A stretch of DNA of 64,000 nucleotides from a virus, in IMG/VR virus record IMGVR_UViG_3300045988_091501, positions 32,001 to 96,000 of that record. One strand, written 5' to 3'. Numbering within the stretch: position 1 is the first letter of the stretch; the number at the start of each line of letters is the position of its first letter. The translations under genes were made by a program, and so were the position numbers. Under the pieces are notes generated by a model, which worked only from the letters and a program-made list of their open reading frames with translations, did not search any database and was not told where the DNA came from. This document shows positions 1-64,000 of this stretch, piece by piece.

Positions 1-903
1 TCTAAGGTAGAAGTTTCTGCTTATGACGGAGATTATGCACACTACTGTGAAAACCCTATCGTTAAGTCTTTTGCTGATTCCATCTTTGATAGAATGATTG
101 ATATGATTCTACCCGAAGCACTTAATACTTCTGTAGGTCTTATTGCTGAAATTGCATATATTGATTGGGGTGATACTGCAAAGTTTGACCTTGACAACAA
201 TGCACTTTACAATGTCTATAAAGCTGGTTACAGACAAAAGAATGGTCTATTCCAACAACTTGAAGGTCAAACTGTAACTGTTGCTCCCGAAAATAGACAA
301 GTATCTCTTACTTTCACTTTGTTTGAGATTCTTACCGGAAGAAAGTCTATTGCAAAGGAAGTAATGAAGGCTGTTCGTTCTATTGAACTTGAAATGGTTG
401 ATGAAGCATGGGATGCGTTTACTGGTGCAGTAAATCATGCTAATACACCTAACGAACTAAAAGTTCAAAACTATACACAAGCAACTGCTGTTGGTCTTGC
501 AGATAAGGTAACTGCTTGGAATGGTGGAAAGAAGGCTGTATTTGCTGGAACTCCTTTATCTCTTTCCAAGATTGTACCTACTGATGCAAATTATCGTTAT
601 ACTCTTGATGATGATATGGTTAGATTGGGATATGTTAAGGACTTTATGACTTACGATGTAATTCCTACTCCTAACTTTGCTGATAGAAAGTCTACAACTT
701 ACGGATTAAAGTTACCCGACAATAAGATTTATGTTGTATCCCCTGCTTCTGACAAGATTATCAAGATTGCAGTAGGAGGTTCTTTGACCGTTCCTAGTGG
801 GCAATTTGAGAACGCTAATATGAGCCAAACTCATACGATTAATAAAGCGTGGGGCATCGTTTGTGCGACTAATTCAATTTGCGGTCAAATTTCTCTACAA
901 TGA
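1..903 (+). CDS. major capsid protein candidate, C-terminal ~300 aa (5' end lies left of the window)
   Basis: Frame 1 is open from nt 1 through the listed ATG at 94 to the TGA at 901-903, so the gene enters from the left edge. It is the first gene of a long same-strand virion operon. The assignment rests on position and size only; no signature motif was read. Confidence 0.5.
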   Translation, partial: SKVEVSAYDGDYAHYCENPIVKSFADSIFDRMIDMILPEALNTSVGLIAEIAYIDWGDTAKFDLDNNALYNVYKAGYRQKNGLFQQLEGQTVTVAPENRQVSLTFTLFEILTGRKSIAKEVMKAVRSIELEMVDEAWDAFTGAVNHANTPNELKVQNYTQATAVGLADKVTAWNGGKKAVFAGTPLSLSKIVPTDANYRYTLDDDMVRLGYVKDFMTYDVIPTPNFADRKSTTYGLKLPDNKIYVVSPASDKIIKIAVGGSLTVPSGQFENANMSQTHTINKAWGIVCATNSICGQISLQ

Positions 904-918
904 TAGAGTAAATAAATT

Positions 919-947
919 AAGGGAGCTTTATTGCTCCCTTGTACATA
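919..947 (+). promoter_or_regulatory. hairpin + GTACATA element
   Basis: AAGGGAGC-tttatt-GCTCCCTT followed directly by GTACATA (941-947). Confidence 0.45.
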
Positions 948-981
948 TTAAATGAAGATAATTAAGGAGATTTTTATATAA

Positions 982-1695
982 ATGGCAGAAGAAATTAAAA
1001 CAACTTCAACTAGAGGAAGAAAACCTAGACCAAAGGTTGAAGAAACAGTTATGGAGCAAAGTGATATGACTCAAATGATGGCTAAAATGCAAGAACAAAT
1101 TTTAGCGCTACAAAAGCAATTAGCTGAGTCTACCGAAAAAGCAAAAAAAACAGATAAAGAAAAATCTGATTTACAACAATTAGTTGAAGCACTAAAGTCT
1201 GATGGAAATACAGAAACTAAGAATTTACCAAAGAAAGTAAAAGTTATTAGTTTAGTTCCAAATATTTATAATCTTACTACTCAAGAAGATGGGAAAGGGA
1301 AGGCTTTTACTTTTAAAGAATTTGGTCAGATGATTACAATGAAAACTTCTGAATTGGAAGAAATTCTTTCTATTCAATCATATCGTAATCAAGCAGAACA
1401 AGGTTATTTTTATATTCTTGATAAAGATATTGTAGAAGACCAAGACCTTACAGAAGCATATAAACATATTAGTAATAAAGAAGCTATTGAACATGTTATG
1501 AATCTTGATAGTGATGAATGTGTTGATATTTTCTGTGGATTGAATAAAGATATGCAAGAATCTTTAGCGGCTCAAATAGCTGAAAATATGGCTAATGGTG
1601 CAAGATTAGATAGAAATAGAATTGCTGATATTTCTATAAGAACAGATATTGATATTGAAAAAATTGCAGAACAATTCAGAAAAATTCACAAATAA
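982..1695 (+). CDS. hypothetical virion-module protein (K/E-rich, coiled-coil-like N half)
   Basis: ATG is preceded by an AAGGAGA SD. 237 aa, charged and low in complexity at the N terminus. It sits directly after the capsid gene, a scaffold- or decoration-like position. No motif recognised. Confidence 0.7.
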   Translation: MAEEIKTTSTRGRKPRPKVEETVMEQSDMTQMMAKMQEQILALQKQLAESTEKAKKTDKEKSDLQQLVEALKSDGNTETKNLPKKVKVISLVPNIYNLTTQEDGKGKAFTFKEFGQMITMKTSELEEILSIQSYRNQAEQGYFYILDKDIVEDQDLTEAYKHISNKEAIEHVMNLDSDECVDIFCGLNKDMQESLAAQIAENMANGARLDRNRIADISIRTDIDIEKIAEQFRKIHK

Positions 1696-1701
1696 ATAGT
1701 A

Positions 1702-1732
1702 ATGGGAGTTCTATAACTCCCATGAGTACATA
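1702..1732 (+). promoter_or_regulatory. hairpin + GTACATA element
   Basis: ATGGGAGTT-ctat-AACTCCCAT, then GA, then GTACATA (1726-1732). ATG lies 21 nt from the G. Confidence 0.45.
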
Positions 1733-1746
1733 AAGGAGGTGGCAAG

Positions 1747-2226
1747 ATGCGTGTGACATTTAAGGATGTGTTAAATAGAGCATATACCACATTATTCACT
1801 GATTATAAATTAGACAACCTAATTAAGATGGATGAGCAAGCATTTTACACTTTCTTAGGCGGTTTTTTGGTTAATGCTACAGACCTTTTTTCTGGAACGT
1901 TGACCGATTTATCATACCATTCAGAAGTAATAAAAGATGAAAATGGCAATGATAATATTGAATATGTATTTGATGCTGATTTATCAAGTAAAGAAGTATA
2001 TATTCTTTGTCTTGGTGTAGCATTAGGTTGGTATAAGAAAGCATTAGATGATGTAACTCAATTTAAGTTGCATTTGTCAAGTAAAAATTTTAAAAACTTC
2101 TCCGAACAAGCCAATATTTCCAAACGATTAGAAAGACTTGGGGCAATGGAAGAAGAACTTTCAGAAGCTATTACTGCATATCAACTTAACAATTTTGATA
2201 AATTACCCTTCTTTGGAGGTGCTTAA
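1747..2226 (+). CDS. hypothetical head-completion/connector-module protein
   Basis: AAAGGAGG SD. 159 aa. Its stop overlaps the next start (TAATG). Position lies between the capsid and tail genes. Confidence 0.7.
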   Translation: MRVTFKDVLNRAYTTLFTDYKLDNLIKMDEQAFYTFLGGFLVNATDLFSGTLTDLSYHSEVIKDENGNDNIEYVFDADLSSKEVYILCLGVALGWYKKALDDVTQFKLHLSSKNFKNFSEQANISKRLERLGAMEEELSEAITAYQLNNFDKLPFFGGA

Positions 2227-3506
2227 TGTTTAATTTTAACATAAAGAATTATTTAGACAAAATAGTACAGACTCCAAAAGAATATTATCAAGGTCTTGTT
2301 CAAGCTACAATAAATGACCAATGGATAAATACAACGCAATTATTTACAATTAAAGAACAATCAGCTTTGCCATTTGTAGACGAATATACAGAATATGAAG
2401 CATGGGTTGATGTTATTTCAGATAACTTAATTAACACTTCAAAAGTATATTCAGACTTTGTTAGGGTTTTGTTTCAAGATATTGACCATAAACAGAATTA
2501 TAAAGGTCAGTATTATAAAATGGCTTTAGATGGTGAGCATGAAGAATATTATATATGCTATGACCGTATGGGAACACTTGACCAAGTAGCTGATTTTAGT
2601 TGTGTTCGGTGCAATAATGTATTGACTTGGATTGATGAATATGGTAAAATAGTTGAGATGCCTTGTTATTTAGGAACAGACATTAGTTCTACAAACAATT
2701 TAATTAACAAAGATGGTACTGTACCCAACACAAGATTGATTATTCTTGTGCAAGCTAACGACTATACTATGTCCATTGTTAAGAATCAAAGATTTATGTT
2801 CCAACATTCTACTGCATTTAAGGTGGAAGAAGTAAACAATTATATGCGTGAAGAAGGTACAAATGGTCAAGTCACTTGTGTAAAAATTTATGTGGATTAT
2901 AGTGCTTTGTTGCCAAGTGATAATAAAGAGTTAAACATATGTGATTATTACAAGGTTGATTACACATTAAAGATTGACCAAGGCAATATTGAACAAACGC
3001 AAGGATTTAAAGGTAAATTAACAGCAACAGTTAAGAATGGAACTGATGTTATAGATGTACCTTTAAAGTGGTCTACAAGCGATTCTGACGTTGTTGAAAT
3101 TGATGAGCAAGGAAATTATCAAGTTATAGGAGAAATAGGCTCTATAGGGCAAATAACGTGTTTTATGGCTGATAATGAAAGCATATATGACACGATAACA
3201 ATTAAAATTGTGGATGACTATTTACCTGAAAAGAAAATTGTTATTAATCCTAATAATATCACAGAATTGAATCAAGGTCAAGTAATTGATTTTACTTGTG
3301 GTGTGTATATTGAAGGAGAGAAACAAAACGAGGTTGTAACTTGTATGTCAAGTGGAGCAGATGTATATTCTTATACATTGACAGAAACACTTGATGGATA
3401 TAAACTTGCTGTGAGACAAGAATCTGATAATGATTTGGTTTTAACTTTTAGTGCTGACGGTTGTGATGACGTTGTAATGACAATCGAATTATTAGGACTA
3501 TTGTAG
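2226..3506 (+). CDS. virion protein with C-terminal Ig-like (Big_2-type) domains
   Basis: 426 aa. The C-terminal third contains Big_2-like strings (LTATVKNGTDVIDVPLKWSTSDSDVVEIDEQGNYQVIGEIGSIGQITCF...ITIKIV), followed by a second similar unit. Confidence 0.7.
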   Translation: MFNFNIKNYLDKIVQTPKEYYQGLVQATINDQWINTTQLFTIKEQSALPFVDEYTEYEAWVDVISDNLINTSKVYSDFVRVLFQDIDHKQNYKGQYYKMALDGEHEEYYICYDRMGTLDQVADFSCVRCNNVLTWIDEYGKIVEMPCYLGTDISSTNNLINKDGTVPNTRLIILVQANDYTMSIVKNQRFMFQHSTAFKVEEVNNYMREEGTNGQVTCVKIYVDYSALLPSDNKELNICDYYKVDYTLKIDQGNIEQTQGFKGKLTATVKNGTDVIDVPLKWSTSDSDVVEIDEQGNYQVIGEIGSIGQITCFMADNESIYDTITIKIVDDYLPEKKIVINPNNITELNQGQVIDFTCGVYIEGEKQNEVVTCMSSGADVYSYTLTETLDGYKLAVRQESDNDLVLTFSADGCDDVVMTIELLGLL

Positions 3507-3522
3507 TTGTAGGAGGAAAATT

Positions 3523-4137
3523 ATGTTAGCGAATGAAAATAATTATATGGCTTTTAATGATTTTTCAGAGATACCAGACCTCCCCTACAAAATTATTGAA
3601 GTGTTATTGACAGATACAAGTCAAGATGCAGAAGATTTTTGGAAATTGCTTAAATATACAGAAGTTAATGCACTAAAACAGAAAAATCTTACATTAAAAG
3701 AGAAAAGGGCAATGATATGGCAAGGAGAAAGCATTGAACAAAATTTTAATGTTTTCTTAAAACCTTTAATCGGTTCTGCCATGGATAGTGCCGAAGCCCA
3801 AACACAGTTAAGATTATATAGATATAATACAACTCCTACAACACAGTTTGAAGCAATAGTATGTTTTGAAGCAGACTTTGTTACAAATGAAAAGACTTCA
3901 TTAGTAAGAAGAAATAAAATCTTGTGTGAAAGAACAGATGTTATGGAAGCACTATTCCTATCTGTTATGAATGGAAGAGATATTGAAATTGGTAGTGGAG
4001 TGTTTCAATTCAATAGAGAATTGAGTAGGTCTTGTAATAGCCAATTAAATATTGGTAATTCTAAATCGTTCTACGGTCGTAGTTTGATATTAGCATTACA
4101 ATTTGTTGGTGCTGATAGTGGAGGTAGCTGTGGTTGA
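3523..4137 (+). CDS. hypothetical head-tail joining module protein
   Basis: GTAGGAGG SD. 204 aa. Co-oriented and tightly packed with its neighbours. Confidence 0.7.
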   Translation: MLANENNYMAFNDFSEIPDLPYKIIEVLLTDTSQDAEDFWKLLKYTEVNALKQKNLTLKEKRAMIWQGESIEQNFNVFLKPLIGSAMDSAEAQTQLRLYRYNTTPTTQFEAIVCFEADFVTNEKTSLVRRNKILCERTDVMEALFLSVMNGRDIEIGSGVFQFNRELSRSCNSQLNIGNSKSFYGRSLILALQFVGADSGGSCG

Positions 4138-4930
4138 TTTAGAAACATTAGAGTTGAATTATTTTGTAAATATGGATAATGTACCATATGAATTAAAAGA
4201 TGGTGGTTTGATTTATATTAAACCTATTTTAGTGAAAGATTATTCACGATATTCATGGGCGAAAGAAATTTTGAGTATAGAGAAGAATGAAATAAATGAC
4301 ATTGAAATTATTCAAATGTCTTATCTTGAATTTCTTATCAAAAAAATATTCGCAATGAACAAAGAATCAGAAGATAAACTAAGATGGTTAATTAAATTGT
4401 GTATGGATGAAGATTATGTTGCATTTGTAGATAATAAAATATATATCTGTGAACAAGATACAACAATTAAAGCAATTATCAGACCAAAAGAATTTGACGA
4501 TATTTCAAAGATAATTCAATCACAAAATGACCCAAATTATGATGACAGATATGTTTCACCCGAAGTTAAAGAGTTGATGCAAGATTATTATAAAACAAAA
4601 TATAGTAATATCACTTCTCCAACTTTAGAAAAGAAGAAAGCATTTGTATCAAGTAAGACAAGTAAAACATTTAAAGAATTGAATGAATTGCCTTATCGTG
4701 AATTTGAATTGATATATGATGCTTGCAAAGATAGTGAAATATACATAGGGCAGAAAATTATACAAGGGTCTTATAAATATGATGTAAAAGAAGATATTAA
4801 GCACCCATTATTTGTACCTAAGAAAGATCCATATGAAGAATTGTTTACAGATACTTCTATATTGGCAAGTAAAGGTATTAGTGGTGCTGAAAATCTAACT
4901 GCAATGAACTTACAACAAAATAATGCTTGA
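4130..4930 (+). CDS. hypothetical head-tail joining module protein
   Basis: The track ORF begins at TTG 4103. I prefer GTG 4130, which lies 5 nt after GGAGG (4120-4124) and overlaps the upstream stop. The start is uncertain (4103, 4130 or ATG 4172). Confidence 0.6.
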   Translation: MVDLETLELNYFVNMDNVPYELKDGGLIYIKPILVKDYSRYSWAKEILSIEKNEINDIEIIQMSYLEFLIKKIFAMNKESEDKLRWLIKLCMDEDYVAFVDNKIYICEQDTTIKAIIRPKEFDDISKIIQSQNDPNYDDRYVSPEVKELMQDYYKTKYSNITSPTLEKKKAFVSSKTSKTFKELNELPYREFELIYDACKDSEIYIGQKIIQGSYKYDVKEDIKHPLFVPKKDPYEELFTDTSILASKGISGAENLTAMNLQQNNA

Positions 4931-5039
4931 CATTATGTTCAAGATATAATGTACTTATAGGGTAACGCATGGTGGGGGTATACTCTCACCACCCTAATAA
5001 TAAAAAATAACAATGTAAAAATATAGGAGGATATAAAAT

Positions 5040-6113
5040 ATGTCAACTCGCTTTGTTTTAGCCTCTGTAGGTACGGTTCAATTTTTTGACCAATCTAGCG
5101 GAGACTTAATTGTAACAAGTAAGACATTAGTAGATAGTGGTATTAACTTTTCTGTAACAGCAGAAGATATTCGTGGCGGTATGGCAAACGCTCTTTTAAG
5201 CCAGTATTTCCATGACTCCGCAATGGGATTAACTCTTACAGACGCACTCTTCTCATTAGAGTATATGGCTTTAAATGTCGGAGGTACAATTCAAACTGGT
5301 GCAGATGTTCTTACATTAGAACAAGTTACCACAACCGAAGCAAATAAAATTACAGTCAAAGAAACACCTCAAAAGTTTGGTAATTTTGGTGTAATTGGAT
5401 GGTATTCTTTGCCCTCAGAAGATAATTGGACTAAGATTACTTTTGATGCAGATACAAAAACTGCAAATGCACCTGACTTACCTCAAGGAACAACCGTTTG
5501 TGTAAAGTATACTAAGACAGATACAAGCGCCGAACAATTTGTTGTAAGCTCTGCATTTATTCCTGCGCAAGTATATGGTGTACTTACTTTGCCTTTGTTT
5601 AAGTTTGGAACAGAAGCAAAACAATTTTCTAATAGTTCCAAAGTTGGTGAGGTTCAAGTAGTAATCCCCAACTTTATCTTTAGTGGAGCTATGGATTTGT
5701 CTTTAACCGCAAGTGGATCAACAACTACTCCGTTAAGCGGTAATGCTCTTGCAACATTTACAGGACTTGAGGGTTGTGATTCTAATGAGGGCTACTATGC
5801 TTATGTTAAGCAAATTACTTATAACAAAGATGAATTTGCTGATGTAAAGGCTATTGTTGTAGCCGATGCTAATTTGGAATTGAAGGCTAAGGAAACACAA
5901 ACTTTACAAGTATATGCTATTTATAGTGGTATTAAAGCCCCCAAACTCATTGACAATTCAAAATTAACCTTCACCAGTAGCAATGATACTTATGCTTCTG
6001 TTGATGCGAAAGGTGTGGTTACCGCTAATGCAGAAGGTCATGCCGATATTGAAATCGTGGTAAAAAATCGAAATACCTTGATGACTGCCGCAGTTGTAGA
6101 TGTTCAAGCATAA
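5040..6113 (+). CDS. major tail (tube) protein with C-terminal Ig-like (Big_2-type) domain
   Basis: TAGGAGG SD. 357 aa. C-terminal Big_2-like string (ETQTLQVYAIY...LTFTSSNDTYASVDAKGVVTANAEGHADIEIVV). Two hairpins follow it, and the second is a terminator. Confidence 0.65.
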   Translation: MSTRFVLASVGTVQFFDQSSGDLIVTSKTLVDSGINFSVTAEDIRGGMANALLSQYFHDSAMGLTLTDALFSLEYMALNVGGTIQTGADVLTLEQVTTTEANKITVKETPQKFGNFGVIGWYSLPSEDNWTKITFDADTKTANAPDLPQGTTVCVKYTKTDTSAEQFVVSSAFIPAQVYGVLTLPLFKFGTEAKQFSNSSKVGEVQVVIPNFIFSGAMDLSLTASGSTTTPLSGNALATFTGLEGCDSNEGYYAYVKQITYNKDEFADVKAIVVADANLELKAKETQTLQVYAIYSGIKAPKLIDNSKLTFTSSNDTYASVDAKGVVTANAEGHADIEIVVKNRNTLMTAAVVDVQA

Positions 6114-6159
6114 AAATAACTAAGTTGAAAGGAGAGTCTTTATGGCTCTCCTTAATTAA

Positions 6160-6192
6160 AAAGACTTGGTTATAAAGCCAAGTCTTTATTTT
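6160..6192 (+). terminator. intrinsic terminator after the tail tube gene
   Basis: AAAGACTTGG-loop-CCAAGTCTTT followed by ATTTT. A second hairpin, AAGGAGAG...CTCTCCTT, precedes it at 6129-6153. Confidence 0.65.
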
Positions 6193-6213
6193 ATAAAGAA
6201 AGGTGGCTTTTAG

Positions 6214-6735
6214 ATGTATAATAATTATATGCCTAATAATTTTGGCATGAATAACAATCCTAATCCTATGAACATGATGAACATGGGACAATTAAGTACA
6301 TATCAACAACCTCAACCACAAAACCAACAGCAACAAAATAGTGGCAATCCTTTTATAATGGTGTCAAATATGAAAGAAGCAAAAGAAAAAATTCTTCCAT
6401 ATGGTAGTACAGTTTGGATGCGAGATAGTAGTGACCCATATCTGTATGTCAAGGGAATATCTTTAACGGGTGACCCCTCATTTCATGTATTAAAGGTTGA
6501 AGATGTGACAGACCAAATGTTAAACAATAATGGTCAAACTCAAAACAATAATCAATTTGTTCAAATCCAAGATTTTAACTTATTAAATCAAAAGGTTGAA
6601 CAGTTGCAGAATAGTGTGAACTATTACAGTGATATTTTAAATAAGGCAATGACTCCGACTCAACAAGTAGTTGAAGAACCTAAAAAGGTTGGTAGACCTC
6701 CAAAAACTGAGAAAGTTGGTGAGGTAAATGGCTAA
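6214..6735 (+). CDS. Q/N-rich low-complexity protein
   Basis: 173 aa. The first ~45 aa are almost only N, Q, P and M (MYNNYMPNNFGMNNNPNPMNMMNMGQLSTYQQPQPQNQQQQN). A second N/Q tract sits mid-protein. The C-terminal tail is basic. Confidence 0.65.
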   Translation: MYNNYMPNNFGMNNNPNPMNMMNMGQLSTYQQPQPQNQQQQNSGNPFIMVSNMKEAKEKILPYGSTVWMRDSSDPYLYVKGISLTGDPSFHVLKVEDVTDQMLNNNGQTQNNNQFVQIQDFNLLNQKVEQLQNSVNYYSDILNKAMTPTQQVVEEPKKVGRPPKTEKVGEVNG

Positions 6736-6958
6736 TTTTTGGGATTCTATAGGTGGTGCAAAACCACAATCACAAGGTAACAATTTTAATTTACAAGGAT
6801 TTTTGAAATTTGCTCAAGAAATGAAGGGCAAAGACCCTAATGTGGTATTACAACAAATGATACAAAATGGTCAAGTAACACAAGACCAAGTAAATAATGT
6901 AAAGCAACAAGCACAAGGAATAGAACAAATGTTGAAAACATTAGGAGTTCGATTATAA
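6728..6958 (+). CDS. small Q-rich protein
   Basis: 76 aa. The ATG overlaps the upstream stop and follows a GGTGAGG SD. Glutamine-rich. Confidence 0.6.
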   Translation: MANFWDSIGGAKPQSQGNNFNLQGFLKFAQEMKGKDPNVVLQQMIQNGQVTQDQVNNVKQQAQGIEQMLKTLGVRL

Positions 6959-7221
6959 AATAGAAAGGTGGCAAAGAAACATTAGTTACATTTCCAAGTA
7001 ACTGATAAAATGAAATGAAAAGATTATATGTAGTTTACAACGCTACATTAGGTATGCTTAAAGGAGGTGTATCTAGTGTTAATTTGTAAATATAGATTAT
7101 ATACAATCTCTAGTGCATCTCTTTTAGATATATAATATATCTATATAATGGGTGCGCAACATTATGTATGGTGTATTAACAACTAATAAACTATATTTTA
7201 TAATGTAAAGGAGATTATAAC

Positions 7222-7896
7222 ATGGCAATGGATGGAAACGGATTAAGCGTAGCAGATGCAATGGCTTTAGCAAATGGAAGAGATGGTGACGGTCTATTCG
7301 GAGGCGGCACAAGTGGTGGTATTCTAGCTCTTATTATCATCTTCGTACTTTTGTTCGGTACGGGAAGTGGTTTTGGATTCGGTGGTAATGGTGCAGTAGC
7401 AACTCAAGCAGATATTCAAAGAGGCTTTGACACACGAACAATCGTTTCTAAACTGGACGGAATTACTAACGGAATTTGTGATGCAAGTTATGCTAATGCT
7501 AATCTTATTAACAATGTAAGGTTTGATACTATGCAAGGCTTTAACAGTGTAAATCAAGGTATTGCTAATTTAGGTTATGAGCAACAAAATTGTTGCTGTA
7601 CCACTAACCGCAATATCGACAGCTTAAAGTATGAAAATGCACAAAACACTTGTGCAATCGTAAACGCTATTCATGCTGATGGCGAAGCAACAAGAGCTTT
7701 AATGCAAGCTAACACTGTTCAAGAACTTAGAGATAAGCTACAAGAACGTGATAACACAATTTCTAACTTTATGCAAAGTCAAGGGCTTTTAACTGCACTT
7801 GGCAGATACGTAACAAATCCTCCCTGTTATCAAGGTTATAACGGATATGGTTATGGATATGGTTGCGGATGTAACACTGGTGTAACCGTAGCATAA
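7222..7896 (+). CDS. Gly-rich membrane protein with CCC cluster and Gly-Tyr-Cys tail
   Basis: AAAGGAG SD. 224 aa. One hydrophobic segment (ILALIIIFVLLFG) is flanked by G-rich runs. It has an internal QQNCCCTTN cluster and ends YQGYNGYGYGYGCGCNTG. Confidence 0.7.
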   Translation: MAMDGNGLSVADAMALANGRDGDGLFGGGTSGGILALIIIFVLLFGTGSGFGFGGNGAVATQADIQRGFDTRTIVSKLDGITNGICDASYANANLINNVRFDTMQGFNSVNQGIANLGYEQQNCCCTTNRNIDSLKYENAQNTCAIVNAIHADGEATRALMQANTVQELRDKLQERDNTISNFMQSQGLLTALGRYVTNPPCYQGYNGYGYGYGCGCNTGVTVA

Positions 7897-7956
7897 TAAA
7901 CAGACATTCAATAAGGGTGTCTGAAACATGACACCCTTTAAAGAAGGGAGAATATC

Positions 7957-8373
7957 ATGTTAGAAGTTGGAAATACAAGTGCAACAGCTTTGACGGCTAA
8001 CGATAAAATTCCATTTACAACAGTGTTCTTTAATACTAACAACAGGACTTCTTTTGACTCTGCAAACAACGCATTAGTCATTAAAAGGCGTGGAATTTAT
8101 AAGGCTGGCGGTAGTTTTGTTTTTACAGCTACTAATGCAGGGAATGTATCAATTTCCATGTATGTAAATGGGGCTTCTGAACCTACTGCTGTATCAACTT
8201 TTACTGCTATAGCTGGTAGCACATATACTTTTACCATTCCATCAAAATATATTAAAGCAATCCCATCTGTAAGTGGAAGTACAATTCCTATCACTTTCGT
8301 AGTGAGTGCTGATGGTACTTTAGATAGTGCTAACGCTTATGTGTATTACAATGAAACTGTAAATGAGCAATAA
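7957..8373 (+). CDS. BclA C-terminal / C1q-TNF-like jelly-roll domain protein (candidate)
   Basis: 138 aa. The pattern IPFTTVFFNTNN...ALVIKRRGIYKAGGSFVFTATNAGNVSISMYVNG...STYTFTIPS...ITFVVSADGTL resembles the beta-sandwich C-terminal domain of Bacillus/Clostridium exosporium BclA-like proteins. Confidence 0.45.
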   Translation: MLEVGNTSATALTANDKIPFTTVFFNTNNRTSFDSANNALVIKRRGIYKAGGSFVFTATNAGNVSISMYVNGASEPTAVSTFTAIAGSTYTFTIPSKYIKAIPSVSGSTIPITFVVSADGTLDSANAYVYYNETVNEQ

Positions 8374-8569
8374 TAGACAATGGGAAGCTCTTGACGCTTT
8401 AAGTGTCATTAGCTTCCTTATTGGTTGGTTCAACTTCTTTGAGAATGTTGACCAAACAACTATGCAAGATGCTATACAAAATGCAGTAAGTGATATACAT
8501 GAGCATTTGAAAGAGCAAGACAAAAAGATGGATGCTATAATAGAAATGTTAGGTGGTGAAAGTCAGTGA
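8363..8569 (+). CDS. small hypothetical protein with one hydrophobic segment
   Basis: 68 aa. The ATG overlaps the end of the upstream gene. LSVISFLIGWFNFF segment. Weak SD. Confidence 0.5.
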   Translation: MSNNRQWEALDALSVISFLIGWFNFFENVDQTTMQDAIQNAVSDIHEHLKEQDKKMDAIIEMLGGESQ

Positions 8570-9021
8570 AAGATAGAGAAATAATTGAAACATATATGAA
8601 GTCTTTGAAAGAAGAACTTTGTATGTATTCCGAAAATCTGTCTGAGAAGACTTTACCATATATTGATGAATTAAAGCATCGGTATGATAAATGGGAAAAG
8701 GACTTATGCAAACTTGACGGTACATGGGTCGAGGGAAAGAAGCATAAAGAGGACAGAGAACGACAAGATATAGAACAGACAGAAATAGATGAAAAATTGT
8801 ATGATGCAGTAGATGAATTTGCTGATTACAAGAAATACAAAGAAGAGTTCATAAGCACTGGTAGTAGCTCTGCCAAAGATATGAGCAAGCAAGAACTTGG
8901 TCATTTTCTTATGAATTTGAAAGATATGTTCAAGGAATTGAATGAGCATAGTAAAGACGATATTGAAGAACGTTCTATGGTGAAAACTGCCATTAAGGAA
9001 ATTTATCAACTATTCAGTTGA
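8566..9021 (+). CDS. hypothetical acidic/charged protein
   Basis: GTG start overlaps the upstream TGA (GTGA). 151 aa. An intrinsic terminator follows at 9034-9061. Confidence 0.6.
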   Translation: MKDREIIETYMKSLKEELCMYSENLSEKTLPYIDELKHRYDKWEKDLCKLDGTWVEGKKHKEDRERQDIEQTEIDEKLYDAVDEFADYKKYKEEFISTGSSSAKDMSKQELGHFLMNLKDMFKELNEHSKDDIEERSMVKTAIKEIYQLFS

Positions 9022-9033
9022 TAATATCGTCAC

Positions 9034-9061
9034 AAAGGAGCAACTTTCATTGCTCCTTTTT
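9034..9061 (+). terminator. intrinsic terminator
   Basis: AAAGGAGCA-actttcat-TGCTCCTTT followed by a T run. Confidence 0.65.
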
Positions 9062-9114
9062 ACATATATAAGGGGTGAGGTAATACTTGCCCCTACTAAG
9101 GAGTGAGAATAAAT

Positions 9115-9489
9115 ATGTGTCAACATATGTATTATAAAGATGAAACAGAATATTTTCCAAGGCTGTATTGTAACATTGACGATAAGATATGTATATATGC
9201 TAAACAGTGCTTAAAGGAAAACAAATTCGTACCAAATGGAGATTTATGGAAGGAATGTTACAAGATGATTGAAGATAAAATTAAAGAAATCCCACAAGGC
9301 TCTTATTATGTGCAATCATATAGACCGAATAGAAGTGGTAAATTATTCTTATATGTTGTAATCAATGACCATGTTGAAAAAATACCAACAGAATTAACAT
9401 CTATTGACCAAGATTATATATATCTTAAAGAAGGACTTGACCGATATGAAGTTTCTCTTACGCCTTTTAGGGAAACTAGAAAGAAATAG
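9115..9489 (+). CDS. Cys-rich protein upstream of the MazF-like toxin (candidate non-canonical antitoxin)
   Basis: ATG 9115 follows an AAGGAGTG SD (the track start at 9103 is GTG). 124 aa with four N-terminal Cys (CQH...C...C...C). Its stop lies 1 nt before the toxin ATG. No RHH, AbrB or MazE-like motif recognised. Confidence 0.6.
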   Translation: MCQHMYYKDETEYFPRLYCNIDDKICIYAKQCLKENKFVPNGDLWKECYKMIEDKIKEIPQGSYYVQSYRPNRSGKLFLYVVINDHVEKIPTELTSIDQDYIYLKEGLDRYEVSLTPFRETRKK

Positions 9490-9490
9490 A

Positions 9491-9853
9491 ATGAAGAGGA
9501 AAGCAATAAAACAAGGCGAGGTTTGGATGTGCAATTTACCTAAAGGCGAAGATTCAGAGCAAATGGGTGTACGACCATGTTTAGTAATGAGCTTGGACAT
9601 TAGAAATGAAACAAGTTCAAATGTGTTTGTATTCCCCATAACCCACGCCAAGAAAAAAGACCAACCTTGCCATTATATATTATACAAAGAACATTATCCA
9701 TTCTTTACATATAAAGAAAACACTGTGTTATGTGAAGAGGGTAGAAGTATAAGCAAGAATAGATTAGATAGGTGTATAGGTGTTATCTTTGCAAAGGACT
9801 TAGTTGAAATATTGAAATGCAAAGAATTTGTATTTGTTGAAAAAAATGATTGA
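9491..9853 (+). CDS. mazF: MazF/PemK/EndoA-family endoribonuclease toxin
   Basis: From ATG 9491 the protein reads KQGEVWMCNLPKGEDSEQMGVRPCLVMS...VFVFPITH...NTVLCEEGRSISKNRLDRCIG. This parallels B. subtilis EndoA ([27 protein letters not shown]...AAIT...DSVILLEQIRTIDKQRL). Confidence 0.85.
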   Translation: MKRKAIKQGEVWMCNLPKGEDSEQMGVRPCLVMSLDIRNETSSNVFVFPITHAKKKDQPCHYILYKEHYPFFTYKENTVLCEEGRSISKNRLDRCIGVIFAKDLVEILKCKEFVFVEKND

Positions 9854-9878
9854 CAGCCTTCTTTCTTTGTAGTATAAT
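9850..9878 (+). promoter_or_regulatory. sigma-A-type promoter TTGACA-17-TATAAT inside the late operon
   Basis: TTGACA at 9850-9855, a 17-nt spacer, TATAAT at 9873-9878. About 30 nt upstream of the 9909 gene. Confidence 0.65.
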
Positions 9879-9904
9879 AAGACCATATTAAAGAAAGGAG
9901 GCTG
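9854..9904 (+). promoter_or_regulatory. 15-bp hairpin pairing the promoter spacer with the downstream Shine-Dalgarno
   Basis: CAGCCTTCTTTCTTT (9854-9868) pairs with AAAGAAAGGAGGCTG (9890-9904), with one G-U pair. The loop holds the -10 element. The 3' arm contains the SD of the 9909 gene. Confidence 0.55.
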
Positions 9905-9908
9905 TAGA

Positions 9909-10247
9909 ATGATTAAGAAATTCATTGTGTCTTTATCTTCTATCATTGGTATATCTTGCATTATATACTATACAAGTAAATATTATATTGAAAGACAACT
10001 ATGCTTTACAGATAATATGCTCATTCCTTGGACAATTATATCCTCTTGTATCATCGTTGCCTTAATAGTTGGTTTATTTTCTTTATGGAAAGTAGATAAG
10101 ATAGAAAGACAGAATAATGAAATGAAATCAATATTGCTAAAGTTGACAGAAGATTCAGAAGAATATTATGATTCATTATGTCACCACTTGCAAAATAGTA
10201 GAGAATTAAGTTTAGATATTTTTGACAAAATGCAAGAAAGGAATTAG
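9909..10247 (+). CDS. small membrane protein (2 predicted TM segments)
   Basis: AAAGGAGG SD and its own promoter at 9850-9878. 112 aa with two hydrophobic segments and a charged C-terminal tail. Confidence 0.7.
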   Translation: MIKKFIVSLSSIIGISCIIYYTSKYYIERQLCFTDNMLIPWTIISSCIIVALIVGLFSLWKVDKIERQNNEMKSILLKLTEDSEEYYDSLCHHLQNSRELSLDIFDKMQERN

Positions 10248-10249
10248 TG

Positions 10250-10570
10250 ATGAATAATCAGCAAAAATGGTTTAGCCGTAACAACTTTAGTGACAACTAT
10301 GATTATGCTGAAAAGGTGCTAAAGAGGTTTAATCTTGACAAGTATCATTTTGCCTATGATGGTGGTGAACTGGCTTTATTGATTGAAAGTGGATTAAAGA
10401 AATATAAGGTGGTAACTGATGAAGTAGAATGTTTGATGAAGATTTATAGGTGTGATGTTCATGCAAATTTTGGCAAGTACACCAAAGAAAACTTGGTACT
10501 CAAAAAGACGTTTAATGACGATTGTATATGGAATAGTATCAAGTGGATTGCAAAGGATTCAAAATTGTAA
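10250..10570 (+). CDS. hypothetical protein, partner of the 9909 membrane protein
   Basis: ATG 10250 lies immediately after the upstream TAG (the track start at 10247 is GTG). 106 aa. No motif recognised. Confidence 0.65.
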   Translation: MNNQQKWFSRNNFSDNYDYAEKVLKRFNLDKYHFAYDGGELALLIESGLKKYKVVTDEVECLMKIYRCDVHANFGKYTKENLVLKKTFNDDCIWNSIKWIAKDSKL

Positions 10571-10589
10571 TCGTACATAGTTTTTCCTC

Positions 10590-10618
10590 TTGACTTTTCC
10601 TCCTTTATATGGTATAAT
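10590..10618 (+). promoter_or_regulatory. sigma-A-type promoter TTGACT-17-TGgTATAAT
   Basis: TTGACT at 10590-10595, a 17-nt spacer, extended -10 TGGTATAAT at 10610-10618. Upstream of the 10649/agrB-like pair. Confidence 0.65.
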
Positions 10619-10640
10619 GTATATATCAGATAAAGGAGGA
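10598..10640 (+). promoter_or_regulatory. 11-bp hairpin pairing the promoter spacer with the downstream Shine-Dalgarno
   Basis: TCCTCCTTTAT (10598-10608) is the perfect complement of ATAAAGGAGGA (10630-10640). The loop holds TGGTATAAT. A T-rich tract runs up to ATG 10649. Confidence 0.55.
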
Positions 10641-10648
10641 TATTTATT

Positions 10649-11110
10649 ATGTTAAGAGAAATGATAATTGATTTTATGTTGTTTAGTTTTGTAGAAGGAC
10701 TTTTATATGCAATGTTCTTCAACAGAGTGTGTAAATGTAAAAAGTTTAATATATTTGAAATCATTGTAATGAGTATAGGAAATTGTGTGGTATTTTGCTT
10801 ATTTCCACCAATTATCTATCAGATATTTATGATGGGCTGGATGGCATTTTGTTTACATCTAAAGAATGGAACAGACCATACAACATTTCAATATGTTAAG
10901 TATAGCTTTTTAGTTATGGTCGGACAGTTGATAACCGAAATGGTATTTGCTATGTTTTATGATTTTGTTTTAAACATTGATTTTTCTAAAAGTTCACCAT
11001 TAACTGTATTTATTATAATGATTCCAATTAGAGCAATACAGTTTATTATTATATATAAGTTAGGAGGATTCAACATGAAGGGTTGGATGGGTGGAGTAGT
11101 TCGTAAGTAA
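10649..11110 (+). CDS. polytopic membrane protein (~5 TM), upstream partner of AgrB-like gene
   Basis: AAAGGAGG SD and its own promoter at 10590-10618. 153 aa, almost entirely hydrophobic. An in-frame AGGAGG-N6-ATG at 11062-11077 could also initiate an 11-aa peptide, MKGWMGGVVRK. Confidence 0.7.
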   Translation: MLREMIIDFMLFSFVEGLLYAMFFNRVCKCKKFNIFEIIVMSIGNCVVFCLFPPIIYQIFMMGWMAFCLHLKNGTDHTTFQYVKYSFLVMVGQLITEMVFAMFYDFVLNIDFSKSSPLTVFIIMIPIRAIQFIIIYKLGGFNMKGWMGGVVRK

Positions 11111-11136
11111 TTACAACTACAACAAAAGGTCTTGTC

Positions 11137-11163
11137 GGCTCTTCCTAAGAACCGAAGTACATA
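11137..11163 (+). promoter_or_regulatory. imperfect hairpin + GTACATA element
   Basis: CGGCTCTTCCTAAGAACCG, then AA, then GTACATA (11157-11163). ATG 11180 lies 23 nt from the G. Confidence 0.4.
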
Positions 11164-11179
11164 AAAAAGGAGTGTTGAT

Positions 11180-11707
11180 ATGTTAGACAAACTACAATTA
11201 TTTTTGAAGTCTAAAATTGGTCAACCTTGGGCTTATTATATAACTTGTGTTGTCTATCTTATATTAACATTCGGTGGACTAATAGGCATAGGTTATATAT
11301 TTGGTGTTTGGTGGCAAATGCTTGTGTTAGGAATTTGTTTAAGTTGTGTTCGCAGTTACACAATGGGATTCCATTGTCACACAAATGGTAAATGTTTTAT
11401 CATTAGTTCAATAATTGGCATAATGTTCTCTATTATATTACAGACTATTCCTATATGGGTAGTCTTTTTATTATGCTTATATTCTTGTGTAGATATTTAC
11501 AAGAGAGCGCCGATAGAGTTAAATACAGAACATGAAGGGAAAGATGAGGACTGGCATTTCAAAAGGGTTGTATTGATTATGACTATTTATATGGCTATTT
11601 CTCTTATAACATATTATTTTGGATTAGAGCAATTATGTAAATGTGTATTATTAAGTCTTGTAATGACAGACTTATTACTATTTAAAAACCATAAAGAATA
11701 TATATAG
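11180..11707 (+). CDS. agrB: AgrB-like accessory gene regulator protein B (peptide-processing membrane protease family)
   Basis: 175 aa polytopic membrane protein. It contains VRSYTMGFHCHTNGKCFIISS, which matches the AgrB core R-x-x-x-G-G/x-H...C...S. The His-to-Cys spacing is 7, as for S. aureus AgrB H77/C84. Confidence 0.6.
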   Translation: MLDKLQLFLKSKIGQPWAYYITCVVYLILTFGGLIGIGYIFGVWWQMLVLGICLSCVRSYTMGFHCHTNGKCFIISSIIGIMFSIILQTIPIWVVFLLCLYSCVDIYKRAPIELNTEHEGKDEDWHFKRVVLIMTIYMAISLITYYFGLEQLCKCVLLSLVMTDLLLFKNHKEYI

Positions 11708-11720
11708 AGGGGATAGATAT

Positions 11721-12173
11721 ATGGAAGAAAATCAAGAATTACACGACCTTAAAGCCAAGGTTAATAAAATAGAATATACAGAAATCAAAGAATTAAAAGA
11801 TGAAATTCAGAAAGTAAAAATTGATCTTAACACAAATAATATTTTAACAAAGCAATGTATTGAAAGTAATGATAAAATGTCAAATACATTAGATACATTA
11901 AAGGACACAATGATTGAAGTGGCTCAAAGTGTTAATGATAGTAATAAAGTAACATTAGAATTGGCTTCAACAGTAAAAGATTTGAATGATAAAGTAAAGA
12001 ATGTTGAAAGCACAATGGATAAGAAATTTAATGAAGTAAATGAACGAATTGAAGTTATTGATGATAAAGGTAAATTTGATTGGATGCTATTTTTAAAGCA
12101 TAACGCAGTTAGTATTTTGCTTGGAATAGGTGCTTTAATTTATGCTTTGTCACAACTTGGAATAAATCTATAA
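11721..12173 (+). CDS. XhlA-like coiled-coil protein with C-terminal membrane anchor
   Basis: 150 aa. A long heptad-like K/E/N/D-rich region is followed by one C-terminal TM (AVSILLGIGALIYALSQLGI). This is the architecture of PBSX XhlA-type lysis-accessory proteins. Confidence 0.45.
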   Translation: MEENQELHDLKAKVNKIEYTEIKELKDEIQKVKIDLNTNNILTKQCIESNDKMSNTLDTLKDTMIEVAQSVNDSNKVTLELASTVKDLNDKVKNVESTMDKKFNEVNERIEVIDDKGKFDWMLFLKHNAVSILLGIGALIYALSQLGINL

Positions 12174-12185
12174 TGGAGGTAATAC

Positions 12186-12365
12186 ATGGTAACAATAGCA
12201 AGGATTGGCGGTCAAGTTGAACAAGCAACCGCAGAATTATATGGTTTATCTATTGATAATAAGCCTATTAGTGATGATATTCCTAATGCTTCTACATTTT
12301 ATGAGATGGACACAAAGATTGCATTTTTATATGATGCAGAAAATAAACAATGGTTAGAACAATAG
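12186..12365 (+). CDS. small hypothetical protein (59 aa, below the track cutoff)
   Basis: I translated ATG 12186 to TAG 12363-12365 by hand: MVTIARIGGQVEQATAELYGLSIDNKPISDDIPNASTFYEMDTKIAFLYDAENKQWLEQ. GGAGG SD. It fills the gap between neighbouring genes. Confidence 0.6.
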   Translation: MVTIARIGGQVEQATAELYGLSIDNKPISDDIPNASTFYEMDTKIAFLYDAENKQWLEQ

Positions 12366-12374
12366 GAGGGTAAT

Positions 12375-13109
12375 ATGGACATAATTGATATTGTTCTCTC
12401 AAAGAAATATACAGATAAATCATTACAAGGTATTACTGGCGCTTTAGATGGTAAGAATTGTACGATTAAATCAGCCACTAAAACCGATGGTGTCACAACT
12501 GTTATATTCGCATGGACAGCAGATGATGGGACAGAAAAGACAACAACCATTCAAGTTAATGATGGAAATAATGATTACGAAGATTTAATTAACAGACCCA
12601 AAATTGAAGGTGTTGACTTAATTGGTAATCTTACATTTGAAAATTTAGGCGTTGCAAGTGCTACTGATTTAGCACAAACAGATGGACATTTACAAGATTT
12701 GGCAGACTTAGTAGGTAACAAGGCTAATCTACCTATGCCAAATGAAACAGTAGTTGGTAACATTAAACATGTTGATACAAAGATTGATGGTCTAATTGAT
12801 GATAATGCAACTGGAATAACTAAAACATTTTCAAGTGATAAGATTGCAAAGACCTTTGCTACACTTGAAGAAGTAAACGAACGTATACCCCAATATGAAA
12901 TCATGCCTATTGCAACGGAATCTTGTGGTGGTCAAGTGGTTCAATTTATTGGAACAAGCACAAGTGACTATACACATGGATATTTTTATGAATGTGTTCA
13001 AAATGATGGAACATATAAATGGACAAACATAAAAATTCAAGAAAACACTATTACACAAGAACAATATCAAAGTATATTAGATAGATTAGTTGCTTTGGAA
13101 AATAAATAA
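12375..13109 (+). CDS. tail-fibre/receptor-binding-like protein
   Basis: GGAGGG SD. 244 aa. Fibre-like strings (INRPKIEGVDLIGNLTFENLGVAS, VVGNIKHVDTKIDGLIDDN) and a C-terminal coiled-coil tail. Confidence 0.5.
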   Translation: MDIIDIVLSKKYTDKSLQGITGALDGKNCTIKSATKTDGVTTVIFAWTADDGTEKTTTIQVNDGNNDYEDLINRPKIEGVDLIGNLTFENLGVASATDLAQTDGHLQDLADLVGNKANLPMPNETVVGNIKHVDTKIDGLIDDNATGITKTFSSDKIAKTFATLEEVNERIPQYEIMPIATESCGGQVVQFIGTSTSDYTHGYFYECVQNDGTYKWTNIKIQENTITQEQYQSILDRLVALENK

Positions 13110-13134
13110 TAAACAGAAAGGAGGCTCATAGAAG

Positions 13135-13308
13135 TTGACAACGGATGATTATTTGTCTAAAATTAGCAAACGGTCTGACAGATTTGGTTCACAATTAAAC
13201 AAACTTATGGATTTTTGTGGAGTAGATTGTTTAGTAGACGTTAGTTATGATATGGCAAAAATGTTTTACGAAAAAATGGTCAGAGAAAATATAGATGATA
13301 GTATTTAA
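13135..13308 (+). CDS. small hypothetical protein (57 aa, TTG start)
   Basis: AAGGAGG at 13118-13124 is followed by TTG 13135. Hand translation: MTTDDYLSKISKRSDRFGSQLNKLMDFCGVDCLVDVSYDMAKMFYEKMVRENIDDSI. An intrinsic terminator follows. Confidence 0.45.
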   Translation: MTTDDYLSKISKRSDRFGSQLNKLMDFCGVDCLVDVSYDMAKMFYEKMVRENIDDSI

Positions 13309-13332
13309 TGTTAGCTTCTATGAAGCTGATTA

Positions 13333-13362
13333 TGGAGAGGTGGAGACATCTCTCCATTTTTT
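13333..13362 (+). terminator. intrinsic terminator closing the accessory island
   Basis: ATGGAGAG-gtggagacat-CTCTCCAT followed by TTTTTT. Confidence 0.7.
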
Positions 13363-13368
13363 AATTTA

Positions 13369-13396
13369 GGATGGGTAAGACACCCATCCGTACATA
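13369..13396 (+). promoter_or_regulatory. hairpin + GTACATA element
   Basis: GGATGGGT-aaga-(C)ACCCATCC followed directly by GTACATA (13390-13396). ATG 13413 lies 23 nt from the G. Confidence 0.45.
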
Positions 13397-13412
13397 GAAA
13401 GGGGAAAATATT

Positions 13413-13778
13413 ATGAAATTAAATAGGAATTACTTAACAAGCACTGAACTTATGGATATTGTAAAGGAATTAGTTCAACATAATAATGTAGTTGAAAGAG
13501 AAATTATCAAGATTGCTATGTTGGTTCAAATATTAACTGATTGTGAGAAAAAGGAAACAGCTAATGACTATTATGATGAATATGTCCAACAAAAAGATAT
13601 AGACTTTGAAATTGATGTATGCAATGCCTATATGGTTGATAAATTAGTAGATAAGGAATTATCCATTGACCATTTATTAAAATCATTTATGGAAAATCTA
13701 AGCAAGCAATTAAATGGATTTGATTTGAATGAAAGTATTGACAAACTTAAAGGTGTGATGAGTAATGACAATAAATAG
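13413..13778 (+). CDS. hypothetical protein in tail-assembly-chaperone position
   Basis: 121 aa, acidic. Preceded by the hairpin-GTACATA element and a GAAAGGGG SD. The assignment rests on position only. Confidence 0.6.
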   Translation: MKLNRNYLTSTELMDIVKELVQHNNVVEREIIKIAMLVQILTDCEKKETANDYYDEYVQQKDIDFEIDVCNAYMVDKLVDKELSIDHLLKSFMENLSKQLNGFDLNESIDKLKGVMSNDNK

Positions 13779-14259
13779 CTTTGCTGGATTGCAAGCACAA
13801 GTAACAATTAAATTAGAACAAGCTATTGATTTAACTATGAAACATTTTGAGCAAGAATTATATAATTGTATTCAAAGTGAAGTATATAGTTATGACCAAG
13901 AGTGGTATATAAGAACAAATGAACTACTTGATAATTGGGAAATTATTACTACAAAAAGTAAAAATTCTGTTGAAAGCGAATTGTCGTTTAGTAAACCAAT
14001 AAGCCATAGCGGAAGTCCATTATTTCAACATGGATTTGAATTTATCAATGGTGGCAATACATTTTTAAGTAATCAATCATTGCTAGAAATAATTGAAGAT
14101 GGGAAAATAGGTGCTATTGCTAATTTCCCACAAATAGGAAGTAGACCGTTTTGGTCGGAATTTTGGAAAATTGTAGATAGAGATTTAAACAAGGTATTTA
14201 TACAAAATTGTCAATCTGTTGGCTTACCGATTCAACAAGGACAATTTAGTTATAGTTAA
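13765..14259 (+). CDS. hypothetical protein in tail-assembly module
   Basis: 164 aa. Its own ATG lies 14 nt inside the upstream ORF, after AAAGGTG. No motif recognised. Confidence 0.6.
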   Translation: MTINSFAGLQAQVTIKLEQAIDLTMKHFEQELYNCIQSEVYSYDQEWYIRTNELLDNWEIITTKSKNSVESELSFSKPISHSGSPLFQHGFEFINGGNTFLSNQSLLEIIEDGKIGAIANFPQIGSRPFWSEFWKIVDRDLNKVFIQNCQSVGLPIQQGQFSYS

Positions 14260-14271
14260 AGGAGAAAAGAT

Positions 14272-14796
14272 ATGATAACTTTAGGGTTAGATATGAGTAG
14301 TAAGAAAAGTGGTTATAGTCTTTTCAATGATAAAGAATTAAAACTATACGGTCTTTGGGAAATACCTGAAGATATTACTGAATGGCGTGATAGAATTGTG
14401 TGGATGGGCAGACAGTTGGATAGTTTTGTAAAGGAACACAAAGTAGACCAAGTGTTTGTAGAAGATGTTCCTTTGTCTATGGCTAATCCACAAACATTGA
14501 AAATTCTATCAGCATTACAAGGAATGATTATATCCGTGTGTATTCTTAATAATCTTAAAGTATCATTTATTGGAGTGTCACAATGGAGAAGTGCTCTAGG
14601 ATTATTTACAGGCACAACAAAAGGCATGACAAGAGCAGAAATGAAGAAATCAAGTATTGAATATGCTAATAAGACATTTGATTTAGATTTGGTATGGAAG
14701 AGTAAGACAAGCAAGTTTAATCAAGATGACTCTAGTGATGCGATAAATGTGGCTTGGTCACAGTTGATTGATAAGAAACAATTTGGTCGGAGGTGA
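14272..14796 (+). CDS. RuvC-like Holliday junction resolvase
   Basis: 174 aa. N-terminal ITLGLDMSSKKSGYSLF (catalytic Asp context), then VFVEDVP (Glu), then a C-terminal DDSSDAINVAW (Asp) pattern. These are typical of RuvC-fold phage resolvases. Confidence 0.7.
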   Translation: MITLGLDMSSKKSGYSLFNDKELKLYGLWEIPEDITEWRDRIVWMGRQLDSFVKEHKVDQVFVEDVPLSMANPQTLKILSALQGMIISVCILNNLKVSFIGVSQWRSALGLFTGTTKGMTRAEMKKSSIEYANKTFDLDLVWKSKTSKFNQDDSSDAINVAWSQLIDKKQFGRR

Positions 14797-14800
14797 TTAG

Positions 14801-17800
14801 ATGGCTTTACAAGATTTTACACTTAATTTAAAAGCCAATGCTGATGCTTTAGACCAATCAATTAAAAAAGTTACGGATAGGACTTATACAGTTAAATTAA
14901 AACCTGATGGTAGTTCTATTAGAACATTAACTCAAGACGTTACAAGTGCTGATGGTAAATTACAAGGTTTAGTTAAGACCATGACTAAATTTGATGCACA
15001 AGGAAGAGAATTAAATACAACTATTACTCAAAGTGCAAAATATGTTAAAACATGGGGTCAAGAATTTAGTGATTCATTCGGCAAGGTCTTGAGATTCGGT
15101 ACAATTACGGCTATTATTGGAGCTTTTACGAAAGCTATGTATGAAGCTGTTGATGTTGTAAAAGAATTTGATGATGCTATAACTGATTTAAGAAAAGTTT
15201 CTGATTTAGAAGGTCAAGCATTAGATGATTATACGAAAAAACTAGGAGAATTAGGAGAAACCGTTGCGAGGACGAGAGTTGAGATGGTTCAAAATGCAAC
15301 GATTTTCAAACAAGCTGGTTACTCTGATGACGATGCGGCAACATTGGCTAGAGTAGCTGCCCTCTATCAGAACGTAGCGGATTCAGAGGTATCTGCTCAA
15401 GAGGCAGGACAGTTTGTTGTATCACAACTTAAAGCGTATGGATTAGCCGCTTCTGATGCCGCTAGTATTGTTGATAAGTTAAATGCTGTATCTAATAATT
15501 ATTCCGTTTCTAACAGTGATTTAGCGATTGGTTTAACTAAATCAGCCGCCGCATTGCAGACATTAGGAAATACACAAGATGAAGTCATGGGCTTATTAAC
15601 GGCTGGTACTGAACAGCTTACAGGTCAAGCATCCAAAGTTGGTAAGGGATTACAAACAATCGGTATCAATATTGCACAAGTAGCAACAGAAGCAGGAGAA
15701 CTATCATATGAAGTAGGAAATACTACAAAGACAATTTCTTTATTAGACGAAGCCACTGGTGATATGCGCTCCACTTTTGATGTTCTTAGCGATATTGTAA
15801 AAGATTGGAATAGTATGACCGATGCTCAACAAACTGCAATATCAAATGCTTTGGCTGGTAAGACGAGATTCGATGTGTTCGCCGCAGTTATGACCCGTTT
15901 TGACGATGCAATATCAGCTACTACAACATCTATGAAGTCATTTGGCAGTGCAGAAGAAGAAAATGCAAAATACATGGAAAGTATGTCTGCTAAAATTGCT
16001 TTATTAAAGCAACAATTTCAAGAGCTTGTATTGGGTGATGGCGGTCTTGAAAAAGTAGGCAAGATATTTTTAGACTTAGGCATAAATACATTAAAATTAG
16101 TTAATGATTTAGGTGGTCTTAAAACTGTATTAGTTGCGTTAGTTGGTGTAATTGCCACAATAAAGGCTGATTCAGTATTAAACGGATTAACAAAAATAAC
16201 AAATATTATTCCTAATTTAATAGCAAATGTTGGCAAATTGGGAACAGTGTTTAATCTTATTGTATCTTCCCAAATTGATGAAGCATTATCTGGTGGTGCT
16301 ATTCAAGCAATGTCTTTATCTCAGGCATTGCAAGCGGCTGGTGTCTCTGCTAGTGTAGCTCAAATTGCAATAGGGGGTTTATTTGCGGTATTAACTGCTG
16401 GTATTGCTATATATAGTCGTTTAAAACAAGAGCAAGAACAAGCAACACAAAATGCTATTGACAGTGCAAATAGTTTTAAATCATATAGTGATACATTAGG
16501 TAATACTTTAAGTAAAATACAAAGTGAATCTACAACAAAATCACAACTTCTTGAAATCAATAAATCATTAAATGATTCTTATGATAATGAATCTGAAAAA
16601 TTAAAAGATATAAATGATTTAAGGGCTGAGAATGTTGAGCTATTACATCAAGAGGCAGTTGCTAGAGCAGAACAAACTCAACATGAAATTGGAGCAGAAG
16701 CAACAAAACAAAGAAGATATTTACAATCTTCTAATATAGGTCAAGAATCTGATTATGAAAGGGTAGAAGGATTAACAGGAACTCCAGAAGAAAGACTTAA
16801 AAAGGCAACTGGATCATTAAAAGAATTTGAAGCAAATCAAGAAAATTTAAGTAATGCTGAATTGAGAAGATATTCCGCTTTAAGTTCTTATTATAATAAA
16901 TTAAGTGCCGATGTTGAAAATGCTAAGAATGTTGTAGAAACTTATGATGAGGCACAAAAAATAGCCAACTCATCAACAGATGAATGGTCTAAAACAGTAC
17001 AAGAAAATTCAGCAGAATTAGAAAATCAAGGAAGCCAAGTTCAATTCACTGATGAAGAAATACAACAATATGCAGATGATATGGGTATTTCTTTTGAGGA
17101 AGCTAAAGATCAATTAAAAAGTTTCAATGGTGGAATTGATGATACCGCTACAGATATTGATAAATTAGCGAAATCAATAGGTGTATCAGTAGACGAACTT
17201 CAAAATTTTGCTGATACAATGGGTCTTTCTATTGACAGTGCGGCAGAAATCCTTCCTAGATTCAACGAATGGAATGAAGCTGTTGATGATATTCAATCAT
17301 CTTATGAAGTTTTAACTCAGGCAGTTGAGGAATATAATGAACAAGGTGGCTATACCACTGATACTCTACAACAACTATTAGCTTTAGACCCAGCTTATCT
17401 TGCGGCTTTACAAGAAGAAAATGGTCAATTAACAATCAATACACAAATGTTAATGACTAAAGTGCAAGCACAAGCAGAAGAAGCTAAACAAATCATTTAT
17501 AATACTGCAATAGAAAAATTAAATGCTGTTGCTAGTGGTGAAGCCGGTAATGCTACGGAGACAGCAGGGCAACAACATAATAATGCTGTAGCTGGAATTG
17601 ATGCTGAAACTGGTTCATTAAATGAAAATACTAAAGCTAAACTAGCTAACGCAGTGGCAGAAGCTAGAGGTCGTGGAGGCGGTGCGTCTGAGGGTGAAAT
17701 AAACAAAATTTTGTCTGAGATGACCAATCAATTAAAAGCGGTTGACAATTGGGCGAATACTACTGCGAAAAATTTCTCTAAAGGTATGGGAAAAGCCGCA

Positions 17801-19042
17801 AAAGCTACAAACAAAGCTACCAAAGCCGTTAAAGAACAGAAATCTGCCACAGAGACTTTAAAGGATAAATACAAGACAGTAATCGACTTTATCATAAAAC
17901 AATATGACAAACAGATTGATAAGATAAAAGAAGCTAAAGATGCCGCAATTAAATCTGTAGAATCCCAAATCAAGGCTCTTGAAAAGGAGAAGGATTCTAA
18001 GGTCAAGGCTATTGATGCTGAGATTACTGCTTTGCAACGTGAGCGTGATGCAAGAGAAAAGTATTGGCAAGACCAACTTGACAAACTTGAAAAAGAAAAT
18101 GATGAACGTGAACGGAACATTGCTTTACAAGAGAAACAACAAGCATTAGCATTAGCCCAACAAACTAATGTCATGGTGCTTAAAGATGGTCAATTTCAAT
18201 ATACACAAGATGAAAGTGCTGTTGCTGGTGCTGAACAAGATTTAGCACAACAAGAAGACCAAAATGAATATGAACGTCAAAAAGAACTCATTGAAGAACT
18301 TAGAGATACAGAACTTGAATGGTATGATGAGCGTATTCAATCCTTAGAAGATTATAAAGATCAAGTTGAAGAGTATTATGAGAATCAGATTGAGCAACTT
18401 GAAGAATACAAAGAATATCTTGAAGAATATTATGAAGCTCAAATTGAAGCATTAAAAGCCGAAAAAGATGCTGTCAACGAAACACTTGAAGAAGGTGTGG
18501 CTAACCAACAAGAATATTGGGATAAGATGAAGGAGCAGTTACAATCTTTTGTCGAAGAATGGAACGCTTTAGTTGGTGGAATGACATTCCCTAATATAAG
18601 TGGAAGTGGTATTAGTTTAAGTGCTGTCGGTGGTAAGATTTCTGCTTCAATGAACGGTAAATCCACAGGTGATAACAAAGTATCCGCTTATGCAAGTGGT
18701 AAAGGTTCAATCGGTGATTCTGAAATTGCTGTTGTAGGAGAAAATCCTAAGTATCGTGAACTTGTAATCGGTTCTAAGCTGAACAATGACCAAGGTGTTG
18801 TAATGAATTTGAAACGTGGTAGCGGTGTTGTTAATGCTGGTACAACAAACACACTTGCTAGTATATTCAATTCATTAAACGGTCAAAAGTCAGTTGGTCA
18901 ACCTGTAAGCAATAGTAATCAATCTATGAGTATTCAGATAGGCTCAATTAATTTACCAGAAGTAAAAGATGGTCAAGGATTTATTGATTATTTACAGAAC
19001 TTTAGTGCAGATATTACACAACAATCATTTAGAAGAGCATAG
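14801..19042 (+). CDS. tail tape measure protein
   Basis: 1413 aa. TP901-type TMP core (ITDLRKVSDLEG...MVQNATIFKQAGYS...KLNAVSNNYSVSNSDLAIGLTKSAAALQTLG). Central hydrophobic segments and long E/K/Q coiled coils. Confidence 0.9.
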   Translation: MALQDFTLNLKANADALDQSIKKVTDRTYTVKLKPDGSSIRTLTQDVTSADGKLQGLVKTMTKFDAQGRELNTTITQSAKYVKTWGQEFSDSFGKVLRFGTITAIIGAFTKAMYEAVDVVKEFDDAITDLRKVSDLEGQALDDYTKKLGELGETVARTRVEMVQNATIFKQAGYSDDDAATLARVAALYQNVADSEVSAQEAGQFVVSQLKAYGLAASDAASIVDKLNAVSNNYSVSNSDLAIGLTKSAAALQTLGNTQDEVMGLLTAGTEQLTGQASKVGKGLQTIGINIAQVATEAGELSYEVGNTTKTISLLDEATGDMRSTFDVLSDIVKDWNSMTDAQQTAISNALAGKTRFDVFAAVMTRFDDAISATTTSMKSFGSAEEENAKYMESMSAKIALLKQQFQELVLGDGGLEKVGKIFLDLGINTLKLVNDLGGLKTVLVALVGVIATIKADSVLNGLTKITNIIPNLIANVGKLGTVFNLIVSSQIDEALSGGAIQAMSLSQALQAAGVSASVAQIAIGGLFAVLTAGIAIYSRLKQEQEQATQNAIDSANSFKSYSDTLGNTLSKIQSESTTKSQLLEINKSLNDSYDNESEKLKDINDLRAENVELLHQEAVARAEQTQHEIGAEATKQRRYLQSSNIGQESDYERVEGLTGTPEERLKKATGSLKEFEANQENLSNAELRRYSALSSYYNKLSADVENAKNVVETYDEAQKIANSSTDEWSKTVQENSAELENQGSQVQFTDEEIQQYADDMGISFEEAKDQLKSFNGGIDDTATDIDKLAKSIGVSVDELQNFADTMGLSIDSAAEILPRFNEWNEAVDDIQSSYEVLTQAVEEYNEQGGYTTDTLQQLLALDPAYLAALQEENGQLTINTQMLMTKVQAQAEEAKQIIYNTAIEKLNAVASGEAGNATETAGQQHNNAVAGIDAETGSLNENTKAKLANAVAEARGRGGGASEGEINKILSEMTNQLKAVDNWANTTAKNFSKGMGKAAKATNKATKAVKEQKSATETLKDKYKTVIDFIIKQYDKQIDKIKEAKDAAIKSVESQIKALEKEKDSKVKAIDAEITALQRERDAREKYWQDQLDKLEKENDERERNIALQEKQQALALAQQTNVMVLKDGQFQYTQDESAVAGAEQDLAQQEDQNEYERQKELIEELRDTELEWYDERIQSLEDYKDQVEEYYENQIEQLEEYKEYLEEYYEAQIEALKAEKDAVNETLEEGVANQQEYWDKMKEQLQSFVEEWNALVGGMTFPNISGSGISLSAVGGKISASMNGKSTGDNKVSAYASGKGSIGDSEIAVVGENPKYRELVIGSKLNNDQGVVMNLKRGSGVVNAGTTNTLASIFNSLNGQKSVGQPVSNSNQSMSIQIGSINLPEVKDGQGFIDYLQNFSADITQQSFRRA

Positions 19043-19048
19043 ATTTTG

Positions 19049-19076
19049 AGGGGTTGAAACATACCCCTTGTACATA
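19049..19076 (+). promoter_or_regulatory. hairpin + GTACATA element
   Basis: AGGGGT-tgaaacat-ACCCCT, then T, then GTACATA (19070-19076). ATG 19094 lies 24 nt from the G. Confidence 0.45.
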
Positions 19077-19093
19077 TTAAGGAGGGCATTTGT

Positions 19094-19558
19094 ATGTCTA
19101 TGGAAAAAGATAAAATTGCCTATGAGCAGTTATTACAAGGTATTCAATCATATGTCAATAAATGCCTTGAAGAAAGTAACCGAGATATTACAACAACAGG
19201 TAAGATTGTAGAGGTTGTTGAAGATGGTGGTTACACAGTTGAAATAAATGGAGTACAGTATTCAGATATTGATACAATAGGTGGAGAATGTACTTTAAAT
19301 GAAATGGTCAAAGTAGTTATACCACAAGGTCAATATAACAATATGTTTATATTAAAAGGTGGTAGCGGTAGTAGTGGAAGTGTTACTCCAACTCCTAGTG
19401 TAAGTAGAGTATCAAGCGTAAATGGTAAAACGGGCGATGTTACACTTAATTATAATGACGTTGGAGCATTACCAAACAGCTATAAAACTAAACTAGACTT
19501 ATGGGATTTAATAGTTAATACTGATGGTAGTTTGACTTTACAATATAATGGAGGTTGA
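19094..19558 (+). CDS. small tail-fibre-associated protein
   Basis: 154 aa. Contains GGSGSSGS and SVNGKTGDVTLNYNDVGALP, a motif common in phage fibre proteins. Confidence 0.65.
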   Translation: MSMEKDKIAYEQLLQGIQSYVNKCLEESNRDITTTGKIVEVVEDGGYTVEINGVQYSDIDTIGGECTLNEMVKVVIPQGQYNNMFILKGGSGSSGSVTPTPSVSRVSSVNGKTGDVTLNYNDVGALPNSYKTKLDLWDLIVNTDGSLTLQYNGG

Positions 19559-19560
19559 CA

Positions 19561-22500
19561 ATGGCTCAAATTATTGACTTATTGAAAAATACAAGTTTTG
19601 AAGATAAAATGGACTTATTAATTAAAGCTATTTTAAAAGGAGAAAATTGGGATTATACCAAATTAGATAATAAACCTAGTATCAATGGTAATACACTTGA
19701 AGGAAATAAAACTAATGCGCAATTAGGTATTCCTACTAAAACAAGTGACTTAACTAACGATAGTTGGTTTGTATCAGATAAAAATTATGTTCATACAGAT
19801 AATAATTATACAGATTTAGACAAAATAAGTGTTTCATTGGTTAAAGATAAAGTTGACAAAATAGATGGTAAAGGTCTGTCTACAAATGACCTTACAGATG
19901 AGTTAAAAGCTGATTATGATGATGCCGTATTACAAGCTCACACACATAGCAATAAAACTATTTTAGATAATACTACTGCTAGTTATATAACAGAAGAAAA
20001 AACAAAGTTAAGTGGTATTGAGAACAATGCACAAAAGAACACTGTAATAGGTGTTAAAGGTGAAGTTGAAACCGATTATAGAGTTGGCAATGTAAATATC
20101 ACAAAGAAAAACATAGGTCTTGGAAATGTTGCCAATGAACGTCAATGGTCTGCAACTAATCACCCTACTACAATGAGCGGTTATGGTATCACTGATGGAG
20201 CAAGTATCACAGATTATAATACATTAAAAGGTCGTGTAGGTACTAATGAAGATAACATTGCTATGTTAGATAGTGATGTCGAAGGTCTAACTACAGATGT
20301 AGACACGTTGAAAACTGATATGACTACTGTTAAAGGTGCTGTAACTACAATTCAAGGTAATTATGTACCTAAGACAAGAAAGGTTAATGGGAAGGCTTTA
20401 AGTGCTGATATTACATTAGTGGCAAGTGATGTTAAAGCAATTCCTACAAGTCAAAAAGGTACGGCTAATGGTGTTGCTGAATTAGATGCAAATGGACTTG
20501 TGCTTAGTTCTCAACTTCCAAGCTATGTCGATGACGTACTTGAATATGATACAAAGACAGATTTCCCCACAAATGGCGAAAGCGGAAAGATTTATATAGC
20601 AACTGACACAAATTTACAATATAGATGGACTGGAACACAATATGTTGAAATTAGTTCTAGCCTTGCTTTAGGTGAAACAAGTTCAACTGCTTATCGTGGC
20701 GATAGGGGTAAAATAGCTTATGACCATAGCCAAAAAACAAGTGGAAACCCACATAAGGTTACGAAAGGTGATGTGGGATTAAGTAATGTTCCTAATGTTA
20801 CTACAAATGACCAAGCTCCAACTTTTACAGAATCGACAACTTTAACAAAACTTACAAGTGGCGAAAAATTGTCTGTAGCTTTTGGTAAAATTTCTAAAGC
20901 CATTACAGATTTAATCAATCATATTGCGAATAAAAATAATCCACATAAAGTAACTAAAACACAAGTAGGATTAGGTAGCGTAGGCAACTTTAAAGCAGTA
21001 TCTACAGTTGCTTCACAAGGATTAACCGACACAGAGAAAGCCAATGCTAGAACAAATATAGGAGCTGGAACAAGTAATTTTAGTGGTTCTTATGATAATC
21101 TTACAAACAAGCCAACTACTTTTCCTCCTTCAGAACATAATCATGATGACAGGTATTATACTGAATCTGAAATAGATGAAAAATTAAATGCTAAAGTAGA
21201 TAACTCTGCTACTGGTGCTGACTTATTGTTGTCAAAAATTACGAATAGTTGGACTAATACGATTACAGATAACACATATTTTATTAGACAACATATTGAT
21301 GGAGCAAATAAATTTGGCAGAGTTAAATTTTCTGAGTTATGGACATATATAAAAGGAAAACTTGCTAGTGTTGCTACTAGCGGATCTTATAATGATCTAT
21401 CTGACAAACCAACTTTCTTAGCTGGTGGTTCACAAACAACAACATCAACCGCTGACAGTGGAAGTAATGTATTTACTTTTACAAAATCAGATGGAACAAA
21501 TGCAACTTTTACAGTTAAGAACGGTAGCAAAGGTTCAACTGGCGCAAATGGTACTTCTGCTGGTTTTGGAACTCCTACCGCTAGTATAGATGACAATATA
21601 GGCACTCCAAGTGTAACAGTTACAGCTACGGGAACAAATACAGCTAAAGTGTTCAATTTTTCATTTAAGAACCTTAAAGGTGCAAATGGTAACGATGGTA
21701 CGAATGGCAAAGATGGTAAAGGAATTTCTTCTTACGCCATTACATATCAAGCATCTTCAAGTGGTACAACGATTCCAACTGGGACATGGATCACTTCAGT
21801 ACCTACTGTAAGTGCAGGACAATATTTATGGACAAGAACAATTTTAACATATACAGATGACACTACAAGCACCTCTTATTCTGTTGGCAGAAATGGAACG
21901 AATGGTTCTAATGGTACAAGTGCGGGATTTGGCACACCGACTGCTACTGTTGATGCTAATGTTGGAACTCCAAGTGTAACAGTAACCGCAAGTGGTTCTA
22001 ATACTGCTAAAGTATTTAACTTTGCTTTCAAGAATCTTAAAGGAAACACAGGTGCAACGGGTACTAGAGGTTCAGTAATTAATTATGGAACGGCTATTAC
22101 GGGAACTTCAACAACTGCTACTGTATTTTCGGGTTCTGGGTTGTCATCTTCTTTAGTTAATGATATGTATATTAATACTTCTACATTTTATTTATATAGA
22201 TGTACTGTTGCTGGAAATGCGGCTAATGCTAAATGGGTGTATGTAGGAAGTATTAAAGGTGAAAAAGGTGCAAATGGTGTAACACCAACAATTAAAGCCG
22301 CCGCTGGTGCAAACATAGGTGCGGTTGGTACTCCAAGTGTTACCGCAAGCACAAGTGGTACTACTACTACTTTTACTTTTAATAATCTCAAAGGTGAAAA
22401 GGGTACAAATGCAACTACTACCGCAACTGGTACTGCAACTACTGCTGGATTAACAAAACTTTACACAGGCACAGGCACGGCAACTGATGGAACTATGACA

Positions 22501-23256
22501 CAATCAGCAATAAGCAATAAATTAAATAATAAAGCGCAAAGTGTTGTATTGACACCAGACTCTAATCTAAATAGTATTACAACACCCGGATTTTATAGTT
22601 GTGGTGGTGGAAATTCAATATCTAATAAACCATCTGGTGTAGATGCTATAGGACTTATTGTTGTTCATAACGCAAGTGGGTCATATTATACACAGATTTT
22701 AACAAATTCGACTGACTTAAACACTTATAGACGAATGTGCCATAATGGCACTTGGAGCAATTGGACACAGGACATATATACCGATACAAACACTTGGAAA
22801 GCTAATAGTTTATCATCTGAGGGATATGTTGCTAAAGGATCTGGTCAAGCAAATAAAGTTTGGAAAACTGATGCTAATGGCAACCCTGCGTGGAGAAATG
22901 ATGATAATACAACTTATAAAGATGCTACAACTTCTGCTCATGGCTTGATGACTGCTACTATGGTGACGAAGCTTAATGGCATCGCCGAAGGAGCTAATAA
23001 GACTACTGTAGATTCTACATTAGATAGTACATCTACAAATCCAGTTCAAAACAAAGTTATCCATCATGCTTTAAATAATAAACTTTCAACAGATGGAACA
23101 GCGGTTAAAGCAACAGCAGATGCAAATGGTAATACTATAACAACTTCTTATGCAAGCACCATAGAAATTAATGGTAGTAAATTAATATTAAAATCAAAGA
23201 GTGGAGCAACATTAAAGACTATAACATTACCAAGCTCACAACCTACATGGAGTTAA
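19561..23256 (+). CDS. long tail fibre protein with internal repeats
   Basis: ATG 19561 lies 7 nt after GGAGG (the track start at 19555 is TTG). The motif NPHKVTK-x-x-VGL occurs twice. Also GVAELDANGLVLSSQLPSYVDDVLEY...GESGKIYIATDTN-LQYRWTG-QYVEIS. A ~45-aa unit is repeated three times. Confidence 0.85.
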   Translation: MAQIIDLLKNTSFEDKMDLLIKAILKGENWDYTKLDNKPSINGNTLEGNKTNAQLGIPTKTSDLTNDSWFVSDKNYVHTDNNYTDLDKISVSLVKDKVDKIDGKGLSTNDLTDELKADYDDAVLQAHTHSNKTILDNTTASYITEEKTKLSGIENNAQKNTVIGVKGEVETDYRVGNVNITKKNIGLGNVANERQWSATNHPTTMSGYGITDGASITDYNTLKGRVGTNEDNIAMLDSDVEGLTTDVDTLKTDMTTVKGAVTTIQGNYVPKTRKVNGKALSADITLVASDVKAIPTSQKGTANGVAELDANGLVLSSQLPSYVDDVLEYDTKTDFPTNGESGKIYIATDTNLQYRWTGTQYVEISSSLALGETSSTAYRGDRGKIAYDHSQKTSGNPHKVTKGDVGLSNVPNVTTNDQAPTFTESTTLTKLTSGEKLSVAFGKISKAITDLINHIANKNNPHKVTKTQVGLGSVGNFKAVSTVASQGLTDTEKANARTNIGAGTSNFSGSYDNLTNKPTTFPPSEHNHDDRYYTESEIDEKLNAKVDNSATGADLLLSKITNSWTNTITDNTYFIRQHIDGANKFGRVKFSELWTYIKGKLASVATSGSYNDLSDKPTFLAGGSQTTTSTADSGSNVFTFTKSDGTNATFTVKNGSKGSTGANGTSAGFGTPTASIDDNIGTPSVTVTATGTNTAKVFNFSFKNLKGANGNDGTNGKDGKGISSYAITYQASSSGTTIPTGTWITSVPTVSAGQYLWTRTILTYTDDTTSTSYSVGRNGTNGSNGTSAGFGTPTATVDANVGTPSVTVTASGSNTAKVFNFAFKNLKGNTGATGTRGSVINYGTAITGTSTTATVFSGSGLSSSLVNDMYINTSTFYLYRCTVAGNAANAKWVYVGSIKGEKGANGVTPTIKAAAGANIGAVGTPSVTASTSGTTTTFTFNNLKGEKGTNATTTATGTATTAGLTKLYTGTGTATDGTMTQSAISNKLNNKAQSVVLTPDSNLNSITTPGFYSCGGGNSISNKPSGVDAIGLIVVHNASGSYYTQILTNSTDLNTYRRMCHNGTWSNWTQDIYTDTNTWKANSLSSEGYVAKGSGQANKVWKTDANGNPAWRNDDNTTYKDATTSAHGLMTATMVTKLNGIAEGANKTTVDSTLDSTSTNPVQNKVIHHALNNKLSTDGTAVKATADANGNTITTSYASTIEINGSKLILKSKSGATLKTITLPSSQPTWS
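21547..22405 (+). repeat. three diverged tandem copies of a ~45-codon unit inside the tail fibre gene
   Basis: GTSAGFGTPTASIDDNIGTPSVTVTATGTNTAKVFNFSFKNLKGANG / GTSAGFGTPTATVDANVGTPSVTVTASGSNTAKVFNFAFKNLKGNTG / ...GANIGAVGTPSVTASTSGTTTTFTFNNLKGEKG. The similarity is also visible at DNA level (ggaactccaagtgtaacagt). Confidence 0.8.
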
Positions 23257-23273
23257 TAAAGGAGGAAAATTAA

Positions 23274-25421
23274 ATGGCATTAGTTAAACCTATTGCACAA
23301 AGCATATCAGCATTTGACGCAACACAAGATAAGACATTTAGTTTTACCTCTAGTGGCGGTAGCCAAGTTGTTGCCAATAGGATTACAATTAGACTACAAT
23401 CCGATAATAGTGTGGTCTATCAAAATAAAGTAACATCTTATCGGTTTGAACAAACTGTGCCTAGTGGTACTTTAAAGAACGATAATTATTATAATTTCTA
23501 TTTCAATACATTCGATATAGATGACAATATGAGTGATGATAGTAATGTAATTCAGTTTTATTGTTACAGTGAACCTACGTTTAGTTTCACAAATTTGCCA
23601 TTGAATAATTTAGTTGAAAATAGTAGTTATACATTTAATGTAGCTTACAATCAAACAGAGGGTGAACTACTTAATTATGTCAAGTTTTATCTATATGACA
23701 GTTTAGGACAGACAGTTGATGAAAGCGATTTTTATTATGGTCGTGTTCAAATGCCTATTTACTTTTCACATACATTTGGCGGATTCGACAATACCGCAAA
23801 TTATGAAGTAGAAGCTATTGCTACAACAGTAAATGGTATGACTGTTTCTACAGGTAAATATGCGTTTAATGTAAGATACTATCACCCTCAATTATTTAAT
23901 CTATTAGACCTAGAGAATAATTGTGCAAAAGGGTATGTAAATATCAAAAGTAATATAAATGTTGCTGATGGTGAAGTACCACCAGAATTTGATCCACCTA
24001 CATATCTTGATTCATTAGCGGCCTCAAATCCACAAGATTATGTGCATTGGGATATACCATTCACTTATGAAGAAGGTCAAGAAATAAGTCTATGGGTTAC
24101 GCCTAGTGCTTTAGACGTTCACCAATATGGTAACTGGGTAAAATGGTCTAAAGGATTTCGTATTAAGCAAAATTTCACATTTACTGCATTTATGAAAGCT
24201 GGTCGGTTTGGTGAGTTTGCTTTAATTGGAACTAGGCAAAATGGATTTATACTTAGCCTAGTTAGAGAAATTCCTTACACTGAAACGGAAGTAAAGGACA
24301 AGATTGTAGTTGATGGATATGTTAATGGTGTAAGAAAAGTTCATCAAGAATCTAATACCGTTGATATGTTAAATCAAAAGTCAAAGTATATGGTATGGTT
24401 TAGAAAGAGTGAAAATTACTACGATGTAAGACTTGAAGTTCTAAGTCGCGGTACTGATACTTTGGCTTGGGATATAAAAGATATTGAGTTTGAACGTCTT
24501 ACTGATAAATGGTATGTTGGTGAAGATTATGCAATGGGTGAAGAATTTGTTACACAAGCTGATGATATGTCTAGTATATTCCCATTGTTTAACTTGATGC
24601 TATGGAATGGCATATATGACTTTATGGATATTACTGGAAATGTATCAAGGAATTTCGACACAAATCAAAACCCTTATGATTATGATACATTTATACAATG
24701 TAATTTTAATGGTAATATAAGTGGGAGTAATGCGAATGTGCTGTTGTCCCAATTAAGATATGTTCGTATCAAGCGTAGAAAGAAAGGCACGTTTAAGTGG
24801 GTAACATTAAAGCAGTATGAAATTACTTCTGCCGAAGACTTAGAATCTATCTTAATGCAAGATTATTTTGTACCTACAGATTATGATGCTGAATATGCTA
24901 TTGTTCCTGTATTAGATGGTGATGTTGAAGGTGACTATGCTATCAATGGTATTAAGACAAAGTTTACTAATGTAACCATAGCAGACGCAAATACGGCATT
25001 TAGTTTTAGAGGTAACATAATATACAATGGTGATACTAAGAACGCTCCTATGGCTACATACACGCCTTTAAAGGGCAAGTATGCTATCATAGAGAAGAAC
25101 AGTGAACTTGATTATTGGAGTGGTTCAATTACATTAACAGTATTAGGATATAATTTTGACAAAACAAAGAGAATAGATAGAGCAGATGTTGTAAGAGAAA
25201 CAAATGATTTATGCGAGTTCTTGAATAATACAACTGCTAAGATTATAAAGGATTGGAATGGAAATATTCGTCTAGTGCGATTCACAGGTAGTCCACAAGT
25301 GGCATACGCTAATCTATATGGCAATGGTATTGCTTATGTAACTGCTACTTGGGTTGAGCAAGGTGGATATGACAATCAATACGATTTATACGCAAATGGT
25401 CTAGTAGACTTAGAACAATAG
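23274..25421 (+). CDS. tail-tip/baseplate structural protein (distal-tail-like position)
   Basis: AAAGGAGG SD. 715 aa. No enzymatic motif. Assigned by position and size. Confidence 0.55.
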   Translation: MALVKPIAQSISAFDATQDKTFSFTSSGGSQVVANRITIRLQSDNSVVYQNKVTSYRFEQTVPSGTLKNDNYYNFYFNTFDIDDNMSDDSNVIQFYCYSEPTFSFTNLPLNNLVENSSYTFNVAYNQTEGELLNYVKFYLYDSLGQTVDESDFYYGRVQMPIYFSHTFGGFDNTANYEVEAIATTVNGMTVSTGKYAFNVRYYHPQLFNLLDLENNCAKGYVNIKSNINVADGEVPPEFDPPTYLDSLAASNPQDYVHWDIPFTYEEGQEISLWVTPSALDVHQYGNWVKWSKGFRIKQNFTFTAFMKAGRFGEFALIGTRQNGFILSLVREIPYTETEVKDKIVVDGYVNGVRKVHQESNTVDMLNQKSKYMVWFRKSENYYDVRLEVLSRGTDTLAWDIKDIEFERLTDKWYVGEDYAMGEEFVTQADDMSSIFPLFNLMLWNGIYDFMDITGNVSRNFDTNQNPYDYDTFIQCNFNGNISGSNANVLLSQLRYVRIKRRKKGTFKWVTLKQYEITSAEDLESILMQDYFVPTDYDAEYAIVPVLDGDVEGDYAINGIKTKFTNVTIADANTAFSFRGNIIYNGDTKNAPMATYTPLKGKYAIIEKNSELDYWSGSITLTVLGYNFDKTKRIDRADVVRETNDLCEFLNNTTAKIIKDWNGNIRLVRFTGSPQVAYANLYGNGIAYVTATWVEQGGYDNQYDLYANGLVDLEQ

Positions 25422-25433
25422 AAAGGAGAAAAT

Positions 25434-27170
25434 ATGCCTACACAAGCAGAATATAATTTGGCTAAACAAAGGCTACGGGTTAAATATTTTAAGATAAATT
25501 TGCTTAATTATCAATTTCAAAATGTTGGTGAATTAACAGGTGATACGATTGAAACACCAAGTTTTACTATTGATGCAAATTCAGATATTCGTAGAACTTG
25601 TAGTATAGTATTTACTCCTAGAGATAGTTCTTTCGACATTAGGCAAGGAAACAAAATTTGGCTTGATAAATATGTTCAAGTATTTGTCGGTCAAAAAGAT
25701 ATGAGAACAAATAAGATAGAATATACTAATATGGGGATTTATTTAATAAATAATCCCCAACGTGTATATTCTGCAACAGATAACACTTTAACAATTCAAG
25801 GTGTTGACTTAATGGCTAGAATGACAGGTTTAAGAAATGGCAACTTGCAAGGAATACCATACTTAGTACCTCAAGGCTCAAATGTTCGTGTTGCAATTAT
25901 AGCTTGTCTTGAAATAGCTGGGTTTACAAAATATGTCGTTGACGAATGTGAAATTGATACACCTAATGATATTAAAATTGATGTAGGTGGGACAATTTAT
26001 CAGATATTGACAAAATTAAGGGATATACTACCGAATTATCAGATGTATTTTGATGTAGACGGAGTATTCCATTACAACAAAATCCCTAGTGGTAAGAATG
26101 AGCAAGTTATGGTTGATGATGATATATGGAATGTGAATGTGGTCAACTATCAAAAAGCAACTAGCTTTGAAACGTTAAAGAACTCTATTGAGGTGTTTGG
26201 CAAGACGCATGATATTAAGAATTATGGCGGTCAAGCAACTATTGATGGAGATACATATAAAATTTCTATAGCTGGGGTTAAGAAGTTAAGGAAAAATACA
26301 AAGATAGGTTTTAATACAAATGTTGACTTAGGACAGACCAAGAAATTATCAGTGACAACAACTAAGACTAAGGTAAATAGTTCTACAGGCGAGGTTACAA
26401 CAGAAACAACAACTGAAACTTATTCTATTAGAACTGAAAAGGGTGTTGTACCGACATTTAAAAATGAAGATACTTATTATGTTGTTAAGTTTGTGTTCGG
26501 TACTGACCATTGGGAATTTACAAATGTTCAACAAGTAGAGAATCCTGTTGTTGCCGTTATCAGTGATGATGTCTATATTATCAATGATGCAAGTATATCA
26601 CAATTAACAGATGGTATGACATATACATTTAGGACTCCAAAGACAGGGTGTGAGAATGTATACTTACCTTATTTCAGAATTAACAATTTAAAGAAGTTAG
26701 AGATCAAAAACACTGTCAAGTTAAGGAATGATACAACTTATACATTGAAATATTTTGAAGCAAGTGAATATGACCAAGAGAAATATTTTCAATTTATGGG
26801 TGAGGTAACTCCATATGCTCAAATTAAAGAAGAAAATCCTGATAGTCCATATTATGTTGGTGGGTCTGTTGGGGAGATTCGGCAAGTGTTACAAGGTGGA
26901 GATTATGATAATATCTACACAAGTGACTTGGCTATGGAAAGGGCGAAATATGAGTTATATAGGTTATGTAGATTACAAGACAGCGTAACAATAAATACCA
27001 TTCCTATTTACTGGTTAGATGTAAATTGGTTAATAGAGATTACTTTACCCAATAAATATGGAATAGAAGAAAAAGAGTTATACATGATTAAATCTATTAA
27101 CATAGGGAATGGACTAGGAGCTACTCAAAGTATTACTGCTTCAAAATATTATCCATTTTATGATGAGTAA
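25434..27170 (+). CDS. tail-associated/baseplate hub-like structural protein
   Basis: 578 aa. The N-terminal region (KYFKINLLNYQFQNVGELTG...SFTIDANSDIRRTCSIVFTP) resembles the N termini of siphovirus Tal / prophage-tail proteins. Confidence 0.5.
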   Translation: MPTQAEYNLAKQRLRVKYFKINLLNYQFQNVGELTGDTIETPSFTIDANSDIRRTCSIVFTPRDSSFDIRQGNKIWLDKYVQVFVGQKDMRTNKIEYTNMGIYLINNPQRVYSATDNTLTIQGVDLMARMTGLRNGNLQGIPYLVPQGSNVRVAIIACLEIAGFTKYVVDECEIDTPNDIKIDVGGTIYQILTKLRDILPNYQMYFDVDGVFHYNKIPSGKNEQVMVDDDIWNVNVVNYQKATSFETLKNSIEVFGKTHDIKNYGGQATIDGDTYKISIAGVKKLRKNTKIGFNTNVDLGQTKKLSVTTTKTKVNSSTGEVTTETTTETYSIRTEKGVVPTFKNEDTYYVVKFVFGTDHWEFTNVQQVENPVVAVISDDVYIINDASISQLTDGMTYTFRTPKTGCENVYLPYFRINNLKKLEIKNTVKLRNDTTYTLKYFEASEYDQEKYFQFMGEVTPYAQIKEENPDSPYYVGGSVGEIRQVLQGGDYDNIYTSDLAMERAKYELYRLCRLQDSVTINTIPIYWLDVNWLIEITLPNKYGIEEKELYMIKSINIGNGLGATQSITASKYYPFYDE

Positions 27171-27271
27171 TTATATATAGTAAAAGGACAGTGGGTTGCA
27201 AACTATTTTCTAATGACCTTATTAGAATTACTTTTACTATATCTATATCTATAAAAGGAAAGGGCTGTACA

Positions 27272-27850
27272 ATGAACAATAAAAAAGAAAAAGAAGAAGA
27301 AATTTGGAAACCAATAGTTTCATTACAACAGTACAATAAATATTATGAAATTTCTAATTTTGGCAATGTTAGAAATAAAAATCATTATGTTTTAAAACAA
27401 CAAAAGGGAAAACATAATGAATATAGACGTATTATGTTAATTAGAGGGTGTTCTTTTGCTATACATAGGCTTGTAGCAGAAGCTTTTCTTGACAAAGCAG
27501 ATTTTAAATATTGTGATTATGAAGATATTAGCAATATTGATTTAGATAAATTAAAAATCAATCATAAAGATGAAGATCCTTCTAATAATTACGTAGATAA
27601 TCTTGAGTGGTGTACGGATAGTTATAACTGTTCTTATGGTACAAGAAACGAAAGAAGAGCAGAAAAAATGAGAATTCCAATAAAACAATATTCTTTAAAC
27701 GGAGAATTTATTAAGGATTGGGATGGAGCTTACATAGCGAAAAAAGAATTAAATTTCAAAACAGACACTCATATTATAGAATGTTGTGAAGACAAAAGAA
27801 AGACTGCCTATAAATATATTTGGAAATATGCTAATTATGATGAAGAATAA
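27272..27850 (+). CDS. HNH homing endonuclease (NUMOD4 + HNH_3 type)
   Basis: ATG 27272 follows AAAGGAAAGGG. EIWKPI...YYEISNFGNVRNK (NUMOD4-like), HRLVAEAFL, INHKDEDPSNNYVDNLEWCT (HNH). The listed 27191 start adds an implausible leader. Confidence 0.8.
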   Translation: MNNKKEKEEEIWKPIVSLQQYNKYYEISNFGNVRNKNHYVLKQQKGKHNEYRRIMLIRGCSFAIHRLVAEAFLDKADFKYCDYEDISNIDLDKLKINHKDEDPSNNYVDNLEWCTDSYNCSYGTRNERRAEKMRIPIKQYSLNGEFIKDWDGAYIAKKELNFKTDTHIIECCEDKRKTAYKYIWKYANYDEE

Positions 27851-27864
27851 AGGAGATTTTAATT

Positions 27865-28497
27865 ATGGCAAATGAATCAGTATTGTTTAAACGTGGTGAT
27901 AGTGCTACAATTACTAGCACACCAGTAATAGACGGGCAAATACTTTTTGATACAAGTGGCAATGGGAAAATGTATTTAGACAATGGTACAGATAGACTAG
28001 AAATGGGTGGAGCAGTTACAGTTGATGCTTCTCTTTCTAAGACTTCTACTAATGCCGTTCAAAATAAAGCAGTAACAGGTAATATCTTAAATAGTTTAAA
28101 AGAAGTTAGCGCGGCTACACAACAAAATACGATTGCTGGTGCTTTGGCATTAAAAGAGGCAAACAGTGTATTAAAAGAGACAAATAGTAATTTGGGCGGT
28201 TGTTCATTCGAGCAGGAAGGAAATGATTTTTATATCACAGGTGCTGATTCAGTGCGAAAAAAATTGGGTAGAACGGGGACAATCGCTGGTGTTGCCGTAT
28301 ATTTTGACGATCCTCCGCACTCTGTGCTCAAAACTTGGCAAGGAGGTTGCGTAAAATGGGATGGCGACAAGTTGATCGTCACTGTCGAAGATGACTATGC
28401 GCAAGGCCATCTTACAGTAGGCACAGTAATTGGAAAGAGAAATAGACCTCAAACATGGGGAGATACAACGGAAGGGTTTTTCATACTCTGGTATTAA
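27865..28497 (+). CDS. short tail fibre / receptor-binding protein with GC-rich C-terminal half
   Basis: N terminus KRGDSATITSTPVIDGQILFDTSGNGKMYLDNGTDRLEMGG is a common phage fibre N-terminal motif. From about nt 28195 the base composition shifts to much higher G+C. Confidence 0.7.
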   Translation: MANESVLFKRGDSATITSTPVIDGQILFDTSGNGKMYLDNGTDRLEMGGAVTVDASLSKTSTNAVQNKAVTGNILNSLKEVSAATQQNTIAGALALKEANSVLKETNSNLGGCSFEQEGNDFYITGADSVRKKLGRTGTIAGVAVYFDDPPHSVLKTWQGGCVKWDGDKLIVTVEDDYAQGHLTVGTVIGKRNRPQTWGDTTEGFFILWY

Positions 28498-28650
28498 AGT
28501 TCGGAGGTAATATTTATGCGTTATCTAAAAAACTTCTTTAAACTTTGCATTTTGTTTTCCTTCGGCGGATATTTGTACAGTACACATGGAGAAAGTTGAA
28601 ACAGTCGAACTATATTATCTTACTATTTGTGAAGAAGACGTTCGGCGCAT
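28190..28650 (+). other. compositionally foreign GC-rich patch
   Basis: The 60-nt line at 28261 has 30/60 G+C by my count, against 12/60 for the line at 27301 in the neighbouring HNH gene. The patch covers the 3' half of the 27865 fibre gene and the short ORF at 28516. Confidence 0.6.
28516..28599 (+). CDS. possible 27-aa hydrophobic peptide
   Basis: GGAGG (28503-28507) lies 8 nt before ATG 28516. Hand translation: MRYLKNFFKLCILFSFGGYLYSTHGES. It lies inside the GC-rich patch. It is too short to be sure. Confidence 0.3.
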   Translation: MRYLKNFFKLCILFSFGGYLYSTHGES

Positions 28651-28685
28651 ATATAAATTGTTATGTTAAAAGAAAGGAGTTTTAT

Positions 28686-29552
28686 ATGTCATATATAAAA
28701 TTTTTGAATAGTGATGAACACTTAGATGGCGTTGTTAGAGTTGTTGATGAACACACCATTGAGGTTACTGGTTGTAATCAAAATCTAAGTGGTCTACAAT
28801 GGTTTACAGATAGTGATATTATGTTTGGTGATTATAGCAAATTCAAATATGACTACGGTGAACCAAATTTAGGAGATAAAGTATATAAATATACGAATGA
28901 TAACCATAAGTGGAAGAAGCCTATTTACACTACAACATTTAATGTTAATGGTGGTGGAACTGCTCAAGGGGCTTTAACACAAAAGGTTGCAAAGTATGAG
29001 GATTTAGTCATCCCTACAATTACAACAGAAGAAAATTATTTGTTTGATGGTTGGAATCCTGTAATCCCTTCAAGTGGAGATATTACAGAGAACCGAACAT
29101 TTACAGCAGAATTTACTTATGTTGAACCATTAGAATCCGTAAAGGCTCGTAAAATTGATGAAATGAATCAAATTCAACAACAGACTATTGAGAATGGATT
29201 TAACGCAACTTTAACGGATGGAACAGTTGAACATTTTACTCTTACAGGGCATGACCAAACATCATTGCTTGGTTTAGCTGGTCAAGTTCAAGCTGGAATT
29301 GAACAAATTCCTTGGCACACAAGTGACCATGATGAACATTGTAAATATTATTCTAATGCTGATATGAAAATTATTACAGATACGGCTACTTTTTTTGTGA
29401 CTCTACAGGTAACATGGTTTAGAGATTTAAGAATTTATATTAATAGTTTGCAAACTAAAGAAGAAGTAGAAGCTATTGAGTATAATATCATCATTCCAGA
29501 AGAGTATCAAAGTGAAGTATTAAAAGATTTGTTAAAGTCTATGGAGAAATAA
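28686..29552 (+). CDS. fibre-associated protein with Listeria-Bacteroides-type repeat and DUF4376-like C-terminal region
   Basis: ATG 28686 follows AAAGGAG (the track start at 28545 is unlikely). TTFNVNGGGTAQGALTQKVAKYEDLVIPTITTEENYLFDGWNP is InlB-B / Flg_new-like. The C-terminal half resembles phage fibre-assembly DUF4376. Confidence 0.6.
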   Translation: MSYIKFLNSDEHLDGVVRVVDEHTIEVTGCNQNLSGLQWFTDSDIMFGDYSKFKYDYGEPNLGDKVYKYTNDNHKWKKPIYTTTFNVNGGGTAQGALTQKVAKYEDLVIPTITTEENYLFDGWNPVIPSSGDITENRTFTAEFTYVEPLESVKARKIDEMNQIQQQTIENGFNATLTDGTVEHFTLTGHDQTSLLGLAGQVQAGIEQIPWHTSDHDEHCKYYSNADMKIITDTATFFVTLQVTWFRDLRIYINSLQTKEEVEAIEYNIIIPEEYQSEVLKDLLKSMEK

Positions 29553-29553
29553 T

Positions 29554-30198
29554 ATGAGTTATGGTAAGGACATTAGCGGAAGACGGTATGGGAAACTTGT
29601 TGCCATTAAGCCGACTGGTGAAACAAAAAATGGTAGAAAAATTTGGTTGTGCCAATGTGATTGTGGAAATACAAAAACTACAACTGTGACAATGCTAAAT
29701 AGTGGAAAAACTTCTTCTTGCGGTTGTTATAAAATTGAAAAAGCAAGATCTGATTCAACAACTCATAATAAGAGAAATACTAGACTTTATACAATATGGA
29801 GTCATATGAAAGATAGGTGTTATAATCCTAACAGTAAGATTTATAGATTTTATGGAGAAAGAAATATAATTATATGTGATGAATGGAAAAATGATTTTGA
29901 AGCGTTTTATAATTGGGCTATAAATAATGGCTATGACGATTCGTCAACGATCGACAGAATAAATTCTTTTGGGAATTATGAACCAAGTAATTGTAGATGG
30001 ATTACCATACAAGACCAACAAAGAAATAGAACAAATAATAGATTTATCACATATAATAGTGAAACGAAAACTCTTTCCCAATGGGCTACAGAGTATGGGT
30101 TCACGTGGGAACAATTAAGAGATAGAATTGATAAATTAGGCTGGGATTTTGAAAAAGCAATTTTGACACCAATACACAAACATAAAATAGGAAAATGA
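29554..30198 (+). CDS. HNH-related / zinc-ribbon DNA-binding protein (homing-endonuclease-like)
   Basis: 214 aa. RYGKLVAIKP...WLCQCDCGNTKT...SSCGC zinc ribbon, then RLYTIWSHMKDRCYNP...YGERNIIICDEW...IDRINSFGNYEPSNCRWIT, which is a degenerate HNH-like motif. Confidence 0.45.
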   Translation: MSYGKDISGRRYGKLVAIKPTGETKNGRKIWLCQCDCGNTKTTTVTMLNSGKTSSCGCYKIEKARSDSTTHNKRNTRLYTIWSHMKDRCYNPNSKIYRFYGERNIIICDEWKNDFEAFYNWAINNGYDDSSTIDRINSFGNYEPSNCRWITIQDQQRNRTNNRFITYNSETKTLSQWATEYGFTWEQLRDRIDKLGWDFEKAILTPIHKHKIGK

Positions 30199-30199
30199 T

Positions 30200-30670
30200 A
30201 TGAAGTATATATTAGGTAAATTAGGTTTATTCATATCTGTAGGCTTCACTTATTATATGCTAGAATGTTTCTTCCGAGGATATAGTCATTGGTCTATGTT
30301 CCTGCTTGCTGGATTTTTAGGTATATTTGTAATAGACGGTGTGAATGATATACTGTCGTTTGAATGTGACTATCTTATACAAGTGCTAATTGTAACAACC
30401 CTTTGCACAATAGCGGAGGGTTGTTGTGGTTTAATTGTAAATGTATGGTTAGGATTAAATGTATGGGATTATTCCAATATGCCTTGGGGAACATTTTTCT
30501 TTGGACAATGTAATATTATATTCTGTCTTGTGTGGATGGCTTTAGTTGGCTTGTTTGGAATATTTTATTGTGATGGATATGATTATTATATAATGAAGAT
30601 TGATCCTTGTCCTTATTATAAGATATTCGGTAAGGTCTTTTTACGTTTCAAAGAAAGGAAGAACATATGA
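30200..30670 (+). CDS. polytopic membrane protein (DUF1113 / putative ABC-transporter type IV-like)
   Basis: 156 aa with 4-5 hydrophobic segments. LNVWDYSNMPWGTFFFGQCNIIFCLVW resembles the PF06541 core. It lies just upstream of the holin. Confidence 0.55.
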   Translation: MKYILGKLGLFISVGFTYYMLECFFRGYSHWSMFLLAGFLGIFVIDGVNDILSFECDYLIQVLIVTTLCTIAEGCCGLIVNVWLGLNVWDYSNMPWGTFFFGQCNIIFCLVWMALVGLFGIFYCDGYDYYIMKIDPCPYYKIFGKVFLRFKERKNI

Positions 30671-30768
30671 TAGAAGATTTAAGAAAGATTATTATAGATA
30701 TGAGAGCAAATGGTTTGTCTTTAAATACATTGATACGAATAGTAAAAGAAATGTATCGTGTAAAGTAG
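30667..30768 (+). CDS. possible 33-aa protein
   Basis: ATGA overlap with the upstream stop. Hand translation: MIEDLRKIIIDMRANGLSLNTLIRIVKEMYRVK. It fills the gap before the holin gene. Weak evidence. Confidence 0.3.
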   Translation: MIEDLRKIIIDMRANGLSLNTLIRIVKEMYRVK

Positions 30769-30783
30769 AAAGGAGTACATATT

Positions 30784-31152
30784 ATGCAAGAAGCAATTCA
30801 ATTATTAGGATTATTAGGATTGGCTGTTATTAGTAACACTTTAGGTGGAACGTATGTTAATGTAAATATTAAGGATTTTAAGTTCGATTGGAAGAAATTA
30901 GTTAATGGTATCGCAAAGGCTTTAATGATTGCCTTTATGTTCTTATCATTAGCTTATATTTTAGACCAAATTCCTAGCTTAATTGATGTTTTAGGTATGC
31001 AACCTAAGGCTATGATTATTGGTGCTATCAGTATTTATGTCGCTAAAACAGGTCAACACCTAATTGATATTTTTGGACTAAAGAAAGATGAAGTAAAAAA
31101 GGTCGAAGATAACATTCAAGACAAAATTGAAGAAGAATATATGGATAGATAG
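30784..31152 (+). CDS. holin
   Basis: 122 aa. Three hydrophobic segments and a charged K/E/D tail. It lies immediately upstream of the endolysin. GAAAGGAG SD. Confidence 0.75.
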   Translation: MQEAIQLLGLLGLAVISNTLGGTYVNVNIKDFKFDWKKLVNGIAKALMIAFMFLSLAYILDQIPSLIDVLGMQPKAMIIGAISIYVAKTGQHLIDIFGLKKDEVKKVEDNIQDKIEEEYMDR

Positions 31153-31163
31153 GAGATGGTAAT

Positions 31164-32417
31164 ATGACAGTTAAAGAATTTCTTGATAAGATTGTTGATA
31201 ACACCGTCTTAGATTGTAATAGAAATAATCTATTGCCTAGTCCTACATTGGCTCAAGCAATTATTGAGAGTAGATATGGTACTAGTACATTGGCAACTCA
31301 AGCAAACGCTTTGTTCGGTATTAAGGCTAATTCTAAGTGGACAGGAAAGACATATTCTATCAATACAAAGGAATATAAAAATGGTCAATATGTAACTGTT
31401 GTAGCCGCATTTAGAGCCTATGACAGTTGGGATGATTCTATTATTGACCACAACCAATTTCTATTGAAGAATAAGCGTTATAACAATCTTGTGGGGGTAC
31501 GAGATTATAAGGAATATTGTAAACTAATTAAACAAGATGGATATGCAACAAGCCCGACTTATACGCAGACATTGATTGATTGTATTGAAAAATATAATCT
31601 TGCTCAGTATGATGTTATTGCAGAAGAAAAGAAGGATGAAGAGGTAATTGAACCTACAACTCCATTCGTTAAAAGAAAGTTTAATGTTCACGCTGGTCAC
31701 AATCCTAGCGGAATGGTTGCTTGTGGTTCTATTGGATATTTAGATGAGTCCACAGAAAATAGGAATGTATGCAACGGTCTTATTACATCGTTGACAGATA
31801 TGGGGCATATCGCTTATGACTGTACTTGCAATGATGGAACAAGTCAAAAGGATATTCTACAAAAAATTGTTGCTAAGTGTAATTCACATGAGGTTGATTT
31901 AGATATTTCTATTCACTTTAATGCCATTAGCAAAGAAACTGAAAAAGATGGTGTAACCAAGGGTGTAGAAGTATGGATTCATCCTAATAGCAGAGGGACT
32001 GAAACTGAAACAACTGCAAAGGCTATTTGTAGTGCTGTAGCTAATTTAGGATTTACTAATCGTGGTGTCAAGTATAGCAACGGTTTATATGTATTAAAGA
32101 ATACAAAAGCTCCTGCTATGTTGATCGAATGTTGCTTTGTAGATGACCCCGATGATTTTGAACTGTACGATTGTGAAAAAATGGTTAAAGCCATTTTATT
32201 AGGTCTTACTGGTTCTGAGGGCGTTGATAAGCCACAAGTTGAAGATAAGGATTATTATTACACTGTCGTTGTTGGATATTATGCAAATGAAAGCGGTGCT
32301 TTGACATTAAAGAAACAACTTGAAGATTATGGATATTTGTTAAATCCTAATGAAGATGAGTTACATAAGGGGATTGTGACAAGTATACAAAAGATTCCAA
32401 AGGAATACTTAGGATAG
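31164..32417 (+). CDS. endolysin: N-acetylglucosaminidase + N-acetylmuramoyl-L-alanine amidase (Amidase_3) + SPOR domain
   Basis: AQAIIESRYGTSTLATQANALFGIKA...FRAYDSW...GYATSPTYTQ (glucosaminidase). FNVHAGHNP...ISIHFNA...GVEVW...PAMLIECCFVDDPDD (amidase_3). C-terminal YYYTVVVGYYANESGALTLKKQLEDYGY (SPOR-like). Confidence 0.9.
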   Translation: MTVKEFLDKIVDNTVLDCNRNNLLPSPTLAQAIIESRYGTSTLATQANALFGIKANSKWTGKTYSINTKEYKNGQYVTVVAAFRAYDSWDDSIIDHNQFLLKNKRYNNLVGVRDYKEYCKLIKQDGYATSPTYTQTLIDCIEKYNLAQYDVIAEEKKDEEVIEPTTPFVKRKFNVHAGHNPSGMVACGSIGYLDESTENRNVCNGLITSLTDMGHIAYDCTCNDGTSQKDILQKIVAKCNSHEVDLDISIHFNAISKETEKDGVTKGVEVWIHPNSRGTETETTAKAICSAVANLGFTNRGVKYSNGLYVLKNTKAPAMLIECCFVDDPDDFELYDCEKMVKAILLGLTGSEGVDKPQVEDKDYYYTVVVGYYANESGALTLKKQLEDYGYLLNPNEDELHKGIVTSIQKIPKEYLG

Positions 32418-32421
32418 TACT

Positions 32422-32460
32422 ATGGGGAGAGGTCTTAATTGACTTCTCCCCATTTTTTTA
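32422..32460 (+). terminator. intrinsic terminator at the convergence point of the two transcription blocks
   Basis: ATGGGGAGAGGTC-ttaatt-GACTTCTCCCCAT followed by TTTTTTT, immediately after the endolysin stop. Confidence 0.8.
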
Positions 32461-32610
32461 CTTTTTTAGTATTTTAAGAAGCATAGAATATAATTTATAA
32501 ATAAAACTAGAGTGCCATTTATCAATCTTTTGTTGAAGTTTTCGATTGTAGTCATCTACAAACTCAACAAATTCTCTGTACTCTTCTTCTGTAATAGGTT
32601 TATTCTCCAT
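32458..32610 (-). CDS. possible small protein (50 aa)
   Basis: Internal ATG at 32610 (MENKPITEEEYREFVEF...) overlaps the dUTPase stop by 11 nt. The longer 81-aa track ORF would overlap dut extensively. Last ORF before the convergent terminator. Confidence 0.35.
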   Translation of the reverse strand: MENKPITEEEYREFVEFVDDYNRKLQQKIDKWHSSFIYKLYSMLLKILKK

Positions 32611-33163
32611 TTGTTGAACCAAATCCTCCATTCCTTTTTGCTGTAATTTTTCCTTCCTTTGCAAGATAATATTTAGTGAAAATACCTTGTGCAAAAGCAT
32701 CACCTCGTTTTAGATTGATAGTTTTATCATCAAGTGTACTATTAGTTATTTTAATAAAAATATGTCCTTCATTATCAGAATAGAAATAATCTTCATCAAC
32801 AATTCCAACAGTATTATTTAATTGACAGCGATACTTAAAACCAAGACTGCTTCTAGGATAGATTTGTAGCACATAATTCTTCTTCATCTTACATCTAATA
32901 CCTGTAGGAATCTTAACTGTTGTATTAGGCACGATATTCAAATCAATAGGTGTATAGAAATCATACCCTGCACTACCACTTGTAGCACGTTGAGGTAGTT
33001 TGATTGAATCATAAAATGGTCTGATAAATGAATCTAGGTCAATTGTTTTAATAGTTCCATCTTCAAGTTCTCTTGTTGTTTGTAAATTAAATGTCTTAAC
33101 AAAGTCGTTAAAAAATTGTTCGTATGATACCTTTTCAAATTGTGCGACTGTTCTAAATAACAT
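32600..33163 (-). CDS. dut: dUTP diphosphatase (trimeric dUTPase family)
   Basis: LPQRATSGSAGYDFYTP, PRSSLG, GIVDEDY, GDAFAQGIF and a C-terminal RNGGFGSTNGE match dUTPase motifs I-V. GGGAGG SD. Confidence 0.85.
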   Translation of the reverse strand: MLFRTVAQFEKVSYEQFFNDFVKTFNLQTTRELEDGTIKTIDLDSFIRPFYDSIKLPQRATSGSAGYDFYTPIDLNIVPNTTVKIPTGIRCKMKKNYVLQIYPRSSLGFKYRCQLNNTVGIVDEDYFYSDNEGHIFIKITNSTLDDKTINLKRGDAFAQGIFTKYYLAKEGKITAKRNGGFGSTNGE

Positions 33164-33347
33164 TATTTTTCCTCCCGTGTTTATATCTTAATTCCCCAAT
33201 GTCCAAAATCCCATTGATAAACCATAATAATGCAGTGGTAATACACAATACTGTAGAAAATGTAGTAGGTACTTGAAATGCACAGATTATAGCTAATAAT
33301 GACAATGTAAATTTTACAATGATTAAAATAATATTGATTAAAACCAT
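33153..33347 (-). CDS. small membrane protein (2 TM)
   Basis: 64 aa with two hydrophobic segments. AAGGGGA SD. Confidence 0.6.
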   Translation of the reverse strand: MVLINIILIIVKFTLSLLAIICAFQVPTTFSTVLCITTALLWFINGILDIGELRYKHGRKNNVI

Positions 33348-33357
33348 ATTGTCCCCT

Positions 33358-33897
33358 TTACTTTACTTGCATATTCAAATTAGTTACAATCTTAGCACCA
33401 TTGATTGCCTTACCACTTTTAATGTCTTTCTTTAATGCGGTCTTATCTGCTGATACTTCAACCTTTTCCTTGATATATTCTTTAGGCAATGAATTAATAT
33501 CATATACATCAACAGAATCGGATTTACGATATGACAACTTCATTCTAGGTGTTTCCATCTTAAATTCATTAAGACCTTTTGTATCAACAACACCGTCTTC
33601 ATTAGTATACTTCATACGGATATAATTGTCAATACGATTCTTAATACGTTCAGCTAAATTTTCCTTAACTTTTCTACGTTGTGCAATGTTCTTTTCTTCT
33701 GTCTTAAATGCTTCAATGTCTGCTTGTAGGTTCTTGTAGAAACACATTGAGTTCTCAATCTTTTCATTTAAAGCCATTTGAATTTCATCAAACTTAGCGT
33801 TGAAAGATTCTTCGTCAAGCAACTCTCCGGTGTCGGGGTCACACATATAATCTTCTAATACTCTTAGCTGATAATCAATTTCATATAAATTAGCCAT
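33358..33897 (-). CDS. Siphovirus Gp157-family protein
   Basis: From ATG 33897: MANLYEIDYQLRVLEDYM...ESFNAKFDEIQMALNEKIEN...LQADIEAFKTEEKNIAQRRK...LSYRKSDSVDVYDINSLPKEYIK...GAKIV. This pattern is typical of PF05565. Confidence 0.8.
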   Translation of the reverse strand: MANLYEIDYQLRVLEDYMCDPDTGELLDEESFNAKFDEIQMALNEKIENSMCFYKNLQADIEAFKTEEKNIAQRRKVKENLAERIKNRIDNYIRMKYTNEDGVVDTKGLNEFKMETPRMKLSYRKSDSVDVYDINSLPKEYIKEKVEVSADKTALKKDIKSGKAINGAKIVTNLNMQVK

Positions 33898-33910
33898 AAT
33901 TTCTCCTTTC

Positions 33911-34144
33911 TTAAATAGCAAATTTTTTCATTTCATTATAGAAATGAACAATTTCATCTTCATTTACCGAATGAATAACTACCATTGTAGGTTGAGTAAA
34001 GTCTAAACTTAAAACACCTAATAGACTCTTTGCATTAATAACATAATGGTCTTTAATCATATCAATATTTGATTCAAACGATGTTGTGATCTTAATAAAC
34101 TCCTTTAAATCTTCATACTTTAGTTTAATCTTTATACCATTCAC
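33911..34144 (-). CDS. HPr/Crh-like protein lacking the His15 region
   Basis: HYVINAKSLLGVLSLDFTQPTMVVIHSVNEDEIVHFYNEMKKF parallels B. subtilis HPr ([42 protein letters not shown]), including the Ser46-equivalent. No GIHARPA-like His motif. I prefer the GTG at 34144 after AAGGAAGGAG. The ORF is open up to 34225. Confidence 0.5.
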   Translation of the reverse strand: MNGIKIKLKYEDLKEFIKITTSFESNIDMIKDHYVINAKSLLGVLSLDFTQPTMVVIHSVNEDEIVHFYNEMKKFAI

Positions 34145-34535
34145 TACAATCAACTCCTTCCTTAATTTTTGCATGAACCCATTTTGTAGTATTTGTGCTA
34201 TTCCAAGAAGTCCCTCCATTGTCAAAAACGGTTATCATGTTGTTTTCTTTGTCATATCCTGCAAAATGTTTTTTGACATTTTTATTCTCGTGAAAATCCC
34301 AAACATAAATAGGTGTATCAACAGGAACTTTATTCCAATCAATTTCACGTTCTTTATATTCTGAATTAGCCCACTCTGCAAATTGTTCCGAGCAACCATA
34401 TGGTTCTATATTAAATTCACAATTTGAACAATCTGTCCCTTTACAAGGTCGTAAATGACCATTTTGTTTTGCTATCTCTTGACCACTACATACAATATCA
34501 AGAATTTCCTTCGCATACTTTTCTCTGTTTAACAT
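34125..34535 (-). CDS. hypothetical Cys-containing protein
   Basis: ATG 34535 follows AAAGGAGA, just downstream of the deaminase stop. 136 aa with a CSGQ...C...CSNC...C pattern. No family recognised. Confidence 0.6.
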   Translation of the reverse strand: MLNREKYAKEILDIVCSGQEIAKQNGHLRPCKGTDCSNCEFNIEPYGCSEQFAEWANSEYKEREIDWNKVPVDTPIYVWDFHENKNVKKHFAGYDKENNMITVFDNGGTSWNSTNTTKWVHAKIKEGVDCSEWYKD

Positions 34536-34539
34536 AATA

Positions 34540-34977
34540 TTATCTCCTTTCATATTGCCAACCATTATTAGTTGTATAATAAATATTTCTTATACCAAGT
34601 TCTTCAAGTCGTTTAGAACAAGCATTGCATGGTTTTGTAAGCCGTGTAAGTCTTTTACAGCCTTCTTTTTTTTCGCTATACACAAATATACTGCACTTGC
34701 TTAAATCACCCTTAAATGACCTTGTAGCGTGTTGTAGAGCCATAATCTCAGCATGTAAACAAGGTTCATGTTCTTCACTAATATACTCTCTTTCTCCACT
34801 GTGTTCTCTATACTTATTGTATCTCATTTGACAAGGATGAGTTTTTTTAGTGTTCCATCCTATCCCTACAACCTTGTTTTTATACATTATGACAGAGCCT
34901 ATATGTATATTCTTTTTATTGTAATCACTAAATTTACTTGCACTTTTGGCTAACTTAAATCCACGTTCTATGTTCAT
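34540..34977 (-). CDS. dCMP deaminase (CMP/dCMP deaminase zinc-binding family)
   Basis: ATG 34977 follows AAAGGAGA. Contains the HAEIMAL and PCNACSKRL zinc-ligand motifs. Confidence 0.85.
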   Translation of the reverse strand: MNIERGFKLAKSASKFSDYNKKNIHIGSVIMYKNKVVGIGWNTKKTHPCQMRYNKYREHSGEREYISEEHEPCLHAEIMALQHATRSFKGDLSKCSIFVYSEKKEGCKRLTRLTKPCNACSKRLEELGIRNIYYTTNNGWQYERR

Positions 34978-35001
34978 AATTATCTCCTTTACTATGAACA
35001 T

Positions 35002-35030
35002 ATTATACCATAGAATTATTAATTTGTCAA
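35002..35030 (-). promoter_or_regulatory. consensus promoter TTGACA-17-TGgTATAAT
   Basis: Minus strand: -35 at 35030-35025, -10 at 35007-35002 with an upstream TG. Upstream of the dCMP deaminase gene. Confidence 0.7.
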
Positions 35031-35101
35031 CCTATATTTGTTAATCATAATACACACATAGTCCTCTAGTATTATGGTTTAATTTTCTAATTTTTGCCTT
35101 G

Positions 35102-35491
35102 TCAAATATATTCTCCTTTTACATGACCACTTAACACACCTTTAGATTGCAGATATTCCATCCATTCTTCAACTTGTTCAAAGGTGATTAAAGCTGGTTC
35201 AAATGTAGGATTTTTGTGAAGCATATACTGATAATCGTAAGGCTGGCAAAAATCTTCATCTAATACATCAATGCGAATATCTGAACCGTCTTTAGGAATT
35301 GATACACTAAATGAAATATCAAAACCTCTATATCTTTTTGTTTGTGGAAATTTAATAGGTCTACAAAAGTACCAACTTGGTTCATAATGATTAGTAAAGC
35401 CAATTTCTTTCATTTCTTCTTCTGATAAAATATGTGCTTTGATTTTAGCGTTTACTCCATGACTATTTACTTCTACTTTTTCATCAAACAT
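35102..35491 (-). CDS. hypothetical protein
   Basis: AAGGAGG SD and its own promoter at 35516-35544. 129 aa. No motif recognised. Confidence 0.7.
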   Translation of the reverse strand: MFDEKVEVNSHGVNAKIKAHILSEEEMKEIGFTNHYEPSWYFCRPIKFPQTKRYRGFDISFSVSIPKDGSDIRIDVLDEDFCQPYDYQYMLHKNPTFEPALITFEQVEEWMEYLQSKGVLSGHVKGEYI

Positions 35492-35515
35492 AAAATCACC
35501 TCCTTTATGATATGT

Positions 35516-35544
35516 ATTATACCATATAAGGAGGCAATTGTCAA
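35516..35544 (-). promoter_or_regulatory. consensus promoter TTGACA-17-TGgTATAAT
   Basis: -35 at 35544-35539, -10 at 35521-35516. Between the nrdG stop and the 35491 gene. Confidence 0.7.
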
Positions 35545-35547
35545 GAA

Positions 35548-36054
35548 TTAATATAATTCTTTTGCTAAAATTATTTTTTCAGATTTGATTGTTTTATTTA
35601 CATCAATAATCCTCTGATTAGAAGAGCCTATAAGATGTAATTTATAATCTTTAAGAGAATCAATAAATTCCCCATCAATAAGATAATCAACAAGTCCTTC
35701 ACGCAAACAATCTCTTGGAACATCTTTAATTATAAGTTGCTCATAGGTGTAACCACTCCATACAAATATTGGTTTACCAACTTCATGCCTCAGTCTTTGT
35801 AAAAACCAATAAAAATGTTCCCCTTGGTCAAATGGTTCACCACCTAAAATAGATACGCAGTCAATATATGGGCTATTACACAAAGAAATAAATTTATCTT
35901 CTATTTCTTTAGTCCATTCTTCTCCACCTTTAAAGTCCCAAGTTTCTTGATTAAAACAACCTTTGCAATGATGAGAACAACCTTGTACAAATAAAGAACA
36001 CGCTATACCAATACCATTTACAACATCCATATCTCTGATACTTGCATATCTCAT
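35548..36054 (-). CDS. nrdG: anaerobic ribonucleotide reductase activating protein (radical SAM)
   Basis: ATG 36054. GIACSLFVQGCSHHCKGCFNQETW carries the CxxxCxxC cluster. It lies directly downstream of nrdD. Confidence 0.9.
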   Translation of the reverse strand: MRYASIRDMDVVNGIGIACSLFVQGCSHHCKGCFNQETWDFKGGEEWTKEIEDKFISLCNSPYIDCVSILGGEPFDQGEHFYWFLQRLRHEVGKPIFVWSGYTYEQLIIKDVPRDCLREGLVDYLIDGEFIDSLKDYKLHLIGSSNQRIIDVNKTIKSEKIILAKELY

Positions 36055-36101
36055 AAAAAACATCTCCTTTCATAGTATATATTATACCATAAAAAGAGAT
36101 G
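36055..36101 (-). terminator. terminator-like hairpin whose loop carries a -10 element and whose 3' arm is the nrdG SD
   Basis: Minus strand: CATCTCTTTTTAT...ATGAAAGGAGATG (13 bp, two of them G-U), followed by TTTTTT and then ATG 36054. Confidence 0.5.
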
Positions 36102-36109
36102 TTTGTCAA
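36081..36109 (-). promoter_or_regulatory. consensus promoter TTGACA-17-TGgTATAAT
   Basis: -35 at 36109-36104, -10 at 36086-36081. Between nrdD and nrdG. Confidence 0.7.
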
Positions 36110-36114
36110 TGATT

Positions 36115-38283
36115 TTATTTAATTTCGTGATTATCTAAGTGAACAAATCTGTGAGCTATTTCATCTGTTCTTCCATCATTCCAAAAATTACTTCCAATAT
36201 AACCGCAAGTACGTCTGGCTACATTCATCTTGCTATGGTCACGATTTTTGCAATTAGGACATTCCCAAATTAATTCTCCATTTTCATCAATAATTTTAAT
36301 TTCACCATCATAACCACATACTTGACAATAGTCAGATTTAGTATTGAGTTCAGCGTACATAATATTATCATAAATAAATTTTATAATATTAAGCACTGCT
36401 TGAACATTATGTGTTAAATCAGCACATTCAATATATGAAATTGCACCACCCAATGACAGCTCTTGAAATTTTGATTCAATGCTTAATTTATCGAATGGAT
36501 TGATTTCTTCAAACACTGGAATATGATAACTATTAGTAATATAGTTTCTATCTTTTCCGTCTAACTTAACAAAAATATCATTACCAAATCTTTCTTTTAA
36601 CTTCTTAGCAAATTTATAAGTAGTGGATTCAATAGGAGAACCGTATAATGAATATCCTAAGTTATCTTGTTTTTTCCATTGCTCGCACTTGTTGTTTAAA
36701 TACTGCATAATTTCAATCCCAAAAGAATGACCTTTATCATTGTTTGAATGTGATTGTTTTGTCATATATTTAACACATTCATATAAACCAGCATAACCTA
36801 AAGAAATGCTTGAATAACCACCGAACAACAATTTATCAATAGGTTCATGTTGATTTAACCTTGCTAATGCTCCATCTTGCCATAGAATAGGTGCTACATC
36901 ACTAGAAGTTCCTAATAATCTTTTATGCCTTAACATTAAAGCCCTATGACATAACTCACAACGGTCTTCTAAAATATTCCAAAATTTATCCATATTTCCC
37001 TCGGAACTAAAAGCAACATCTGGTAAATTGATAGTTACTACACCTTGATTAAAACGACCATAAAATTTATAATTCCCTTGTTCATCTTTCCAAGGGGCTA
37101 AAAACGAACGGCATCCCATGTTAGGGAAACAATTACCTTCTTTTAATTCTTTCATTTTCTTTTCAGAAATATAGTCTGGAACAAGTCTTTTAGCCGTACA
37201 TTGTGCCGATAGTTTTGTTAAATACCAATAAGGAGAATTTTCGTGAATATTATCCTCTTCAAGAACATATAATAATTTTGGAAATGCTTGGGTTACATAA
37301 ACTCCAACTTTATTCTTCATTCCTTGAATACGTTGTTTTAAAAATTCCTCAATAATCATAGCAAGTTCTTGCTTGTATTCTTTTGTTTCTCCTAAGTACA
37401 TAAACACACTTAAGAAAGGAGCTTGTCCGTTTGTCGTAGACATACTGTTTATTTGATAATTAAATGTTTGCACACCATCTTCAATTTCTTTTGTTAAATC
37501 TTCCATTGCATATTTTTCTGCTTCTAAGTTGGTATTCCCACGTTTTATGTATTTATTATATGCAATATCATAACTATATTTAACAAAGGGTGCAAGATGA
37601 GATAAGCTAATGGTGCAACCACCATATTGTGAACTAGCGACTGCTGTAATAATTTGTGTGGCAACAGTGCAAACAGTCAAAAATCTATGTGGTTTATCAA
37701 TACGAACTCCGTTAATAACTGTTCCATTTTGCAACATATCTTCAAGATTGATTAAATCGCAATTATGCAAAGCCTTTTGACCAAAATAATCCATATCGTG
37801 AAAATGAATTATTCCTTCTTCATCGGCTTGTAAAATGTCTGGTGGCATAAGAAACCTTTTTGTAATATCTTTACTTATAATCCCAGCCATGTAATCTCTT
37901 TGAGTTGTAGCAAGTTCAGCATTTTTATTAGAGTTTTCTTTGTTTAAATATTCATTAGTACCGTTTAATAAATTGATTAAATCTTCATCTGTACTATTCT
38001 GAACATATCTTTGATATTCTCTTACTTGTCTATAGCCCTCATATGCTTTTGCAGTATTTTTTTGTTTATATTTAATCAATTTATCAAATACCATTGATTC
38101 AATAGTATAAATTTCTACTTCTTCAATTTGTTTTTGTAATAATTCTTGTTCGATTTCTTCTGCAATTCTTAATGCAATTTTTTCTTTAATGCCTTCTCCA
38201 TATGGCATTGCTTTCATAATCGCGTTAGAAATTTTTTCTTTATTAAAAGGAACTTCCGTACAATCACGTTTAATTACATTCAT
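36115..38283 (-). CDS. nrdD: anaerobic ribonucleoside-triphosphate reductase (class III)
   Basis: 722 aa. N-terminal ATP-cone (VIKRDCTEVPFNKEKISNAIMKA). C-terminal Zn ribbon (CQVCGYDGE...CPNCKN) and glycyl-radical motif RRTCGYIG. Confidence 0.95.
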   Translation of the reverse strand: MNVIKRDCTEVPFNKEKISNAIMKAMPYGEGIKEKIALRIAEEIEQELLQKQIEEVEIYTIESMVFDKLIKYKQKNTAKAYEGYRQVREYQRYVQNSTDEDLINLLNGTNEYLNKENSNKNAELATTQRDYMAGIISKDITKRFLMPPDILQADEEGIIHFHDMDYFGQKALHNCDLINLEDMLQNGTVINGVRIDKPHRFLTVCTVATQIITAVASSQYGGCTISLSHLAPFVKYSYDIAYNKYIKRGNTNLEAEKYAMEDLTKEIEDGVQTFNYQINSMSTTNGQAPFLSVFMYLGETKEYKQELAMIIEEFLKQRIQGMKNKVGVYVTQAFPKLLYVLEEDNIHENSPYWYLTKLSAQCTAKRLVPDYISEKKMKELKEGNCFPNMGCRSFLAPWKDEQGNYKFYGRFNQGVVTINLPDVAFSSEGNMDKFWNILEDRCELCHRALMLRHKRLLGTSSDVAPILWQDGALARLNQHEPIDKLLFGGYSSISLGYAGLYECVKYMTKQSHSNNDKGHSFGIEIMQYLNNKCEQWKKQDNLGYSLYGSPIESTTYKFAKKLKERFGNDIFVKLDGKDRNYITNSYHIPVFEEINPFDKLSIESKFQELSLGGAISYIECADLTHNVQAVLNIIKFIYDNIMYAELNTKSDYCQVCGYDGEIKIIDENGELIWECPNCKNRDHSKMNVARRTCGYIGSNFWNDGRTDEIAHRFVHLDNHEIK

Positions 38284-38468
38284 CTAATCCATATCTCCTT
38301 ACAATCTTCTTCATCATTACTTTCCATAAATTCCATTTGTAATAATTCTTCATCTATTTTATCATAATCATTTAGCCCATATTCCTCACATCTTATCTGT
38401 CCTCCTTCAAACCATAATAGAGCAATTTGTTCATATGGTTGCTCTAATAAATACTCCTTTAGTGTCAT
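38280..38468 (-). CDS. small highly acidic protein
   Basis: 62 aa, D/E-rich. Its stop overlaps the nrdD start (ATGA). Confidence 0.6.
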   Translation of the reverse strand: MTLKEYLLEQPYEQIALLWFEGGQIRCEEYGLNDYDKIDEELLQMEFMESNDEEDCKEIWIR

Positions 38469-38488
38469 TAGTAATTATATCCTCCTTT

Positions 38489-39199
38489 CTATTTATAAAA
38501 TGTATGACCACTTTCATCTGTGAATTGTTTAGTCCAACCATTCCATTCATTAGGACTACAATCACTTCTGAAAGCAACACAACCGTTAGTAGTGTCTTCT
38601 ACCATGTAAGCATACAACAACGCATATACAGTTGAATCACTAATATTATCACGACCATAAGCAAATTGATTCTTTTGTGTAATCAATTCAACAGGATCAG
38701 TTGGAAATTGATCTGATTCAATCCTGTTTAAGATTACATTGGCAACGTTTACTTTACAATCAAAACTTGCTTCATGTGCTTCGGTTTCAATACATTTAAG
38801 CATCATGGTAATTTCACTCTCTGTAAACACATCATAAGGTGTTTCTGGTAAATCATCAAACTCGTAAATGTTGAACAATGCGTTGTAATATAACTGAAAC
38901 CATACATATTTATCTTGGTCTTTGATGCTTTCAATTAAATATAAGAAATGCAAACACTCTTCATTTTCTCGTTCACTTTGATTATACTCCATTTCAGAAC
39001 ATTTGTCAACATATTTATCATTTAGTTCATTATAGTTAATGCTTGACCTTTCAATATCCCCTTGTAAGCTCGTATTAGCCGATTCTAGGGCTTCAATTTG
39101 TCCTTGCTTAGACTTTATTGTATAGCCCATAATCATTAAAATTAGAGTCAATAAAACGATTCCTACACACTGAATAATATTATACTTCTCTATTTTCAC
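38489..39199 (-). CDS. membrane-anchored SleB-type cell wall hydrolase domain protein
   Basis: GTG start follows AAGGAGA. N-terminal TM (CVGIVLLTLILMIMGY) and a coiled region. The C-terminal EAHEASFDCKVNVANVILNRIESDQFPTDPVELITQKNQFAY matches the Hydrolase_2/SleB core. Confidence 0.7.
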   Translation of the reverse strand: MKIEKYNIIQCVGIVLLTLILMIMGYTIKSKQGQIEALESANTSLQGDIERSSINYNELNDKYVDKCSEMEYNQSERENEECLHFLYLIESIKDQDKYVWFQLYYNALFNIYEFDDLPETPYDVFTESEITMMLKCIETEAHEASFDCKVNVANVILNRIESDQFPTDPVELITQKNQFAYGRDNISDSTVYALLYAYMVEDTTNGCVAFRSDCSPNEWNGWTKQFTDESGHTFYK

Positions 39200-39215
39200 T
39201 TTCTTCTTCTCCTTC

Positions 39216-41486
39216 TTAGTCTACTTGAGTAATAGGAACTTTTGCTTCTTCACATCTCGTCATCAGTTCTTTTAACCATGTATCACGTTCAGCATTGCCA
39301 TCAATCAACAAAGCATCATTATATGTAGCCATATCACCAATATCAATTTGCATAATTTTAGAACGTGTATCAGCAACATATAATAGATTTCTATTTAACA
39401 TTCTTTTGTGGCTAGGACTAACTACATTTAATACATATTTAGCCTCTGACCCTTGGCTTGCGTGGACACTAATACAATATGCTAACAATAAGTTTTGTAA
39501 TTTAACTTTATCAAACACAATCAGTTCTTCATCAAACTGAGCAACAAGTTTCTTATCATCAAGTTCTCTAATAATACCATCTTGACCATTAAATACACTT
39601 GTTAAAGCAACGTCATCTAAACTTAACATATTATCAGATTGTTCAATTTCTTTCCAAGAATCATATGGCAATGCTTGGTAGTCATTTTTCTTATTTAGTA
39701 ATTTATCCCCAACTCTGAAAGAAATTGTGGTTTTGTCTTTATCGACTTTTCTATCTAAGTGCATTTCATTAGGCTTTGGAGGATTGACTTCTGCTTGAAT
39801 TGCATTGTTAATTCTATATGAACCTTCATCTCCTACATTAAACGGACTTAAACAAAGTATATCATGTGGCTTAACCCCTTTAGACAATAGTTTATTGTAC
39901 TGTTCTACAATGGTGTCAAAAATATTATCAGTTTGAACAAATTTGTAATTGTTATACACACTATACTCATTGTTATGTACTTTTACTATATCATTATCAA
40001 AGAACTGCTTTCCTTGTCTTACGTTTGTGGCAACAAATATGCCACCATCGGTATCATATCTAAAGATTTCATCAAGAGTAATCATAGGAACTTTGCCGCT
40101 ATTGATTAAATCATTAAATACACAACCAATTCCTACTGGCATTAACTGAGCTGGGTCGCCAACAAGAACAACTCTGATATTTGGATTCTCAATTACATTT
40201 AACATCATAAGAAAAGTAGGTAAATCTGTCATACTCATTTCATCTACAATTAAAACGTCAGTAGAAATTTCACCATCTCTCAATGCTTTTCTATGAATAG
40301 TGCTTGCTCGACGATTAACGGACTCTGTAATTCTACGTGAAGCCTTCCCAGTCGGTGCTAATAAAGTATAAGTCATTCCATTGCTTTCCATTAGTTTAAT
40401 AATTCCACGAATTGAAGTCGTTTTACCGGAACCGGAATATCCTGCTAGAATCATAAAATTATATTTACAGAACATTTCAAGTGCTTTTCCTTGTTTTTCG
40501 GACATTGTAAAATCATCAATAGTAGTATATTGTGTCCAATCAATATCAAGTTGTGTGCTATTTGTAATCTTGTCTTTCACAAAATCAGCAACTTTACATT
40601 CGCCTTGATAAGTAGACATAATGCTTAAATCTTTTGACTTCTCATCATAATAGAATAAATCATTATTCATTGCGGTAGGAACAATTAAAGGTTCAAGTTC
40701 AGGCACATTATACTCTTCCATGATATAATAATATAAATCATTTCCATTAAGTCTTGTACTGCCCTCTTGTTCATTTCTTTCCAACACACTTAAAATCAAA
40801 TAAGCGCATCTCATTTCACTTACTTTTAAGTCTTTTCTTAATTCCATAATCGCTCTATCAGCAAATTCAAAAGAACGACCAAGTGTTGAGATTAAAACTT
40901 TATAAGGATTGGATTGAATTTCTTTTGCAATATGTTCTTCATCAAGATATTCTTCAATTAACTTCTTGCAGTCACTTACATCAAATTTGTAATCCTTGAA
41001 ATGTTGAATAATACCAAGATACTTATATTTTTCAAGTAAGTTTCTTGCATAAGCACCAAGATACACTTCTCCGACACCTTTGATTCTACTTACATCAATA
41101 ACATCTTTGCCTTGAGTTAAAATCAATTCAATGAAATCAGGATATGCTTCTAAGATATTATCAGCAATTCTTTCACTTGTAGTACAATCCATAAGAATTT
41201 CTTTCTTTTGGTCTAAAGTAAGCGTTGACACATCAAAGTTGCTCATAGATGGAACTGATAAAATTTTATACGTTCCACCGTATCTTTTGTCATAGGCAAT
41301 TTCTTCAATTTCAATTTCATAGTCTTTATTTTCATCTATATATGAATCACCACCTTTCGTTGAAAAGGTAAAGTAAGGACTTAATTTGACACTATCATTG
41401 TGGTCAATAGGACTCCATGAAAATATTCTATAATCATCTTTCTTAAAACAACATTTTACACATCTTGCTTTTAATGTAATACTCAT
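39216..41486 (-). CDS. RecD-like (SF1B) DNA helicase
   Basis: 756 aa. Walker A ILAGYSGSGKTTS, Walker B LIVDEMSM, LVGDPAQLMPVG, and a C-terminal ISVHASQGSEAKYV. This is the AAA_30 + UvrD_C_2 pattern of the RecD/TraA family. Confidence 0.85.
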   Translation of the reverse strand: MSITLKARCVKCCFKKDDYRIFSWSPIDHNDSVKLSPYFTFSTKGGDSYIDENKDYEIEIEEIAYDKRYGGTYKILSVPSMSNFDVSTLTLDQKKEILMDCTTSERIADNILEAYPDFIELILTQGKDVIDVSRIKGVGEVYLGAYARNLLEKYKYLGIIQHFKDYKFDVSDCKKLIEEYLDEEHIAKEIQSNPYKVLISTLGRSFEFADRAIMELRKDLKVSEMRCAYLILSVLERNEQEGSTRLNGNDLYYYIMEEYNVPELEPLIVPTAMNNDLFYYDEKSKDLSIMSTYQGECKVADFVKDKITNSTQLDIDWTQYTTIDDFTMSEKQGKALEMFCKYNFMILAGYSGSGKTTSIRGIIKLMESNGMTYTLLAPTGKASRRITESVNRRASTIHRKALRDGEISTDVLIVDEMSMTDLPTFLMMLNVIENPNIRVVLVGDPAQLMPVGIGCVFNDLINSGKVPMITLDEIFRYDTDGGIFVATNVRQGKQFFDNDIVKVHNNEYSVYNNYKFVQTDNIFDTIVEQYNKLLSKGVKPHDILCLSPFNVGDEGSYRINNAIQAEVNPPKPNEMHLDRKVDKDKTTISFRVGDKLLNKKNDYQALPYDSWKEIEQSDNMLSLDDVALTSVFNGQDGIIRELDDKKLVAQFDEELIVFDKVKLQNLLLAYCISVHASQGSEAKYVLNVVSPSHKRMLNRNLLYVADTRSKIMQIDIGDMATYNDALLIDGNAERDTWLKELMTRCEEAKVPITQVD

Positions 41487-41749
41487 TTTCTACTCCAATT
41501 CTCTAAATAATTAGCTATTTCTGTTATGTTATTTCTTGATTCAATATACTTGTCTATACTTTCTTGAATAAATTGAATAACAGCTTTTGGGGCACAAGAA
41601 ATTTTTACTGAACTCATATAAGAATCATATGAACGTATTGTAGTCCATAGAAACTTCTTTTTTACTTTTACATCACATTGCACTCCTAAACTATCTGCGT
41701 TAATATTTACTTTAAAAGTATAACCATCTTTCTTTATAATCTTAGTCAT
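41483..41749 (-). CDS. hypothetical protein
   Basis: 88 aa. ATGA overlap with the helicase start. Confidence 0.6.
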   Translation of the reverse strand: MTKIIKKDGYTFKVNINADSLGVQCDVKVKKKFLWTTIRSYDSYMSSVKISCAPKAVIQFIQESIDKYIESRNNITEIANYLENWSRK

Positions 41750-41915
41750 AATATTTATATTTATTCTCCTTCTTTTTATTTACAACTTTAAATCCTTTTC
41801 TTGCTTTATATTTATCACAGGTCTGACATAATTTCTTCTGTTCAGCATTTCTTCCTTTGTCACATTTACCTTTACAAATATAATAGATACAAGGTGCTAA
41901 TCTTTCTTTAGACAT
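41742..41915 (-). CDS. small basic Cys-rich (zinc-ribbon-like) protein, 57 aa
   Basis: Hand translation: MSKERLAPCIYYICKGKCDKGRNAEQKKLCQTCDKYKARKGFKVVNKKKENKYKYYD. AAAGGAGA SD and promoter at 41945-41973. Its stop overlaps the next ATG (ATGACTAA). Confidence 0.6.
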   Translation of the reverse strand: MSKERLAPCIYYICKGKCDKGRNAEQKKLCQTCDKYKARKGFKVVNKKKENKYKYYD

Positions 41916-41966
41916 AAAAAATATCTCCTTTCATTGATATAGTAATTATACCATGAAAGGAGATAT
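41916..41966 (-). terminator. terminator-like hairpin whose loop carries a -10 element and whose 3' arm is the next SD
   Basis: Minus strand: ATATCTCCTTTCAT (41966-41953) pairs with ATGAAAGGAGATAT (41934-41921) in a perfect 14-bp stem. The 18-nt loop contains TATAAT. TTTTT and then ATG 41915 follow. Confidence 0.6.
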
Positions 41967-41973
41967 TTGTCAA
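41945..41973 (-). promoter_or_regulatory. consensus promoter TTGACA-17-TGgTATAAT
   Basis: -35 at 41973-41968, -10 at 41950-41945. Confidence 0.7.
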
Positions 41974-41981
41974 GTAAAAAT

Positions 41982-42437
41982 TTACCATCTTAATTCAAAA
42001 TATTTATTATAAATCTTATTCCATTCTGCTTGTGTAATTCCACCTCTATCATATTTTTCTTCTAAATTATAAAGGCATTGTGCAAGATAACGGTCTGTAT
42101 GCCAATTACTAAATAAAGGCTCATATTCATTGTTGATAAGTACACTTAATTGTCCCCCAAATGTGCTTGATACAGATATTCTACCTTTTAAGTATTGACA
42201 TAACTTGGCTTTGGTCTTATCAGAAACATTGTAGCCACGTTTCTCCATTTCTGTAATGACTAAATTACAATACAATCTAAAATGATCCAAGTCATAATTC
42301 ATAATAGGATTGATAAGAATTTGATTAGTTGCCCCTTTTTCATAAATATCTTTAGCAATAGCAACACATTCTCTTAACTGAGAACACAACTGTTGTCTAG
42401 GTAATACATCTAACAAATCATAATGCCATAATCTCAT
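41982..42437 (-). CDS. pyrimidine-dimer DNA glycosylase (T4 endonuclease V / DenV-like) family protein
   Basis: MRLWHYDLLDVLPRQQLCSQLRECVAI...VITEMEKRGYNVSD parallels T4 DenV (LADQHLMAEYREL...ELIAECLKRGFNIKD). Confidence 0.6.
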   Translation of the reverse strand: MRLWHYDLLDVLPRQQLCSQLRECVAIAKDIYEKGATNQILINPIMNYDLDHFRLYCNLVITEMEKRGYNVSDKTKAKLCQYLKGRISVSSTFGGQLSVLINNEYEPLFSNWHTDRYLAQCLYNLEEKYDRGGITQAEWNKIYNKYFELRW

Positions 42438-42440
42438 ATT

Positions 42441-42827
42441 TTACTCCTTTACAATATACTTACTCAACATATCAATTTCTTCTTGTAATTCTTTAATGTG
42501 AGATTCAATTTCTTCCCATTCATCTGTTTCAAAATTATAATAAAAACTTGCTGGGAAATTACCATTATAATCAATATTATTTGTTCTATTGTCATTAAAT
42601 ATTTTATTCAGATAGTTTAGTGCTTCCTTAGATTTACAAACCACATAAGCACTGTCTTGTGATAAACGATAATCATTATCAAGCGGAAGTAATGTTCCAT
42701 AGTCATTATATGCAAACAAGTCTTTACCATACTTATCTTGTAATTCTTTGCTTTCATATCTTTCACATTCATTTTCATACTCAAATTCTTTACCATCAAA
42801 TGCAATATAAATTGTCTTCTCTGTCAT
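42441..42827 (-). CDS. hypothetical acidic protein
   Basis: 128 aa. Tightly packed and co-oriented with its neighbours. Confidence 0.65.
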   Translation of the reverse strand: MTEKTIYIAFDGKEFEYENECERYESKELQDKYGKDLFAYNDYGTLLPLDNDYRLSQDSAYVVCKSKEALNYLNKIFNDNRTNNIDYNGNFPASFYYNFETDEWEEIESHIKELQEEIDMLSKYIVKE

Positions 42828-42831
42828 ATTA

Positions 42832-42996
42832 TTACCCCTTTCTAATATGCCGAATTATTTTATCTAATAAATTAAGTTGCGCGAATAGCTCTTGCCTATA
42901 TGTTCCCTCTGCTCTGTCGTAACTACCAATTCCATATAAATGAGCATCAATATCATCTTTTTGCTCATAAAGCCAAATTAGTAAATCTTTATCCAT
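42832..42996 (-). CDS. small hypothetical protein (54 aa)
   Basis: Hand translation: MDKDLLIWLYEQKDDIDAHLYGIGSYDRAEGTYRQELFAQLNLLDKIIRHIRKG. AGGAGG SD upstream. It fills an otherwise empty 180-nt gap. Confidence 0.55.
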   Translation of the reverse strand: MDKDLLIWLYEQKDDIDAHLYGIGSYDRAEGTYRQELFAQLNLLDKIIRHIRKG

Positions 42997-43010
42997 ATTA
43001 TTTTTCCTCC

Positions 43011-43412
43011 TTAAATAATTCCAATCGTTTCGTCTTCATAATTACATTTCTTTGCTTTTTCAAACATATCTAAATATTTTTCATCAAATTCAAATGTATC
43101 TTTTTTAATATTTGCAATTAATGTCAAGCATCTATTATACATTTCTGTTGTAAAATCTTTGCAATTTATATTATTTCTATTCCTATTAAAAATATAATAA
43201 ATTAAATTAGGAGTTCTCTTAATTGCTTCTGATACCAAAGGCTCTAAAAATAAATGTAAAACAAAATCTTTGGTCAATTCTACTTGTGACTCACCGTAAG
43301 TATAATATTTATCATAATATGCTTGCATAGCTGAAAGTTTGTCTTTATATAATTCTTTGTTGTACCAACCTTTGCAAATTAGCATAATATCAATTAAAGT
43401 ATTATCTGTCAT
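43011..43412 (-). CDS. hypothetical protein
   Basis: 133 aa. The ATG overlaps the upstream stop (ATGA). Confidence 0.65.
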   Translation of the reverse strand: MTDNTLIDIMLICKGWYNKELYKDKLSAMQAYYDKYYTYGESQVELTKDFVLHLFLEPLVSEAIKRTPNLIYYIFNRNRNNINCKDFTTEMYNRCLTLIANIKKDTFEFDEKYLDMFEKAKKCNYEDETIGII

Positions 43413-43573
43413 TCAATCACCTCCACTTCTAAGTTTTCACATCTCAATCTACTAGCAATTTGTTTACTAAATATTTGATATTGATAAGGATGACGCAGAG
43501 CTATACATTCTTCTGCTAATCGTTCACACGCTTCTTTTAATAATTCTACATCATCTGTTAAAATCTTAATCAT
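43409..43573 (-). CDS. small hypothetical protein (54 aa)
   Basis: Hand translation: MIKILTDDVELLKEACERLAEECIALRHPYQYQIFSKQIASRLRCENLEVEVIE. Start and stop are coupled to both neighbours. Confidence 0.5.
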   Translation of the reverse strand: MIKILTDDVELLKEACERLAEECIALRHPYQYQIFSKQIASRLRCENLEVEVIE

Positions 43574-43749
43574 TATCGTACCTCCTGTAACTTTTCATAT
43601 AATTCTTCATACATTTCATTATTGAAATAAACCACTCTACTAGCAAGCATCTTAATAATTTCTTTAGCCTCGTCTAATGTTTGAATATCATCTATTGCTT
43701 TTGGGTCATGTTTCATAATACGTTTGTATAAACTATAAATATTGTTCAT
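43573..43749 (-). CDS. small hypothetical protein (58 aa)
   Basis: Hand translation: MNNIYSLYKRIMKHDPKAIDDIQTLDEAKEIIKMLASRVVYFNNEMYEELYEKLQEVR. TAATG overlap with the next ORF. Confidence 0.5.
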   Translation of the reverse strand: MNNIYSLYKRIMKHDPKAIDDIQTLDEAKEIIKMLASRVVYFNNEMYEELYEKLQEVR

Positions 43750-43752
43750 AAT

Positions 43753-43935
43753 TTAACCCTTCCATTCACAGTGTAATACATTTTTATGGAAATTCATTGC
43801 ACATTCTTTGCACAATAAAATTTTGGTTGAATGGTCAAGATATTCACCTTCCCATCTAACTGTATATTCTTTTGCCTCATTAAAATCTGTAATTTCTTTT
43901 CCACATTTGTCACAATGATATTTAGTTACTGTCAT
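43753..43935 (-). CDS. small zinc-ribbon protein (60 aa)
   Basis: ATG 43935 follows GGAAAGGAGA and lies downstream of promoter 43967-43995. MTVTKYHCDKCGKEI...LLCKECAMNF. The longer track ORF would begin upstream of the promoter. Confidence 0.65.
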   Translation of the reverse strand: MTVTKYHCDKCGKEITDFNEAKEYTVRWEGEYLDHSTKILLCKECAMNFHKNVLHCEWKG

Positions 43936-43990
43936 AATAAAAATCTCCTTTCCATTTGATACTTGTATTATATCATAGGAAAGGAGATTT
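43936..43990 (-). terminator. terminator-like hairpin whose loop carries a -10 element and whose 3' arm is the next SD
   Basis: Minus strand: AAATCTCCTTTCC (43990-43978) pairs with GGAAAGGAGATTT (43953-43941) in a perfect 13-bp stem. The loop contains TATAAT. TTATT and then ATG 43935 follow. Confidence 0.55.
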
Positions 43991-43995
43991 GTCAA
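43967..43995 (-). promoter_or_regulatory. consensus promoter TTGACA-17-TATAAT
   Basis: -35 at 43995-43990, -10 at 43972-43967. Immediately after the dnaE stop. Confidence 0.7.
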
Positions 43996-43998
43996 GAG

Positions 43999-46900
43999 TT
44001 AATCTATACTTTTTAATATTGTATAATCTCTTAAAATTTCTTCTTGTTCTTCACTTTCAACCCACTTGTCATTATTGTCTTTAACACGTTTATTTTGTGT
44101 TCTAAAAGCAGTTTTAATTATGTCCCCACTCTTACATGGGTGGTCTTCATAATTACGTTTATTTGCCTTAATAAAGGTGTTCTCACCATCATTAACGTGA
44201 TATAAAGTAACAAATGGAGTGTTGTATTGATTTAACTCTACTTCTGATACAATGTAAATATTATCATCTGTTGATTTATCAATCAATTCTGTATAACCAC
44301 TAAGTCCTAATTGATAAGCCATTGTTTCAAGTAATGTAATAGGTTTATACATATACTTTGTAGAAACAAAATCAACAATTCCTTGATAATTATTTAGAAT
44401 ATATTCCATTAAAGAAACATTATCAATTTCTTTGAACATTTTTTCTGTTTCTTTACCACAAAATTGTTTAATTTCATGTATATTTAATCCAAAGTTTATA
44501 CATTCATCTTTCTTTAATTGTTTACATTCTCTTAATCTTTTCATAATAGAATCAACATCATTATAAATATTCCATTGATTTATTACATAATTCACATCCC
44601 CATATTCTGCAAAATAATCTAACTTAAATAAAATATCAATACTCTTTTTATTCAAATCACTTTGTAATAAATCTTTAAAAATAAAGAACAACCCATCATA
44701 TTCATTTTTATGTTGACTCATATTGTATAAGATTTGTGGTGCTACCTTTTGCATATTCTTTATACTTGCCATAGTTTGATTGATACAATTGTTTTCTCTA
44801 TCAATGGAAAATTGTCTATTGTCATCACCAAATGCAATAGGTTTTAATTTGATGCCACGTTTAAGCATTTCTTTCTTTAATGCAGTTACCTTATCTTTGT
44901 CACCTTTGTTAGTATATCTTTGTAATGTTACTTTATAAAATTCTAATGGATAATAAGCCTTTTGCCAAGCAAGTGTAACACTATCAATAGCCATACAATA
45001 AGCATGAGCAGAATTGAAACCATAAGAAGCACTATCCTCAATTACTTGCCATACTTTTTCAGCCATTTTCATAGCATTATCTTTGTCTGTTGTTTCTTTT
45101 GTGTTAAGTATAGCTTGTGCAAAATTAGGAATAAACTTTTCTTTTGCTTGTGTAATCACATAATGTTTCTTTTTACTAATAGCTTTAATGATTGTATATG
45201 TTTCACTCATAGGAAATCCCGCAAATCCTAATACTTTCATTAAATGCTCTTGATATAAAATAAATGAGCTTGAACAATATTGGTCTTGAATAAGGTCATC
45301 AAAAGCCTTTATTCCATAATCAAAATGTTTGCGTTGTTCAAATGTTTTATACATTGATTGAAATGATGGTCTAATACCAGCTACAAATTGTGTCAACTCT
45401 GAAATGTTCTTTGGTTTAAATCTCATAACTTTTTCAGTAGATTTTTGTTGCTCACATTGATTCACACACATTGTATAACCATTAGCATAAATATCCCAAG
45501 TCTTACTATCATTGTCAATCTTAGCAAGCAATTCGTTTACAGATAATGGTTCAATTCCTATCTCTTTATAAATATCATAGGTCAATCCAATAGAATCTAC
45601 AATGAGGTAGTCCTGCTTCAACATGCCGAAAGCATCAATAGTGCCACTTTCAATAACCGCAACGAAAGTTTCTTTAGCTTTATCTCCTTGTGATTCAGAT
45701 TTTACCATGATAACCCCGACTTCTTCTACAACATCAAAGTCTGCGCAAATTGTGCCGCAAGGATGTGCTTTCAAATTATCTACAATTCCCATGTATTGTT
45801 GACAACCATCAATTAAATATCCATATTTTTCTTTATCAACATAATCATAAATATCAATAAATTCTTTTTCATCATCATCTGCGTGTTTTAAAGCATTTTC
45901 ATATTTACTAATTTGCTTTGTTACAGTATTGGCTAATTGTGGATCAAGATTATATGCTCTTGAATACATTTTAAATGCAGATTTATAATGCAATGTACCT
46001 AAAGCCAATAGGTCAAATGTTCCTTCTTCCCCAATTATATCTTTTTGCGCTTGTATAAATGGTTCTCTTGATGATACATTGTGGTCAATGTCTGGCGGTG
46101 TGTGAGAATCTAATACTCTTTCTTTTGTTAAAAATCTTTCAGAATACATAAGCACTGGTGAATTAACTTTATCTACTTTTGTAAATCTAAATAATTTATT
46201 CAAATAACAAGATACGCCACTACCTCTACCACTAGGAGTCAATATCCCACCATATTCATCAATTCCACGTTTCATTATTTCATAAGTATCAATGAAATAA
46301 TCAGCCATGTTACATCCTTCAATTTCGGCTATATCATGCTTAATTTCTTTAATATATTCATCATACTTATCTTTGTTAATATCATTAGATTGCCTTTCCC
46401 ATTCATATCTAAGGATATTCTCAAAAACTTCATTTCTTTGTTCTTGTGTTAAATCACGATATTTTTTAGCCACAGGAACTTTTAATGACCTATCCAATAT
46501 AATATCATCAAATGTAAGTATAATATTAGTATTCTCTATTGCTTCTGTAATTTCTTCATCACTTAAAATTCCTTGTTCTTTAAATCTATTAAAGAATGTT
46601 TCATAACTTGGTAAATCCATATACCAACCTTGTTCATCTTCATAACTAATCTTATTAGATTTTAACAAGTCGTCTCTATCTGCCATTTGTGATTCAGTAA
46701 TAACATGACTGTCAGTTCCAGCTATAATTGGAATGTTATATTTATAATGCAATTCCATAATATGAGCATTTATTTCTTTTTGTGCTTGTGTATTATGAGG
46801 TTGCACTTCAAGATAAAAATCTGTGAAATGATTAAATAATTTAAGAACAATTTCATCAATTTTTGAATAGTCAACTACATTAGCATTATCACCAAATGGC

Positions 46901-47415
46901 AAATCTCTATCATCTATTGTATATTTATTCCAAAAGGCAATACAAGCCGATGTAACGAATACATCATCTTTTGGCAATGACAAAAGAATATCTAAATCCA
47001 TTCTATTCTTATAATAATACCCAGTTTTAAATGACTCATAGATTGCTCTATTTATTTTCTTACGACCATTTTCATTCTTTGCTAATAAAATAATATGACA
47101 ATTACTTGAATCAGAAGAATTTCTGTCTTTTACCCAATATGCTTCTGTACCAAATACGAACTTGATTGGTTTATAATTAGGATTTGATTCAAGATTCTTT
47201 TTATTAAATTTTTCAAGGTCATCATAAATCTTAAAATAATTTCCTTGCCATCCGTGTTCAACAGTTGAATAAATTGTTGGTATACCTTGGTCTGCTGATT
47301 TCTTATATTCTTTAAAATAATCCATAGGCACAAGTGGAGAATCTTTATTATATCTATGTGATAAACTCGTATGTTTGTGATAATTACAAAATGATAAAAT
47401 TTTACAATTATTCAT
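43999..47415 (-). CDS. dnaE: DNA polymerase III alpha subunit (DnaE-like, N-terminal PHP domain)
   Basis: ATG 47415 overlaps the HNH stop. PHP (CNYHKHTSLS...GTDSHV), palm motif HTPPDIDHNV, GMLKQDYLIVDSI, FNSAHAYCMAIDSVTLAWQKAYYPLEFY. These are all canonical Pol III alpha strings. Confidence 0.9.
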   Translation of the reverse strand: MNNCKILSFCNYHKHTSLSHRYNKDSPLVPMDYFKEYKKSADQGIPTIYSTVEHGWQGNYFKIYDDLEKFNKKNLESNPNYKPIKFVFGTEAYWVKDRNSSDSSNCHIILLAKNENGRKKINRAIYESFKTGYYYKNRMDLDILLSLPKDDVFVTSACIAFWNKYTIDDRDLPFGDNANVVDYSKIDEIVLKLFNHFTDFYLEVQPHNTQAQKEINAHIMELHYKYNIPIIAGTDSHVITESQMADRDDLLKSNKISYEDEQGWYMDLPSYETFFNRFKEQGILSDEEITEAIENTNIILTFDDIILDRSLKVPVAKKYRDLTQEQRNEVFENILRYEWERQSNDINKDKYDEYIKEIKHDIAEIEGCNMADYFIDTYEIMKRGIDEYGGILTPSGRGSGVSCYLNKLFRFTKVDKVNSPVLMYSERFLTKERVLDSHTPPDIDHNVSSREPFIQAQKDIIGEEGTFDLLALGTLHYKSAFKMYSRAYNLDPQLANTVTKQISKYENALKHADDDEKEFIDIYDYVDKEKYGYLIDGCQQYMGIVDNLKAHPCGTICADFDVVEEVGVIMVKSESQGDKAKETFVAVIESGTIDAFGMLKQDYLIVDSIGLTYDIYKEIGIEPLSVNELLAKIDNDSKTWDIYANGYTMCVNQCEQQKSTEKVMRFKPKNISELTQFVAGIRPSFQSMYKTFEQRKHFDYGIKAFDDLIQDQYCSSSFILYQEHLMKVLGFAGFPMSETYTIIKAISKKKHYVITQAKEKFIPNFAQAILNTKETTDKDNAMKMAEKVWQVIEDSASYGFNSAHAYCMAIDSVTLAWQKAYYPLEFYKVTLQRYTNKGDKDKVTALKKEMLKRGIKLKPIAFGDDNRQFSIDRENNCINQTMASIKNMQKVAPQILYNMSQHKNEYDGLFFIFKDLLQSDLNKKSIDILFKLDYFAEYGDVNYVINQWNIYNDVDSIMKRLRECKQLKKDECINFGLNIHEIKQFCGKETEKMFKEIDNVSLMEYILNNYQGIVDFVSTKYMYKPITLLETMAYQLGLSGYTELIDKSTDDNIYIVSEVELNQYNTPFVTLYHVNDGENTFIKANKRNYEDHPCKSGDIIKTAFRTQNKRVKDNNDKWVESEEQEEILRDYTILKSID

Positions 47416-47971
47416 TACTACCTTCCCTTTCCCACCAATAACCATATGCTGATTTTTGTTTTCCACTAATTACACCATTTATATTAGATGAACATATTTT
47501 ATTATTTTTACAAATTTTAATTGAATTTAAGTATTCAATTGCTTCTTTTGAAGAGTTGAATAATTTAATTTTTTTATGTGTTATTTTATCACACATCCAT
47601 ATTTTTTTCTTTTTTGAAATTGATAAATTTTTATTATGATTTCCATAATTATTATTATATTTTTGTGTGCCCCATTCTAAATTATAATAATTATTATTTA
47701 ATTTATTTTCATCTTTATGACATACAATTGGATAATTATTTGGATTCTCAACAAACGCTAAAGCCACTAATCTATTTATACGATATGTTCTCATATCATT
47801 ATTCCCATATCTTAAAGTTATTTGTTCATATCCATATTTATTTATATGTTTTGTAAGCCATTTATTTGTATTTGTTGACCAAACATTGCCATCATTTGTT
47901 ATATAAAACATTTTTGAATCATCTATTGGTTTAATATATGTATCATCAAGTAAATTTGGTACTAATTTCAT
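47408..47971 (-). CDS. HNH homing endonuclease (NUMOD4 + HNH_3 type)
   Basis: FYITNDGNVWSTNTNKWL, NRLVALAFV, VCHKDENKLNNNYYNLEWGT. AT-rich gene abutting dnaE. Confidence 0.8.
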   Translation of the reverse strand: MKLVPNLLDDTYIKPIDDSKMFYITNDGNVWSTNTNKWLTKHINKYGYEQITLRYGNNDMRTYRINRLVALAFVENPNNYPIVCHKDENKLNNNYYNLEWGTQKYNNNYGNHNKNLSISKKKKIWMCDKITHKKIKLFNSSKEAIEYLNSIKICKNNKICSSNINGVISGKQKSAYGYWWEREGSNE

Positions 47972-48005
47972 AACTCATCCCTTATCTCCTTTCTATATTT
48001 ACTCA

Positions 48006-48034
48006 ATTATATCACAAAAGACCACCTTTGTCAA
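48006..48034 (-). promoter_or_regulatory. consensus promoter TTGACA-17-TATAAT
   Basis: -35 at 48034-48029 (in the loop of terminator 48016-48045), -10 at 48011-48006. Upstream of the HNH/dnaE genes. Confidence 0.65.
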
Positions 48035-48045
48035 GTGGTCTTTTT
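48016..48045 (-). terminator. intrinsic terminator after the methyltransferase, overlapping the next promoter
   Basis: Minus strand: AAAAAGACCAC-ttgacaaag-GTGGTCTTTT. The loop is the -35 hexamer of promoter 48006-48034. Confidence 0.65.
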
Positions 48046-48048
48046 AAT

Positions 48049-48978
48049 CTATTTTAATCCATTAAAAATATGTGCAATAACATCAATAGTCCAACCATTT
48101 CCAATACATTTATATCTTTGTGTATCAGATAATCCTTCTGTATAATTGTCTGGTAGTGTTTGCGCTCGCTCACATTCAATAGGCGTTGGTTTATAATATT
48201 CACCATTTTCGTATTGAATATTAGTTGCTCCGCTATTTGAGATATTTTGTCCTGTCATTAAACATCTCATTTTTTGGTCTAAAGTTCTAATTGCTTTATG
48301 CGCCTTTTCATGTGCAAGAGTTCCTTCTTGTTTATTATTTAATCTATCTGTTATATTATATTGTTCTTTTTCTTCTGTTGGTTGAACAATATCTTTTAAA
48401 GTTAAACCTTTGTCTATTGGTTGTGATACATTCGGGATGTTTGTCCAGTATAGTCTTTTTCTACTTTGCGCAGAAAGCAATTTGCTATCAATCATAATAG
48501 GTTCTACGCCTAATGCTTGAGTAATAACATCTTGCCATTTTTTGCACATCTTTACATTTTCCAATAAAAAATATTTTGGTTTGCTTTCTTTTAATACTCT
48601 TACATATTCCCAAAATAAATAAGAATATCCATCAAATTCAAATCCTTTTTCTTTCAAATCTAAATATTGTTCAAGTGATGTAATTTCTATATTGTCTTTT
48701 GTACTTGCTCCATTCATTCTTCCGGCAAACGAAAAATTTTGACAAGGACTACCCCCAATTAGCAAGTCTAAATAACCATTATATTGTGTTCCATCAACAT
48801 CTCTCACATCCCCAATTTCTGTTATATCGTTCCAATTTTTTTGTGCTATTTTAATTGCATAATCACAAATTTCACTAGCATGATAACCATTAACTTTAAT
48901 TCCAGCTCTGTCTAAAGCACATCTGCCCCCCCCAATTCCATCAAAAAGACTTAATACATTTAATCCATTTTCATTCAT
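48049..48978 (-). CDS. dcm: DNA (cytosine-5)-methyltransferase, no adjacent endonuclease
   Basis: Motif I LSLFDGIGGG, motif IV GGSPCQNFSFAG, motif VI LLENV, SAQSRKRLYW, motif X GNGWT. Confidence 0.9.
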   Translation of the reverse strand: MNENGLNVLSLFDGIGGGRCALDRAGIKVNGYHASEICDYAIKIAQKNWNDITEIGDVRDVDGTQYNGYLDLLIGGSPCQNFSFAGRMNGASTKDNIEITSLEQYLDLKEKGFEFDGYSYLFWEYVRVLKESKPKYFLLENVKMCKKWQDVITQALGVEPIMIDSKLLSAQSRKRLYWTNIPNVSQPIDKGLTLKDIVQPTEEKEQYNITDRLNNKQEGTLAHEKAHKAIRTLDQKMRCLMTGQNISNSGATNIQYENGEYYKPTPIECERAQTLPDNYTEGLSDTQRYKCIGNGWTIDVIAHIFNGLK

Positions 48979-49003
48979 TTTTTATATCTCCTTTCATATT
49001 AAA

Positions 49004-49054
49004 ATTATGTTATTTGTAACATAATCCATCAATTTATGTTAATTATAACATAAA
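49004..49054 (-). promoter_or_regulatory. two operator-like palindromes at the methyltransferase promoter
   Basis: ATTATGTTA-tttg-TAACATAAT (49004-49025) and TTTATGTTA-atta-TAACATAAA (49033-49054). The second spans the -10 hexamer. The first lies between the promoter and the SD. Confidence 0.5.
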
Positions 49055-49070
49055 AAGGAGCTTTTGTCAA
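49042..49070 (-). promoter_or_regulatory. consensus promoter TTGACA-17-TGtTATAAT upstream of the methyltransferase
   Basis: -35 at 49070-49065, -10 at 49047-49042. Confidence 0.65.
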
Positions 49071-49083
49071 GCCCCTTTTGCAA

Positions 49084-49296
49084 TTAAATCTCTTCAATTT
49101 TAAAATAATCATCATAATCAACGTCTTCTAATTCATAATTATCAAGTACAAAATCTAAATAATCTGTATATCCTTCATTTCTTAATTTATTTAAAGCTTC
49201 TTCTTTAGATTCTGCTTCAATAATTCCTTCTCTGTGTCCATATCTTAAATGTCCTACTGCATAATTTGCGTCTTGAAATACTCTAAATTTTGCCAT
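49084..49296 (-). CDS. small acidic protein
   Basis: 70 aa with a D/E/Y-rich C terminus (LDFVLDNYELEDVDYDDYFKIEEI). Confidence 0.6.
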   Translation of the reverse strand: MAKFRVFQDANYAVGHLRYGHREGIIEAESKEEALNKLRNEGYTDYLDFVLDNYELEDVDYDDYFKIEEI

Positions 49297-49307
49297 GTTT
49301 TATCTCC

Positions 49308-49637
49308 TTAACCTTCAATCTTTTTAAATTCAATCTTTTTAAACAATTTTTTGAAATCGTCTTTAGTATATACTCTATATTCATTTTCATATATTCCTTT
49401 ATGTTCGTCTTGATACATTACAATATAATCACCAATATTTACTTTTTCTTCGTTACAAGTAAGCGTCCCAAATTTATTATTATATCTAATAATATTGTTA
49501 GTTGTTGCACCTAAAATCCAATCTGGAATTGTTAAATAATTTTCTGATGATCGACTTGTCAATGGATGCTTTTCATCAGTGTTGTCATATTGAAATTGCC
49601 ATGCCATACATACATTTTCTCTTACATATTTACTCAT
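49308..49637 (-). CDS. hypothetical protein
   Basis: 109 aa. AAAGGAGA SD. Confidence 0.65.
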   Translation of the reverse strand: MSKYVRENVCMAWQFQYDNTDEKHPLTSRSSENYLTIPDWILGATTNNIIRYNNKFGTLTCNEEKVNIGDYIVMYQDEHKGIYENEYRVYTKDDFKKLFKKIEFKKIEG

Positions 49638-49650
49638 AATTATCTCCTTT

Positions 49651-49875
49651 CTATGCCATATAATATCCTTGTTCTTGAATTTTATCCCATTCTGACTTAT
49701 GATACCATAAAATATGGTATTCTTCTACACCCATACAATTAACTAATACTTTGATTTCCAACATAGGGTCAGTTTCAATAAAATTTGGGTCTTTTTCTTG
49801 TATATATTTTTCCCATTTTTTAGTAACATCTACAACTGAAATTACCTTTTTAATATAATGTTCTAATAAATTCAT
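49651..49875 (-). CDS. hypothetical protein
   Basis: 74 aa. TAAATG junction with the upstream gene. Confidence 0.6.
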   Translation of the reverse strand: MNLLEHYIKKVISVVDVTKKWEKYIQEKDPNFIETDPMLEIKVLVNCMGVEEYHILWYHKSEWDKIQEQGYYMA

Positions 49876-50151
49876 TTAATCACCAACCTTAATAATATGT
49901 TTAAATTGTTTTTCATAGAAATCAAGATACAATTCTTTAGCATCACCATTATATGTTGCTTCAATAAATTGAGGATAAATAAAATTATACTTGGTATTTT
50001 TTACAATAAGCATAGCTTTGTTATTTTGAATTGTATGATTAGCCCATACAATAATTACTTTTAAGTCATCGTTTGTTTCATCATTGTCATGAAAACAATC
50101 TGCATCTTTAATTTCTTGATAACATAAATCTAAAAATTCCATTGTGTCCAT
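49876..50151 (-). CDS. hypothetical protein
   Basis: 91 aa. Tightly packed with its neighbours. Confidence 0.6.
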   Translation of the reverse strand: MDTMEFLDLCYQEIKDADCFHDNDETNDDLKVIIVWANHTIQNNKAMLIVKNTKYNFIYPQFIEATYNGDAKELYLDFYEKQFKHIIKVGD

Positions 50152-50152
50152 G

Positions 50153-50662
50153 TTACATCACCATCCAATCTTCTGCTAATACATCACTAATGCTAGGAGT
50201 CCAAGGAACAACTTTACCTTGCACTGTTTTAAGTGCGATATAAGGCTCATATTCAACCAAATCTTGTTCATTGACTAATTGTTCAGCTATTTTAGTACAT
50301 GGCTTATATGAGCCTTGTGGAACGTAATAAATGAATTGATTCTTTCCATTCCAACCTTGTCTTGTTAATTTAGAACCTTTTAACAGTTTGTCTAAGGCTT
50401 CATCAAATTTCATTAAACAATCATCCGTTTCTGCTATATATTGTTTAAATAATGAATTTCCTTTCCAATATATTCTACGTGATTTAGGACAAGCAACTCC
50501 TTTTCTAATGTCATCAATAGTATAACTTTTATATATTGTTCCATCAAATAAAACATCAACAATTTTATGACCATTTGATAAAATATGTACTTCACTGTCT
50601 ATTGATATAAAGTCTACACCATCTGCTCCAATTTCTTCCATTTCTTCTAAAATTGACTTCAT
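50153..50662 (-). CDS. DUF2829 (Tad2-like) domain protein with extra N-terminal domain
   Basis: The C-terminal half, FDEALDKLLKGSKLTRQGWNGKNQFIYYV...YIALKTVQGKVVPWTPSISDVLAEDWMV, matches the DUF2829 pattern (F-x-x-A-L-x-x-x-K-x-G-x-K-x-x-R-x-G-W...W-x-P-S-x-x-D-x-L-A-x-D-W). The N-terminal ~80 aa are unassigned. Confidence 0.65.
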   Translation of the reverse strand: MKSILEEMEEIGADGVDFISIDSEVHILSNGHKIVDVLFDGTIYKSYTIDDIRKGVACPKSRRIYWKGNSLFKQYIAETDDCLMKFDEALDKLLKGSKLTRQGWNGKNQFIYYVPQGSYKPCTKIAEQLVNEQDLVEYEPYIALKTVQGKVVPWTPSISDVLAEDWMVM

Positions 50663-50679
50663 ATTACTCTCCTTTCAAT

Positions 50680-50707
50680 AAAAGGAGTGAATATATTCAC
50701 TCCTTTT
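50680..50707 (-). terminator. intrinsic terminator after the Sak4-like gene
   Basis: Near-palindromic AAAAGGAGTGAATAT/ATTCACTCCTTTT flanked by A and T runs. Confidence 0.65.
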
Positions 50708-50714
50708 CAGTTTG

Positions 50715-51758
50715 TTATACTTCTACATTTCTCTCTCTTGCAAAAGCAACTAGGTTATTATAAATTGTTTCCAACTCAACCAATTGACTGTCTTTTGCTT
50801 CTGAAATTCTTACACCCTCTCCAAGTTGTTTATAAATAATATCCTCTACTTCTTCTGGATATAGTTCAAACAATGCAGTTACATAGGGCTCAATACAATC
50901 TAAGTAATCTTGCTTGGTATATCCATTGGAATCCATTGTAAATGATACTAAATCAGCACCATAATTTTCAGCAGACCTCTTTTGTGCTTCTTTCATAGCT
51001 TCAATTAAATTCTCTGCTGTAAATGGATTGATAACAGGCTGAATATCAAACCTAGAACCAGCATAATATTCGGCAGTTTCATGTGCATATGCAGTAGACA
51101 TAATTGTTTTTCCAGTTGTTTCGTCAACTCCGTTGCCCTTAATATAAAATCTGAAATCGCACATATCCTTTAAAAACCTAGCCGAATCTTTTACAGAATT
51201 AGAACCTTTTGGAACAATTTTAAATACACCATTTCCAACAGCTTTAATCTTACCATTTACTACTTGTTGTTCTTTGATTTCAACGAACTCTTCGTGCATA
51301 ATAAAGATAACAGTATAACCACAAGAACATAATTTATTTACATCCGCTTTAAATGCTGTTCTATATAAAGCATACCCATTAGGCATATCTGATTGACCAT
51401 TCATTTCACTTACATCTCTTACACCATATTCCCTTGCAGTTGCAGTAGCATAGATTTCAATAATGTCTGTTGCAGTATCAATTACAATAGTTTGAAATTT
51501 TTCTTTCATTTGACCGAGGGTTTTTTCATCTGTTAATTGTTTAACTACGTCTACAAAATCTTTCTTTTGTTTAATAGGAATTTTATACCCCTTAATAGCT
51601 GTACCACCAGCTTCTCCCATTAATAATAATGGCTTTGGAAATCTCATAGCTTGAGGTGTTTTCCCAAGGGTATTTCCACCATAAATAAGTATCTTCAAGC
51701 CTTCAATTCCATAAGATACTCCACTCTCTTCCAAACCTAATAAGTTTAAATTTGCCAT
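50715..51758 (-). CDS. Sak4-like / AAA_24-family ATPase (recombination-associated)
   Basis: Walker A KILIYGGNTLGKTPQA and Walker B-like TIVIDTATD. 347 aa with a C-terminal extension. An intrinsic terminator follows. Confidence 0.55.
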   Translation of the reverse strand: MANLNLLGLEESGVSYGIEGLKILIYGGNTLGKTPQAMRFPKPLLLMGEAGGTAIKGYKIPIKQKKDFVDVVKQLTDEKTLGQMKEKFQTIVIDTATDIIEIYATATAREYGVRDVSEMNGQSDMPNGYALYRTAFKADVNKLCSCGYTVIFIMHEEFVEIKEQQVVNGKIKAVGNGVFKIVPKGSNSVKDSARFLKDMCDFRFYIKGNGVDETTGKTIMSTAYAHETAEYYAGSRFDIQPVINPFTAENLIEAMKEAQKRSAENYGADLVSFTMDSNGYTKQDYLDCIEPYVTALFELYPEEVEDIIYKQLGEGVRISEAKDSQLVELETIYNNLVAFARERNVEV

Positions 51759-51803
51759 CTTCTATTTACCTTTCTATATTCACTAATAATAATCAAATTC
51801 TCT

Positions 51804-51828
51804 AAAAGGGCAGACATTACATCTGCCC
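51804..51828 (-). terminator. intrinsic terminator after the SSB-like gene
   Basis: Minus strand: GGGCAGA-tgtaatg-TCTGCCC followed by TTTT. Confidence 0.65.
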
Positions 51829-51839
51829 TATATCTTATC

Positions 51840-52829
51840 TTAGAACGGAGACTTCTTTGTTGAAGAACCAAATGGATTAGCCTTTGTACCACTAGAACTT
51901 GCTCCCTTTGGAGAACTCTTAGGCTTATCCTTGTTCTCTTTAGCGGTTTTCACCATATTGTTAATCTTAATATCACGCTCATTTAATGCCTGTTTCATAT
52001 CTTCGGGATTGATATAGTATTCATTTTCCTCATCGAACGCTTCATCACCACGGAATACACTATATTCAGTAACACTAAATCCACTTACCATGTGTGATTC
52101 TCTACGACCAAAACCACCAGTTGTAGGTTTCTTAACTCCTACTTGCTTAGTGATAATCTCATAATATAGCTTTACAGACTGACCAGCTTCATAGAATGAA
52201 TTGAAATCATCTGCAAGATCAGACTCTACAATAAATGTGAAAGGTGTAGTTTCAGCGTTTCGATTAAATGTATAAAGCTCAACCTTTAGTCTACCTGTTT
52301 CTTCTGCGTCCTCACCCTTTGTTTCAGGGATAATACTGCGAATAATACCACTGATTTCACAGTCTGCACTGTCTTCTTTGGGAACACCAGTAGATGTAAT
52401 TCTAAATCCATTCACTTGTGTAATAGACTTAAATTCATATGTGTCCTTATTAACGTATTCGTTCGCAGATAGGATTCCATCAATCTTAACTCTTGTAGGC
52501 ACTTCCCCATCCTTTGCATTATTCTTAGGAATATAATTTTCAAGAACAGTCTTTAAGGACTTAAAATTCGGATTGTCAATAAGCTGTCCGTTCTCATCTA
52601 ACTTCTTCTCACTTGCAGGGAAGAAATCTACACCAATCGCATTTCCCTTTACATCTACAAGGAACATAGGGTTCTTAAATTCCTTCTTTGCCATCTGTTG
52701 ACAAGTTACCTTCTTTTCAACTCCGTTTGCTCCCTTTAAGGTAACTTCCTTTGTAATCTCTTCAAGATTCATTTCAAGTAATTCACCAATAACCTGCGTA
52801 TTGTTAATACTAGCCTTAATTTCACTCAT
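51840..52829 (-). CDS. putative single-stranded DNA-binding protein
   Basis: 329 aa. The tail is K/S/G-rich and disordered, ending ...NPFGSSTKKSPF, which recalls SSB C-terminal tips. It sits next to the Sak4-like gene. There is no strong motif, so confidence is low. Confidence 0.4.
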   Translation of the reverse strand: MSEIKASINNTQVIGELLEMNLEEITKEVTLKGANGVEKKVTCQQMAKKEFKNPMFLVDVKGNAIGVDFFPASEKKLDENGQLIDNPNFKSLKTVLENYIPKNNAKDGEVPTRVKIDGILSANEYVNKDTYEFKSITQVNGFRITSTGVPKEDSADCEISGIIRSIIPETKGEDAEETGRLKVELYTFNRNAETTPFTFIVESDLADDFNSFYEAGQSVKLYYEIITKQVGVKKPTTGGFGRRESHMVSGFSVTEYSVFRGDEAFDEENEYYINPEDMKQALNERDIKINNMVKTAKENKDKPKSSPKGASSSGTKANPFGSSTKKSPF

Positions 52830-52940
52830 TTTAATTCTAATTCCTTTCTTCTCTTAAACTTTTTAATATGTACTTATCTATAATATCACTCCGAAGAGAT
52901 AATAAAATAAATGTATAATTTAATCTAAGTCATCTCACCC

Positions 52941-53198
52941 TTAGTCATTCACTGTCTTACCATTTGCAACTTTTTCAATTACATCTTTATTCTTTAAGTT
53001 GTTTTTAATAAACTCTTTTAATTCTTCCATTGTACAACCATTGTTAATTTTGTCAAGATATAATTGACTAGCAGTTTCAAAACCAATAACCATATTCTTG
53101 ATAAAGTTCTCTTTTAAACTACTTTCATAGTGATTAACAATGTTTGCCATTGCTTGTTTCTTTGTTGGTTTCTTTGATTGTTTACTTTGCATAGCCAT
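52941..53198 (-). CDS. hypothetical protein (85 aa)
   Basis: Internal ATG 53198 (MAMQSKQSKKPTKKQ...) overlaps the upstream stop. The longer track ORF would overlap the upstream gene by more than 170 nt. Confidence 0.55.
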   Translation of the reverse strand: MAMQSKQSKKPTKKQAMANIVNHYESSLKENFIKNMVIGFETASQLYLDKINNGCTMEELKEFIKNNLKNKDVIEKVANGKTVND

Positions 53199-53496
53199 AA
53201 TATTCAAACTCCCCTCTGTCACATACTGGACATAACCAAGCTGTAAACCATTCTTTATTATTATACTCCAATTCAGTATGAGTCTCGCAATAATTATAAG
53301 GTTGCAGTTTTGCGCTACACTCAATACAATATTGTTCTTTATTAAACCAATCAAGAATTACTTGTTTCATTTTATCATCATTTGTCGTGTGATACAAGTA
53401 AAATAACATATCCTTAATCAATTCTTTCCCATCTGTGCCATCACGATAATAATGTTCGTTGATCGTTTCTACAATTTCTAATGCAAAATTTTCCAT
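53182..53496 (-). CDS. zinc-ribbon protein
   Basis: 104 aa. CIECSAKL...CETH...CPVCDRGE. AAAGGAGG SD after a structured leader. Confidence 0.65.
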   Translation of the reverse strand: MENFALEIVETINEHYYRDGTDGKELIKDMLFYLYHTTNDDKMKQVILDWFNKEQYCIECSAKLQPYNYCETHTELEYNNKEWFTAWLCPVCDRGEFEYYGYAK

Positions 53497-53614
53497 ATAA
53501 TCCTCCTTTATATTTATTAGATTGAGAGATTTATCGGAGTCCCAATATCTAGGACTCCTACAAACGGAGGTAAAAAATGAATAAAAACATTAGAATCCCG
53601 ATAAATCTCTCAAT
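53497..53614 (-). promoter_or_regulatory. structured 5' leader closed by a 17-bp inverted repeat
   Basis: ATTGAGAGATTTATCGG (plus-strand 53521-53537) and CCGATAAATCTCTCAAT (53598-53614) are perfect complements. There is an inner 7-bp hairpin, GGAGTCC/GGACTCC. The leader also contains ACCTCC, which is complementary to the downstream GGAGG SD. Confidence 0.5.
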
Positions 53615-53621
53615 CATGTAT

Positions 53622-53650
53622 ATTATATCATATTATTTAGTTGGTGTCAA
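53622..53650 (-). promoter_or_regulatory. consensus promoter TTGACA-17-TGaTATAAT embedded in the 3' end of the ThyX-like gene
   Basis: -35 at 53650-53645, -10 at 53627-53622. The predicted start falls at the first base of the 17-nt inverted repeat arm. Confidence 0.6.
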
Positions 53651-54280
53651 GCATAATTCTTTAAAATGTGGTAAAGTCTCAATCCAGCCACAAAAGTCTT
53701 GCCACTCTGGAAGCCTATGGAATCTTCTTTGTTGATAAATCGTCTTTAACTGCTGATAATTTGTAGTCATTCTTGCAGTTAAATACATACCACATGGATT
53801 GCTATAAAGAATTTCTAAATATTTTACTTCAGCAATTTCTTGTAGCGGAAACTTATCTCCATCTTTTGCCACTTTAATCTTTTCTTGTAAGGCATTATAA
53901 TCTTCAACTTTTTCTTTAATAACATCAATACATCTTTGATCTGTATATCTAATGTATGCTTTATCTAAGTTAAACTTTGTAATCTTGTGCATTGTAGATT
54001 GACTTGATACAAAATCAATAAAATGATAACGTTCTACTTCTACTGATAATTTAGGTGTAAACTTCCAATCAAATTGAACTACAACACCCTTTAGAAAATT
54101 ATCGTGTCCAGTTCCAGTTTCAACATTTCCAAGTTGCCTTGTTCTATCAGTGATTTCATATGTGCATTTATTAGTATCAATAGCCATAGGATATTTACTT
54201 GCTTTGATTGATTCATCAATACCATATACTTTAACATCACTAATTATATTTTTGAAATCTTCTAAACAAATTTCACTCAT
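53633..54280 (-). CDS. ThyX-fold (flavin-dependent thymidylate synthase-like) protein with degenerate signature motif
   Basis: ATG 54280 (the track start at 54283 is TTG). GHDNFLKGVVVQFDWKFTPKLSVEVERYHFIDFVSSQST aligns with ThyX ([40 protein letters not shown]). TTNYQQLKTIYQQRR...EW aligns with TVNARSLMNFLNLR...WE. However, RHR-x-x-S...S-x-R is replaced by RYH-x-x-D...Q-S-T. Confidence 0.55.
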   Translation of the reverse strand: MSEICLEDFKNIISDVKVYGIDESIKASKYPMAIDTNKCTYEITDRTRQLGNVETGTGHDNFLKGVVVQFDWKFTPKLSVEVERYHFIDFVSSQSTMHKITKFNLDKAYIRYTDQRCIDVIKEKVEDYNALQEKIKVAKDGDKFPLQEIAEVKYLEILYSNPCGMYLTARMTTNYQQLKTIYQQRRFHRLPEWQDFCGWIETLPHFKELCLTPTK

Positions 54281-54405
54281 CAATCTTCCTCCACAATATC
54301 AACAATTCTACCATCATTCACAATCAATCTCTTACCATTTGCATAAAATCTCTCACAATCTTCTAATGTAATACTGTCTAAATCAATTACTTTGCTATAA
54401 TCCAT
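54280..54405 (-). CDS. small hypothetical protein (41 aa)
   Basis: TAAGGAGA SD. Hand translation: MDYSKVIDLDSITLEDCERFYANGKRLIVNDGRIVDIVEED. The TGATG junction couples it to the next gene. Confidence 0.5.
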   Translation of the reverse strand: MDYSKVIDLDSITLEDCERFYANGKRLIVNDGRIVDIVEED

Positions 54406-54414
54406 ATAATCTCC

Positions 54415-55098
54415 TTAATCAATCAATTCAATTTCATCCCAACGCCAGCACAACTGTCCATTTTCTTTATCAATAGCGTTCATATATTTCTTGTCAAATG
54501 TAACTGAAAAGTAAAACCCTCTTTCTTTCATAGTACAATCATAATTAACAATTCCTTCTTTGCCAACATATTCGTCTAAACAAATATATTTATTTTTTCT
54601 ATGTGGTTCAACATTGATAATACGAACTCTTTGACCTTCCTTAATTGTTCTTCCAATTAGACCTCTGCCTTTTGTTGCAGTCTTATTAGTAAAATCCATT
54701 CTATCAATACAATTGTCAACAGCGGTCTTGAAATTAAAATCATCATATTTTTCATAACGTGATGTGTTTGATCTAGAAACTAATTTGTTATCAATATAAT
54801 ATTTTGCATTAGTATGTTTTCCGTCTTCACAAGTAATAATCAATTTGTAATTATGCGATGAATTTAATAATTCAATCATATTGCATGTATTTTTTTCAAT
54901 ACATTCACCGTGACCATCTTTAATGCCGTGACTACTACTACCCCAACCATTTACATCATTATCCCAGTTAATTATAACATTTCTTTCATTAAGGGCAACA
55001 ACTGTACCTTTATCTCCTGCTTTAGTATCAAACCAAGTCTTTCCTGTTGCAACAATTCTGTCTCCTTCTTTTAAACTCATCAATTCTTTAAATGTCAT
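54415..55098 (-). CDS. hypothetical protein with two SH3/Tudor-like KEGD/KEGQ units
   Basis: AAAGGAGG SD. 227 aa. First coding gene after the ~0.9-kb noncoding region. Confidence 0.65.
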   Translation of the reverse strand: MTFKELMSLKEGDRIVATGKTWFDTKAGDKGTVVALNERNVIINWDNDVNGWGSSSHGIKDGHGECIEKNTCNMIELLNSSHNYKLIITCEDGKHTNAKYYIDNKLVSRSNTSRYEKYDDFNFKTAVDNCIDRMDFTNKTATKGRGLIGRTIKEGQRVRIINVEPHRKNKYICLDEYVGKEGIVNYDCTMKERGFYFSVTFDKKYMNAIDKENGQLCWRWDEIELID

Positions 55099-55281
55099 TT
55101 CTTAATCCTCCTTTAATATAATTTTGTGCGTTAAGCTCCTTTTCTATTCCGCACATGTAGTCACACCCTTACTCTACTGACTACTCACCTCATCAAATGT
55201 TTTTAAGGTATAAACATTTCAAATTAAACTTCGCTTGTTAAAGTTTTGAGTCAATTAAAAGCTACGAAAAGTTTGACTTCA

Positions 55282-55373
55282 TTCATGCAATAGGAATCGA
55301 ACCTATACCTCTCCTAGGAATTGTATGCTCTGCCTTACTTACTTGGCATCTCCTAATATTACACCATACATGA
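55282..55373 (-). ncRNA. structured RNA segment with canonical tRNA T-arm but no resolvable cloverleaf
   Basis: ATAGG-TTCGATT-CCTAT T arm (55290-55306). The flanking TGCATGA can pair with TCATGTA at 55367-55373. I could not fold the intervening 60 nt into D and anticodon arms. Confidence 0.25.
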
Positions 55374-55621
55374 ACTTTAATTATTATCTCGGTTTAATCG
55401 ACCTCACCTTAAACGGGGTTGTTCATCAACTCACATGGAACAGTTCTACCAAATTAAGCTATTGCTTGTTTAACGATACAAGCTACCTCCAACTGCCAAG
55501 TCATAACATATAGCCATGGTGCATTGTAGGACTCTAACCTACATTTCTCTTATAGCGAGCGTCTTTATTAGACTAAATACCTATATGTTTCGCACTGTCT
55601 GTGTACTTTAGACGGTGATAG

Positions 55622-55691
55622 TTGGTTAATTTGGAATTGAACCAAAATTTCCTTTATTAAAAAGGCGTACTTACGTTTATACTATTAACCA
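55622..55691 (-). ncRNA. tRNA-like element with aberrant 5-nt anticodon loop (possible pseudo-tRNA)
   Basis: Perfect acceptor TGGTTAA/TTAACCA, D arm GTAT-AAACGTAA-GTAC, T arm TTTGG-TTCAATT-CCAAA. The anticodon arm is CCTTT-TTAAT-AAAGG. Opening one pair gives a TTTAATA loop with UAA at positions 34-36 and a pyrimidine at 37. Confidence 0.35.
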
Positions 55692-55786
55692 ATTTATATA
55701 TTTATCTATAATCTTTTGAATGATTCGGCATATAAATACATTTGTACCCATTAAGTAACATTTTGTGTTTCCTTTCTTAAATAAAA

Positions 55787-55874
55787 TACGCACTCCGAGA
55801 ATCGAACTCGGCTTTACCTTGTTAGGGCTTACGATTTATAAGATCGTGGCTCTTACCTACTGAGCTAAGTGCGC
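55787..55874 (-). tRNA. tRNA with anticodon UAU (reads AUA) and an unusually long 19-nt variable region
   Basis: Minus-strand fold by hand: acceptor GCGCACT/AGTGCGT (G1-U72), D arm GCTC-AGTAGGTAA-GAGC, anticodon arm ACGAT-CTTATAA-ATCGT, variable AAGCCCTAACAAGGTAAAG, T arm CCGAG-TTCGATT-CTCGG, discriminator A. No encoded CCA. 88 nt. Confidence 0.75.
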
Positions 55875-55980
55875 ATGTGAGGTTTGTAGCTTTCACTACC
55901 ATGTTTTATTTTCGATGGGCTAGACCTCAAAGTAACCATCTAGTTAGGAGCGACCTAACAACTTCTTGCTTTATATATGT

Positions 55981-56009
55981 ATTATACCACACATATTAAC
56001 ATTTGTCAA
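55981..56009 (-). promoter_or_regulatory. consensus promoter TTGACA-17-TGgTATAAT driving the tRNA/noncoding region
   Basis: -35 at 56009-56004, -10 at 55986-55981. About 105 nt upstream of the tRNA 5' end. Confidence 0.7.
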
Positions 56010-56162
56010 CTACTTTTTTACAGAAACATGATAACCTTGACTTTCATAATTCTTCTTGGCTGTGTCCTTGTCAGAACTCTTAATAGTAACTTCAAACATC
56101 TCTACAATTCCATTGTCAAGTTCTTTTCTACAAATTAAAACGCTTCTTCCTTGCTTTTTCAT
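56010..56162 (-). CDS. small hypothetical protein (50 aa)
   Basis: GAAAGGAGA SD and promoter at 56194-56222. Hand translation: MKKQGRSVLICRKELDNGIVEMFEVTIKSSDKDTAKKNYESQGYHVSVKK. Its 3' end overlaps the -35 of the tRNA promoter. Confidence 0.55.
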   Translation of the reverse strand: MKKQGRSVLICRKELDNGIVEMFEVTIKSSDKDTAKKNYESQGYHVSVKK

Positions 56163-56193
56163 TATTCTTATCTCCTTTCTTAACTATATATGT

Positions 56194-56222
56194 ATTATAC
56201 CATATATTATATCAAAAGTCAA
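56194..56222 (-). promoter_or_regulatory. promoter TTGACT-17-TGgTATAAT
   Basis: -35 at 56222-56217, -10 at 56199-56194. Confidence 0.6.
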
Positions 56223-56692
56223 CCATTATTTTTATTAAATGGAATAAATGTTTCATAATAATTCTTGCATACATAAACATCATATTCTTCATCTTCATCA
56301 AGTTTGAACACAAATACCATAGTGTTACCACTTCCAGTAAATCTACACCAATCGTTTTCATCATTAGGGTCAAATTTTTCAATACATTCTTTTACCCACT
56401 TATTAATTGTGTCATCATCAATATGTACCCCATTATTAAACGAATAGTAATGTGTTGGAAATTCTACATTGTCTTTAGTCAGCGGAAAATAATCAGCTAA
56501 TTCATCAGCATATGTTTCTTCTCCACAACAAGGACATACTACATATCCAGCTCCATATGTTCCAACTTGAATATCATCATCTTCTACTTCAAGTTCAGAG
56601 CCACAATGCTCACAAGTAATTTTATAAGTTTTTGGTTTAGATTCGTCTTGTTTCTGTGTTACATGATTATACTTATCCTTTAATACTATCAT
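56219..56692 (-). CDS. zinc-ribbon protein
   Basis: 157 aa. CEHCGSEL...CPCCGEE. Confidence 0.65.
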   Translation of the reverse strand: MIVLKDKYNHVTQKQDESKPKTYKITCEHCGSELEVEDDDIQVGTYGAGYVVCPCCGEETYADELADYFPLTKDNVEFPTHYYSFNNGVHIDDDTINKWVKECIEKFDPNDENDWCRFTGSGNTMVFVFKLDEDEEYDVYVCKNYYETFIPFNKNNG

Positions 56693-57075
56693 TATTTTTG
56701 CTCCTTTCTTTGCTCCTTATATTGATAAATACATTCTCTTGCAATCATAGGAATGTTAGGCTTTGCTTGCATATAACAATCCCATTTTTCTAATTTATTG
56801 CAATCTTTTTCAAATGCGTCACCTACTGCAATTTCATATTCACATCTGCTCCATTCTTGCCATTGAATTATTCTTTCAATCTCTTTACATAGTCCTTCAA
56901 ATCCATATAAAGTATCTTCACCATATCTTTCATATTTATAGTTCTTAGGAGAACGTAAATATTTCTTAATAGTCTTTTCAGTGTACTCTTGAACATAACA
57001 ATTTCTAAAAATATTGAATGGTTCAATTTTATTTGTGCTTTGATTATAATTCAATACATAATATTCAAATTTCAT
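56692..57075 (-). CDS. hypothetical protein
   Basis: 127 aa. 1-nt overlap with the next gene. Confidence 0.65.
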   Translation of the reverse strand: MKFEYYVLNYNQSTNKIEPFNIFRNCYVQEYTEKTIKKYLRSPKNYKYERYGEDTLYGFEGLCKEIERIIQWQEWSRCEYEIAVGDAFEKDCNKLEKWDCYMQAKPNIPMIARECIYQYKEQRKEQK

Positions 57076-57079
57076 ATCA

Positions 57080-57883
57080 TCACCTAAGCTTTACTAAATG
57101 TTCATTTACAACAGTCCAACAATTAGGTTTAATCTTCATATCCTTAATCCACTGTTCTACACATTTGTCAATCCGATTGGCAAGTTCTAATTCTTGTTCT
57201 CTTGTAATTTCAAAACTTTCACTTACTTCTCCACACTCACCATACAAACTATCATACATAGATTCAATAATTTCTTCTTCATTACTGTCCCATGACAATA
57301 CTGGTTTTTCACAAGTTCCTACATATATTTCTTCACAAATATCTTCAACACATTCTTTAGCATCTTCAATAGTCTCTTGTTCTGTATCGAAACTACCATT
57401 ATAATATTCACCATCAGAAGACCAACAGTATTTTGTCTTATCTATTTTATCAATCCAATATGGAGGAATATCATCACAATCATCTTCATCAAGCCAACCT
57501 CCAAATTCTTGAGCAATTCCTTTCATAATTTCAACTGATTTACCATAACAACTTAAATTTAAAAATGTAGTTTCTGATTTAACCATATCTTCAAGATTAT
57601 ACTTACTATAATATTCTAAATTTTCATAAAAGTTGATATTTTTATATTCATAAAACATAGCTCTGTTTTCATTACCATCATTAAATGTAATAAATCCACT
57701 TGTTATTTTCCATTCATTACTATCATCATATTTTTCTTTAATGTCACTTAAAAACTGATTTACAGAACCATAATTTTTTTCATGAATTCCATCATTGATT
57801 AATTTATAATGCTCATCAATATAATCAACAATCTGTTCTGCTGTAATGTGTCCTTTTAATCTTAAAATTGTATCACAACCCAT
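57080..57883 (-). CDS. hypothetical, strongly acidic protein
   Basis: 267 aa. AGGAGC SD. Long D/E-rich stretches (WLDEDDCDDIPPYW, EQETIEDAKECVEDICEE, DSNEEEIIESMYD). Confidence 0.65.
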   Translation of the reverse strand: MGCDTILRLKGHITAEQIVDYIDEHYKLINDGIHEKNYGSVNQFLSDIKEKYDDSNEWKITSGFITFNDGNENRAMFYEYKNINFYENLEYYSKYNLEDMVKSETTFLNLSCYGKSVEIMKGIAQEFGGWLDEDDCDDIPPYWIDKIDKTKYCWSSDGEYYNGSFDTEQETIEDAKECVEDICEEIYVGTCEKPVLSWDSNEEEIIESMYDSLYGECGEVSESFEITREQELELANRIDKCVEQWIKDMKIKPNCWTVVNEHLVKLR

Positions 57884-57893
57884 AATCTCGCTC

Positions 57894-58115
57894 CTATTCT
57901 ACAACCAATTTAACATCCCCAATAACAGGTTCAATATCATATGAATTAACATCTTTGTAATATTGATCTTCTTCTAAATCATATAGAATTGGATTTTCTC
58001 CATCAATATCTGTTAAATAAATTCCATAATAACATGGCATTAATCCTTTATTATTGTATTTTACAAGTATTCCACTTTTAATTTTTTCTGTTTTTGTATT
58101 AAATTCTACTTCCAT
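57894..58115 (-). CDS. hypothetical protein
   Basis: 73 aa. Co-oriented and packed with its neighbours. Confidence 0.6.
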   Translation of the reverse strand: MEVEFNTKTEKIKSGILVKYNNKGLMPCYYGIYLTDIDGENPILYDLEEDQYYKDVNSYDIEPVIGDVKLVVE

Positions 58116-58127
58116 ATCTGCTCCTTT

Positions 58128-59813
58128 CTAAAACAAATCATCTTTACAAGGTCTATTATAACATGAAATTTCATATTTGTCAATAATTATTTGATAAGTT
58201 TTTTTACCATTCCATTCATTTATGTTTAATTCACCTACACAATCCATCTTTAGCTTAGTTTTGCTTGGTTCATTTACAAACACATCATTTTCATAATAAC
58301 CTAATTGTAAATTTCCCTTGTCTTTTTTTAGACAGTTAAAAATAACAACATCAACACCTTCTTTATGTAACTTTAATGTGCGTTTATTCTTACCAATAAT
58401 CTGCCATTCTGAAGGAGTAAATACAATATTAGTAATGTGCCACAAAGGTTTTTCTAAGCCTTTGCCCCACAACACACTGTAAGGTTCAAATAGACCAAAT
58501 AATCTTGCAGGTATAGATTTTATTGAATAAGACTTTAGAACGTCTATATGGGGCGTATATGAAAGTTCAAAGGTATTGTAGTAGTCTACAAGTGCTTGAA
58601 TGTTATCAACTTGAATTTGAACACCGCAAGAATCTTCGTGACCACTAGCCCAATCAACTAATTCATTATTATCCAAATCTTCCCTTAATGGAATAGGACT
58701 TCTTAATGAACCAATCATTATATCACCTTTAATAGATCCGACTATTGTAGGCTTGTTATCACATAATGTCTTAATCTTGCCAGCCAACAATCCACTATAA
58801 GAACGTGGTACATCATCACTTGCAAATACAATCAAATTGTTCTGTCCACAAGACAATATCGTGTCTATATTGTTCTGAACCACATCGTTCACAATCTTAA
58901 TCTGATTTTGATGTGATTGCTCTACCATATCTAATGTTTCATTTATATCACATTGACCGATAAAAGCAAGAATAAGCTGTTGTTTTAATTCTATATCGTT
59001 ACAACGACATACACTATTTATTTTAGGAATAATCTTAAAACCAAGGTCACGTTGAGTATAATCGCTACCGATAAACCTATCAATCATAGCACCAAGAAAT
59101 TCATTATTTACACAATCTCTTGTTTCAAGTCCGAAATGATAATACTCTCTATTCTCCATTTCTGACATAATCATACTATCAGATACAAGACTTAATGCTA
59201 CTAAGTCTATGAAATATCCCGACCAATCTAAGCCGAGTTGATTGTCTAATCCTTGTAAGAATTTATGTGTGACTAAAGCACCGCTACCATTTCTTGATAC
59301 ATTATATCTCAGGTCTTGATTATTTATAAGACACCCTTTACCAATTGGTGTAACTATGTCATGGTGGTCTAAAACAATAAGCCCAATACCAAGTCCACAC
59401 AATTCGTCTGCTTGTTCACAATTATTTGTTCCAGCATCAGGAATAATCACAAGGTCAGGTCTTTCTTGTCTAATTCTGTCCATAATATCTTCATCATCAA
59501 GTCCACGTTGTTTACCGCTATGAATAAGAATCTTAATAGTCCACTTGTCACTTAATTTCATAAGATATTGATATAAAATTACAGTAGAACATATGCCATC
59601 TCCATCACCATCTTGAATAATAAACAATGTACTATCTAATTTAGACCAATATTCAATTTCTTGACAAGCATATGGAATATCTTCATATTTCCACCATTCA
59701 TCAAGATATTTGCCAGTGGGATTAAGATATTCTTTCGTATCTTTAACCCCACATTTTTCTAAATACGACTCTACTGTTATAGGCTCATTGCCATATAATT
59801 CATTTACTTGCAT
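58128..59813 (-). CDS. DHH-family phosphoesterase (RecJ-like exonuclease candidate)
   Basis: IIQDGDGDGICS (DHH motif I), VIIPDAG, IVLDHHD (DHH motif). 561 aa. Confidence 0.75.
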   Translation of the reverse strand: MQVNELYGNEPITVESYLEKCGVKDTKEYLNPTGKYLDEWWKYEDIPYACQEIEYWSKLDSTLFIIQDGDGDGICSTVILYQYLMKLSDKWTIKILIHSGKQRGLDDEDIMDRIRQERPDLVIIPDAGTNNCEQADELCGLGIGLIVLDHHDIVTPIGKGCLINNQDLRYNVSRNGSGALVTHKFLQGLDNQLGLDWSGYFIDLVALSLVSDSMIMSEMENREYYHFGLETRDCVNNEFLGAMIDRFIGSDYTQRDLGFKIIPKINSVCRCNDIELKQQLILAFIGQCDINETLDMVEQSHQNQIKIVNDVVQNNIDTILSCGQNNLIVFASDDVPRSYSGLLAGKIKTLCDNKPTIVGSIKGDIMIGSLRSPIPLREDLDNNELVDWASGHEDSCGVQIQVDNIQALVDYYNTFELSYTPHIDVLKSYSIKSIPARLFGLFEPYSVLWGKGLEKPLWHITNIVFTPSEWQIIGKNKRTLKLHKEGVDVVIFNCLKKDKGNLQLGYYENDVFVNEPSKTKLKMDCVGELNINEWNGKKTYQIIIDKYEISCYNRPCKDDLF

Positions 59814-60139
59814 GGTAATTCTCTTACTCTTCTAATAATGTCACAAATTCCTCTGTGATTAAAAGCTCCATAAAGAATATTTAACACATCGTCTTTACTT
59901 ATCAGTTCTTCATTATAATCATCTTTTAACTCAGTAAGTTCTAATGAGTTTTCCATATAGTAAAACCCACCGATATATCCATCTCCTAAATCAACAAGAT
60001 AACCGTTTACACCTTCATCATCAGAAAGGTCTACAATTGTTCCAATTCTATCAATATTATTTACCATGCCATCATCAGACCATTCATCCATATTTAAGAT
60101 TTTAACCTTATCTCCAACTTTAAACTTATAATCACTCAT
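59804..60139 (-). CDS. hypothetical protein (SH3-like KVGDKVKI unit)
   Basis: ATG 60139 lies 9 nt after GGAGG and overlaps the upstream TGA (the track start at 60145 is TTG, too close to the SD). Confidence 0.6.
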   Translation of the reverse strand: MSDYKFKVGDKVKILNMDEWSDDGMVNNIDRIGTIVDLSDDEGVNGYLVDLGDGYIGGFYYMENSLELTELKDDYNEELISKDDVLNILYGAFNHRGICDIIRRVRELPCK

Positions 60140-60704
60140 TATCAATTACCTCCACTTCATATCCTAATGCTTCGCTAATTTGTGCTAATGTCATCTTCTT
60201 AGGCTCTTTACGTTCCCAAATACAAGTAAGATAAATGTTGTCAAACAAATCTTCTAACGAATAAGCCTTGGATTCATAAATTTTCATAATGTCATAATCT
60301 TCTACATAATATCCATTTTCATTTAATTTTTCATCATATGTTGCTTTAAACCAACCATCAAAATTAGAACAAATTAGTCCATCACTTCTCTTTCTTAATA
60401 AATATCTATTTCCGTTTCTACACTCAACAATCATACCTTCTTTTAGCTCCATTTTATTATCCTCCTTATATTCTACAACTGTTACTTCATTTGGCTTACT
60501 AACCACATCTCCGTAATATAAGTGCCTCCCACTATAAACATAATAATTTCTTTTGTTTTCTTTCCAATAAGTAGTGTTCTCATCACCATAGCACCATTTA
60601 ATCCCACGTTTGTAACACTCTTTTATAAATTCTTCTGCTTTTCCTTCTGTTTTGCAATGCACTGCAATCTTGCTATTTTTAAAATCTTCCCAATTAAATT
60701 CCAT
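60132..60704 (-). CDS. hypothetical protein
   Basis: 190 aa. Co-oriented and packed with its neighbours. Confidence 0.65.
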   Translation of the reverse strand: MEFNWEDFKNSKIAVHCKTEGKAEEFIKECYKRGIKWCYGDENTTYWKENKRNYYVYSGRHLYYGDVVSKPNEVTVVEYKEDNKMELKEGMIVECRNGNRYLLRKRSDGLICSNFDGWFKATYDEKLNENGYYVEDYDIMKIYESKAYSLEDLFDNIYLTCIWERKEPKKMTLAQISEALGYEVEVIDNE

Positions 60705-60706
60705 TT

Positions 60707-61075
60707 CTATTCCTCCTTTTCTTCTAACAAATCAATAATTACACTTGTTTTAAATACATATGTTTCATTATTCTTATATTTAGATTTTTTTGATAAATCA
60801 GAAATCGACTTCAAAGATTGTAATTCTTCCTTAACAATCCTTCTTTGTTCACTGATTTCTTTTAATTTTTTCATTAGTTTTGCACTAATAATTGCGTCAC
60901 ATTTCTTCATTTCAATATAGTGCAAAATATCCTCTCTTTGCAAATCATATTCAGATTGTAATTTTGCAAGTTCTGACTTTCTTTTGTTTACTTTATCAAG
61001 AAAATTATTATATTCTAAAATCCATTCAGCACCTTTGCAAGAATGTTCTTTTTCTTGTAAAATTTTATTGTTCAT
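60707..61075 (-). CDS. hypothetical coiled-coil protein
   Basis: 122 aa. GGAGGT SD and promoter at 61100-61128. Confidence 0.65.
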   Translation of the reverse strand: MNNKILQEKEHSCKGAEWILEYNNFLDKVNKRKSELAKLQSEYDLQREDILHYIEMKKCDAIISAKLMKKLKEISEQRRIVKEELQSLKSISDLSKKSKYKNNETYVFKTSVIIDLLEEKEE

Positions 61076-61099
61076 ATTCTACCTCCATTTGATATATGT

Positions 61100-61128
61100 A
61101 TTATACCATATCAATCAATATTTGTCAA
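61100..61128 (-). promoter_or_regulatory. consensus promoter TTGACA-17-TGgTATAAT
   Basis: -35 at 61128-61123, -10 at 61105-61100. Confidence 0.65.
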
Positions 61129-61368
61129 TGCCAATTTCAAATTATTTAATCTTTCTTGTTCTTTTTTAACTTTTTCTTCTTGTTTCCTAATGATGTTTTT
61201 CAGTAATTTTTTCTTGTAATATTCTTCTTTTTCTTTTGAACAATAATAACATTCACCAGATTTCTCTTTAATAGTACAATATAAATGTTGAGTAGCATAA
61301 TTACAATTTAAATCTTTAATCTCCCAAGTTCCATCATAATATACAATTACTGCTGACATTTCTTTCAT
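61111..61368 (-). CDS. hypothetical protein
   Basis: 85 aa. AGGGAGA SD and promoter at 61398-61426. Confidence 0.6.
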   Translation of the reverse strand: MKEMSAVIVYYDGTWEIKDLNCNYATQHLYCTIKEKSGECYYCSKEKEEYYKKKLLKNIIRKQEEKVKKEQERLNNLKLALTNID

Positions 61369-61397
61369 AATTTATTCTCCCTTCATTTGATAAACCA

Positions 61398-61426
61398 ATT
61401 ATAACATAAAAATCCAGTCTTGTCAA
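61398..61426 (-). promoter_or_regulatory. consensus promoter TTGACA-17-TGtTATAAT
   Basis: -35 at 61426-61421 (in the loop of terminator 61408-61436), -10 at 61403-61398. Confidence 0.65.
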
Positions 61427-61436
61427 CTGGATTTTT
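61408..61436 (-). terminator. intrinsic terminator overlapping the next promoter
   Basis: Minus strand: AAAAATCCAG-ttgacaaga-CTGGATTTTT. The loop is the -35 hexamer of promoter 61398-61426. Confidence 0.65.
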
Positions 61437-61443
61437 AATAAAT

Positions 61444-61827
61444 TTAGAAATTAACATTTGCTAATATATCATTCAATTCTTTCTTTGTTGTTTCGCCTAA
61501 CTCTAAATCAAGAATAATTTGAGCAATTTTATCATCACACTCTTTTCTTAATTTTCTCTCTAACTCATATCTTTTATCTCTTCTTGTATTGTCACCTAAA
61601 TAATAAAGACGACAATCAATAATCTCAGCATCCTTCCTTTGTAACATACCGTACTTTTCTGCAATTTGTCTTGCCTTGACATTTGTTTCATTAACTAATG
61701 CTTTAATTTCATCAATCATCTTATCATAATCTTCTTGATAATCATTAGGAATTAAATCAAGTTTCTCTTGATACTTCTTTGTTACCTCTCTTGTGATATA
61801 ATCCTTAATTACTCCTGTTACTCTCAT
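61444..61827 (-). CDS. hypothetical protein
   Basis: 127 aa, followed by the terminator/promoter hairpin at 61408-61436. Confidence 0.65.
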   Translation of the reverse strand: MRVTGVIKDYITREVTKKYQEKLDLIPNDYQEDYDKMIDEIKALVNETNVKARQIAEKYGMLQRKDAEIIDCRLYYLGDNTRRDKRYELERKLRKECDDKIAQIILDLELGETTKKELNDILANVNF

Positions 61828-61844
61828 TGTTTAGTCTCCTTTCT

Positions 61845-62396
61845 TTAAATTCCATACTTTTCAAATAAATTTCTTTGTGGTGCAAATTCACCAAAATATT
61901 CTTTTTCTGCTCTTAATCTTGCTATAATGGCATCTTCTAAATTCTTATAAGAACCTAAGTTAATCTTTTTATGATTATAACCTATTCTTGCAACATAACT
62001 ATTATGTTCTATACTTACACCCATAAAAGGACACTTGCTATTTTTAGGTTTCGATTGATTGTTGCTATTTTGTTTGGGAGTGCATATCCTTAAATTTAAT
62101 TTTCTATTGTCTAAACGATTATTATTGATGTGGTCTATATTTCTCTCTTTATCTTCAATACCCATAATTATGTTATGTAGCCTTACTAATTTTTTATTTT
62201 TGTAATCTCTTGCTCTAACATATAAATTATCTATACTCCAACAATATTCCTTAATTTTATCATAGTCTTCTAAATCAAAATAAAATTTTTCACCTTTAGA
62301 AGTATACCCAATTCCGTATTCACCAGTTAAATCGTAAGTATTATATCTTTTATTTCCATGCAAAGTTAAATTACCACCTCTAATCTTCGTATTCAA
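61845..62396 (-). CDS. HNH endonuclease with C-terminal AP2 DNA-binding domain
   Basis: NIDHINNNRLDNRKLNLRICTPKQN (HNH_3). FMGVSIEHNSYVARIGYNHKKINLGSYKNLEDAIIARLRAE (AP2). There is no in-frame ATG near the 5' end. The start is TTG 62396 or TTG 62363 after AGAGGTGG, and it overlaps the dnaB 3' end. Confidence 0.75.
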   Translation of the reverse strand: MNTKIRGGNLTLHGNKRYNTYDLTGEYGIGYTSKGEKFYFDLEDYDKIKEYCWSIDNLYVRARDYKNKKLVRLHNIIMGIEDKERNIDHINNNRLDNRKLNLRICTPKQNSNNQSKPKNSKCPFMGVSIEHNSYVARIGYNHKKINLGSYKNLEDAIIARLRAEKEYFGEFAPQRNLFEKYGI

Positions 62397-63903
62397 TCTT
62401 TAACTTATCTACATTGATAGGATTGTTTTGCTTATCAGTACAAAACATATCTAATGTTCTACTTGTCGATAAATCAATATACTGAAATACTTTAATATTC
62501 TTTGGATATTTACTACCACGACCTTTAATAATATGTATGACATTGTTTGGATAAATTGTACTACCAAATGATTGTTTATTATTCTTACAATTCCACTTGG
62601 CAATAGCAGATTCAAGTTGTGACAGTTCTTTCTTTGTTGGTGGTAACATAATCATTGTTCCATCTGTTTTACGCACTTGGGATTTACCACCAGCTAAACA
62701 AGATTCTGTTGGATATTCCATATTATCTTCTTGTCCATTTGTTTGAACGGCAGAAATTAAACTAACTCCACATTCACGTTGTACTTGTTTAAGCCTATCT
62801 GTTAATGCAAGCAATACCATATCTTCTCTTTGTGGTACTTTTGTTTCACTTGATATTTCTTTACTTACGAACCCATTATTACTAATGTAATCATAGCATA
62901 TTGTTTTAACATTTTTATTTAAAGCATAGTCTTTAATCGTTTCAGTTAAACTTTTTGTCGTAAACTCTGGATCGTCACAAATATATAACTCACTGTCAAG
63001 GAGAATTTCATTTGCTTTATCAACTCTTTCTTCTTCACCTTCTTCATAACTGCCATCAATAATATGATTTCTTGGAACACCACTTATCCATGCAATAATC
63101 ATAGGGTCAAGTTCATCTCTTAAATCAAGTTCTGTATTTATAAATAATCCAGCACCCTTTCTTGATTTATTTTTAACATAGCATTGTTTGTTTAAATCAT
63201 AATATTCTTTAATTGTAGCTTTACATAAATCGCCCATAGAAAGAATAGATTTGCCACCACCGCTTTTTGCTCCACGAATGATAAAACCATACATACCTCT
63301 ATAAATACCATTGAGATATTCTGATTGAAAACTATTGCCAATCAAAGGTGATTCTTTGAATCTTTCTTTAGACTCCATAAAATCAGTCCCAGCTACATAT
63401 TCTTCCTTTACACGTTTAACATTAAATTGTCGTTTAATTCCTACTTGTAATCCTTCATAATAGTTAATAATATCCTCAATGCTATATTGGTTCAAATTCT
63501 CAAGTTGACTTTCTTCACTTTTATCTTCATCATAGAATTTCTTAATGTCAAACCCTTTTTCTTTATAAGCATTAAGACAACTGAATTTCCTAAACTCTGT
63601 ATAATAGTATCCAAAGTTATCAACATCTGTTAATTCAATAACTGTTGCTATATAATCTTCAAAATTGTTATCCTCTAACACGTTATATTCACTTACAAAA
63701 GGTTTAACAAACTCATCTATATCCATGATACTAACGCTTTTACAACCGTTTAATGCCAAATTATATATCGTAGCATATAATATCTTTTGAAACAATATAG
63801 TCCATTCGTCTTTGTCAAGTGGATATTTTGAATCAAGCGTTAATTCGGGTCGTTGTAAATAGCAACCAAGTAAACGGTCGTTTATAGTATGATTAACCAA
63901 CAT
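62380..63903 (-). CDS. dnaB: DnaB-like replicative DNA helicase
   Basis: 507 aa. N-terminal DnaB-like region (INDRLLGCYLQRPEL) and Walker A FIIRGAKSGGGKS. RecA-like C-terminal domain. Confidence 0.8.
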   Translation of the reverse strand: MLVNHTINDRLLGCYLQRPELTLDSKYPLDKDEWTILFQKILYATIYNLALNGCKSVSIMDIDEFVKPFVSEYNVLEDNNFEDYIATVIELTDVDNFGYYYTEFRKFSCLNAYKEKGFDIKKFYDEDKSEESQLENLNQYSIEDIINYYEGLQVGIKRQFNVKRVKEEYVAGTDFMESKERFKESPLIGNSFQSEYLNGIYRGMYGFIIRGAKSGGGKSILSMGDLCKATIKEYYDLNKQCYVKNKSRKGAGLFINTELDLRDELDPMIIAWISGVPRNHIIDGSYEEGEEERVDKANEILLDSELYICDDPEFTTKSLTETIKDYALNKNVKTICYDYISNNGFVSKEISSETKVPQREDMVLLALTDRLKQVQRECGVSLISAVQTNGQEDNMEYPTESCLAGGKSQVRKTDGTMIMLPPTKKELSQLESAIAKWNCKNNKQSFGSTIYPNNVIHIIKGRGSKYPKNIKVFQYIDLSTSRTLDMFCTDKQNNPINVDKLKIEYED

Positions 63904-63913
63904 AGTTCATCTC

Positions 63914-64000
63914 CTAAATAATTATTGTTTTGACATTGTTTTCTATTTCAATATCACCCTCATCTGTAGTTCTTGACCCATAATAATACCCTCCACCATC
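63914..64000 (-). CDS. 3' end of an ORF that continues beyond the right edge
   Basis: The minus-strand frame reads ...DGGGYYYGSRTTDEGDIEIENNVKTIII, then TAG at 63914-63916, 8 nt before the dnaB SD. Function unknown. Confidence 0.4.
   Translation of the reverse strand, partial: DGGGYYYGSRTTDEGDIEIENNVKTIII

What the first reader, a model, noticed from the sequence alone, without database searches (positions are those of the whole stretch)
6214..13308. Seven-kb accessory island between the tail tube gene and the chaperone/tape-measure genes
In siphovirus-type late operons the tube gene is normally followed directly by chaperones and the tape measure. Here about 16 ORFs intervene. None of them looks like a standard virion component.

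They include Q/N-rich proteins, a Gly/Cys-rich membrane protein, a C1q/BclA-like domain, a MazF-family toxin, two membrane-protein pairs, an AgrB-like protein, an XhlA-like protein and a fibre-like protein.

The island has its own intrinsic terminators (6160, 9034, 13333) and two sigma-A-type promoters (9850, 10590). Parts of it could therefore be expressed independently of late transcription, as morons are in a lysogen. This is the most likely place in the window for a host-manipulation or defence function that has not been described.
Basis: partly seen in the sequence, partly recalled or inferred. Interest (0 to 1): 0.7.

Follow-up and report, generated by a model that had tools for sequence, protein, structure and literature searches.

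The report
Cargo block between phage tail genes
The 7-kb stretch between the tail-tube and tape-measure genes of this large gut phage is not a strain-variable island but three conserved gene modules, one of which joins a MazF RNA-cutting toxin to an AgrB signal-peptide protease and a hypervariable membrane protein driven by early-type promoters inside the late operon.

Summary
Sixteen real genes lie between the tube gene (5040-6113) and the chaperone-like/RuvC/tape-measure genes. MazF, AgrB and a BclA/C1q fold are confirmed, as are three terminators and the two promoters. "XhlA-like" is supported by topology only.

Ten close relatives all carry the block. At 84-97% nucleotide identity it is better conserved than the capsid and tape-measure flanks. 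Its genes are under purifying selection.

The phage belongs to the SPbeta-like structural lineage. SPbeta itself has about 12 genes between tube and tape measure.

The block has three modules:
- **A (6214-9021):** a portable six-gene cassette also found in unrelated Clostridia phages.
- **B (9103-12173):** Cys5 protein-MazF, then a promoter driving a 2-TM protein and a small protein, then a promoter driving a 5-TM protein, AgrB and a tail-anchored protein. Gene order and promoter positions persist in phages whose tube proteins are only 43-64% identical.
- **C (12186-13308):** fibre-like genes.

P9850 and P10590 match the phage's early promoter class. The only near-consensus sigma-A sites on the late strand lie inside the block.

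The function remains inferred. My preferred reading is an early-expressed, non-essential membrane and RNase module. No AgrD was found. Relatives are virulent, so lysogen expression is unsupported.

The parts
5040..6113 (+). Tail tube / major tail protein (context, upstream flank). YomU-like with a C-terminal Big_2 Ig domain.
6160..6187 (+). Intrinsic terminator after the tube gene.
   Evidence: Found by the scan. Folds at -15.4 kcal/mol, z -5.75. Conserved in relatives. HNH endonuclease genes are inserted just before it in L004, L005, L006, L010 and L013.
6214..6735 (+). Module A gene 1: Q/N-rich 173-aa protein.
   Evidence: PHROG 21718. Homologues lead the same cassette in a C. perfringens phage and in Dulem virus 36. 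Absent in L010.
6728..6958 (+). Module A gene 2: 76-aa Q-rich protein. Its start overlaps the end of gene 1.
   Evidence: PHROG 22984. A gene of equivalent size and position occurs in both foreign cassettes.
6959..7221 (+). Conserved, strongly structured 263-nt leader. It contains the promoter-like site 7176-7204 (TTAACA-17-TATAAT).
   Evidence: 100% identical in 4 relatives and 72% in L015. MFE -65 kcal/mol, z -5.0. Three compensatory pairs. No Rfam family.
7222..7896 (+). Module A gene 3: Gly/Cys-rich single-pass membrane protein with a CCC motif and a conserved NTCAIxNAIHxDGEATRAL segment.
   Evidence: PHROG 16490. TM at 33-51. 35-37% identical to cassette homologues in C. perfringens phages and Dulem virus 36.
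7957..8373 (+). Module A gene 4: stand-alone BclA-C-terminal / C1q-TNF-fold jelly roll with no collagen stalk.
   Evidence: AF2 pLDDT 91.3. Foldseek 3tyj/1wck E 3e-7, TM 0.68.
8363..8569 (+). Module A gene 5: 68-aa acidic protein.
   Evidence: Homologous to Dulem virus 36 ORF 7199-7432 (E 8e-21) and to the C. perfringens phage ORF (E 4e-7), in the same cassette position.
8566..9021 (+). Module A gene 6: 151-aa highly charged helical protein. Two allele classes (83% or 99-100%) occur among relatives.
   Evidence: No family hit.
9034..9059 (+). Intrinsic terminator between modules A and B.
   Evidence: -12.9 kcal/mol, z -5.7. The loop is inverted and the stem kept in L004/L013. Other relatives carry an extra 107-aa gene here.
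9115..9489 (+). Module B gene 1: 124-aa protein with five invariant Cys and a beta-rich C-terminal half. Its stop lies 1 nt before the MazF start. Candidate MazF partner or antitoxin (inferred).
   Evidence: C2/C19/C26/C32/C48 are invariant, including in PMBT24 ORF hyp1. No Pfam, PADLOC or NCBIfam hit.
9491..9853 (+). MazF/PemK endoribonuclease toxin homologue.
   Evidence: Pfam PF02452, 65 bits. PHROG 1936. The PDB Bacillus MazF/EndoA alignment keeps GVRP and IT. dN/dS 0.01-0.03. Found in the same slot in PMBT24, L015, L020 and L023.
9850..9878 (+). Sigma-A promoter P9850 (TTGACA-17-TATAAT, 12/12) of the early class, for 9909-10570.
   Evidence: Conserved in relatives. An equivalent promoter is present in L015, L020 and L023.
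9909..10247 (+). Module B gene 3: two-TM protein with a cytoplasmic coiled-coil tail.
   Evidence: TM prediction. Family alignment. Conserved in L015, L018, L020 and L023.
10250..10570 (+). Module B gene 4: soluble 106-aa protein and the best-conserved member of the block (69% in L015, 64% in L018).
   Evidence: No family hit.
10590..10618 (+). Sigma-A promoter P10590 (TTGACT-17-TATAAT, with the same tatatgg spacer end as several early promoters) of the early class, for 10649 onward.
   Evidence: The hexamers are kept while the spacer varies in L010/L011. An equivalent promoter lies upstream of the 5-TM gene in L020 and L023.
10649..11110 (+). Module B gene 5: five-helix membrane protein of a new, apparently phage-borne family. 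Hypervariable in residues 88-142.
   Evidence: 29-86% identity among relatives against 92-97% for AgrB. 73 clusters, all about 150 aa. No Pfam hit. AF2 pLDDT 91 with no PDB analogue. Old alleles, dS 0.4-1.2.
11180..11707 (+). AgrB-family membrane cysteine peptidase.
   Evidence: Pfam PF04647, 71.6 bits. R58/G63/H65/C72 have the same spacing as S. aureus R70/G75/H77/C84. H and C are invariant in the clade (PMC10196373). Disrupted in L010 and L013.
11721..12173 (+). Module B gene 7: coiled-coil protein with a C-terminal TM anchor, always directly after AgrB. Has the XhlA topology but no XhlA profile match.
   Evidence: Weak similarity to the PMBT24 'macoilin' ORF, which precedes a holin.
12186..12365 (+). 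Module C: 59-aa beta-type protein that precedes the fibre gene in all relatives.
   Evidence: Homologues in L015 and L020. The slot-equivalent 75-aa gene in L023, which showed no BLAST similarity to 12186, carries Pfam Phage_head_fibr.
12375..13109 (+). Module C: short fibre-like protein.
   Evidence: PHROG 24985 fibre motif. Its N-terminal 130 aa matches the N-terminus of a 595-aa fibre in L020. The fibre in the same slot of L015 matches SPbeta YomR.
13135..13308 (+). 57-aa protein, linked to the chaperone-like genes in L018.
13332..13357 (+). Intrinsic terminator that closes the block.
   Evidence: Found. -17.5 kcal/mol, z -5.3. Conserved.
13413..19042 (+). Downstream flank (context): two chaperone-like genes, the RuvC-like resolvase 14272-14796 and the tape measure 14801-19042.

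Best explanation
**What it is (shown).** The stretch is a composite of three conserved modules. They sit in the tube-to-tape-measure slot of a roughly 100-kb phage of the SPbeta-like structural lineage, where extra cargo in that slot is normal.
- **Module A (6214-9021)** is a portable six-gene cassette. It comprises a Q/N-rich protein, a small Q-rich protein, a Gly/Cys-rich membrane protein, a BclA/C1q-fold protein and two small charged proteins. It has its own structured leader with a promoter-like site, and its own terminator. The same cassette, with five of the six slots matched in order (three by sequence), lies elsewhere in unrelated Clostridia phages.
- **Module B (9103-12173)** is a seven-gene unit of fixed order. 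A Cys5 protein is translationally coupled to MazF. Promoter P9850 then drives a 2-TM protein and a small soluble protein. Promoter P10590 then drives a 5-TM protein, AgrB and a tail-anchored coiled-coil protein.
- **Module C (12186-13308)** encodes fibre-like, probably virion, proteins. It is the counterpart of SPbeta yomS-yomP.

**How it works (inferred).**
- The two internal promoters belong to the phage's early sigma-A class. Host RNA polymerase would therefore make the membrane half of module B from the start of infection, independently of late transcription.
- That would place in the infected cell's membrane a catalytically intact AgrB-type cysteine peptidase and a five-helix partner. The partner's predicted outward-facing segment exists as old, recombining alleles.
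- I think this pair most likely sets a specificity at the cell surface. The main candidates are exclusion of, or competition with, related phages, or processing of a peptide.
- MazF is the gene under the tightest constraint. I infer that it acts as a sequence-specific RNase that shuts off host and/or early mRNAs. The Cys5 protein encoded just upstream would hold it in check.

The module is an accessory function and not a virion part. My confidence is about 0.85 for the architecture and expression logic and about 0.3 for the stated function.
For: **Lineage and slot.**
- The window's tube matches YomU and its tape measure matches YomI. Pfam YomU_Tube, YomW and YomX are recorded on the relative L020.
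- SPbeta has 12 genes between yomU and yomI, including fibres YomS-P and an integrase.
- PMBT24 has 8 genes there, including MazF and a holin. TR-TP1 has only 3.

**Conservation.** Searches show the block present in 10 of 10 close relatives. dN/dS is 0.01-0.25.

**Module A portability.**

**Module B.**
- Its gene order holds in L015, L018, L020 and L023.
- Thirteen perfect and two 11/12 TTGACA-17-TATAAT promoters with a spacer/RBS inverted repeat lie on the replication arm. On the late strand the only sites scoring 11/12 or better fall within 7176-13163. P9850 and P10590 share the early design.
- Equivalent promoters sit at the same junctions in L015, L020 and L023, and one lies upstream of the MazF operon in PMBT24.
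- AgrB's catalytic residues are intact (PMC10196373). MazF's are too.
- The 5-TM protein is variable, and its alleles are old. Its AF2 model is confident and has no known analogue.
- AgrB is dispensable.
- The canonical holin-like gene and endolysin lie elsewhere, at 30784-32417.

**Module C.** Fibre homology is shown.
Against: - No function was tested.
- No AgrD-like ORF lies next to AgrB or anywhere in the 64-kb window, so the AgrB substrate is unknown.
- The 5-TM alleles do not co-vary with the tape-measure or chaperone alleles of the same genome. That gives no positive support for an injection-blocking model.
- The phage's own sense strands show no depletion of UACAU, ACA or any other non-palindromic word. 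Late and early transcripts do not differ either. MazF would therefore not obviously spare phage mRNA.
- The Cys5 protein has no detectable antitoxin domain.
- MazF itself lacks an early-class promoter in the window.
- Promoter activity is inferred from sequence and conservation, not measured.
Confidence: 0.55

Rival explanations
1. The block would be a strain-variable moron or accessory island, acquired horizontally, whose promoter-bearing parts are expressed from a prophage to manipulate or protect the lysogen.
For: - The block has its own terminators and promoters.
- Gene content varies at module junctions. HNH genes are inserted after the tube. A 107-aa gene is present or absent at 9021-9103. 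L010/L011 carry a 2.6-kb insert after MazF with tyrosine-recombinase remnants.
- Module A is a portable cassette.
- AgrB is lost in two relatives.
- SPbeta, the lineage prototype, is temperate and has an integrase gene in this slot.
Against: - The block is present in 10 of 10 close relatives and is better conserved than its flanks.
- Module B keeps its order across deep divergence.
- Selection is purifying.
- GC does not differ from the flanks.
- PMBT24 is reported as virulent (PMC11035940).
- No integrase or repressor was seen in the window.
- The promoters are of the phage's own early class and not a distinct lysogenic class.
Confidence: 0.1
2. An agr-type peptide communication or quorum-sensing hijack. 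AgrB would cyclise a peptide precursor, either a phage AgrD encoded outside the window or the host's AgrD. The hypervariable 5-TM protein would be the specificity component (receptor, exporter or decoy). Its alleles would then be pherotypes that let phages sense infected-cell density or distort host signalling.
For: - The only known AgrB activity is AgrD maturation, and the catalytic residues are intact (PMC10196373).
- Expression would be early.
- Old, recombining alleles in a predicted outward-facing segment sit next to a conserved AgrB. This recalls the agr hypervariable region.
- There is a precedent for agrB/agrD/agrC in phage phiCDHM1 (PMC3901668).
- The SPbeta group is known for peptide (arbitrium) signalling (titles).
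Against: - No AgrD-like ORF lies beside AgrB in any relative or anywhere in the window.
- There is no AgrC/AgrA, no kinase, and no cytoplasmic domain on the 5-TM protein.
- AgrB itself is not variable, unlike in agr specificity groups.
- The 5-TM family is unrelated to AgrB and has no structural match among solved structures.
Confidence: 0.2
3. The block would be mostly structural or morphogenetic. Its proteins would be virion decorations, fibres and assembly factors of an SPbeta-like tail, transcribed with the late operon.
For: - It sits inside the tail gene cluster on the late strand.
- 12186-13109 is fibre-like, and in SPbeta the same slot holds the XkdV/W/X-like fibres YomR/Q/P.
- The BclA/C1q fold also occurs in phage spike and fibre knobs, such as the phi812 hit.
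- Conservation is as strong as for structural genes.
Against: - Five proteins are integral membrane proteins.
- MazF and AgrB are not virion-type proteins.
- The internal promoters are of the early class.
- Module A lies in the early region of C. perfringens phages.
- AgrB is knocked out in two otherwise intact relatives.
Confidence: 0.1
4. MazF and its Cys5 partner would form a toxin-antitoxin-type suicide or counter-defence device. It could kill the cell when a competing phage or a host defence halts phage gene expression, or it could neutralise a host MazF-type abortive-infection system. The membrane genes would be unrelated neighbours.
For: - MazF is catalytically intact and under the strongest constraint.
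- It is translationally coupled to a conserved upstream gene, as in type II TA operons.
- Acidic C-terminal tails in the L015 and L020 homologues resemble antitoxin tails.
- MazF is widespread and often solitary in large Firmicutes phages.
Against: - No PADLOC or antitoxin profile hits.
- The fixed linkage with the AgrB half across deep divergence argues for one functional unit.
- PMBT24 has MazF without the AgrB half, which fits independence, but there MazF is co-transcribed with a holin.
Confidence: 0.15

Closest known systems
SPbeta (Bacillus phage SPBc2) interval yomU to yomI
   Same: The structural lineage is the same: tube matches YomU and tape measure matches YomI. A multi-kb set of non-canonical genes lies between tube and tape measure, including fibre-like genes.
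   Different: No detectable homologue of the window's AgrB was found in the phage collection that includes SPbeta, and SPbeta was not among the MazF matches. Its cargo is YouA, YomT-N, the integrase YomM, and YomL-J. SPbeta is temperate.
Enterocloster phage PMBT24 and the CB457/CB473 phages, tube-to-tape-measure block
   Same: The flanks are syntenic at 28-39% amino-acid identity. The Cys5 protein, MazF, a tail-anchored coiled-coil protein, the chaperone-like pair and RuvC occupy the same slot. A sigma-A promoter lies upstream of the MazF operon.
   Different: The block is shorter, at 3.7 kb. It lacks AgrB, the 5-TM protein, the 2-TM protein and its small partner, and module A. It has a holin instead.
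phiCDHM1 agr3 locus (C. difficile myovirus; PMC3901668)
   Same: A phage-borne AgrB homologue that is transcribed during infection.
   Different: phiCDHM1 carries agrD and agrC with agrB, recently acquired from its host, in a temperate phage. Here AgrB has no AgrD or AgrC. It belongs to a clade recovered so far only from phage-like contigs (down to 33% identity). It is paired with a novel 5-TM protein and MazF.
Staphylococcal agr hypervariable region (specificity groups)
   Same: A conserved flank lies next to a sharply delimited segment that exists as old, divergent, recombining alleles in a membrane protein adjacent to agrB.
   Different: In agr the variable segment spans AgrB, AgrD and the AgrC sensor. 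Here AgrB is 92-97% conserved, and the variable protein has no kinase and no relationship to AgrB.
Type II MazEF (B. subtilis EndoA/EndoAI, S. aureus MazEF) and T4 RegB
   Same: The protein has the PemK/MazF fold family and the catalytic Arg/Thr, with a small gene immediately upstream. From my own knowledge, T4 RegB is a toxin-like endoribonuclease that a virulent phage uses to switch off early mRNAs. It is a functional analogy only.
   Different: The upstream partner is a 124-aa Cys5 protein with no MazE/AbrB/RHH signature. The gene sits in a phage tail operon. No cleavage-motif avoidance was detected.
Lambdoid morons
   Same: Promoter-and-terminator-bounded units embedded in a late operon, with insertions or deletions at unit boundaries.
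   Different: The units are not polymorphic among close relatives. Composition is not atypical. The promoters are the phage's own early class. No lysogeny is evident.
Early membrane superinfection-exclusion proteins (T4 Imm/Sp, lactococcal Sie2009, Ltp). From my own knowledge, an analogy only.
   Same: Small membrane proteins made early, with allele diversity expected from phage-phage arms races.
   Different: There is no sequence or fold relationship. The association with AgrB is unexplained. The alleles do not track tape-measure alleles.

Membership tests
MazF/PemK toxin (PF02452) | Profile match above the curated threshold | tested here: met
   65.4 bits against a cutoff of 23.1. PHROG 1936 at E 9e-21. 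PDB MazF/EndoA at E 1e-8.
MazF/PemK toxin (PF02452) | Catalytic Arg and Thr (B. subtilis R25/T48; residue numbers from my own knowledge) | tested here: met
   The alignment pairs GVRPcLV with GVRPvLV and fpIT with aaIT. The same residues are present in PMBT24 MazF.
MazF/PemK toxin (PF02452) | Cognate MazE-type antitoxin encoded immediately upstream | tested here: inconclusive
   The upstream gene 9115-9489 is translationally coupled and co-conserved. It has no antitoxin, Pfam, PADLOC or NCBIfam match.
MazF/PemK toxin (PF02452) | Sequence-specific RNase activity and growth inhibition | not testable with these tools
   Needs expression and cleavage mapping.
AgrB (PF04647) of an agr quorum-sensing locus | Profile match and polytopic membrane topology | tested here: met
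   71.6 bits against a cutoff of 23. Several predicted transmembrane segments (the simple hydropathy scan resolved three).
AgrB (PF04647) of an agr quorum-sensing locus | Catalytic His and Cys, with the Arg/Gly of the R70-G75-H77-C84 motif | tested here: met
   R58-G63-H65-C72 have identical spacing. H65 and C72 are invariant in 15 clade members, though R58 is not. The residues are as given in PMC10196373.
AgrB (PF04647) of an agr quorum-sensing locus | Adjacent agrD pro-peptide gene | tested here: not met
   No ORF of 25 aa or more with AgrD features lies beside AgrB in the window or in 11 relatives. None was found in the 64-kb window. The 38-aa ORF in L023 is a tRNA cluster. The rest of the genome was not searched.
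AgrB (PF04647) of an agr quorum-sensing locus | AgrC/AgrA two-component partner | tested here: not met
   No kinase was seen in the block, and the ten larger products of the rest of the window that were profiled are replication or lysis proteins. All members of the 5-TM family are about 150 aa with no kinase domain.
BclA C-terminal / C1q-TNF fold | Ten-strand jelly-roll fold | tested here: met
   AF2 pLDDT 91.3. The top Foldseek hits are BclA-CTD at E 3e-7 and TM 0.68, followed by C1QL and TNF ligands.
BclA C-terminal / C1q-TNF fold | N-terminal collagen-like GXX stalk, as in BclA and C1q | tested here: not met
   The 138-aa protein is the globular domain alone and has no GXX repeats.
XhlA (PF10779) | Profile match | tested here: not met
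   No XhlA hit at E<=0.1. Only the coiled coil and the C-terminal transmembrane topology fit.
Moron / strain-variable accessory island | Presence/absence polymorphism among close relatives with conserved flanks | tested here: not met
   The block is aligned in 8-10 of 10 relatives, and the flanks are more variable. Only small indels occur at junctions.
Moron / strain-variable accessory island | Own promoter and terminator | tested here: met
   This rests on sequence and conservation evidence only.
Moron / strain-variable accessory island | Atypical base composition | tested here: not met
   GC is 0.29-0.36 across both block and flanks.
Moron / strain-variable accessory island | Expression from the prophage | not testable with these tools
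   The relative PMBT24 is virulent (PMC11035940). The lifestyle of this phage is unknown.
SPbeta-like structural lineage with cargo between tube and tape measure | Tube homologous to YomU and tape measure to YomI, with extra genes between them | tested here: met
   (E 3e-6 and 6e-33). for the Pfam YomU_Tube, YomW and YomX hits in L020. for the SPbeta gene order.

The most novel reading that the evidence does not exclude
AgrB and the hypervariable five-helix membrane protein, possibly together with the 2-TM protein and its small partner and with MazF as an output, could form a previously undescribed phage-specific peptide-processing and recognition system. Its old recombining alleles would act as specificity groups. 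Virulent SPbeta-like gut phages would use them to tell kin from non-kin infections, or to sense infected-cell density, and to adjust host shut-off or lysis accordingly.
Probability: 0.15. Interest if true: 0.85.

Novelty: new variant of a known kind. Interest (0 to 1): 0.55.

Why it matters
**What the result corrects.** Cargo between tube and tape measure is a stable trait of a whole lineage of large Firmicutes phages, not a strain-level island. This should change how such regions are annotated.

**What it defines.**
- A seven-gene module that links a MazF RNase to an AgrB peptidase. It has a conserved two-promoter architecture embedded in a late operon.
- A new family of hypervariable five-helix membrane proteins, recovered so far only from phage-like contigs.

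**Why it could matter.** If the AgrB/5-TM pair processes or recognises a peptide, it would be a second kind of phage communication or kin-recognition device in the SPbeta group. That group already gave us arbitrium. The allele series offers a ready-made test of specificity.

**Other leads.**
- The six-gene module A cassette is shared with C. perfringens phages and is a separate unexplained unit.
- The early-promoter design, in which the spacer is complementary to the ribosome-binding region, marks a regulon that can be mapped in these uncultured phages.

Tried and rejected
1. Nucleotide search of 24 kb against 50,697 phage records found no match. Protein-level searches were needed instead.
2. 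I tested MazF-motif avoidance as a sign of host shut-off. UACAU, ACA and other known motifs occur at expected frequency on sense strands. They do not differ between late and early transcripts. The depleted words are palindromes, which points to restriction avoidance.
3. I asked whether the 5-TM protein is a divergent AgrB. hhalign gave a probability of 0.9%, so I rejected this.
4. I asked whether the 5-TM protein is an AgrC-like sensor or a known fold. All 73 family clusters are about 150 aa with no fused domains. There is no Pfam hit, and the best PDB Foldseek match has E above 3. BFVD returned only uncharacterised phage proteins.
5. AgrD search:
   - No small ORFs were found around AgrB in 12 genomes.
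   - A pattern scan of the window gave one antisense false positive.
   - The Cys in the loop of 9909-10247 is not conserved.
   - The 38-aa ORF in L023 is really tRNA genes.
6. No defence-system profile (PADLOC) gave a meaningful hit. NCBIfam added only a weak AgrB hit.
7. Rfam found nothing in the block.
8. The 5-TM alleles do not correlate with tape-measure or chaperone alleles.
9. I considered the block as the lysis cassette. A holin-like gene and the endolysin lie at 30784-32417, so the main lysis genes are elsewhere.
10. The AgrB search in 185,579 genomes found one hit, a 3.9-kb contig of an Erysipelotrichaceae MAG carrying the same phage module. There is no bacterial home for this AgrB clade.
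12. I looked for positive selection in the 5-TM variable segment. dN/dS is 0.3-0.56 with very high dS. This indicates old alleles and recombination, not recent positive selection.

Full report
**1. What is there**

The window is part of a low-GC (about 32%) phage genome.
- Late structural genes lie on the plus strand at 1-32.4 kb. They run from the C-terminal part of the capsid protein to the endolysin.
- A replication arm lies on the minus strand at 32.6-64 kb. It encodes a PolIII-alpha-type polymerase, NrdD, exonuclease V, RecJ and DnaB.
- 5040-6113 is the tube / major tail protein with a C-terminal Big_2 domain.

Sixteen plus-strand ORFs fill 6214-13308. After them come two chaperone-like genes, a RuvC-like resolvase (14272-14796) and a 1413-aa tape measure. 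The region has no compositional anomaly.

**2. Checking the listed features**

Confirmed features:
- **MazF/PemK.** Pfam gives 65 bits. The catalytic Arg and Thr align with those of Bacillus MazF structures. The real start is probably 9491, one base after the stop of the upstream gene.
- **AgrB.** Pfam gives 71.6 bits. The motif R58-G63-H65-C72 has the same spacing as the S. aureus residues R70, G75, H77 and C84 that are required for proteolysis (PMC10196373). H65 and C72 are invariant in 15 members of the phage clade.
- **7957-8373.** It has no sequence match to any family or solved structure. Its AlphaFold model (pLDDT 91) matches the BclA C-terminal domain best, then C1q/TNF folds. It is the globular domain alone, with no collagen stalk.
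- **12375-13109.** It carries a tail-fibre motif. Its N-terminus matches that of a 595-aa fibre in a relative.
- **Terminators.** All three are good hairpins followed by U-runs, at -15.4, -12.9 and -17.5 kcal/mol.

"XhlA-like" (11721-12173) is not supported by a profile match. Only the coiled coil and C-terminal membrane anchor fit.

**3.

There is no nucleotide match to any deposited phage. Relatives were found at the protein level:
- Enterocloster phages PMBT24, CB457 and CB473 (tube 38% identical)
- Thomasclavelia phage TR-TP1 (27%)
- 12 IMG/VR contigs with tubes 64-97% identical

In the ten close relatives with usable flanks, almost every block gene is present in the same order at 83-100% amino-acid identity. 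At the nucleotide level the block aligns in 8-10 of 10 genomes at 84-97% identity.

The flanks are less stable. The capsid/scaffold genes and the chaperone/RuvC/tape-measure genes are replaced by alleles only 26-49% identical in about six genomes.

dN/dS in the block is 0.01-0.25, the same as for head-tail connector genes. MazF is lowest at 0.01-0.03, with dS up to 0.34.

So the block is not a strain-variable island. It is the most stable part of this neighbourhood.

Gene-content changes are limited to module junctions:
- HNH endonuclease genes after the tube terminator
- a 107-aa gene at 9021-9103
- a 2.6-kb insert after MazF in L010/L011 that carries fibre-like genes and remnants of a tyrosine recombinase

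**4. The slot is a lineage trait**

- The window's tube matches SPbeta YomU and its tape measure matches YomI.
- A relative's connector and tube genes carry the Pfam families YomX_C, YomW and YomU_Tube.
- In SPbeta itself, 12 genes (about 7.3 kb) lie between yomU and yomI. They include the XepA/XkdV/XkdW/XkdX-like YomS-P and an integrase, YomM.
- PMBT24 has eight genes there. TR-TP1 has three.

The premise that the tube is "normally followed directly by chaperones" therefore does not hold for this lineage.

**5. Three modules**

*Module A (6214-9021).*
- The run of a Q/N-rich protein, a roughly 75-aa Q-rich protein, a Gly/Cys-rich single-pass membrane protein, a roughly 120-138-aa beta protein and a 68-aa acidic protein recurs in the same order in two other phages.
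- In C. perfringens phage vB_CpeS-17DYC it lies in the early region. In the lemur-gut Dulem virus 36 it lies after the receptor-binding protein.
- It is absent from L020, L023 and PMBT24. It is therefore a portable cassette.
- It is preceded by a 263-nt leader that is 100% conserved in several relatives and strongly structured (z -5.0). The leader contains a TTAACA-17-TATAAT site. Pairings in it would cover the ribosome-binding site only in transcripts that start upstream.

*Module B (9103-12173).*
- The order Cys5 protein, MazF, 2-TM protein, 106-aa protein, 5-TM protein, AgrB, tail-anchored coiled coil is kept in L015 (tube 64%) and L020 (43%). L018 keeps the last five genes. L023 keeps all but the Cys5 protein, although a GIY-YIG endonuclease, three ORFs and three tRNA genes have been inserted there.
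- PMBT24 keeps the Cys5 protein, MazF and the tail-anchored protein, but not the AgrB half. The five Cys are invariant in its homologue.

*Module C (12186-13308).*
- A small beta protein and a fibre-like protein occupy the position that holds longer fibres in L015, L020 and L023 and YomS-P in SPbeta. The L015 fibre matches YomR.
- This module is probably structural.

**6. The promoters**

Across the whole window, 13 perfect and two 11/12 TTGACA-17-TATAAT sites lie on the minus strand in front of replication-arm genes. They share a design in which the spacer holds the inverted repeat of the downstream ribosome-binding region.

On the 32-kb late strand, the only sites scoring 11/12 or better fall within 7176-13163. 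P9850 and P10590 have the early design.

Conservation supports them:
- Their hexamers are conserved in relatives even where the spacer changes.
- Equivalent promoters sit before the 2-TM gene (L015, L020, L023) and before the 5-TM gene (L020, L023). The proteins in those phages are only 25-35% identical.
- PMBT24 has one in front of its MazF operon.

This is strong comparative evidence that the membrane half of module B is expressed from early-class, host-RNA-polymerase promoters embedded in the late operon.

PMBT24 is reported as virulent (PMC11035940). The window shows no integrase or repressor.

**7. The 5-TM protein**

- Among genomes whose AgrB is 92-97% identical, this protein is 29-86% identical. 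It falls into at least three allele groups.
- Variation is concentrated in residues 88-142. From the AlphaFold model (pLDDT 91) and the positive-inside rule, that is the outer half of helices 4 and 5 and the loop between them (the topology is inferred).
- In that segment dS is 0.4-1.2, against 0.02-0.38 in the rest of the gene. dN/dS is 0.3-0.56. These are old alleles moved by recombination, not recent positive selection.
- The family has 73 clusters at 50% identity, all about 150 aa. It has no Pfam family and no structural analogue in the PDB. Only uncharacterised phage relatives appear in BFVD. It is unrelated to AgrB.
- Three of the four distant members whose contigs I fetched lie in phage-like contigs, two of them again next to AgrB and near MazF.

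**8. What is missing**

- No AgrD-like ORF lies next to AgrB in any genome or anywhere in the window.
- No AgrC or AgrA was found.
- The AgrB clade is detected only in phage-type contigs. The single "bacterial" hit is a 3.9-kb MAG contig carrying the same module.
- AgrB carries a premature stop in L010. In L013 it has lost its first 75 residues, including the active site. It is therefore dispensable.
- The Cys5 protein has no recognisable antitoxin domain.
- Phage sense strands do not avoid any candidate MazF motif.

**9. Interpretation**

*Shown.*
- The block has a composite architecture and is conserved.
- It belongs to the SPbeta-like lineage.
- MazF and AgrB keep intact catalytic motifs.
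- The internal promoters are of the early class and are positionally conserved.
- The 5-TM protein has an allelic structure.
- AgrB is dispensable.

*Inferred.* Module B is an early-expressed accessory device acting at the membrane and on RNA. My preferred reading is a surface-specificity function for the AgrB/5-TM pair. That could be exclusion of, or competition with, related phages, or peptide processing. MazF would act as a controlled shut-off RNase.

An agr-type communication system is the most interesting alternative. It lacks a precursor and a transducer.

The lysogenic-moron reading and the all-structural reading are each contradicted by several tests.

**10. Novelty**

Phage-borne agr genes (phiCDHM1, PMC3901668), phage MazF homologues (PHROG 1936) and cargo in the SPbeta tail region are each known or visible in public records. 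I did not find the following described:
- the fixed MazF-AgrB module with its two-promoter layout
- the hypervariable 5-TM family
- the portable module A cassette

I rate the finding a new variant of known kinds, of moderate interest.

Noticed in passing
window minus strand: 35030, 35544, 36109, 39009, 41973, 43995, 48034, 49070, 53650, 56009, 56222, 58183, 61128, 61426: About 14 perfect or near-perfect TTGACA-17-TATAAT promoters lie in front of replication-arm genes. They share a design in which the spacer contains a CTCCTTT-type stretch. That stretch is the inverted repeat of the AAAGGAG ribosome-binding region 10-25 nt downstream of the -10 box, making a palindrome centred on the -10. It may be an operator or a regulatory device.
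   Followed up: partly
window 6959-7221: A 263-nt intergenic leader is 100% identical in several relatives and folds far better than shuffles (-65 kcal/mol, z -5.0). One hairpin encloses an AAAGGAGG box. A long-range pairing (AATCTCT with AGGAGATT) would mask the ribosome-binding site of 7222-7896 only in transcripts that start upstream of the internal promoter-like site 7176. No Rfam family matches.
   Followed up: partly
whole window: There is strong avoidance of palindromic restriction-type words on both strands. Examples (observed/expected): GATC 33/142, GGCC 2/34, CATG 113/198, GCWGC 1/36, GGWCC 0/27, GATATC 0/20, GTTAAC 0/15, GAATTC 2/18 and ATGCAT 0/11.
   Followed up: no
window 14272-14796: A RuvC-like Holliday-junction resolvase gene sits between the chaperone-like genes and the tape measure. 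It is conserved in that position in PMBT24/CB457P1 and L023. This is an odd place for a recombination enzyme.
   Followed up: no
window 1-1700 and 13413-19042 compared with L004-L014: Among otherwise near-identical phages, the capsid/scaffold genes and the chaperone/RuvC/tape-measure genes exist as two or more allele classes. These are 26-49% identical in one class against 95-100% in the other. This indicates wholesale module swapping of core structural genes.
   Followed up: partly
window 27191-27850 and 29554-30198; L004 11169-12581; L005/L010 374-aa ORF after the tube gene: HNH/NUMOD-type homing endonuclease genes are scattered in the tail-fibre region. In relatives they lie directly after the tube gene. 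In L009-L012 the tube match spans 1467 nt instead of 1071. This suggests an intervening sequence in the tube gene itself.
   Followed up: no
L010 15998-18557 (and L011): A 2.6-kb insert between MazF and the 2-TM gene carries two fibre-like ORFs and two fragments of a tyrosine recombinase. In TR-TP1, MazF lies next to an integrase. SPbeta has the integrase YomM in the tube-to-tape-measure slot. This may be a trace of an older mobile or lysogeny-related context for MazF.
   Followed up: no
L023 5700-5963: Three tRNA genes (Cys-GCA, Ser-GCT, Ser-TGA) are inserted between the 5-TM gene and AgrB in a distant relative. The window's own tRNAs (Leu-TAA, Ile-TAT) are at 55621-55875 on the minus strand.
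   Followed up: yes
L010 about 20160; L013 17534-17548: AgrB is inactivated twice independently among ten close relatives. L010 has an in-frame TAA at codon 87. L013 has a deletion that removes the intergenic region and the first 75 codons, including the catalytic His and Cys.
   Followed up: yes
window 30200-31152: The probable lysis cassette lies at the end of the late arm. It comprises a membrane protein with several transmembrane segments (30200-30670), a holin-like 122-aa protein (30784-31152) with no PHROG match, and the endolysin 31164-32417.
   Followed up: partly

What the first reader, a model, noticed from the sequence alone, without database searches (positions are those of the whole stretch)
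10590..11707. Phage-borne AgrB-like gene with a 5-TM partner, its own promoter and no recognisable AgrD
The 175-aa polytopic protein at 11180 carries R-x-x-x-x-G-x-H-(6 residues)-C-x-x-x-S, with the His-Cys spacing of the catalytic pair of AgrB (established for S. aureus AgrB H77/C84). AgrB normally processes an adjacent roughly 45-aa AgrD propeptide. I find no such ORF upstream (11111-11179) or downstream; the next gene starts at 11721.

Instead, the co-transcribed upstream gene encodes a 153-aa, roughly 5-TM protein. Its last 11 codons (MKGWMGGVVRK) are preceded by a strong in-frame AGGAGG-N6-ATG. Agr homologues have been reported in at least one Clostridioides difficile phage, so a signalling or eavesdropping role is plausible. 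This two-gene layout differs from agrBD.
Basis: partly seen in the sequence, partly recalled or inferred. Interest (0 to 1): 0.75.

Follow-up and report, generated by a model that had tools for sequence, protein, structure and literature searches.

The report
Phage AgrB enzyme with hidden 11-codon peptide gene
A large gut phage carries a true relative of the bacterial pheromone-making enzyme AgrB with no normal pheromone precursor gene; next to it lie a highly variable five-helix membrane protein and a conserved 11-codon gene that may encode the enzyme's unusually short substrate.

Summary
ORF 11180-11707 is a genuine AgrB-family protein (Pfam PF04647, E=7e-20). Its R58/G63/H65/C72 align with S. 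aureus AgrB R70/G75/H77/C84 and are kept in all relatives. No canonical AgrD is detectable in the window.

The main new result concerns the last 11 codons of the upstream 5-TM gene (11075-11110, MKGWMGGVVRK). They form an independently conserved mini-ORF:
- A Shine-Dalgarno site precedes its ATG in every related locus examined.
- In six loci it sits in a different reading frame from the 5-TM gene, or after that gene's stop codon, and still encodes the same peptide family.
- In distant relatives it is longer and has an acidic, proline-containing tail (MGWVWYGEIEKPEDEEAEVEE).

A hairpin, which is a strong terminator in several lineages, separates it from agrB.

Among phages whose AgrB and flanks are 90-100% identical, the body of the 5-TM gene is only 28-68% identical.

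The module lies in a conserved operon of about 115-kb SPbeta-like phages from pig gut, rumen and human gut.

Best reading (confidence 0.45): the peptide is a leaderless, cysteine-free AgrD equivalent processed by the AgrB-like peptidase. The biological role is untested. I rate it a new variant of a known kind.

The parts
9850..9878 (+). Promoter-like site P1 (TTGACA-17-TATAAT, 12 of 12), the probable start of the operon
   Evidence: A site of the same type (11-12 of 12, mostly with TG) lies upstream of the equivalent gene in L001, L007, L014, L025, L028 and L031. Consensus match only; not tested experimentally.
9909..10247 (+). Gene X: 112-aa protein with two hydrophobic segments and a charged C-terminal half. 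Conserved directly upstream of the module.
   Evidence: Equivalent genes of 102-116 aa are in all loci, including the remote L030 and L031. No Pfam, PHROG or PADLOC match.
10247..10570 (+). Gene Y: 107-aa soluble alpha/beta protein of unknown family
   Evidence: 31 homologues, all without Pfam domains. AF2 pLDDT 87. No significant PDB fold match; the best is the T4 MotA C-terminal domain at E about 0.3.
10590..10618 (+). Promoter-like site P2 (TTGACT-17-TATAAT with TG) directly upstream of the 5-TM gene
   Evidence: Present in the window lineage, L001 and L014; absent in L007, L028, L030 and L031.
10649..11110 (+). 5-TM partner protein (153 aa). The N-terminal third is conserved: D8, E16, G17, N45, C46, P54, Q58 and E97 are invariant in 35 diverse sequences (alignment A3). 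The rest is hypervariable.
   Evidence: AF2 models helices 2-27, 35-51, 54-73, 79-106 and 117-140, and the last 11 residues have pLDDT below 50. 181 homologues. 129 clusters at 50% identity, all but three (178, 179 and 187 aa) no longer than 171 aa; Pfam domains, precomputed only for the hits, are none. No Pfam, PHROG, NCBIfam, PADLOC or PDB match.
10673..11075 (+). Divergence island inside the partner gene
   Evidence: Nucleotide identity to L011, L013, L020, L022 and L023 is 28-68% here, against 87-100% in the 750 nt upstream and 95-100% immediately downstream.
11062..11067 (+). Shine-Dalgarno AGGAGG, 7 nt upstream of the mini-ORF ATG
   Evidence: An equivalent site (AGGAGG, AAGGAGA, GGAGG and variants) is present in every locus examined, although the partner-frame amino acids at that position differ.
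11075..11110 (+). Mini-ORF of 11 codons, MKGWMGGVVRK. In this window it is in frame with, and forms the end of, the partner gene.
   Evidence: Separate or out of frame in L013, L023, L025, L026, L027 and L031. 16 of 120 partner proteins lack the in-frame tail. All four Gly codons occur at codon 7 and CGT/CGC/AGA at codon 10, with the amino acid kept.
11135..11155 (+). Short imperfect hairpin (CGGCTCTT-CCT-AAGAACCG, one C.A mismatch) between the mini-ORF and agrB
   Evidence: Weak in the window (z = 0.25). A hairpin at the same relative position, with different and mutually compensating sequences, occurs in about 11 lineages. It is terminator-like in L007, L024, L015 and L028 (z -2.7 to -4.9).
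11180..11707 (+). AgrB-family membrane cysteine peptidase homologue (175 aa). R58 = 11351-11353, H65 = 11372-11374, C72 = 11393-11395.
   Evidence: PF04647 E=7e-20. H65 and C72 invariant, R58 and G63 nearly invariant. Ungapped alignment to S. aureus AgrB R70/G75/H77/C84. hhalign probability 93.8% to Brevibacillus phage Davies gp46 AgrB.
11721..12173 (+). Gene Z: 150-aa coiled-coil protein with a C-terminal TM helix. It starts 13 nt after agrB and is conserved downstream of agrB in the related loci.
   Evidence: Only weak coiled-coil-type matches.

Best explanation
This is a conserved phage membrane module. It makes three products from one transcript: a five-helix membrane protein, an independently translated 11-residue peptide (MKGWMGGVVRK), and, after a hairpin that acts as a terminator in several lineages, an AgrB-family membrane cysteine peptidase.

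The peptide is the most likely substrate of the AgrB-like enzyme, either free or, when read in frame, as the cytoplasmic tail of the five-helix protein. On this reading it is a minimal AgrD equivalent. It has lost the N-terminal amphipathic leader and the ring-forming Cys/Ser, and it keeps only an AIP-sized hydrophobic core (M-K-x-W-x-G) and a short charged tail.

By analogy with AgrB chemistry, the enzyme would cleave after the conserved Gly and pass through an acyl-enzyme on C72. The product cannot be a canonical thiolactone.

The five-helix protein probably binds, presents or exports the peptide. Its hypervariability, together with the variable peptide positions 3-5, suggests allele-specific recognition.

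**Shown:** AgrB family membership with intact catalytic residues; independent conservation of the mini-ORF; the operon layout; the divergence island.

**Inferred:** that the peptide is the AgrB substrate, the cleavage site, and any role for the partner.
For: **1. The enzyme is an intact AgrB.**
- PF04647 match at E=7e-20.
- R58/G63/H65/C72 align to R70/G75/H77/C84. PMC10196373 reports those residues as required for AgrB peptidase activity.
- H65 and C72 are kept in all 11 aligned sequences and the His/Cys pair is also kept in the remote L014, L028 and L031 proteins.

**2. The mini-ORF is an independent coding unit.**
- A Shine-Dalgarno site precedes the ATG in every locus examined.
- It is out of frame or separate in L013, L023, L025, L026, L027 and L031, with the peptide preserved.
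- Synonymous codon variation occurs at conserved Gly, Val, Arg and Lys positions.
- AF2 leaves these 11 residues disordered (pLDDT below 50) while the rest of the protein is modelled confidently.

**3. Adjacency to agrB is kept over deep divergence.** Partner, mini-ORF and AgrB are adjacent in 17 of the 18 distinct loci that contain both a partner gene and the DNA just downstream of it. These include L014 (AgrB 37% identical), L028 and L031.

**4. Distant versions look AgrD-like at the tail.** They carry W-x-G followed by an acidic, proline-containing tail: L031 MGWVWYGEIEKPEDEEAEVEE, and P0170 ...LWIGEVEKPEKEE. P0172 and P0186 have P-x-x-P. AgrD tails have ...IM|DEVEVPKEL, and P-x-x-P is described as the AgrB-binding motif (PMC3901668; sequences).

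**5. The operon layout fits a precursor made in excess over its enzyme.** The order is small gene, then hairpin or terminator, then enzyme gene.

**6. Fused and split forms alternate.** This argues that the peptide and the partner interact functionally.

**7. The topology fits.** Lys-rich loop 28-34 suggests the partner's C-terminal tail is cytoplasmic (my inference from the positive-inside rule). That is the side on which PMC10196373 places the AgrB active site.

**8. The variation pattern fits allele-specific recognition.** There is a sharp divergence island over the partner gene and a smaller dip around the AgrB catalytic region at 11300-11417. This resembles the pattern of agr specificity groups (own knowledge).
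Against: - The AgrD family model TIGR04223 does not match the short or the long mini-ORF peptides, although it does match a S. aureus AgrD control.
- The window peptide has no Cys, Ser or Thr, so the defining ring chemistry of AgrD is impossible.
- Its tail (GVVRK) is basic. In S. aureus the acidic residues D33/E34 are essential for AgrB cleavage (PMC10196373).
- One relative (L030) has the partner plus tail but no agrB within 1.1 kb downstream.
- AgrB active-site alleles (GFHCHTNGKCF versus GYHCNTNVHCF) do not track the peptide variants.
- The hairpin in this window is not stronger than shuffled sequence (z = 0.25).
- Natural variants with a deleted AgrB N-terminus (L017) or a truncated partner (L021) exist, so the module is dispensable for the phage.
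- In 104 of 120 relatives the peptide is simply the C-terminal tail of the partner, so independent translation in this window is inferred, not shown.
- There is no experimental evidence of any kind.
Confidence: 0.45

Rival explanations
1. The phage AgrB acts on the host's own AgrD, either boosting, diverting or destroying the host pheromone. The 5-TM protein and its conserved tail would then serve an unrelated or merely accessory membrane function.
For: The AgrB is intact but there is no canonical AgrD in 64 kb. Phages carrying agr genes are thought to interfere with host signalling (PMC3901668). The strong sigma-A-type promoters would allow expression from host RNA polymerase.
Against: The tight, deep co-conservation of partner, mini-ORF and AgrB has no explanation on this reading. 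Neither does the fused/split behaviour of the peptide or the AgrD-like acidic and Pro-containing tails of distant mini-ORFs. The host is unknown, so whether it has an agr system cannot be checked. The only host hint is one 3.9-kb contig binned in a rumen Erysipelotrichaceae MAG.
Confidence: 0.15
2. The mini-ORF is a regulatory leader peptide. Its translation, together with the downstream hairpin or terminator, sets how much agrB (and gene Z) is expressed. The peptide itself would have no function after release.
For: A short ORF with its own Shine-Dalgarno site is followed 20-25 nt later by a hairpin. That hairpin is a strong intrinsic terminator in L007, L024, L015 and L028 (z down to -4.9). 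The distance from the mini-ORF stop to the agrB ATG is nearly fixed at 69 nt. Arrest and leader peptides are often conserved at the amino-acid level (own knowledge).
Against: I saw no alternative (anti-terminator) pairing between the mini-ORF and the hairpin arm when reading the sequences. The whole region from the mini-ORF to agrB was not folded. The stop codon lies too far from the stem for a terminating ribosome to melt it (inference from spacing). The hairpin has no T-run and no significant stability in the window lineage. The acidic, Pro-containing extensions of 10-14 residues in distant relatives and the fusion to the partner protein are not expected for a leader peptide. No Rfam family matches.
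Confidence: 0.15
3. The module is a competition or exclusion device. The small cationic, Trp-containing peptide, matured by AgrB, would be toxic or inhibitory to non-lysogens or to rival phages. The hypervariable 5-TM protein would be the matching immunity protein.
For: The divergence island is confined to the partner gene between near-identical flanks, which is typical of immunity and specificity genes under diversifying selection (own knowledge). Many peptide alleles differ at positions 3-5. SPbeta itself carries a bacteriocin-plus-immunity cassette, sublancin/SunI (own knowledge). A MazF-like toxin gene lies next door.
Against: An 11-residue unmodified peptide, or a shorter cleaved product, is very small for a bacteriocin. 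There is no transporter and no match to any known bacteriocin family. There is no PADLOC match for any of the module genes. This reading shares the unproven step that AgrB processes the peptide.
Confidence: 0.15
4. The conserved tail is only the functional cytoplasmic C-terminus of the 5-TM protein, for example a docking peptide for AgrB. The split versions would be gene fissions that supply the tail in trans. No free signalling peptide would exist.
For: The tail is in frame in 104 of 120 relatives. The invariant Met and the upstream Shine-Dalgarno site could have been selected only in lineages that later split.
Against: The Shine-Dalgarno site is present in all fused loci too, while the amino acids it encodes there vary. 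At least six different split junctions exist. AF2 gives the tail no contact with the helical bundle.
Confidence: 0.1

Closest known systems
Staphylococcal and clostridial agrBD (AgrB peptidase plus AgrD propeptide)
   Same: An AgrB-family enzyme with the same R/G/H/C catalytic constellation. A small peptide gene lies immediately next to it. Sequence hypervariability is concentrated in the neighbouring genes, with a smaller dip around part of AgrB.
   Different: The peptide gene is upstream, has only 11 codons and has no amphipathic leader. It has no Cys or Ser and does not match the AgrD model. A 5-TM protein of unknown family comes with it. No AgrC or AgrA was found in the window.
Enterococcus faecalis fsrB-fsrD
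   Same: A small peptide gene lies in frame with the 3' end of the upstream polytopic membrane protein gene and was long read as that protein's C-terminus (PMC7028047).
   Different: There the upstream gene is the AgrB homologue itself. By my own knowledge FsrD is a 53-residue propeptide with a Ser lactone. Here the upstream gene is unrelated to AgrB (hhalign probability 0.4%) and the peptide has 11 residues.
Phage agr cassettes: C. difficile phiCDHM1 (agrC-agrB-agrD) and Brevibacillus phages Davies, Emery and Abouo
   Same: These are phage-borne AgrB genes. In Davies, two membrane proteins (gp44, gp45) lie directly upstream of AgrB (gp46). The adjacent 39-aa candidate AgrD (gp47, MNKQ...KVSIGNPVAPKELRK) also lacks Cys. 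Davies AgrB is related to the window protein (hhalign 93.8%).
   Different: In those phages the candidate AgrD is 39-45 aa and lies downstream of agrB. phiCDHM1 also has a kinase. The Davies membrane proteins are not related to the 5-TM partner. None of these phages, nor any of 50,697 phage records, matches the window genes by DNA or tblastn.
RiPP and lantibiotic operons with a precursor gene, then a leaky terminator, then enzyme genes (own knowledge)
   Same: The order is small peptide gene, then hairpin or terminator, then processing enzyme gene.
   Different: No leader peptide and no known modification enzyme other than AgrB. The hairpin is weak in this window.

Membership tests
AgrB (Pfam PF04647) | Profile match above the curated threshold | tested here: met
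   71.6 bits against a cut-off of 23, E=7e-20, residues 18-163 on profile positions 23-177 of 185. The NCBIfam equivalog PRK01100 gave only 28 bits against a cut-off of 282, so this is not the staphylococcal-type equivalog.
AgrB (Pfam PF04647) | Catalytic His and Cys six residues apart, aligned with S. aureus H77/C84, plus R70 and G75 | tested here: met
H65 and C72 are invariant in 11 homologues.
AgrB (Pfam PF04647) | Polytopic membrane protein | tested here: met
   A Kyte-Doolittle scan finds hydrophobic stretches covering residues 17-58, 69-108 and 129-149, enough for several transmembrane helices. Topology was not determined.
AgrB (Pfam PF04647) | Endopeptidase/cyclase activity on a cognate propeptide | not testable with these tools
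   Needs co-expression and mass spectrometry.
AgrD (NCBIfam TIGR04223, Pfam PF05931) - for the mini-ORF | Profile match | tested here: not met
   No match at E up to 10 for the window peptide with flank, for the L031, P0170 and P0198 long forms, or for Davies gp47. A S. aureus AgrD control scored 33.2 bits. PF05931 itself was not run on the mini-ORF alone.
AgrD (NCBIfam TIGR04223, Pfam PF05931) - for the mini-ORF | About 40-50 residues with an N-terminal amphipathic leader | tested here: not met
   10-12 codons in the window clade and 21 in L031.
AgrD (NCBIfam TIGR04223, Pfam PF05931) - for the mini-ORF | Cys (or Ser) four residues before the cleavage site, to form the five-residue ring | tested here: not met
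   MKGWMGGVVRK has no Cys, Ser or Thr. Lys occupies the position four residues before the conserved Gly in 48 of 104 family representatives (shuffled expectation 25 +/- 3.6), but not in all; L031, for example, has MGWVWYG.
AgrD (NCBIfam TIGR04223, Pfam PF05931) - for the mini-ORF | Charged C-terminal tail with acidic residues and Pro (P-x-x-P) | tested here: inconclusive
   Not present in the window (GVVRK). Present in distant relatives: EIEKPEDEEAEVEE in L031, EVEKPEKEE in P0170, and PAKP and PSKP in P0172 and P0186.
AgrD (NCBIfam TIGR04223, Pfam PF05931) - for the mini-ORF | Encoded next to agrB | tested here: met
   69 nt upstream of agrB in the window. Adjacent in 17 of the 18 distinct loci that contain both a partner gene and the DNA just downstream of it. 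The exception is L030.
Complete agr quorum-sensing system (agrBDCA) | AgrC-type histidine kinase and AgrA LytTR response regulator | tested here: not met
   No HATPase or LytTR domain in the 33 window ORFs scanned against Pfam. Only 64 kb of an approximately 115-kb genome is in the window, and not every ORF was scanned.
Known anti-phage defence systems (PADLOC) | Profile match of any module protein | tested here: not met
   No match for the partner, AgrB, X, Y, the MazF-like ORF or ORF 9103-9489. Z gave only weak coiled-coil matches.

The most novel reading that the evidence does not exclude
The 11-codon gene, the AgrB-like enzyme and the hypervariable 5-TM protein together form a new phage-encoded peptide communication or recognition system with allelic 'pherotypes'. 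AgrB would cleave the leaderless peptide after Gly6 and release an AIP-sized product, linear or closed as a lactam through Lys2 or the N-terminus, since no Cys or Ser exists. That product would be exported and/or sensed allele-specifically through the 5-TM protein. This would be the shortest ribosomal pheromone precursor known and a new reaction outcome for the AgrB family.
Probability: 0.15. Interest if true: 0.9.

Novelty: new variant of a known kind. Interest (0 to 1): 0.62.

Why it matters
AgrB enzymes are known only as makers of cyclic thiolactone or lactone pheromones from AgrD precursors of about 45 residues. Here a whole clade of large gut and rumen phages keeps an intact AgrB next to a conserved 10-21-codon gene that has no cysteine and no leader.

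If that peptide is the substrate, three things would follow:
- AgrB chemistry and substrate range would be wider than thought.
- There would be a concrete, testable candidate for a second kind of phage peptide system besides arbitrium.
- Functional genes could hide as the 'last codons' of a longer gene, as happened historically with fsrD.

The allelic hypervariability of the 5-TM partner offers a natural experiment for specificity. If instead the peptide is only a tail or a leader, the finding is still a well-defined, widespread and unannotated phage membrane operon.

Tried and rejected
- **Public phage records.** DNA and tblastn searches of 50,697 records found no match for the region, the AgrB or the partner.
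- **Families for the partner.** Pfam, PHROGs, NCBIfam and PADLOC gave nothing. PDB by sequence profile gave nothing for either the partner or the AgrB. Foldseek of the confident partner model against the PDB gave nothing significant.
- **Partner as a divergent AgrB.** Rejected (hhalign probability 0.4%).
- **Partner related to Brevibacillus phage Davies gp44 or gp45.** Rejected.
- **Canonical AgrD.** Three forward frames of 9850-12400 and 89 small ORFs across the window gave no TIGR04223 match. The reverse frames of the region were not scanned.
- **Known RNA elements.** The Rfam search of 9800-12300 returned only a chance miRNA match.
- **More distant loci.** Three IMG/VR scans with single remote partner proteins found nothing. 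A degenerate DNA pattern for W-x-G-E-[VI]-E-K-P returned only unrelated proteins. Alignments A4 and A5 were too divergent for locus searches.
- **Lys2 as a universal ring nucleophile.** K-x3-G is enriched (48 of 104 against 25 expected) but not universal, so this stays speculation.
- **Co-variation of AgrB active-site alleles with peptide alleles.** None seen.
- **Gene Y fold.** No significant match.
- **Host.** The only hit was one short contig in a rumen Erysipelotrichaceae MAG, which is too weak to name a host.
Full report
**1. What is there**

The window is part of a large tailed phage. It carries:
- a 1413-aa tape measure protein, tail fibre proteins and an endolysin;
- an NrdD-type anaerobic ribonucleotide reductase, a DNA polymerase and helicases;
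- a DNA methylase, a dUTPase and RecJ- and DnaB-like proteins;
- two tRNAs.

Relatives carry SPbeta-type structural domains (YomU tube, YomN, YomW) and sit on contigs of 100-130 kb. The exact AgrB protein of the window occurs on 23 public contigs, the longest 115,676 bp. A near-identical GenBank TPA protein is already labelled 'acessory gene regulator B [Siphoviridae sp. ctcBx5]'. By my reading of the sample names (GAIO21, STEW19), the samples are pig gut and rumen. The only bacterial-genome hit is a 3.9-kb contig binned in a rumen Erysipelotrichaceae MAG. No record in the INPHARED phage collection matches the region by DNA or protein.

**2. Check of the observation**

Both ORFs are present as described.

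The 175-aa ORF (11180-11707) matches Pfam AgrB at E=7e-20, 71.6 bits against a threshold of 23.
- A pairwise alignment with S. aureus AgrB puts R58, G63, H65 and C72 on R70, G75, H77 and C84 without gaps. PMC10196373 describes these residues as required for AgrB peptidase activity.
- H65 and C72 are invariant, and R58 and G63 nearly so, in 11 homologues down to 54% identity.
- The pair is also kept in far more distant versions in L014, L028 and L031.

The 153-aa upstream protein is modelled with high confidence as five long helices. It has no relative in Pfam, PHROGs, NCBIfam, PADLOC, or the PDB by sequence or fold. It is not a diverged AgrB.

A TTGACT-17-TATAAT site with an upstream TG lies at 10590-10618.

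No canonical AgrD was found:
- The AgrD model TIGR04223 gave no hit in the three forward frames of 9850-12400.
- It gave no hit among 89 small ORFs lying mostly outside long ORFs anywhere in the window.
- It did score a S. aureus AgrD control at 33 bits.

**3. The 11 codons are a gene of their own**

Comparative data turn this into the central result.

In every related locus I could read, a Shine-Dalgarno sequence lies 5-10 nt before an ATG that opens a 10-12-codon frame. The consensus is M-K-x-x-x-G-G-V-V-R-K. The amino acids that the same bases encode in the 5-TM frame vary freely.

The mini-ORF is separated from the 5-TM frame in six loci:

| Locus | Arrangement | Peptide |
|---|---|---|
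| L013 | 5-TM gene ends with TAG; mini-ORF starts 2 nt later, in another frame | MKIVLGGVVRK |
| L023, L025, L026 | Start overlaps the 5-TM stop codon as ATGA | MKIWLGGVVRK; MKVVIGGVVRK; MKIVMGGVVCK |
| L027 | Separate ORF in yet another frame | MKVFLGGVVRK |
| L031 (distant) | Overlaps the end of the 5-TM gene in the +1 frame | MGWVWYGEIEKPEDEEAEVEE |

In L031 the 5-TM frame reads an unrelated sequence over the same bases.

Further support:
- Of the 120 partner proteins listed, 16 lack the in-frame tail. They end in at least seven different ways just after helix 5.
- Among 17 distinct mini-ORF DNA sequences, codon 7 uses all four Gly codons and codon 10 uses CGT, CGC and AGA. The amino acids stay fixed, while positions 3-5 vary among hydrophobic residues.
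- AlphaFold leaves exactly these 11 residues unstructured (pLDDT below 50) in an otherwise confident model.

I conclude with high confidence that the peptide is under selection in its own right. Independent translation in this particular window, where it is in frame, is inferred and not shown.

**4. Layout of the module**

The gap between the mini-ORF stop and the agrB ATG is 69 nt in most lineages (range 60-78 nt in the window's clade, 72 nt in L028 and 134 nt in the remote L031). It always contains a hairpin at about the same place, and the hairpin sequences differ and compensate between lineages:
- CGGTTCTT/AAGAACCG
- GACAGCTCT/AGAGCTGTC
- GACAGTTCT/AGAACTGTC
- TTAGTTCTT/AAGAACTAA
- AGTAGGGG/CCCCTACT
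- AACGGTGATC/GATCACCGTT
- and others.

In L007, L024, L015 and L028 the hairpin is followed by a T-run and is much more stable than shuffled sequence (z -2.7 to -4.9). In the window it carries a C.A mismatch, has no T-run and is not significant on its own (z = 0.25).

Upstream, the pair X (112 aa, two hydrophobic segments) and Y (107 aa, soluble) precedes the 5-TM gene in every locus, including the most distant ones. A consensus sigma-A-type promoter precedes X in seven lineages. The promoter directly before the 5-TM gene occurs only in some lineages.

Downstream, a 150-aa coiled-coil protein with a C-terminal TM helix starts 13 nt after agrB in the window. A gene of 141-156 aa sits in the same place in the related loci, but not in L028, where a 229-aa methyltransferase-like gene follows.

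The unit is therefore best drawn as: P1 (9850), X, Y, (P2), 5-TM, mini-ORF, hairpin, AgrB, Z. A MazF/PemK-like toxin gene sits immediately upstream.

**5. Variation**

Among phages whose AgrB is 92-95% identical and whose flanks are 90-100% identical at the DNA level, the body of the 5-TM gene (10673-11075) is only 28-68% identical. The boundaries are sharp: a few codons after the 5-TM start, and at the mini-ORF.

The first third of the protein is conserved and holds the invariant polar residues D8, E16, N45, Q58 and, further on, E97. The rest is hypervariable.

A smaller dip covers AgrB residues 41-80, around the catalytic motif. The two AgrB alleles there do not track the peptide variants.

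Decayed variants exist:
- an AgrB with its first 75 codons deleted (L017);
- a truncated partner (L021);
- an insertion of a 396-aa ORF with a replaced AgrB N-terminus (L003).

**6. How it most likely works**

The enzyme looks active, and the only conserved small product next to it is the mini-ORF peptide.

Distant forms of the peptide have a hydrophobic W-x-G core followed by an acidic, Pro-containing tail:
- EIEKPEDEE (L031)
- EVEKPEKEE (P0170)
- PAKP (P0172)
- PSKP (P0186)

They recall the AgrD C-terminal tail (S. aureus ...IM|DEVEVPKEL, from my own knowledge of that sequence) and the P-x-x-P motif cited as the AgrB-binding site (PMC3901668).

The order small gene, then terminator, then enzyme is also what one expects for a precursor made in excess over its processing enzyme.

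I therefore favour the reading that the peptide is a leaderless, Cys-free AgrD equivalent that the AgrB-like enzyme cleaves, probably after the conserved Gly. I also favour the view that the 5-TM protein handles the peptide, by presentation, export or recognition. In most alleles that protein carries the peptide as a cytoplasmic tail. The cytoplasmic placement is my inference from the Lys-rich loop 28-34.

This is a 'works like' argument. As a membership claim it fails:
- The AgrD profile does not match.
- The peptide is four times too short.
- It has no ring-forming residue.
- Its tail in this window is basic, whereas D33/E34 are essential in S. aureus.

A Lys four residues before the Gly is enriched in the family (48 of 104 representatives against 25 +/- 3.6 in shuffles). 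It is not universal, so a Lys-lactam ring is only a speculation.

One relative (L030) has the partner and tail but no agrB within 1.1 kb downstream.

I give the main explanation 0.45. The rivals are: action on host AgrD; a leader peptide or attenuator; a toxin-immunity pair; and a mere C-terminal tail. They are set out with their tests in the structured fields.

**7. Comparison with what is known**

- **Phage-borne agr genes.** These are known in C. difficile phiCDHM1 (agrC, agrB and a 45-aa agrD with P-x-x-P). Hargreaves et al. also noted them in phages Davies, Emery and Abouo, as AgrB plus a putative AgrD plus membrane proteins without a kinase domain.
- **Phage Davies.** I read the record. 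Two membrane proteins (gp44, gp45) precede AgrB (gp46), and a 39-aa ORF follows it (gp47...KVSIGNPVAPKELRK). That ORF also lacks Cys and is also missed by the AgrD model. The layout is reminiscent of the one here, but the membrane proteins are unrelated to the partner.
- **E. faecalis fsrD.** It lies in frame with the end of fsrB and was first taken for its C-terminus (PMC7028047). This is the closest precedent for a peptide gene hidden in the last codons of a polytopic membrane protein gene.

Three things are new here:
1. The extreme shortness and Cys-free nature of the peptide.
2. Its fused/split alternation with an unrelated 5-TM protein.
3. The allelic hypervariability of that protein, in a module conserved across a broad clade of large gut phages.

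**8. Verdict**

The finding is a new variant of a known kind: an agr-like peptide-processing module in phages. The function is unknown and rests on inference. Interest 0.62.

Noticed in passing
window 9103-9853 (+): A PemK/MazF-like toxin ORF lies at 9404-9853 (Pfam E=6.4e-18; PHROG 'MazF-like growth inhibitor'). A 128-aa ORF at 9103-9489 overlaps it upstream and could be the antitoxin. The pair sits between tail genes and is conserved in most related phages.
   Followed up: partly
window 9850-10570 (+): A perfect consensus promoter (TTGACA-17-TATAAT) is followed by two conserved genes of unknown function: X (two hydrophobic segments) and Y (soluble). The promoter is conserved in seven lineages. 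The Y model (pLDDT 87) resembles the T4 MotA C-terminal DNA-binding domain only weakly (Foldseek E about 0.3, TM about 0.48).
   Followed up: partly
L017 (IMGVR_UViG_3300045988_077163), equivalent to window 11125-11404: A natural deletion removes the intergenic hairpin and the first 75 codons of AgrB, including R58, H65 and C72. The partner and mini-ORF stay intact.
   Followed up: no
L003:2827-4017 (also L004, L005): A 396-aa ORF with a weak DUF4379 treble-clef zinc-finger match is inserted between the mini-ORF and agrB. The AgrB N-terminal half is replaced by a divergent sequence that lacks the Arg. This looks like a mobile insertion.
   Followed up: partly
window 27191-27850 (+) and 14272-14796 (+): A NUMOD4/HNH homing-endonuclease-like ORF lies among the tail genes. 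A weak RuvC-like ORF lies directly before the tape measure gene.
   Followed up: no
window 55621-55691 and 55786-55875 (-): Two phage tRNA genes: Leu(TAA) and Ile(TAT).
   Followed up: no
window 11300-11417 (+): A second, smaller dip in nucleotide identity (62-87%) lies inside agrB, around the catalytic motif. It reflects two alleles (GFHCHTNGKCF and GYHCNTNVHCF) that recombine independently of the peptide and partner alleles.
   Followed up: partly
L029 (Brevibacillus phage Davies KC595518) 26243-28283: The annotated AgrB cassette of this isolated phage has two upstream membrane proteins. Its 39-aa downstream ORF has no cysteine and is not recognised by the AgrD model. Cys-free candidate AgrB partners may therefore be more widespread in phages.
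   Followed up: partly
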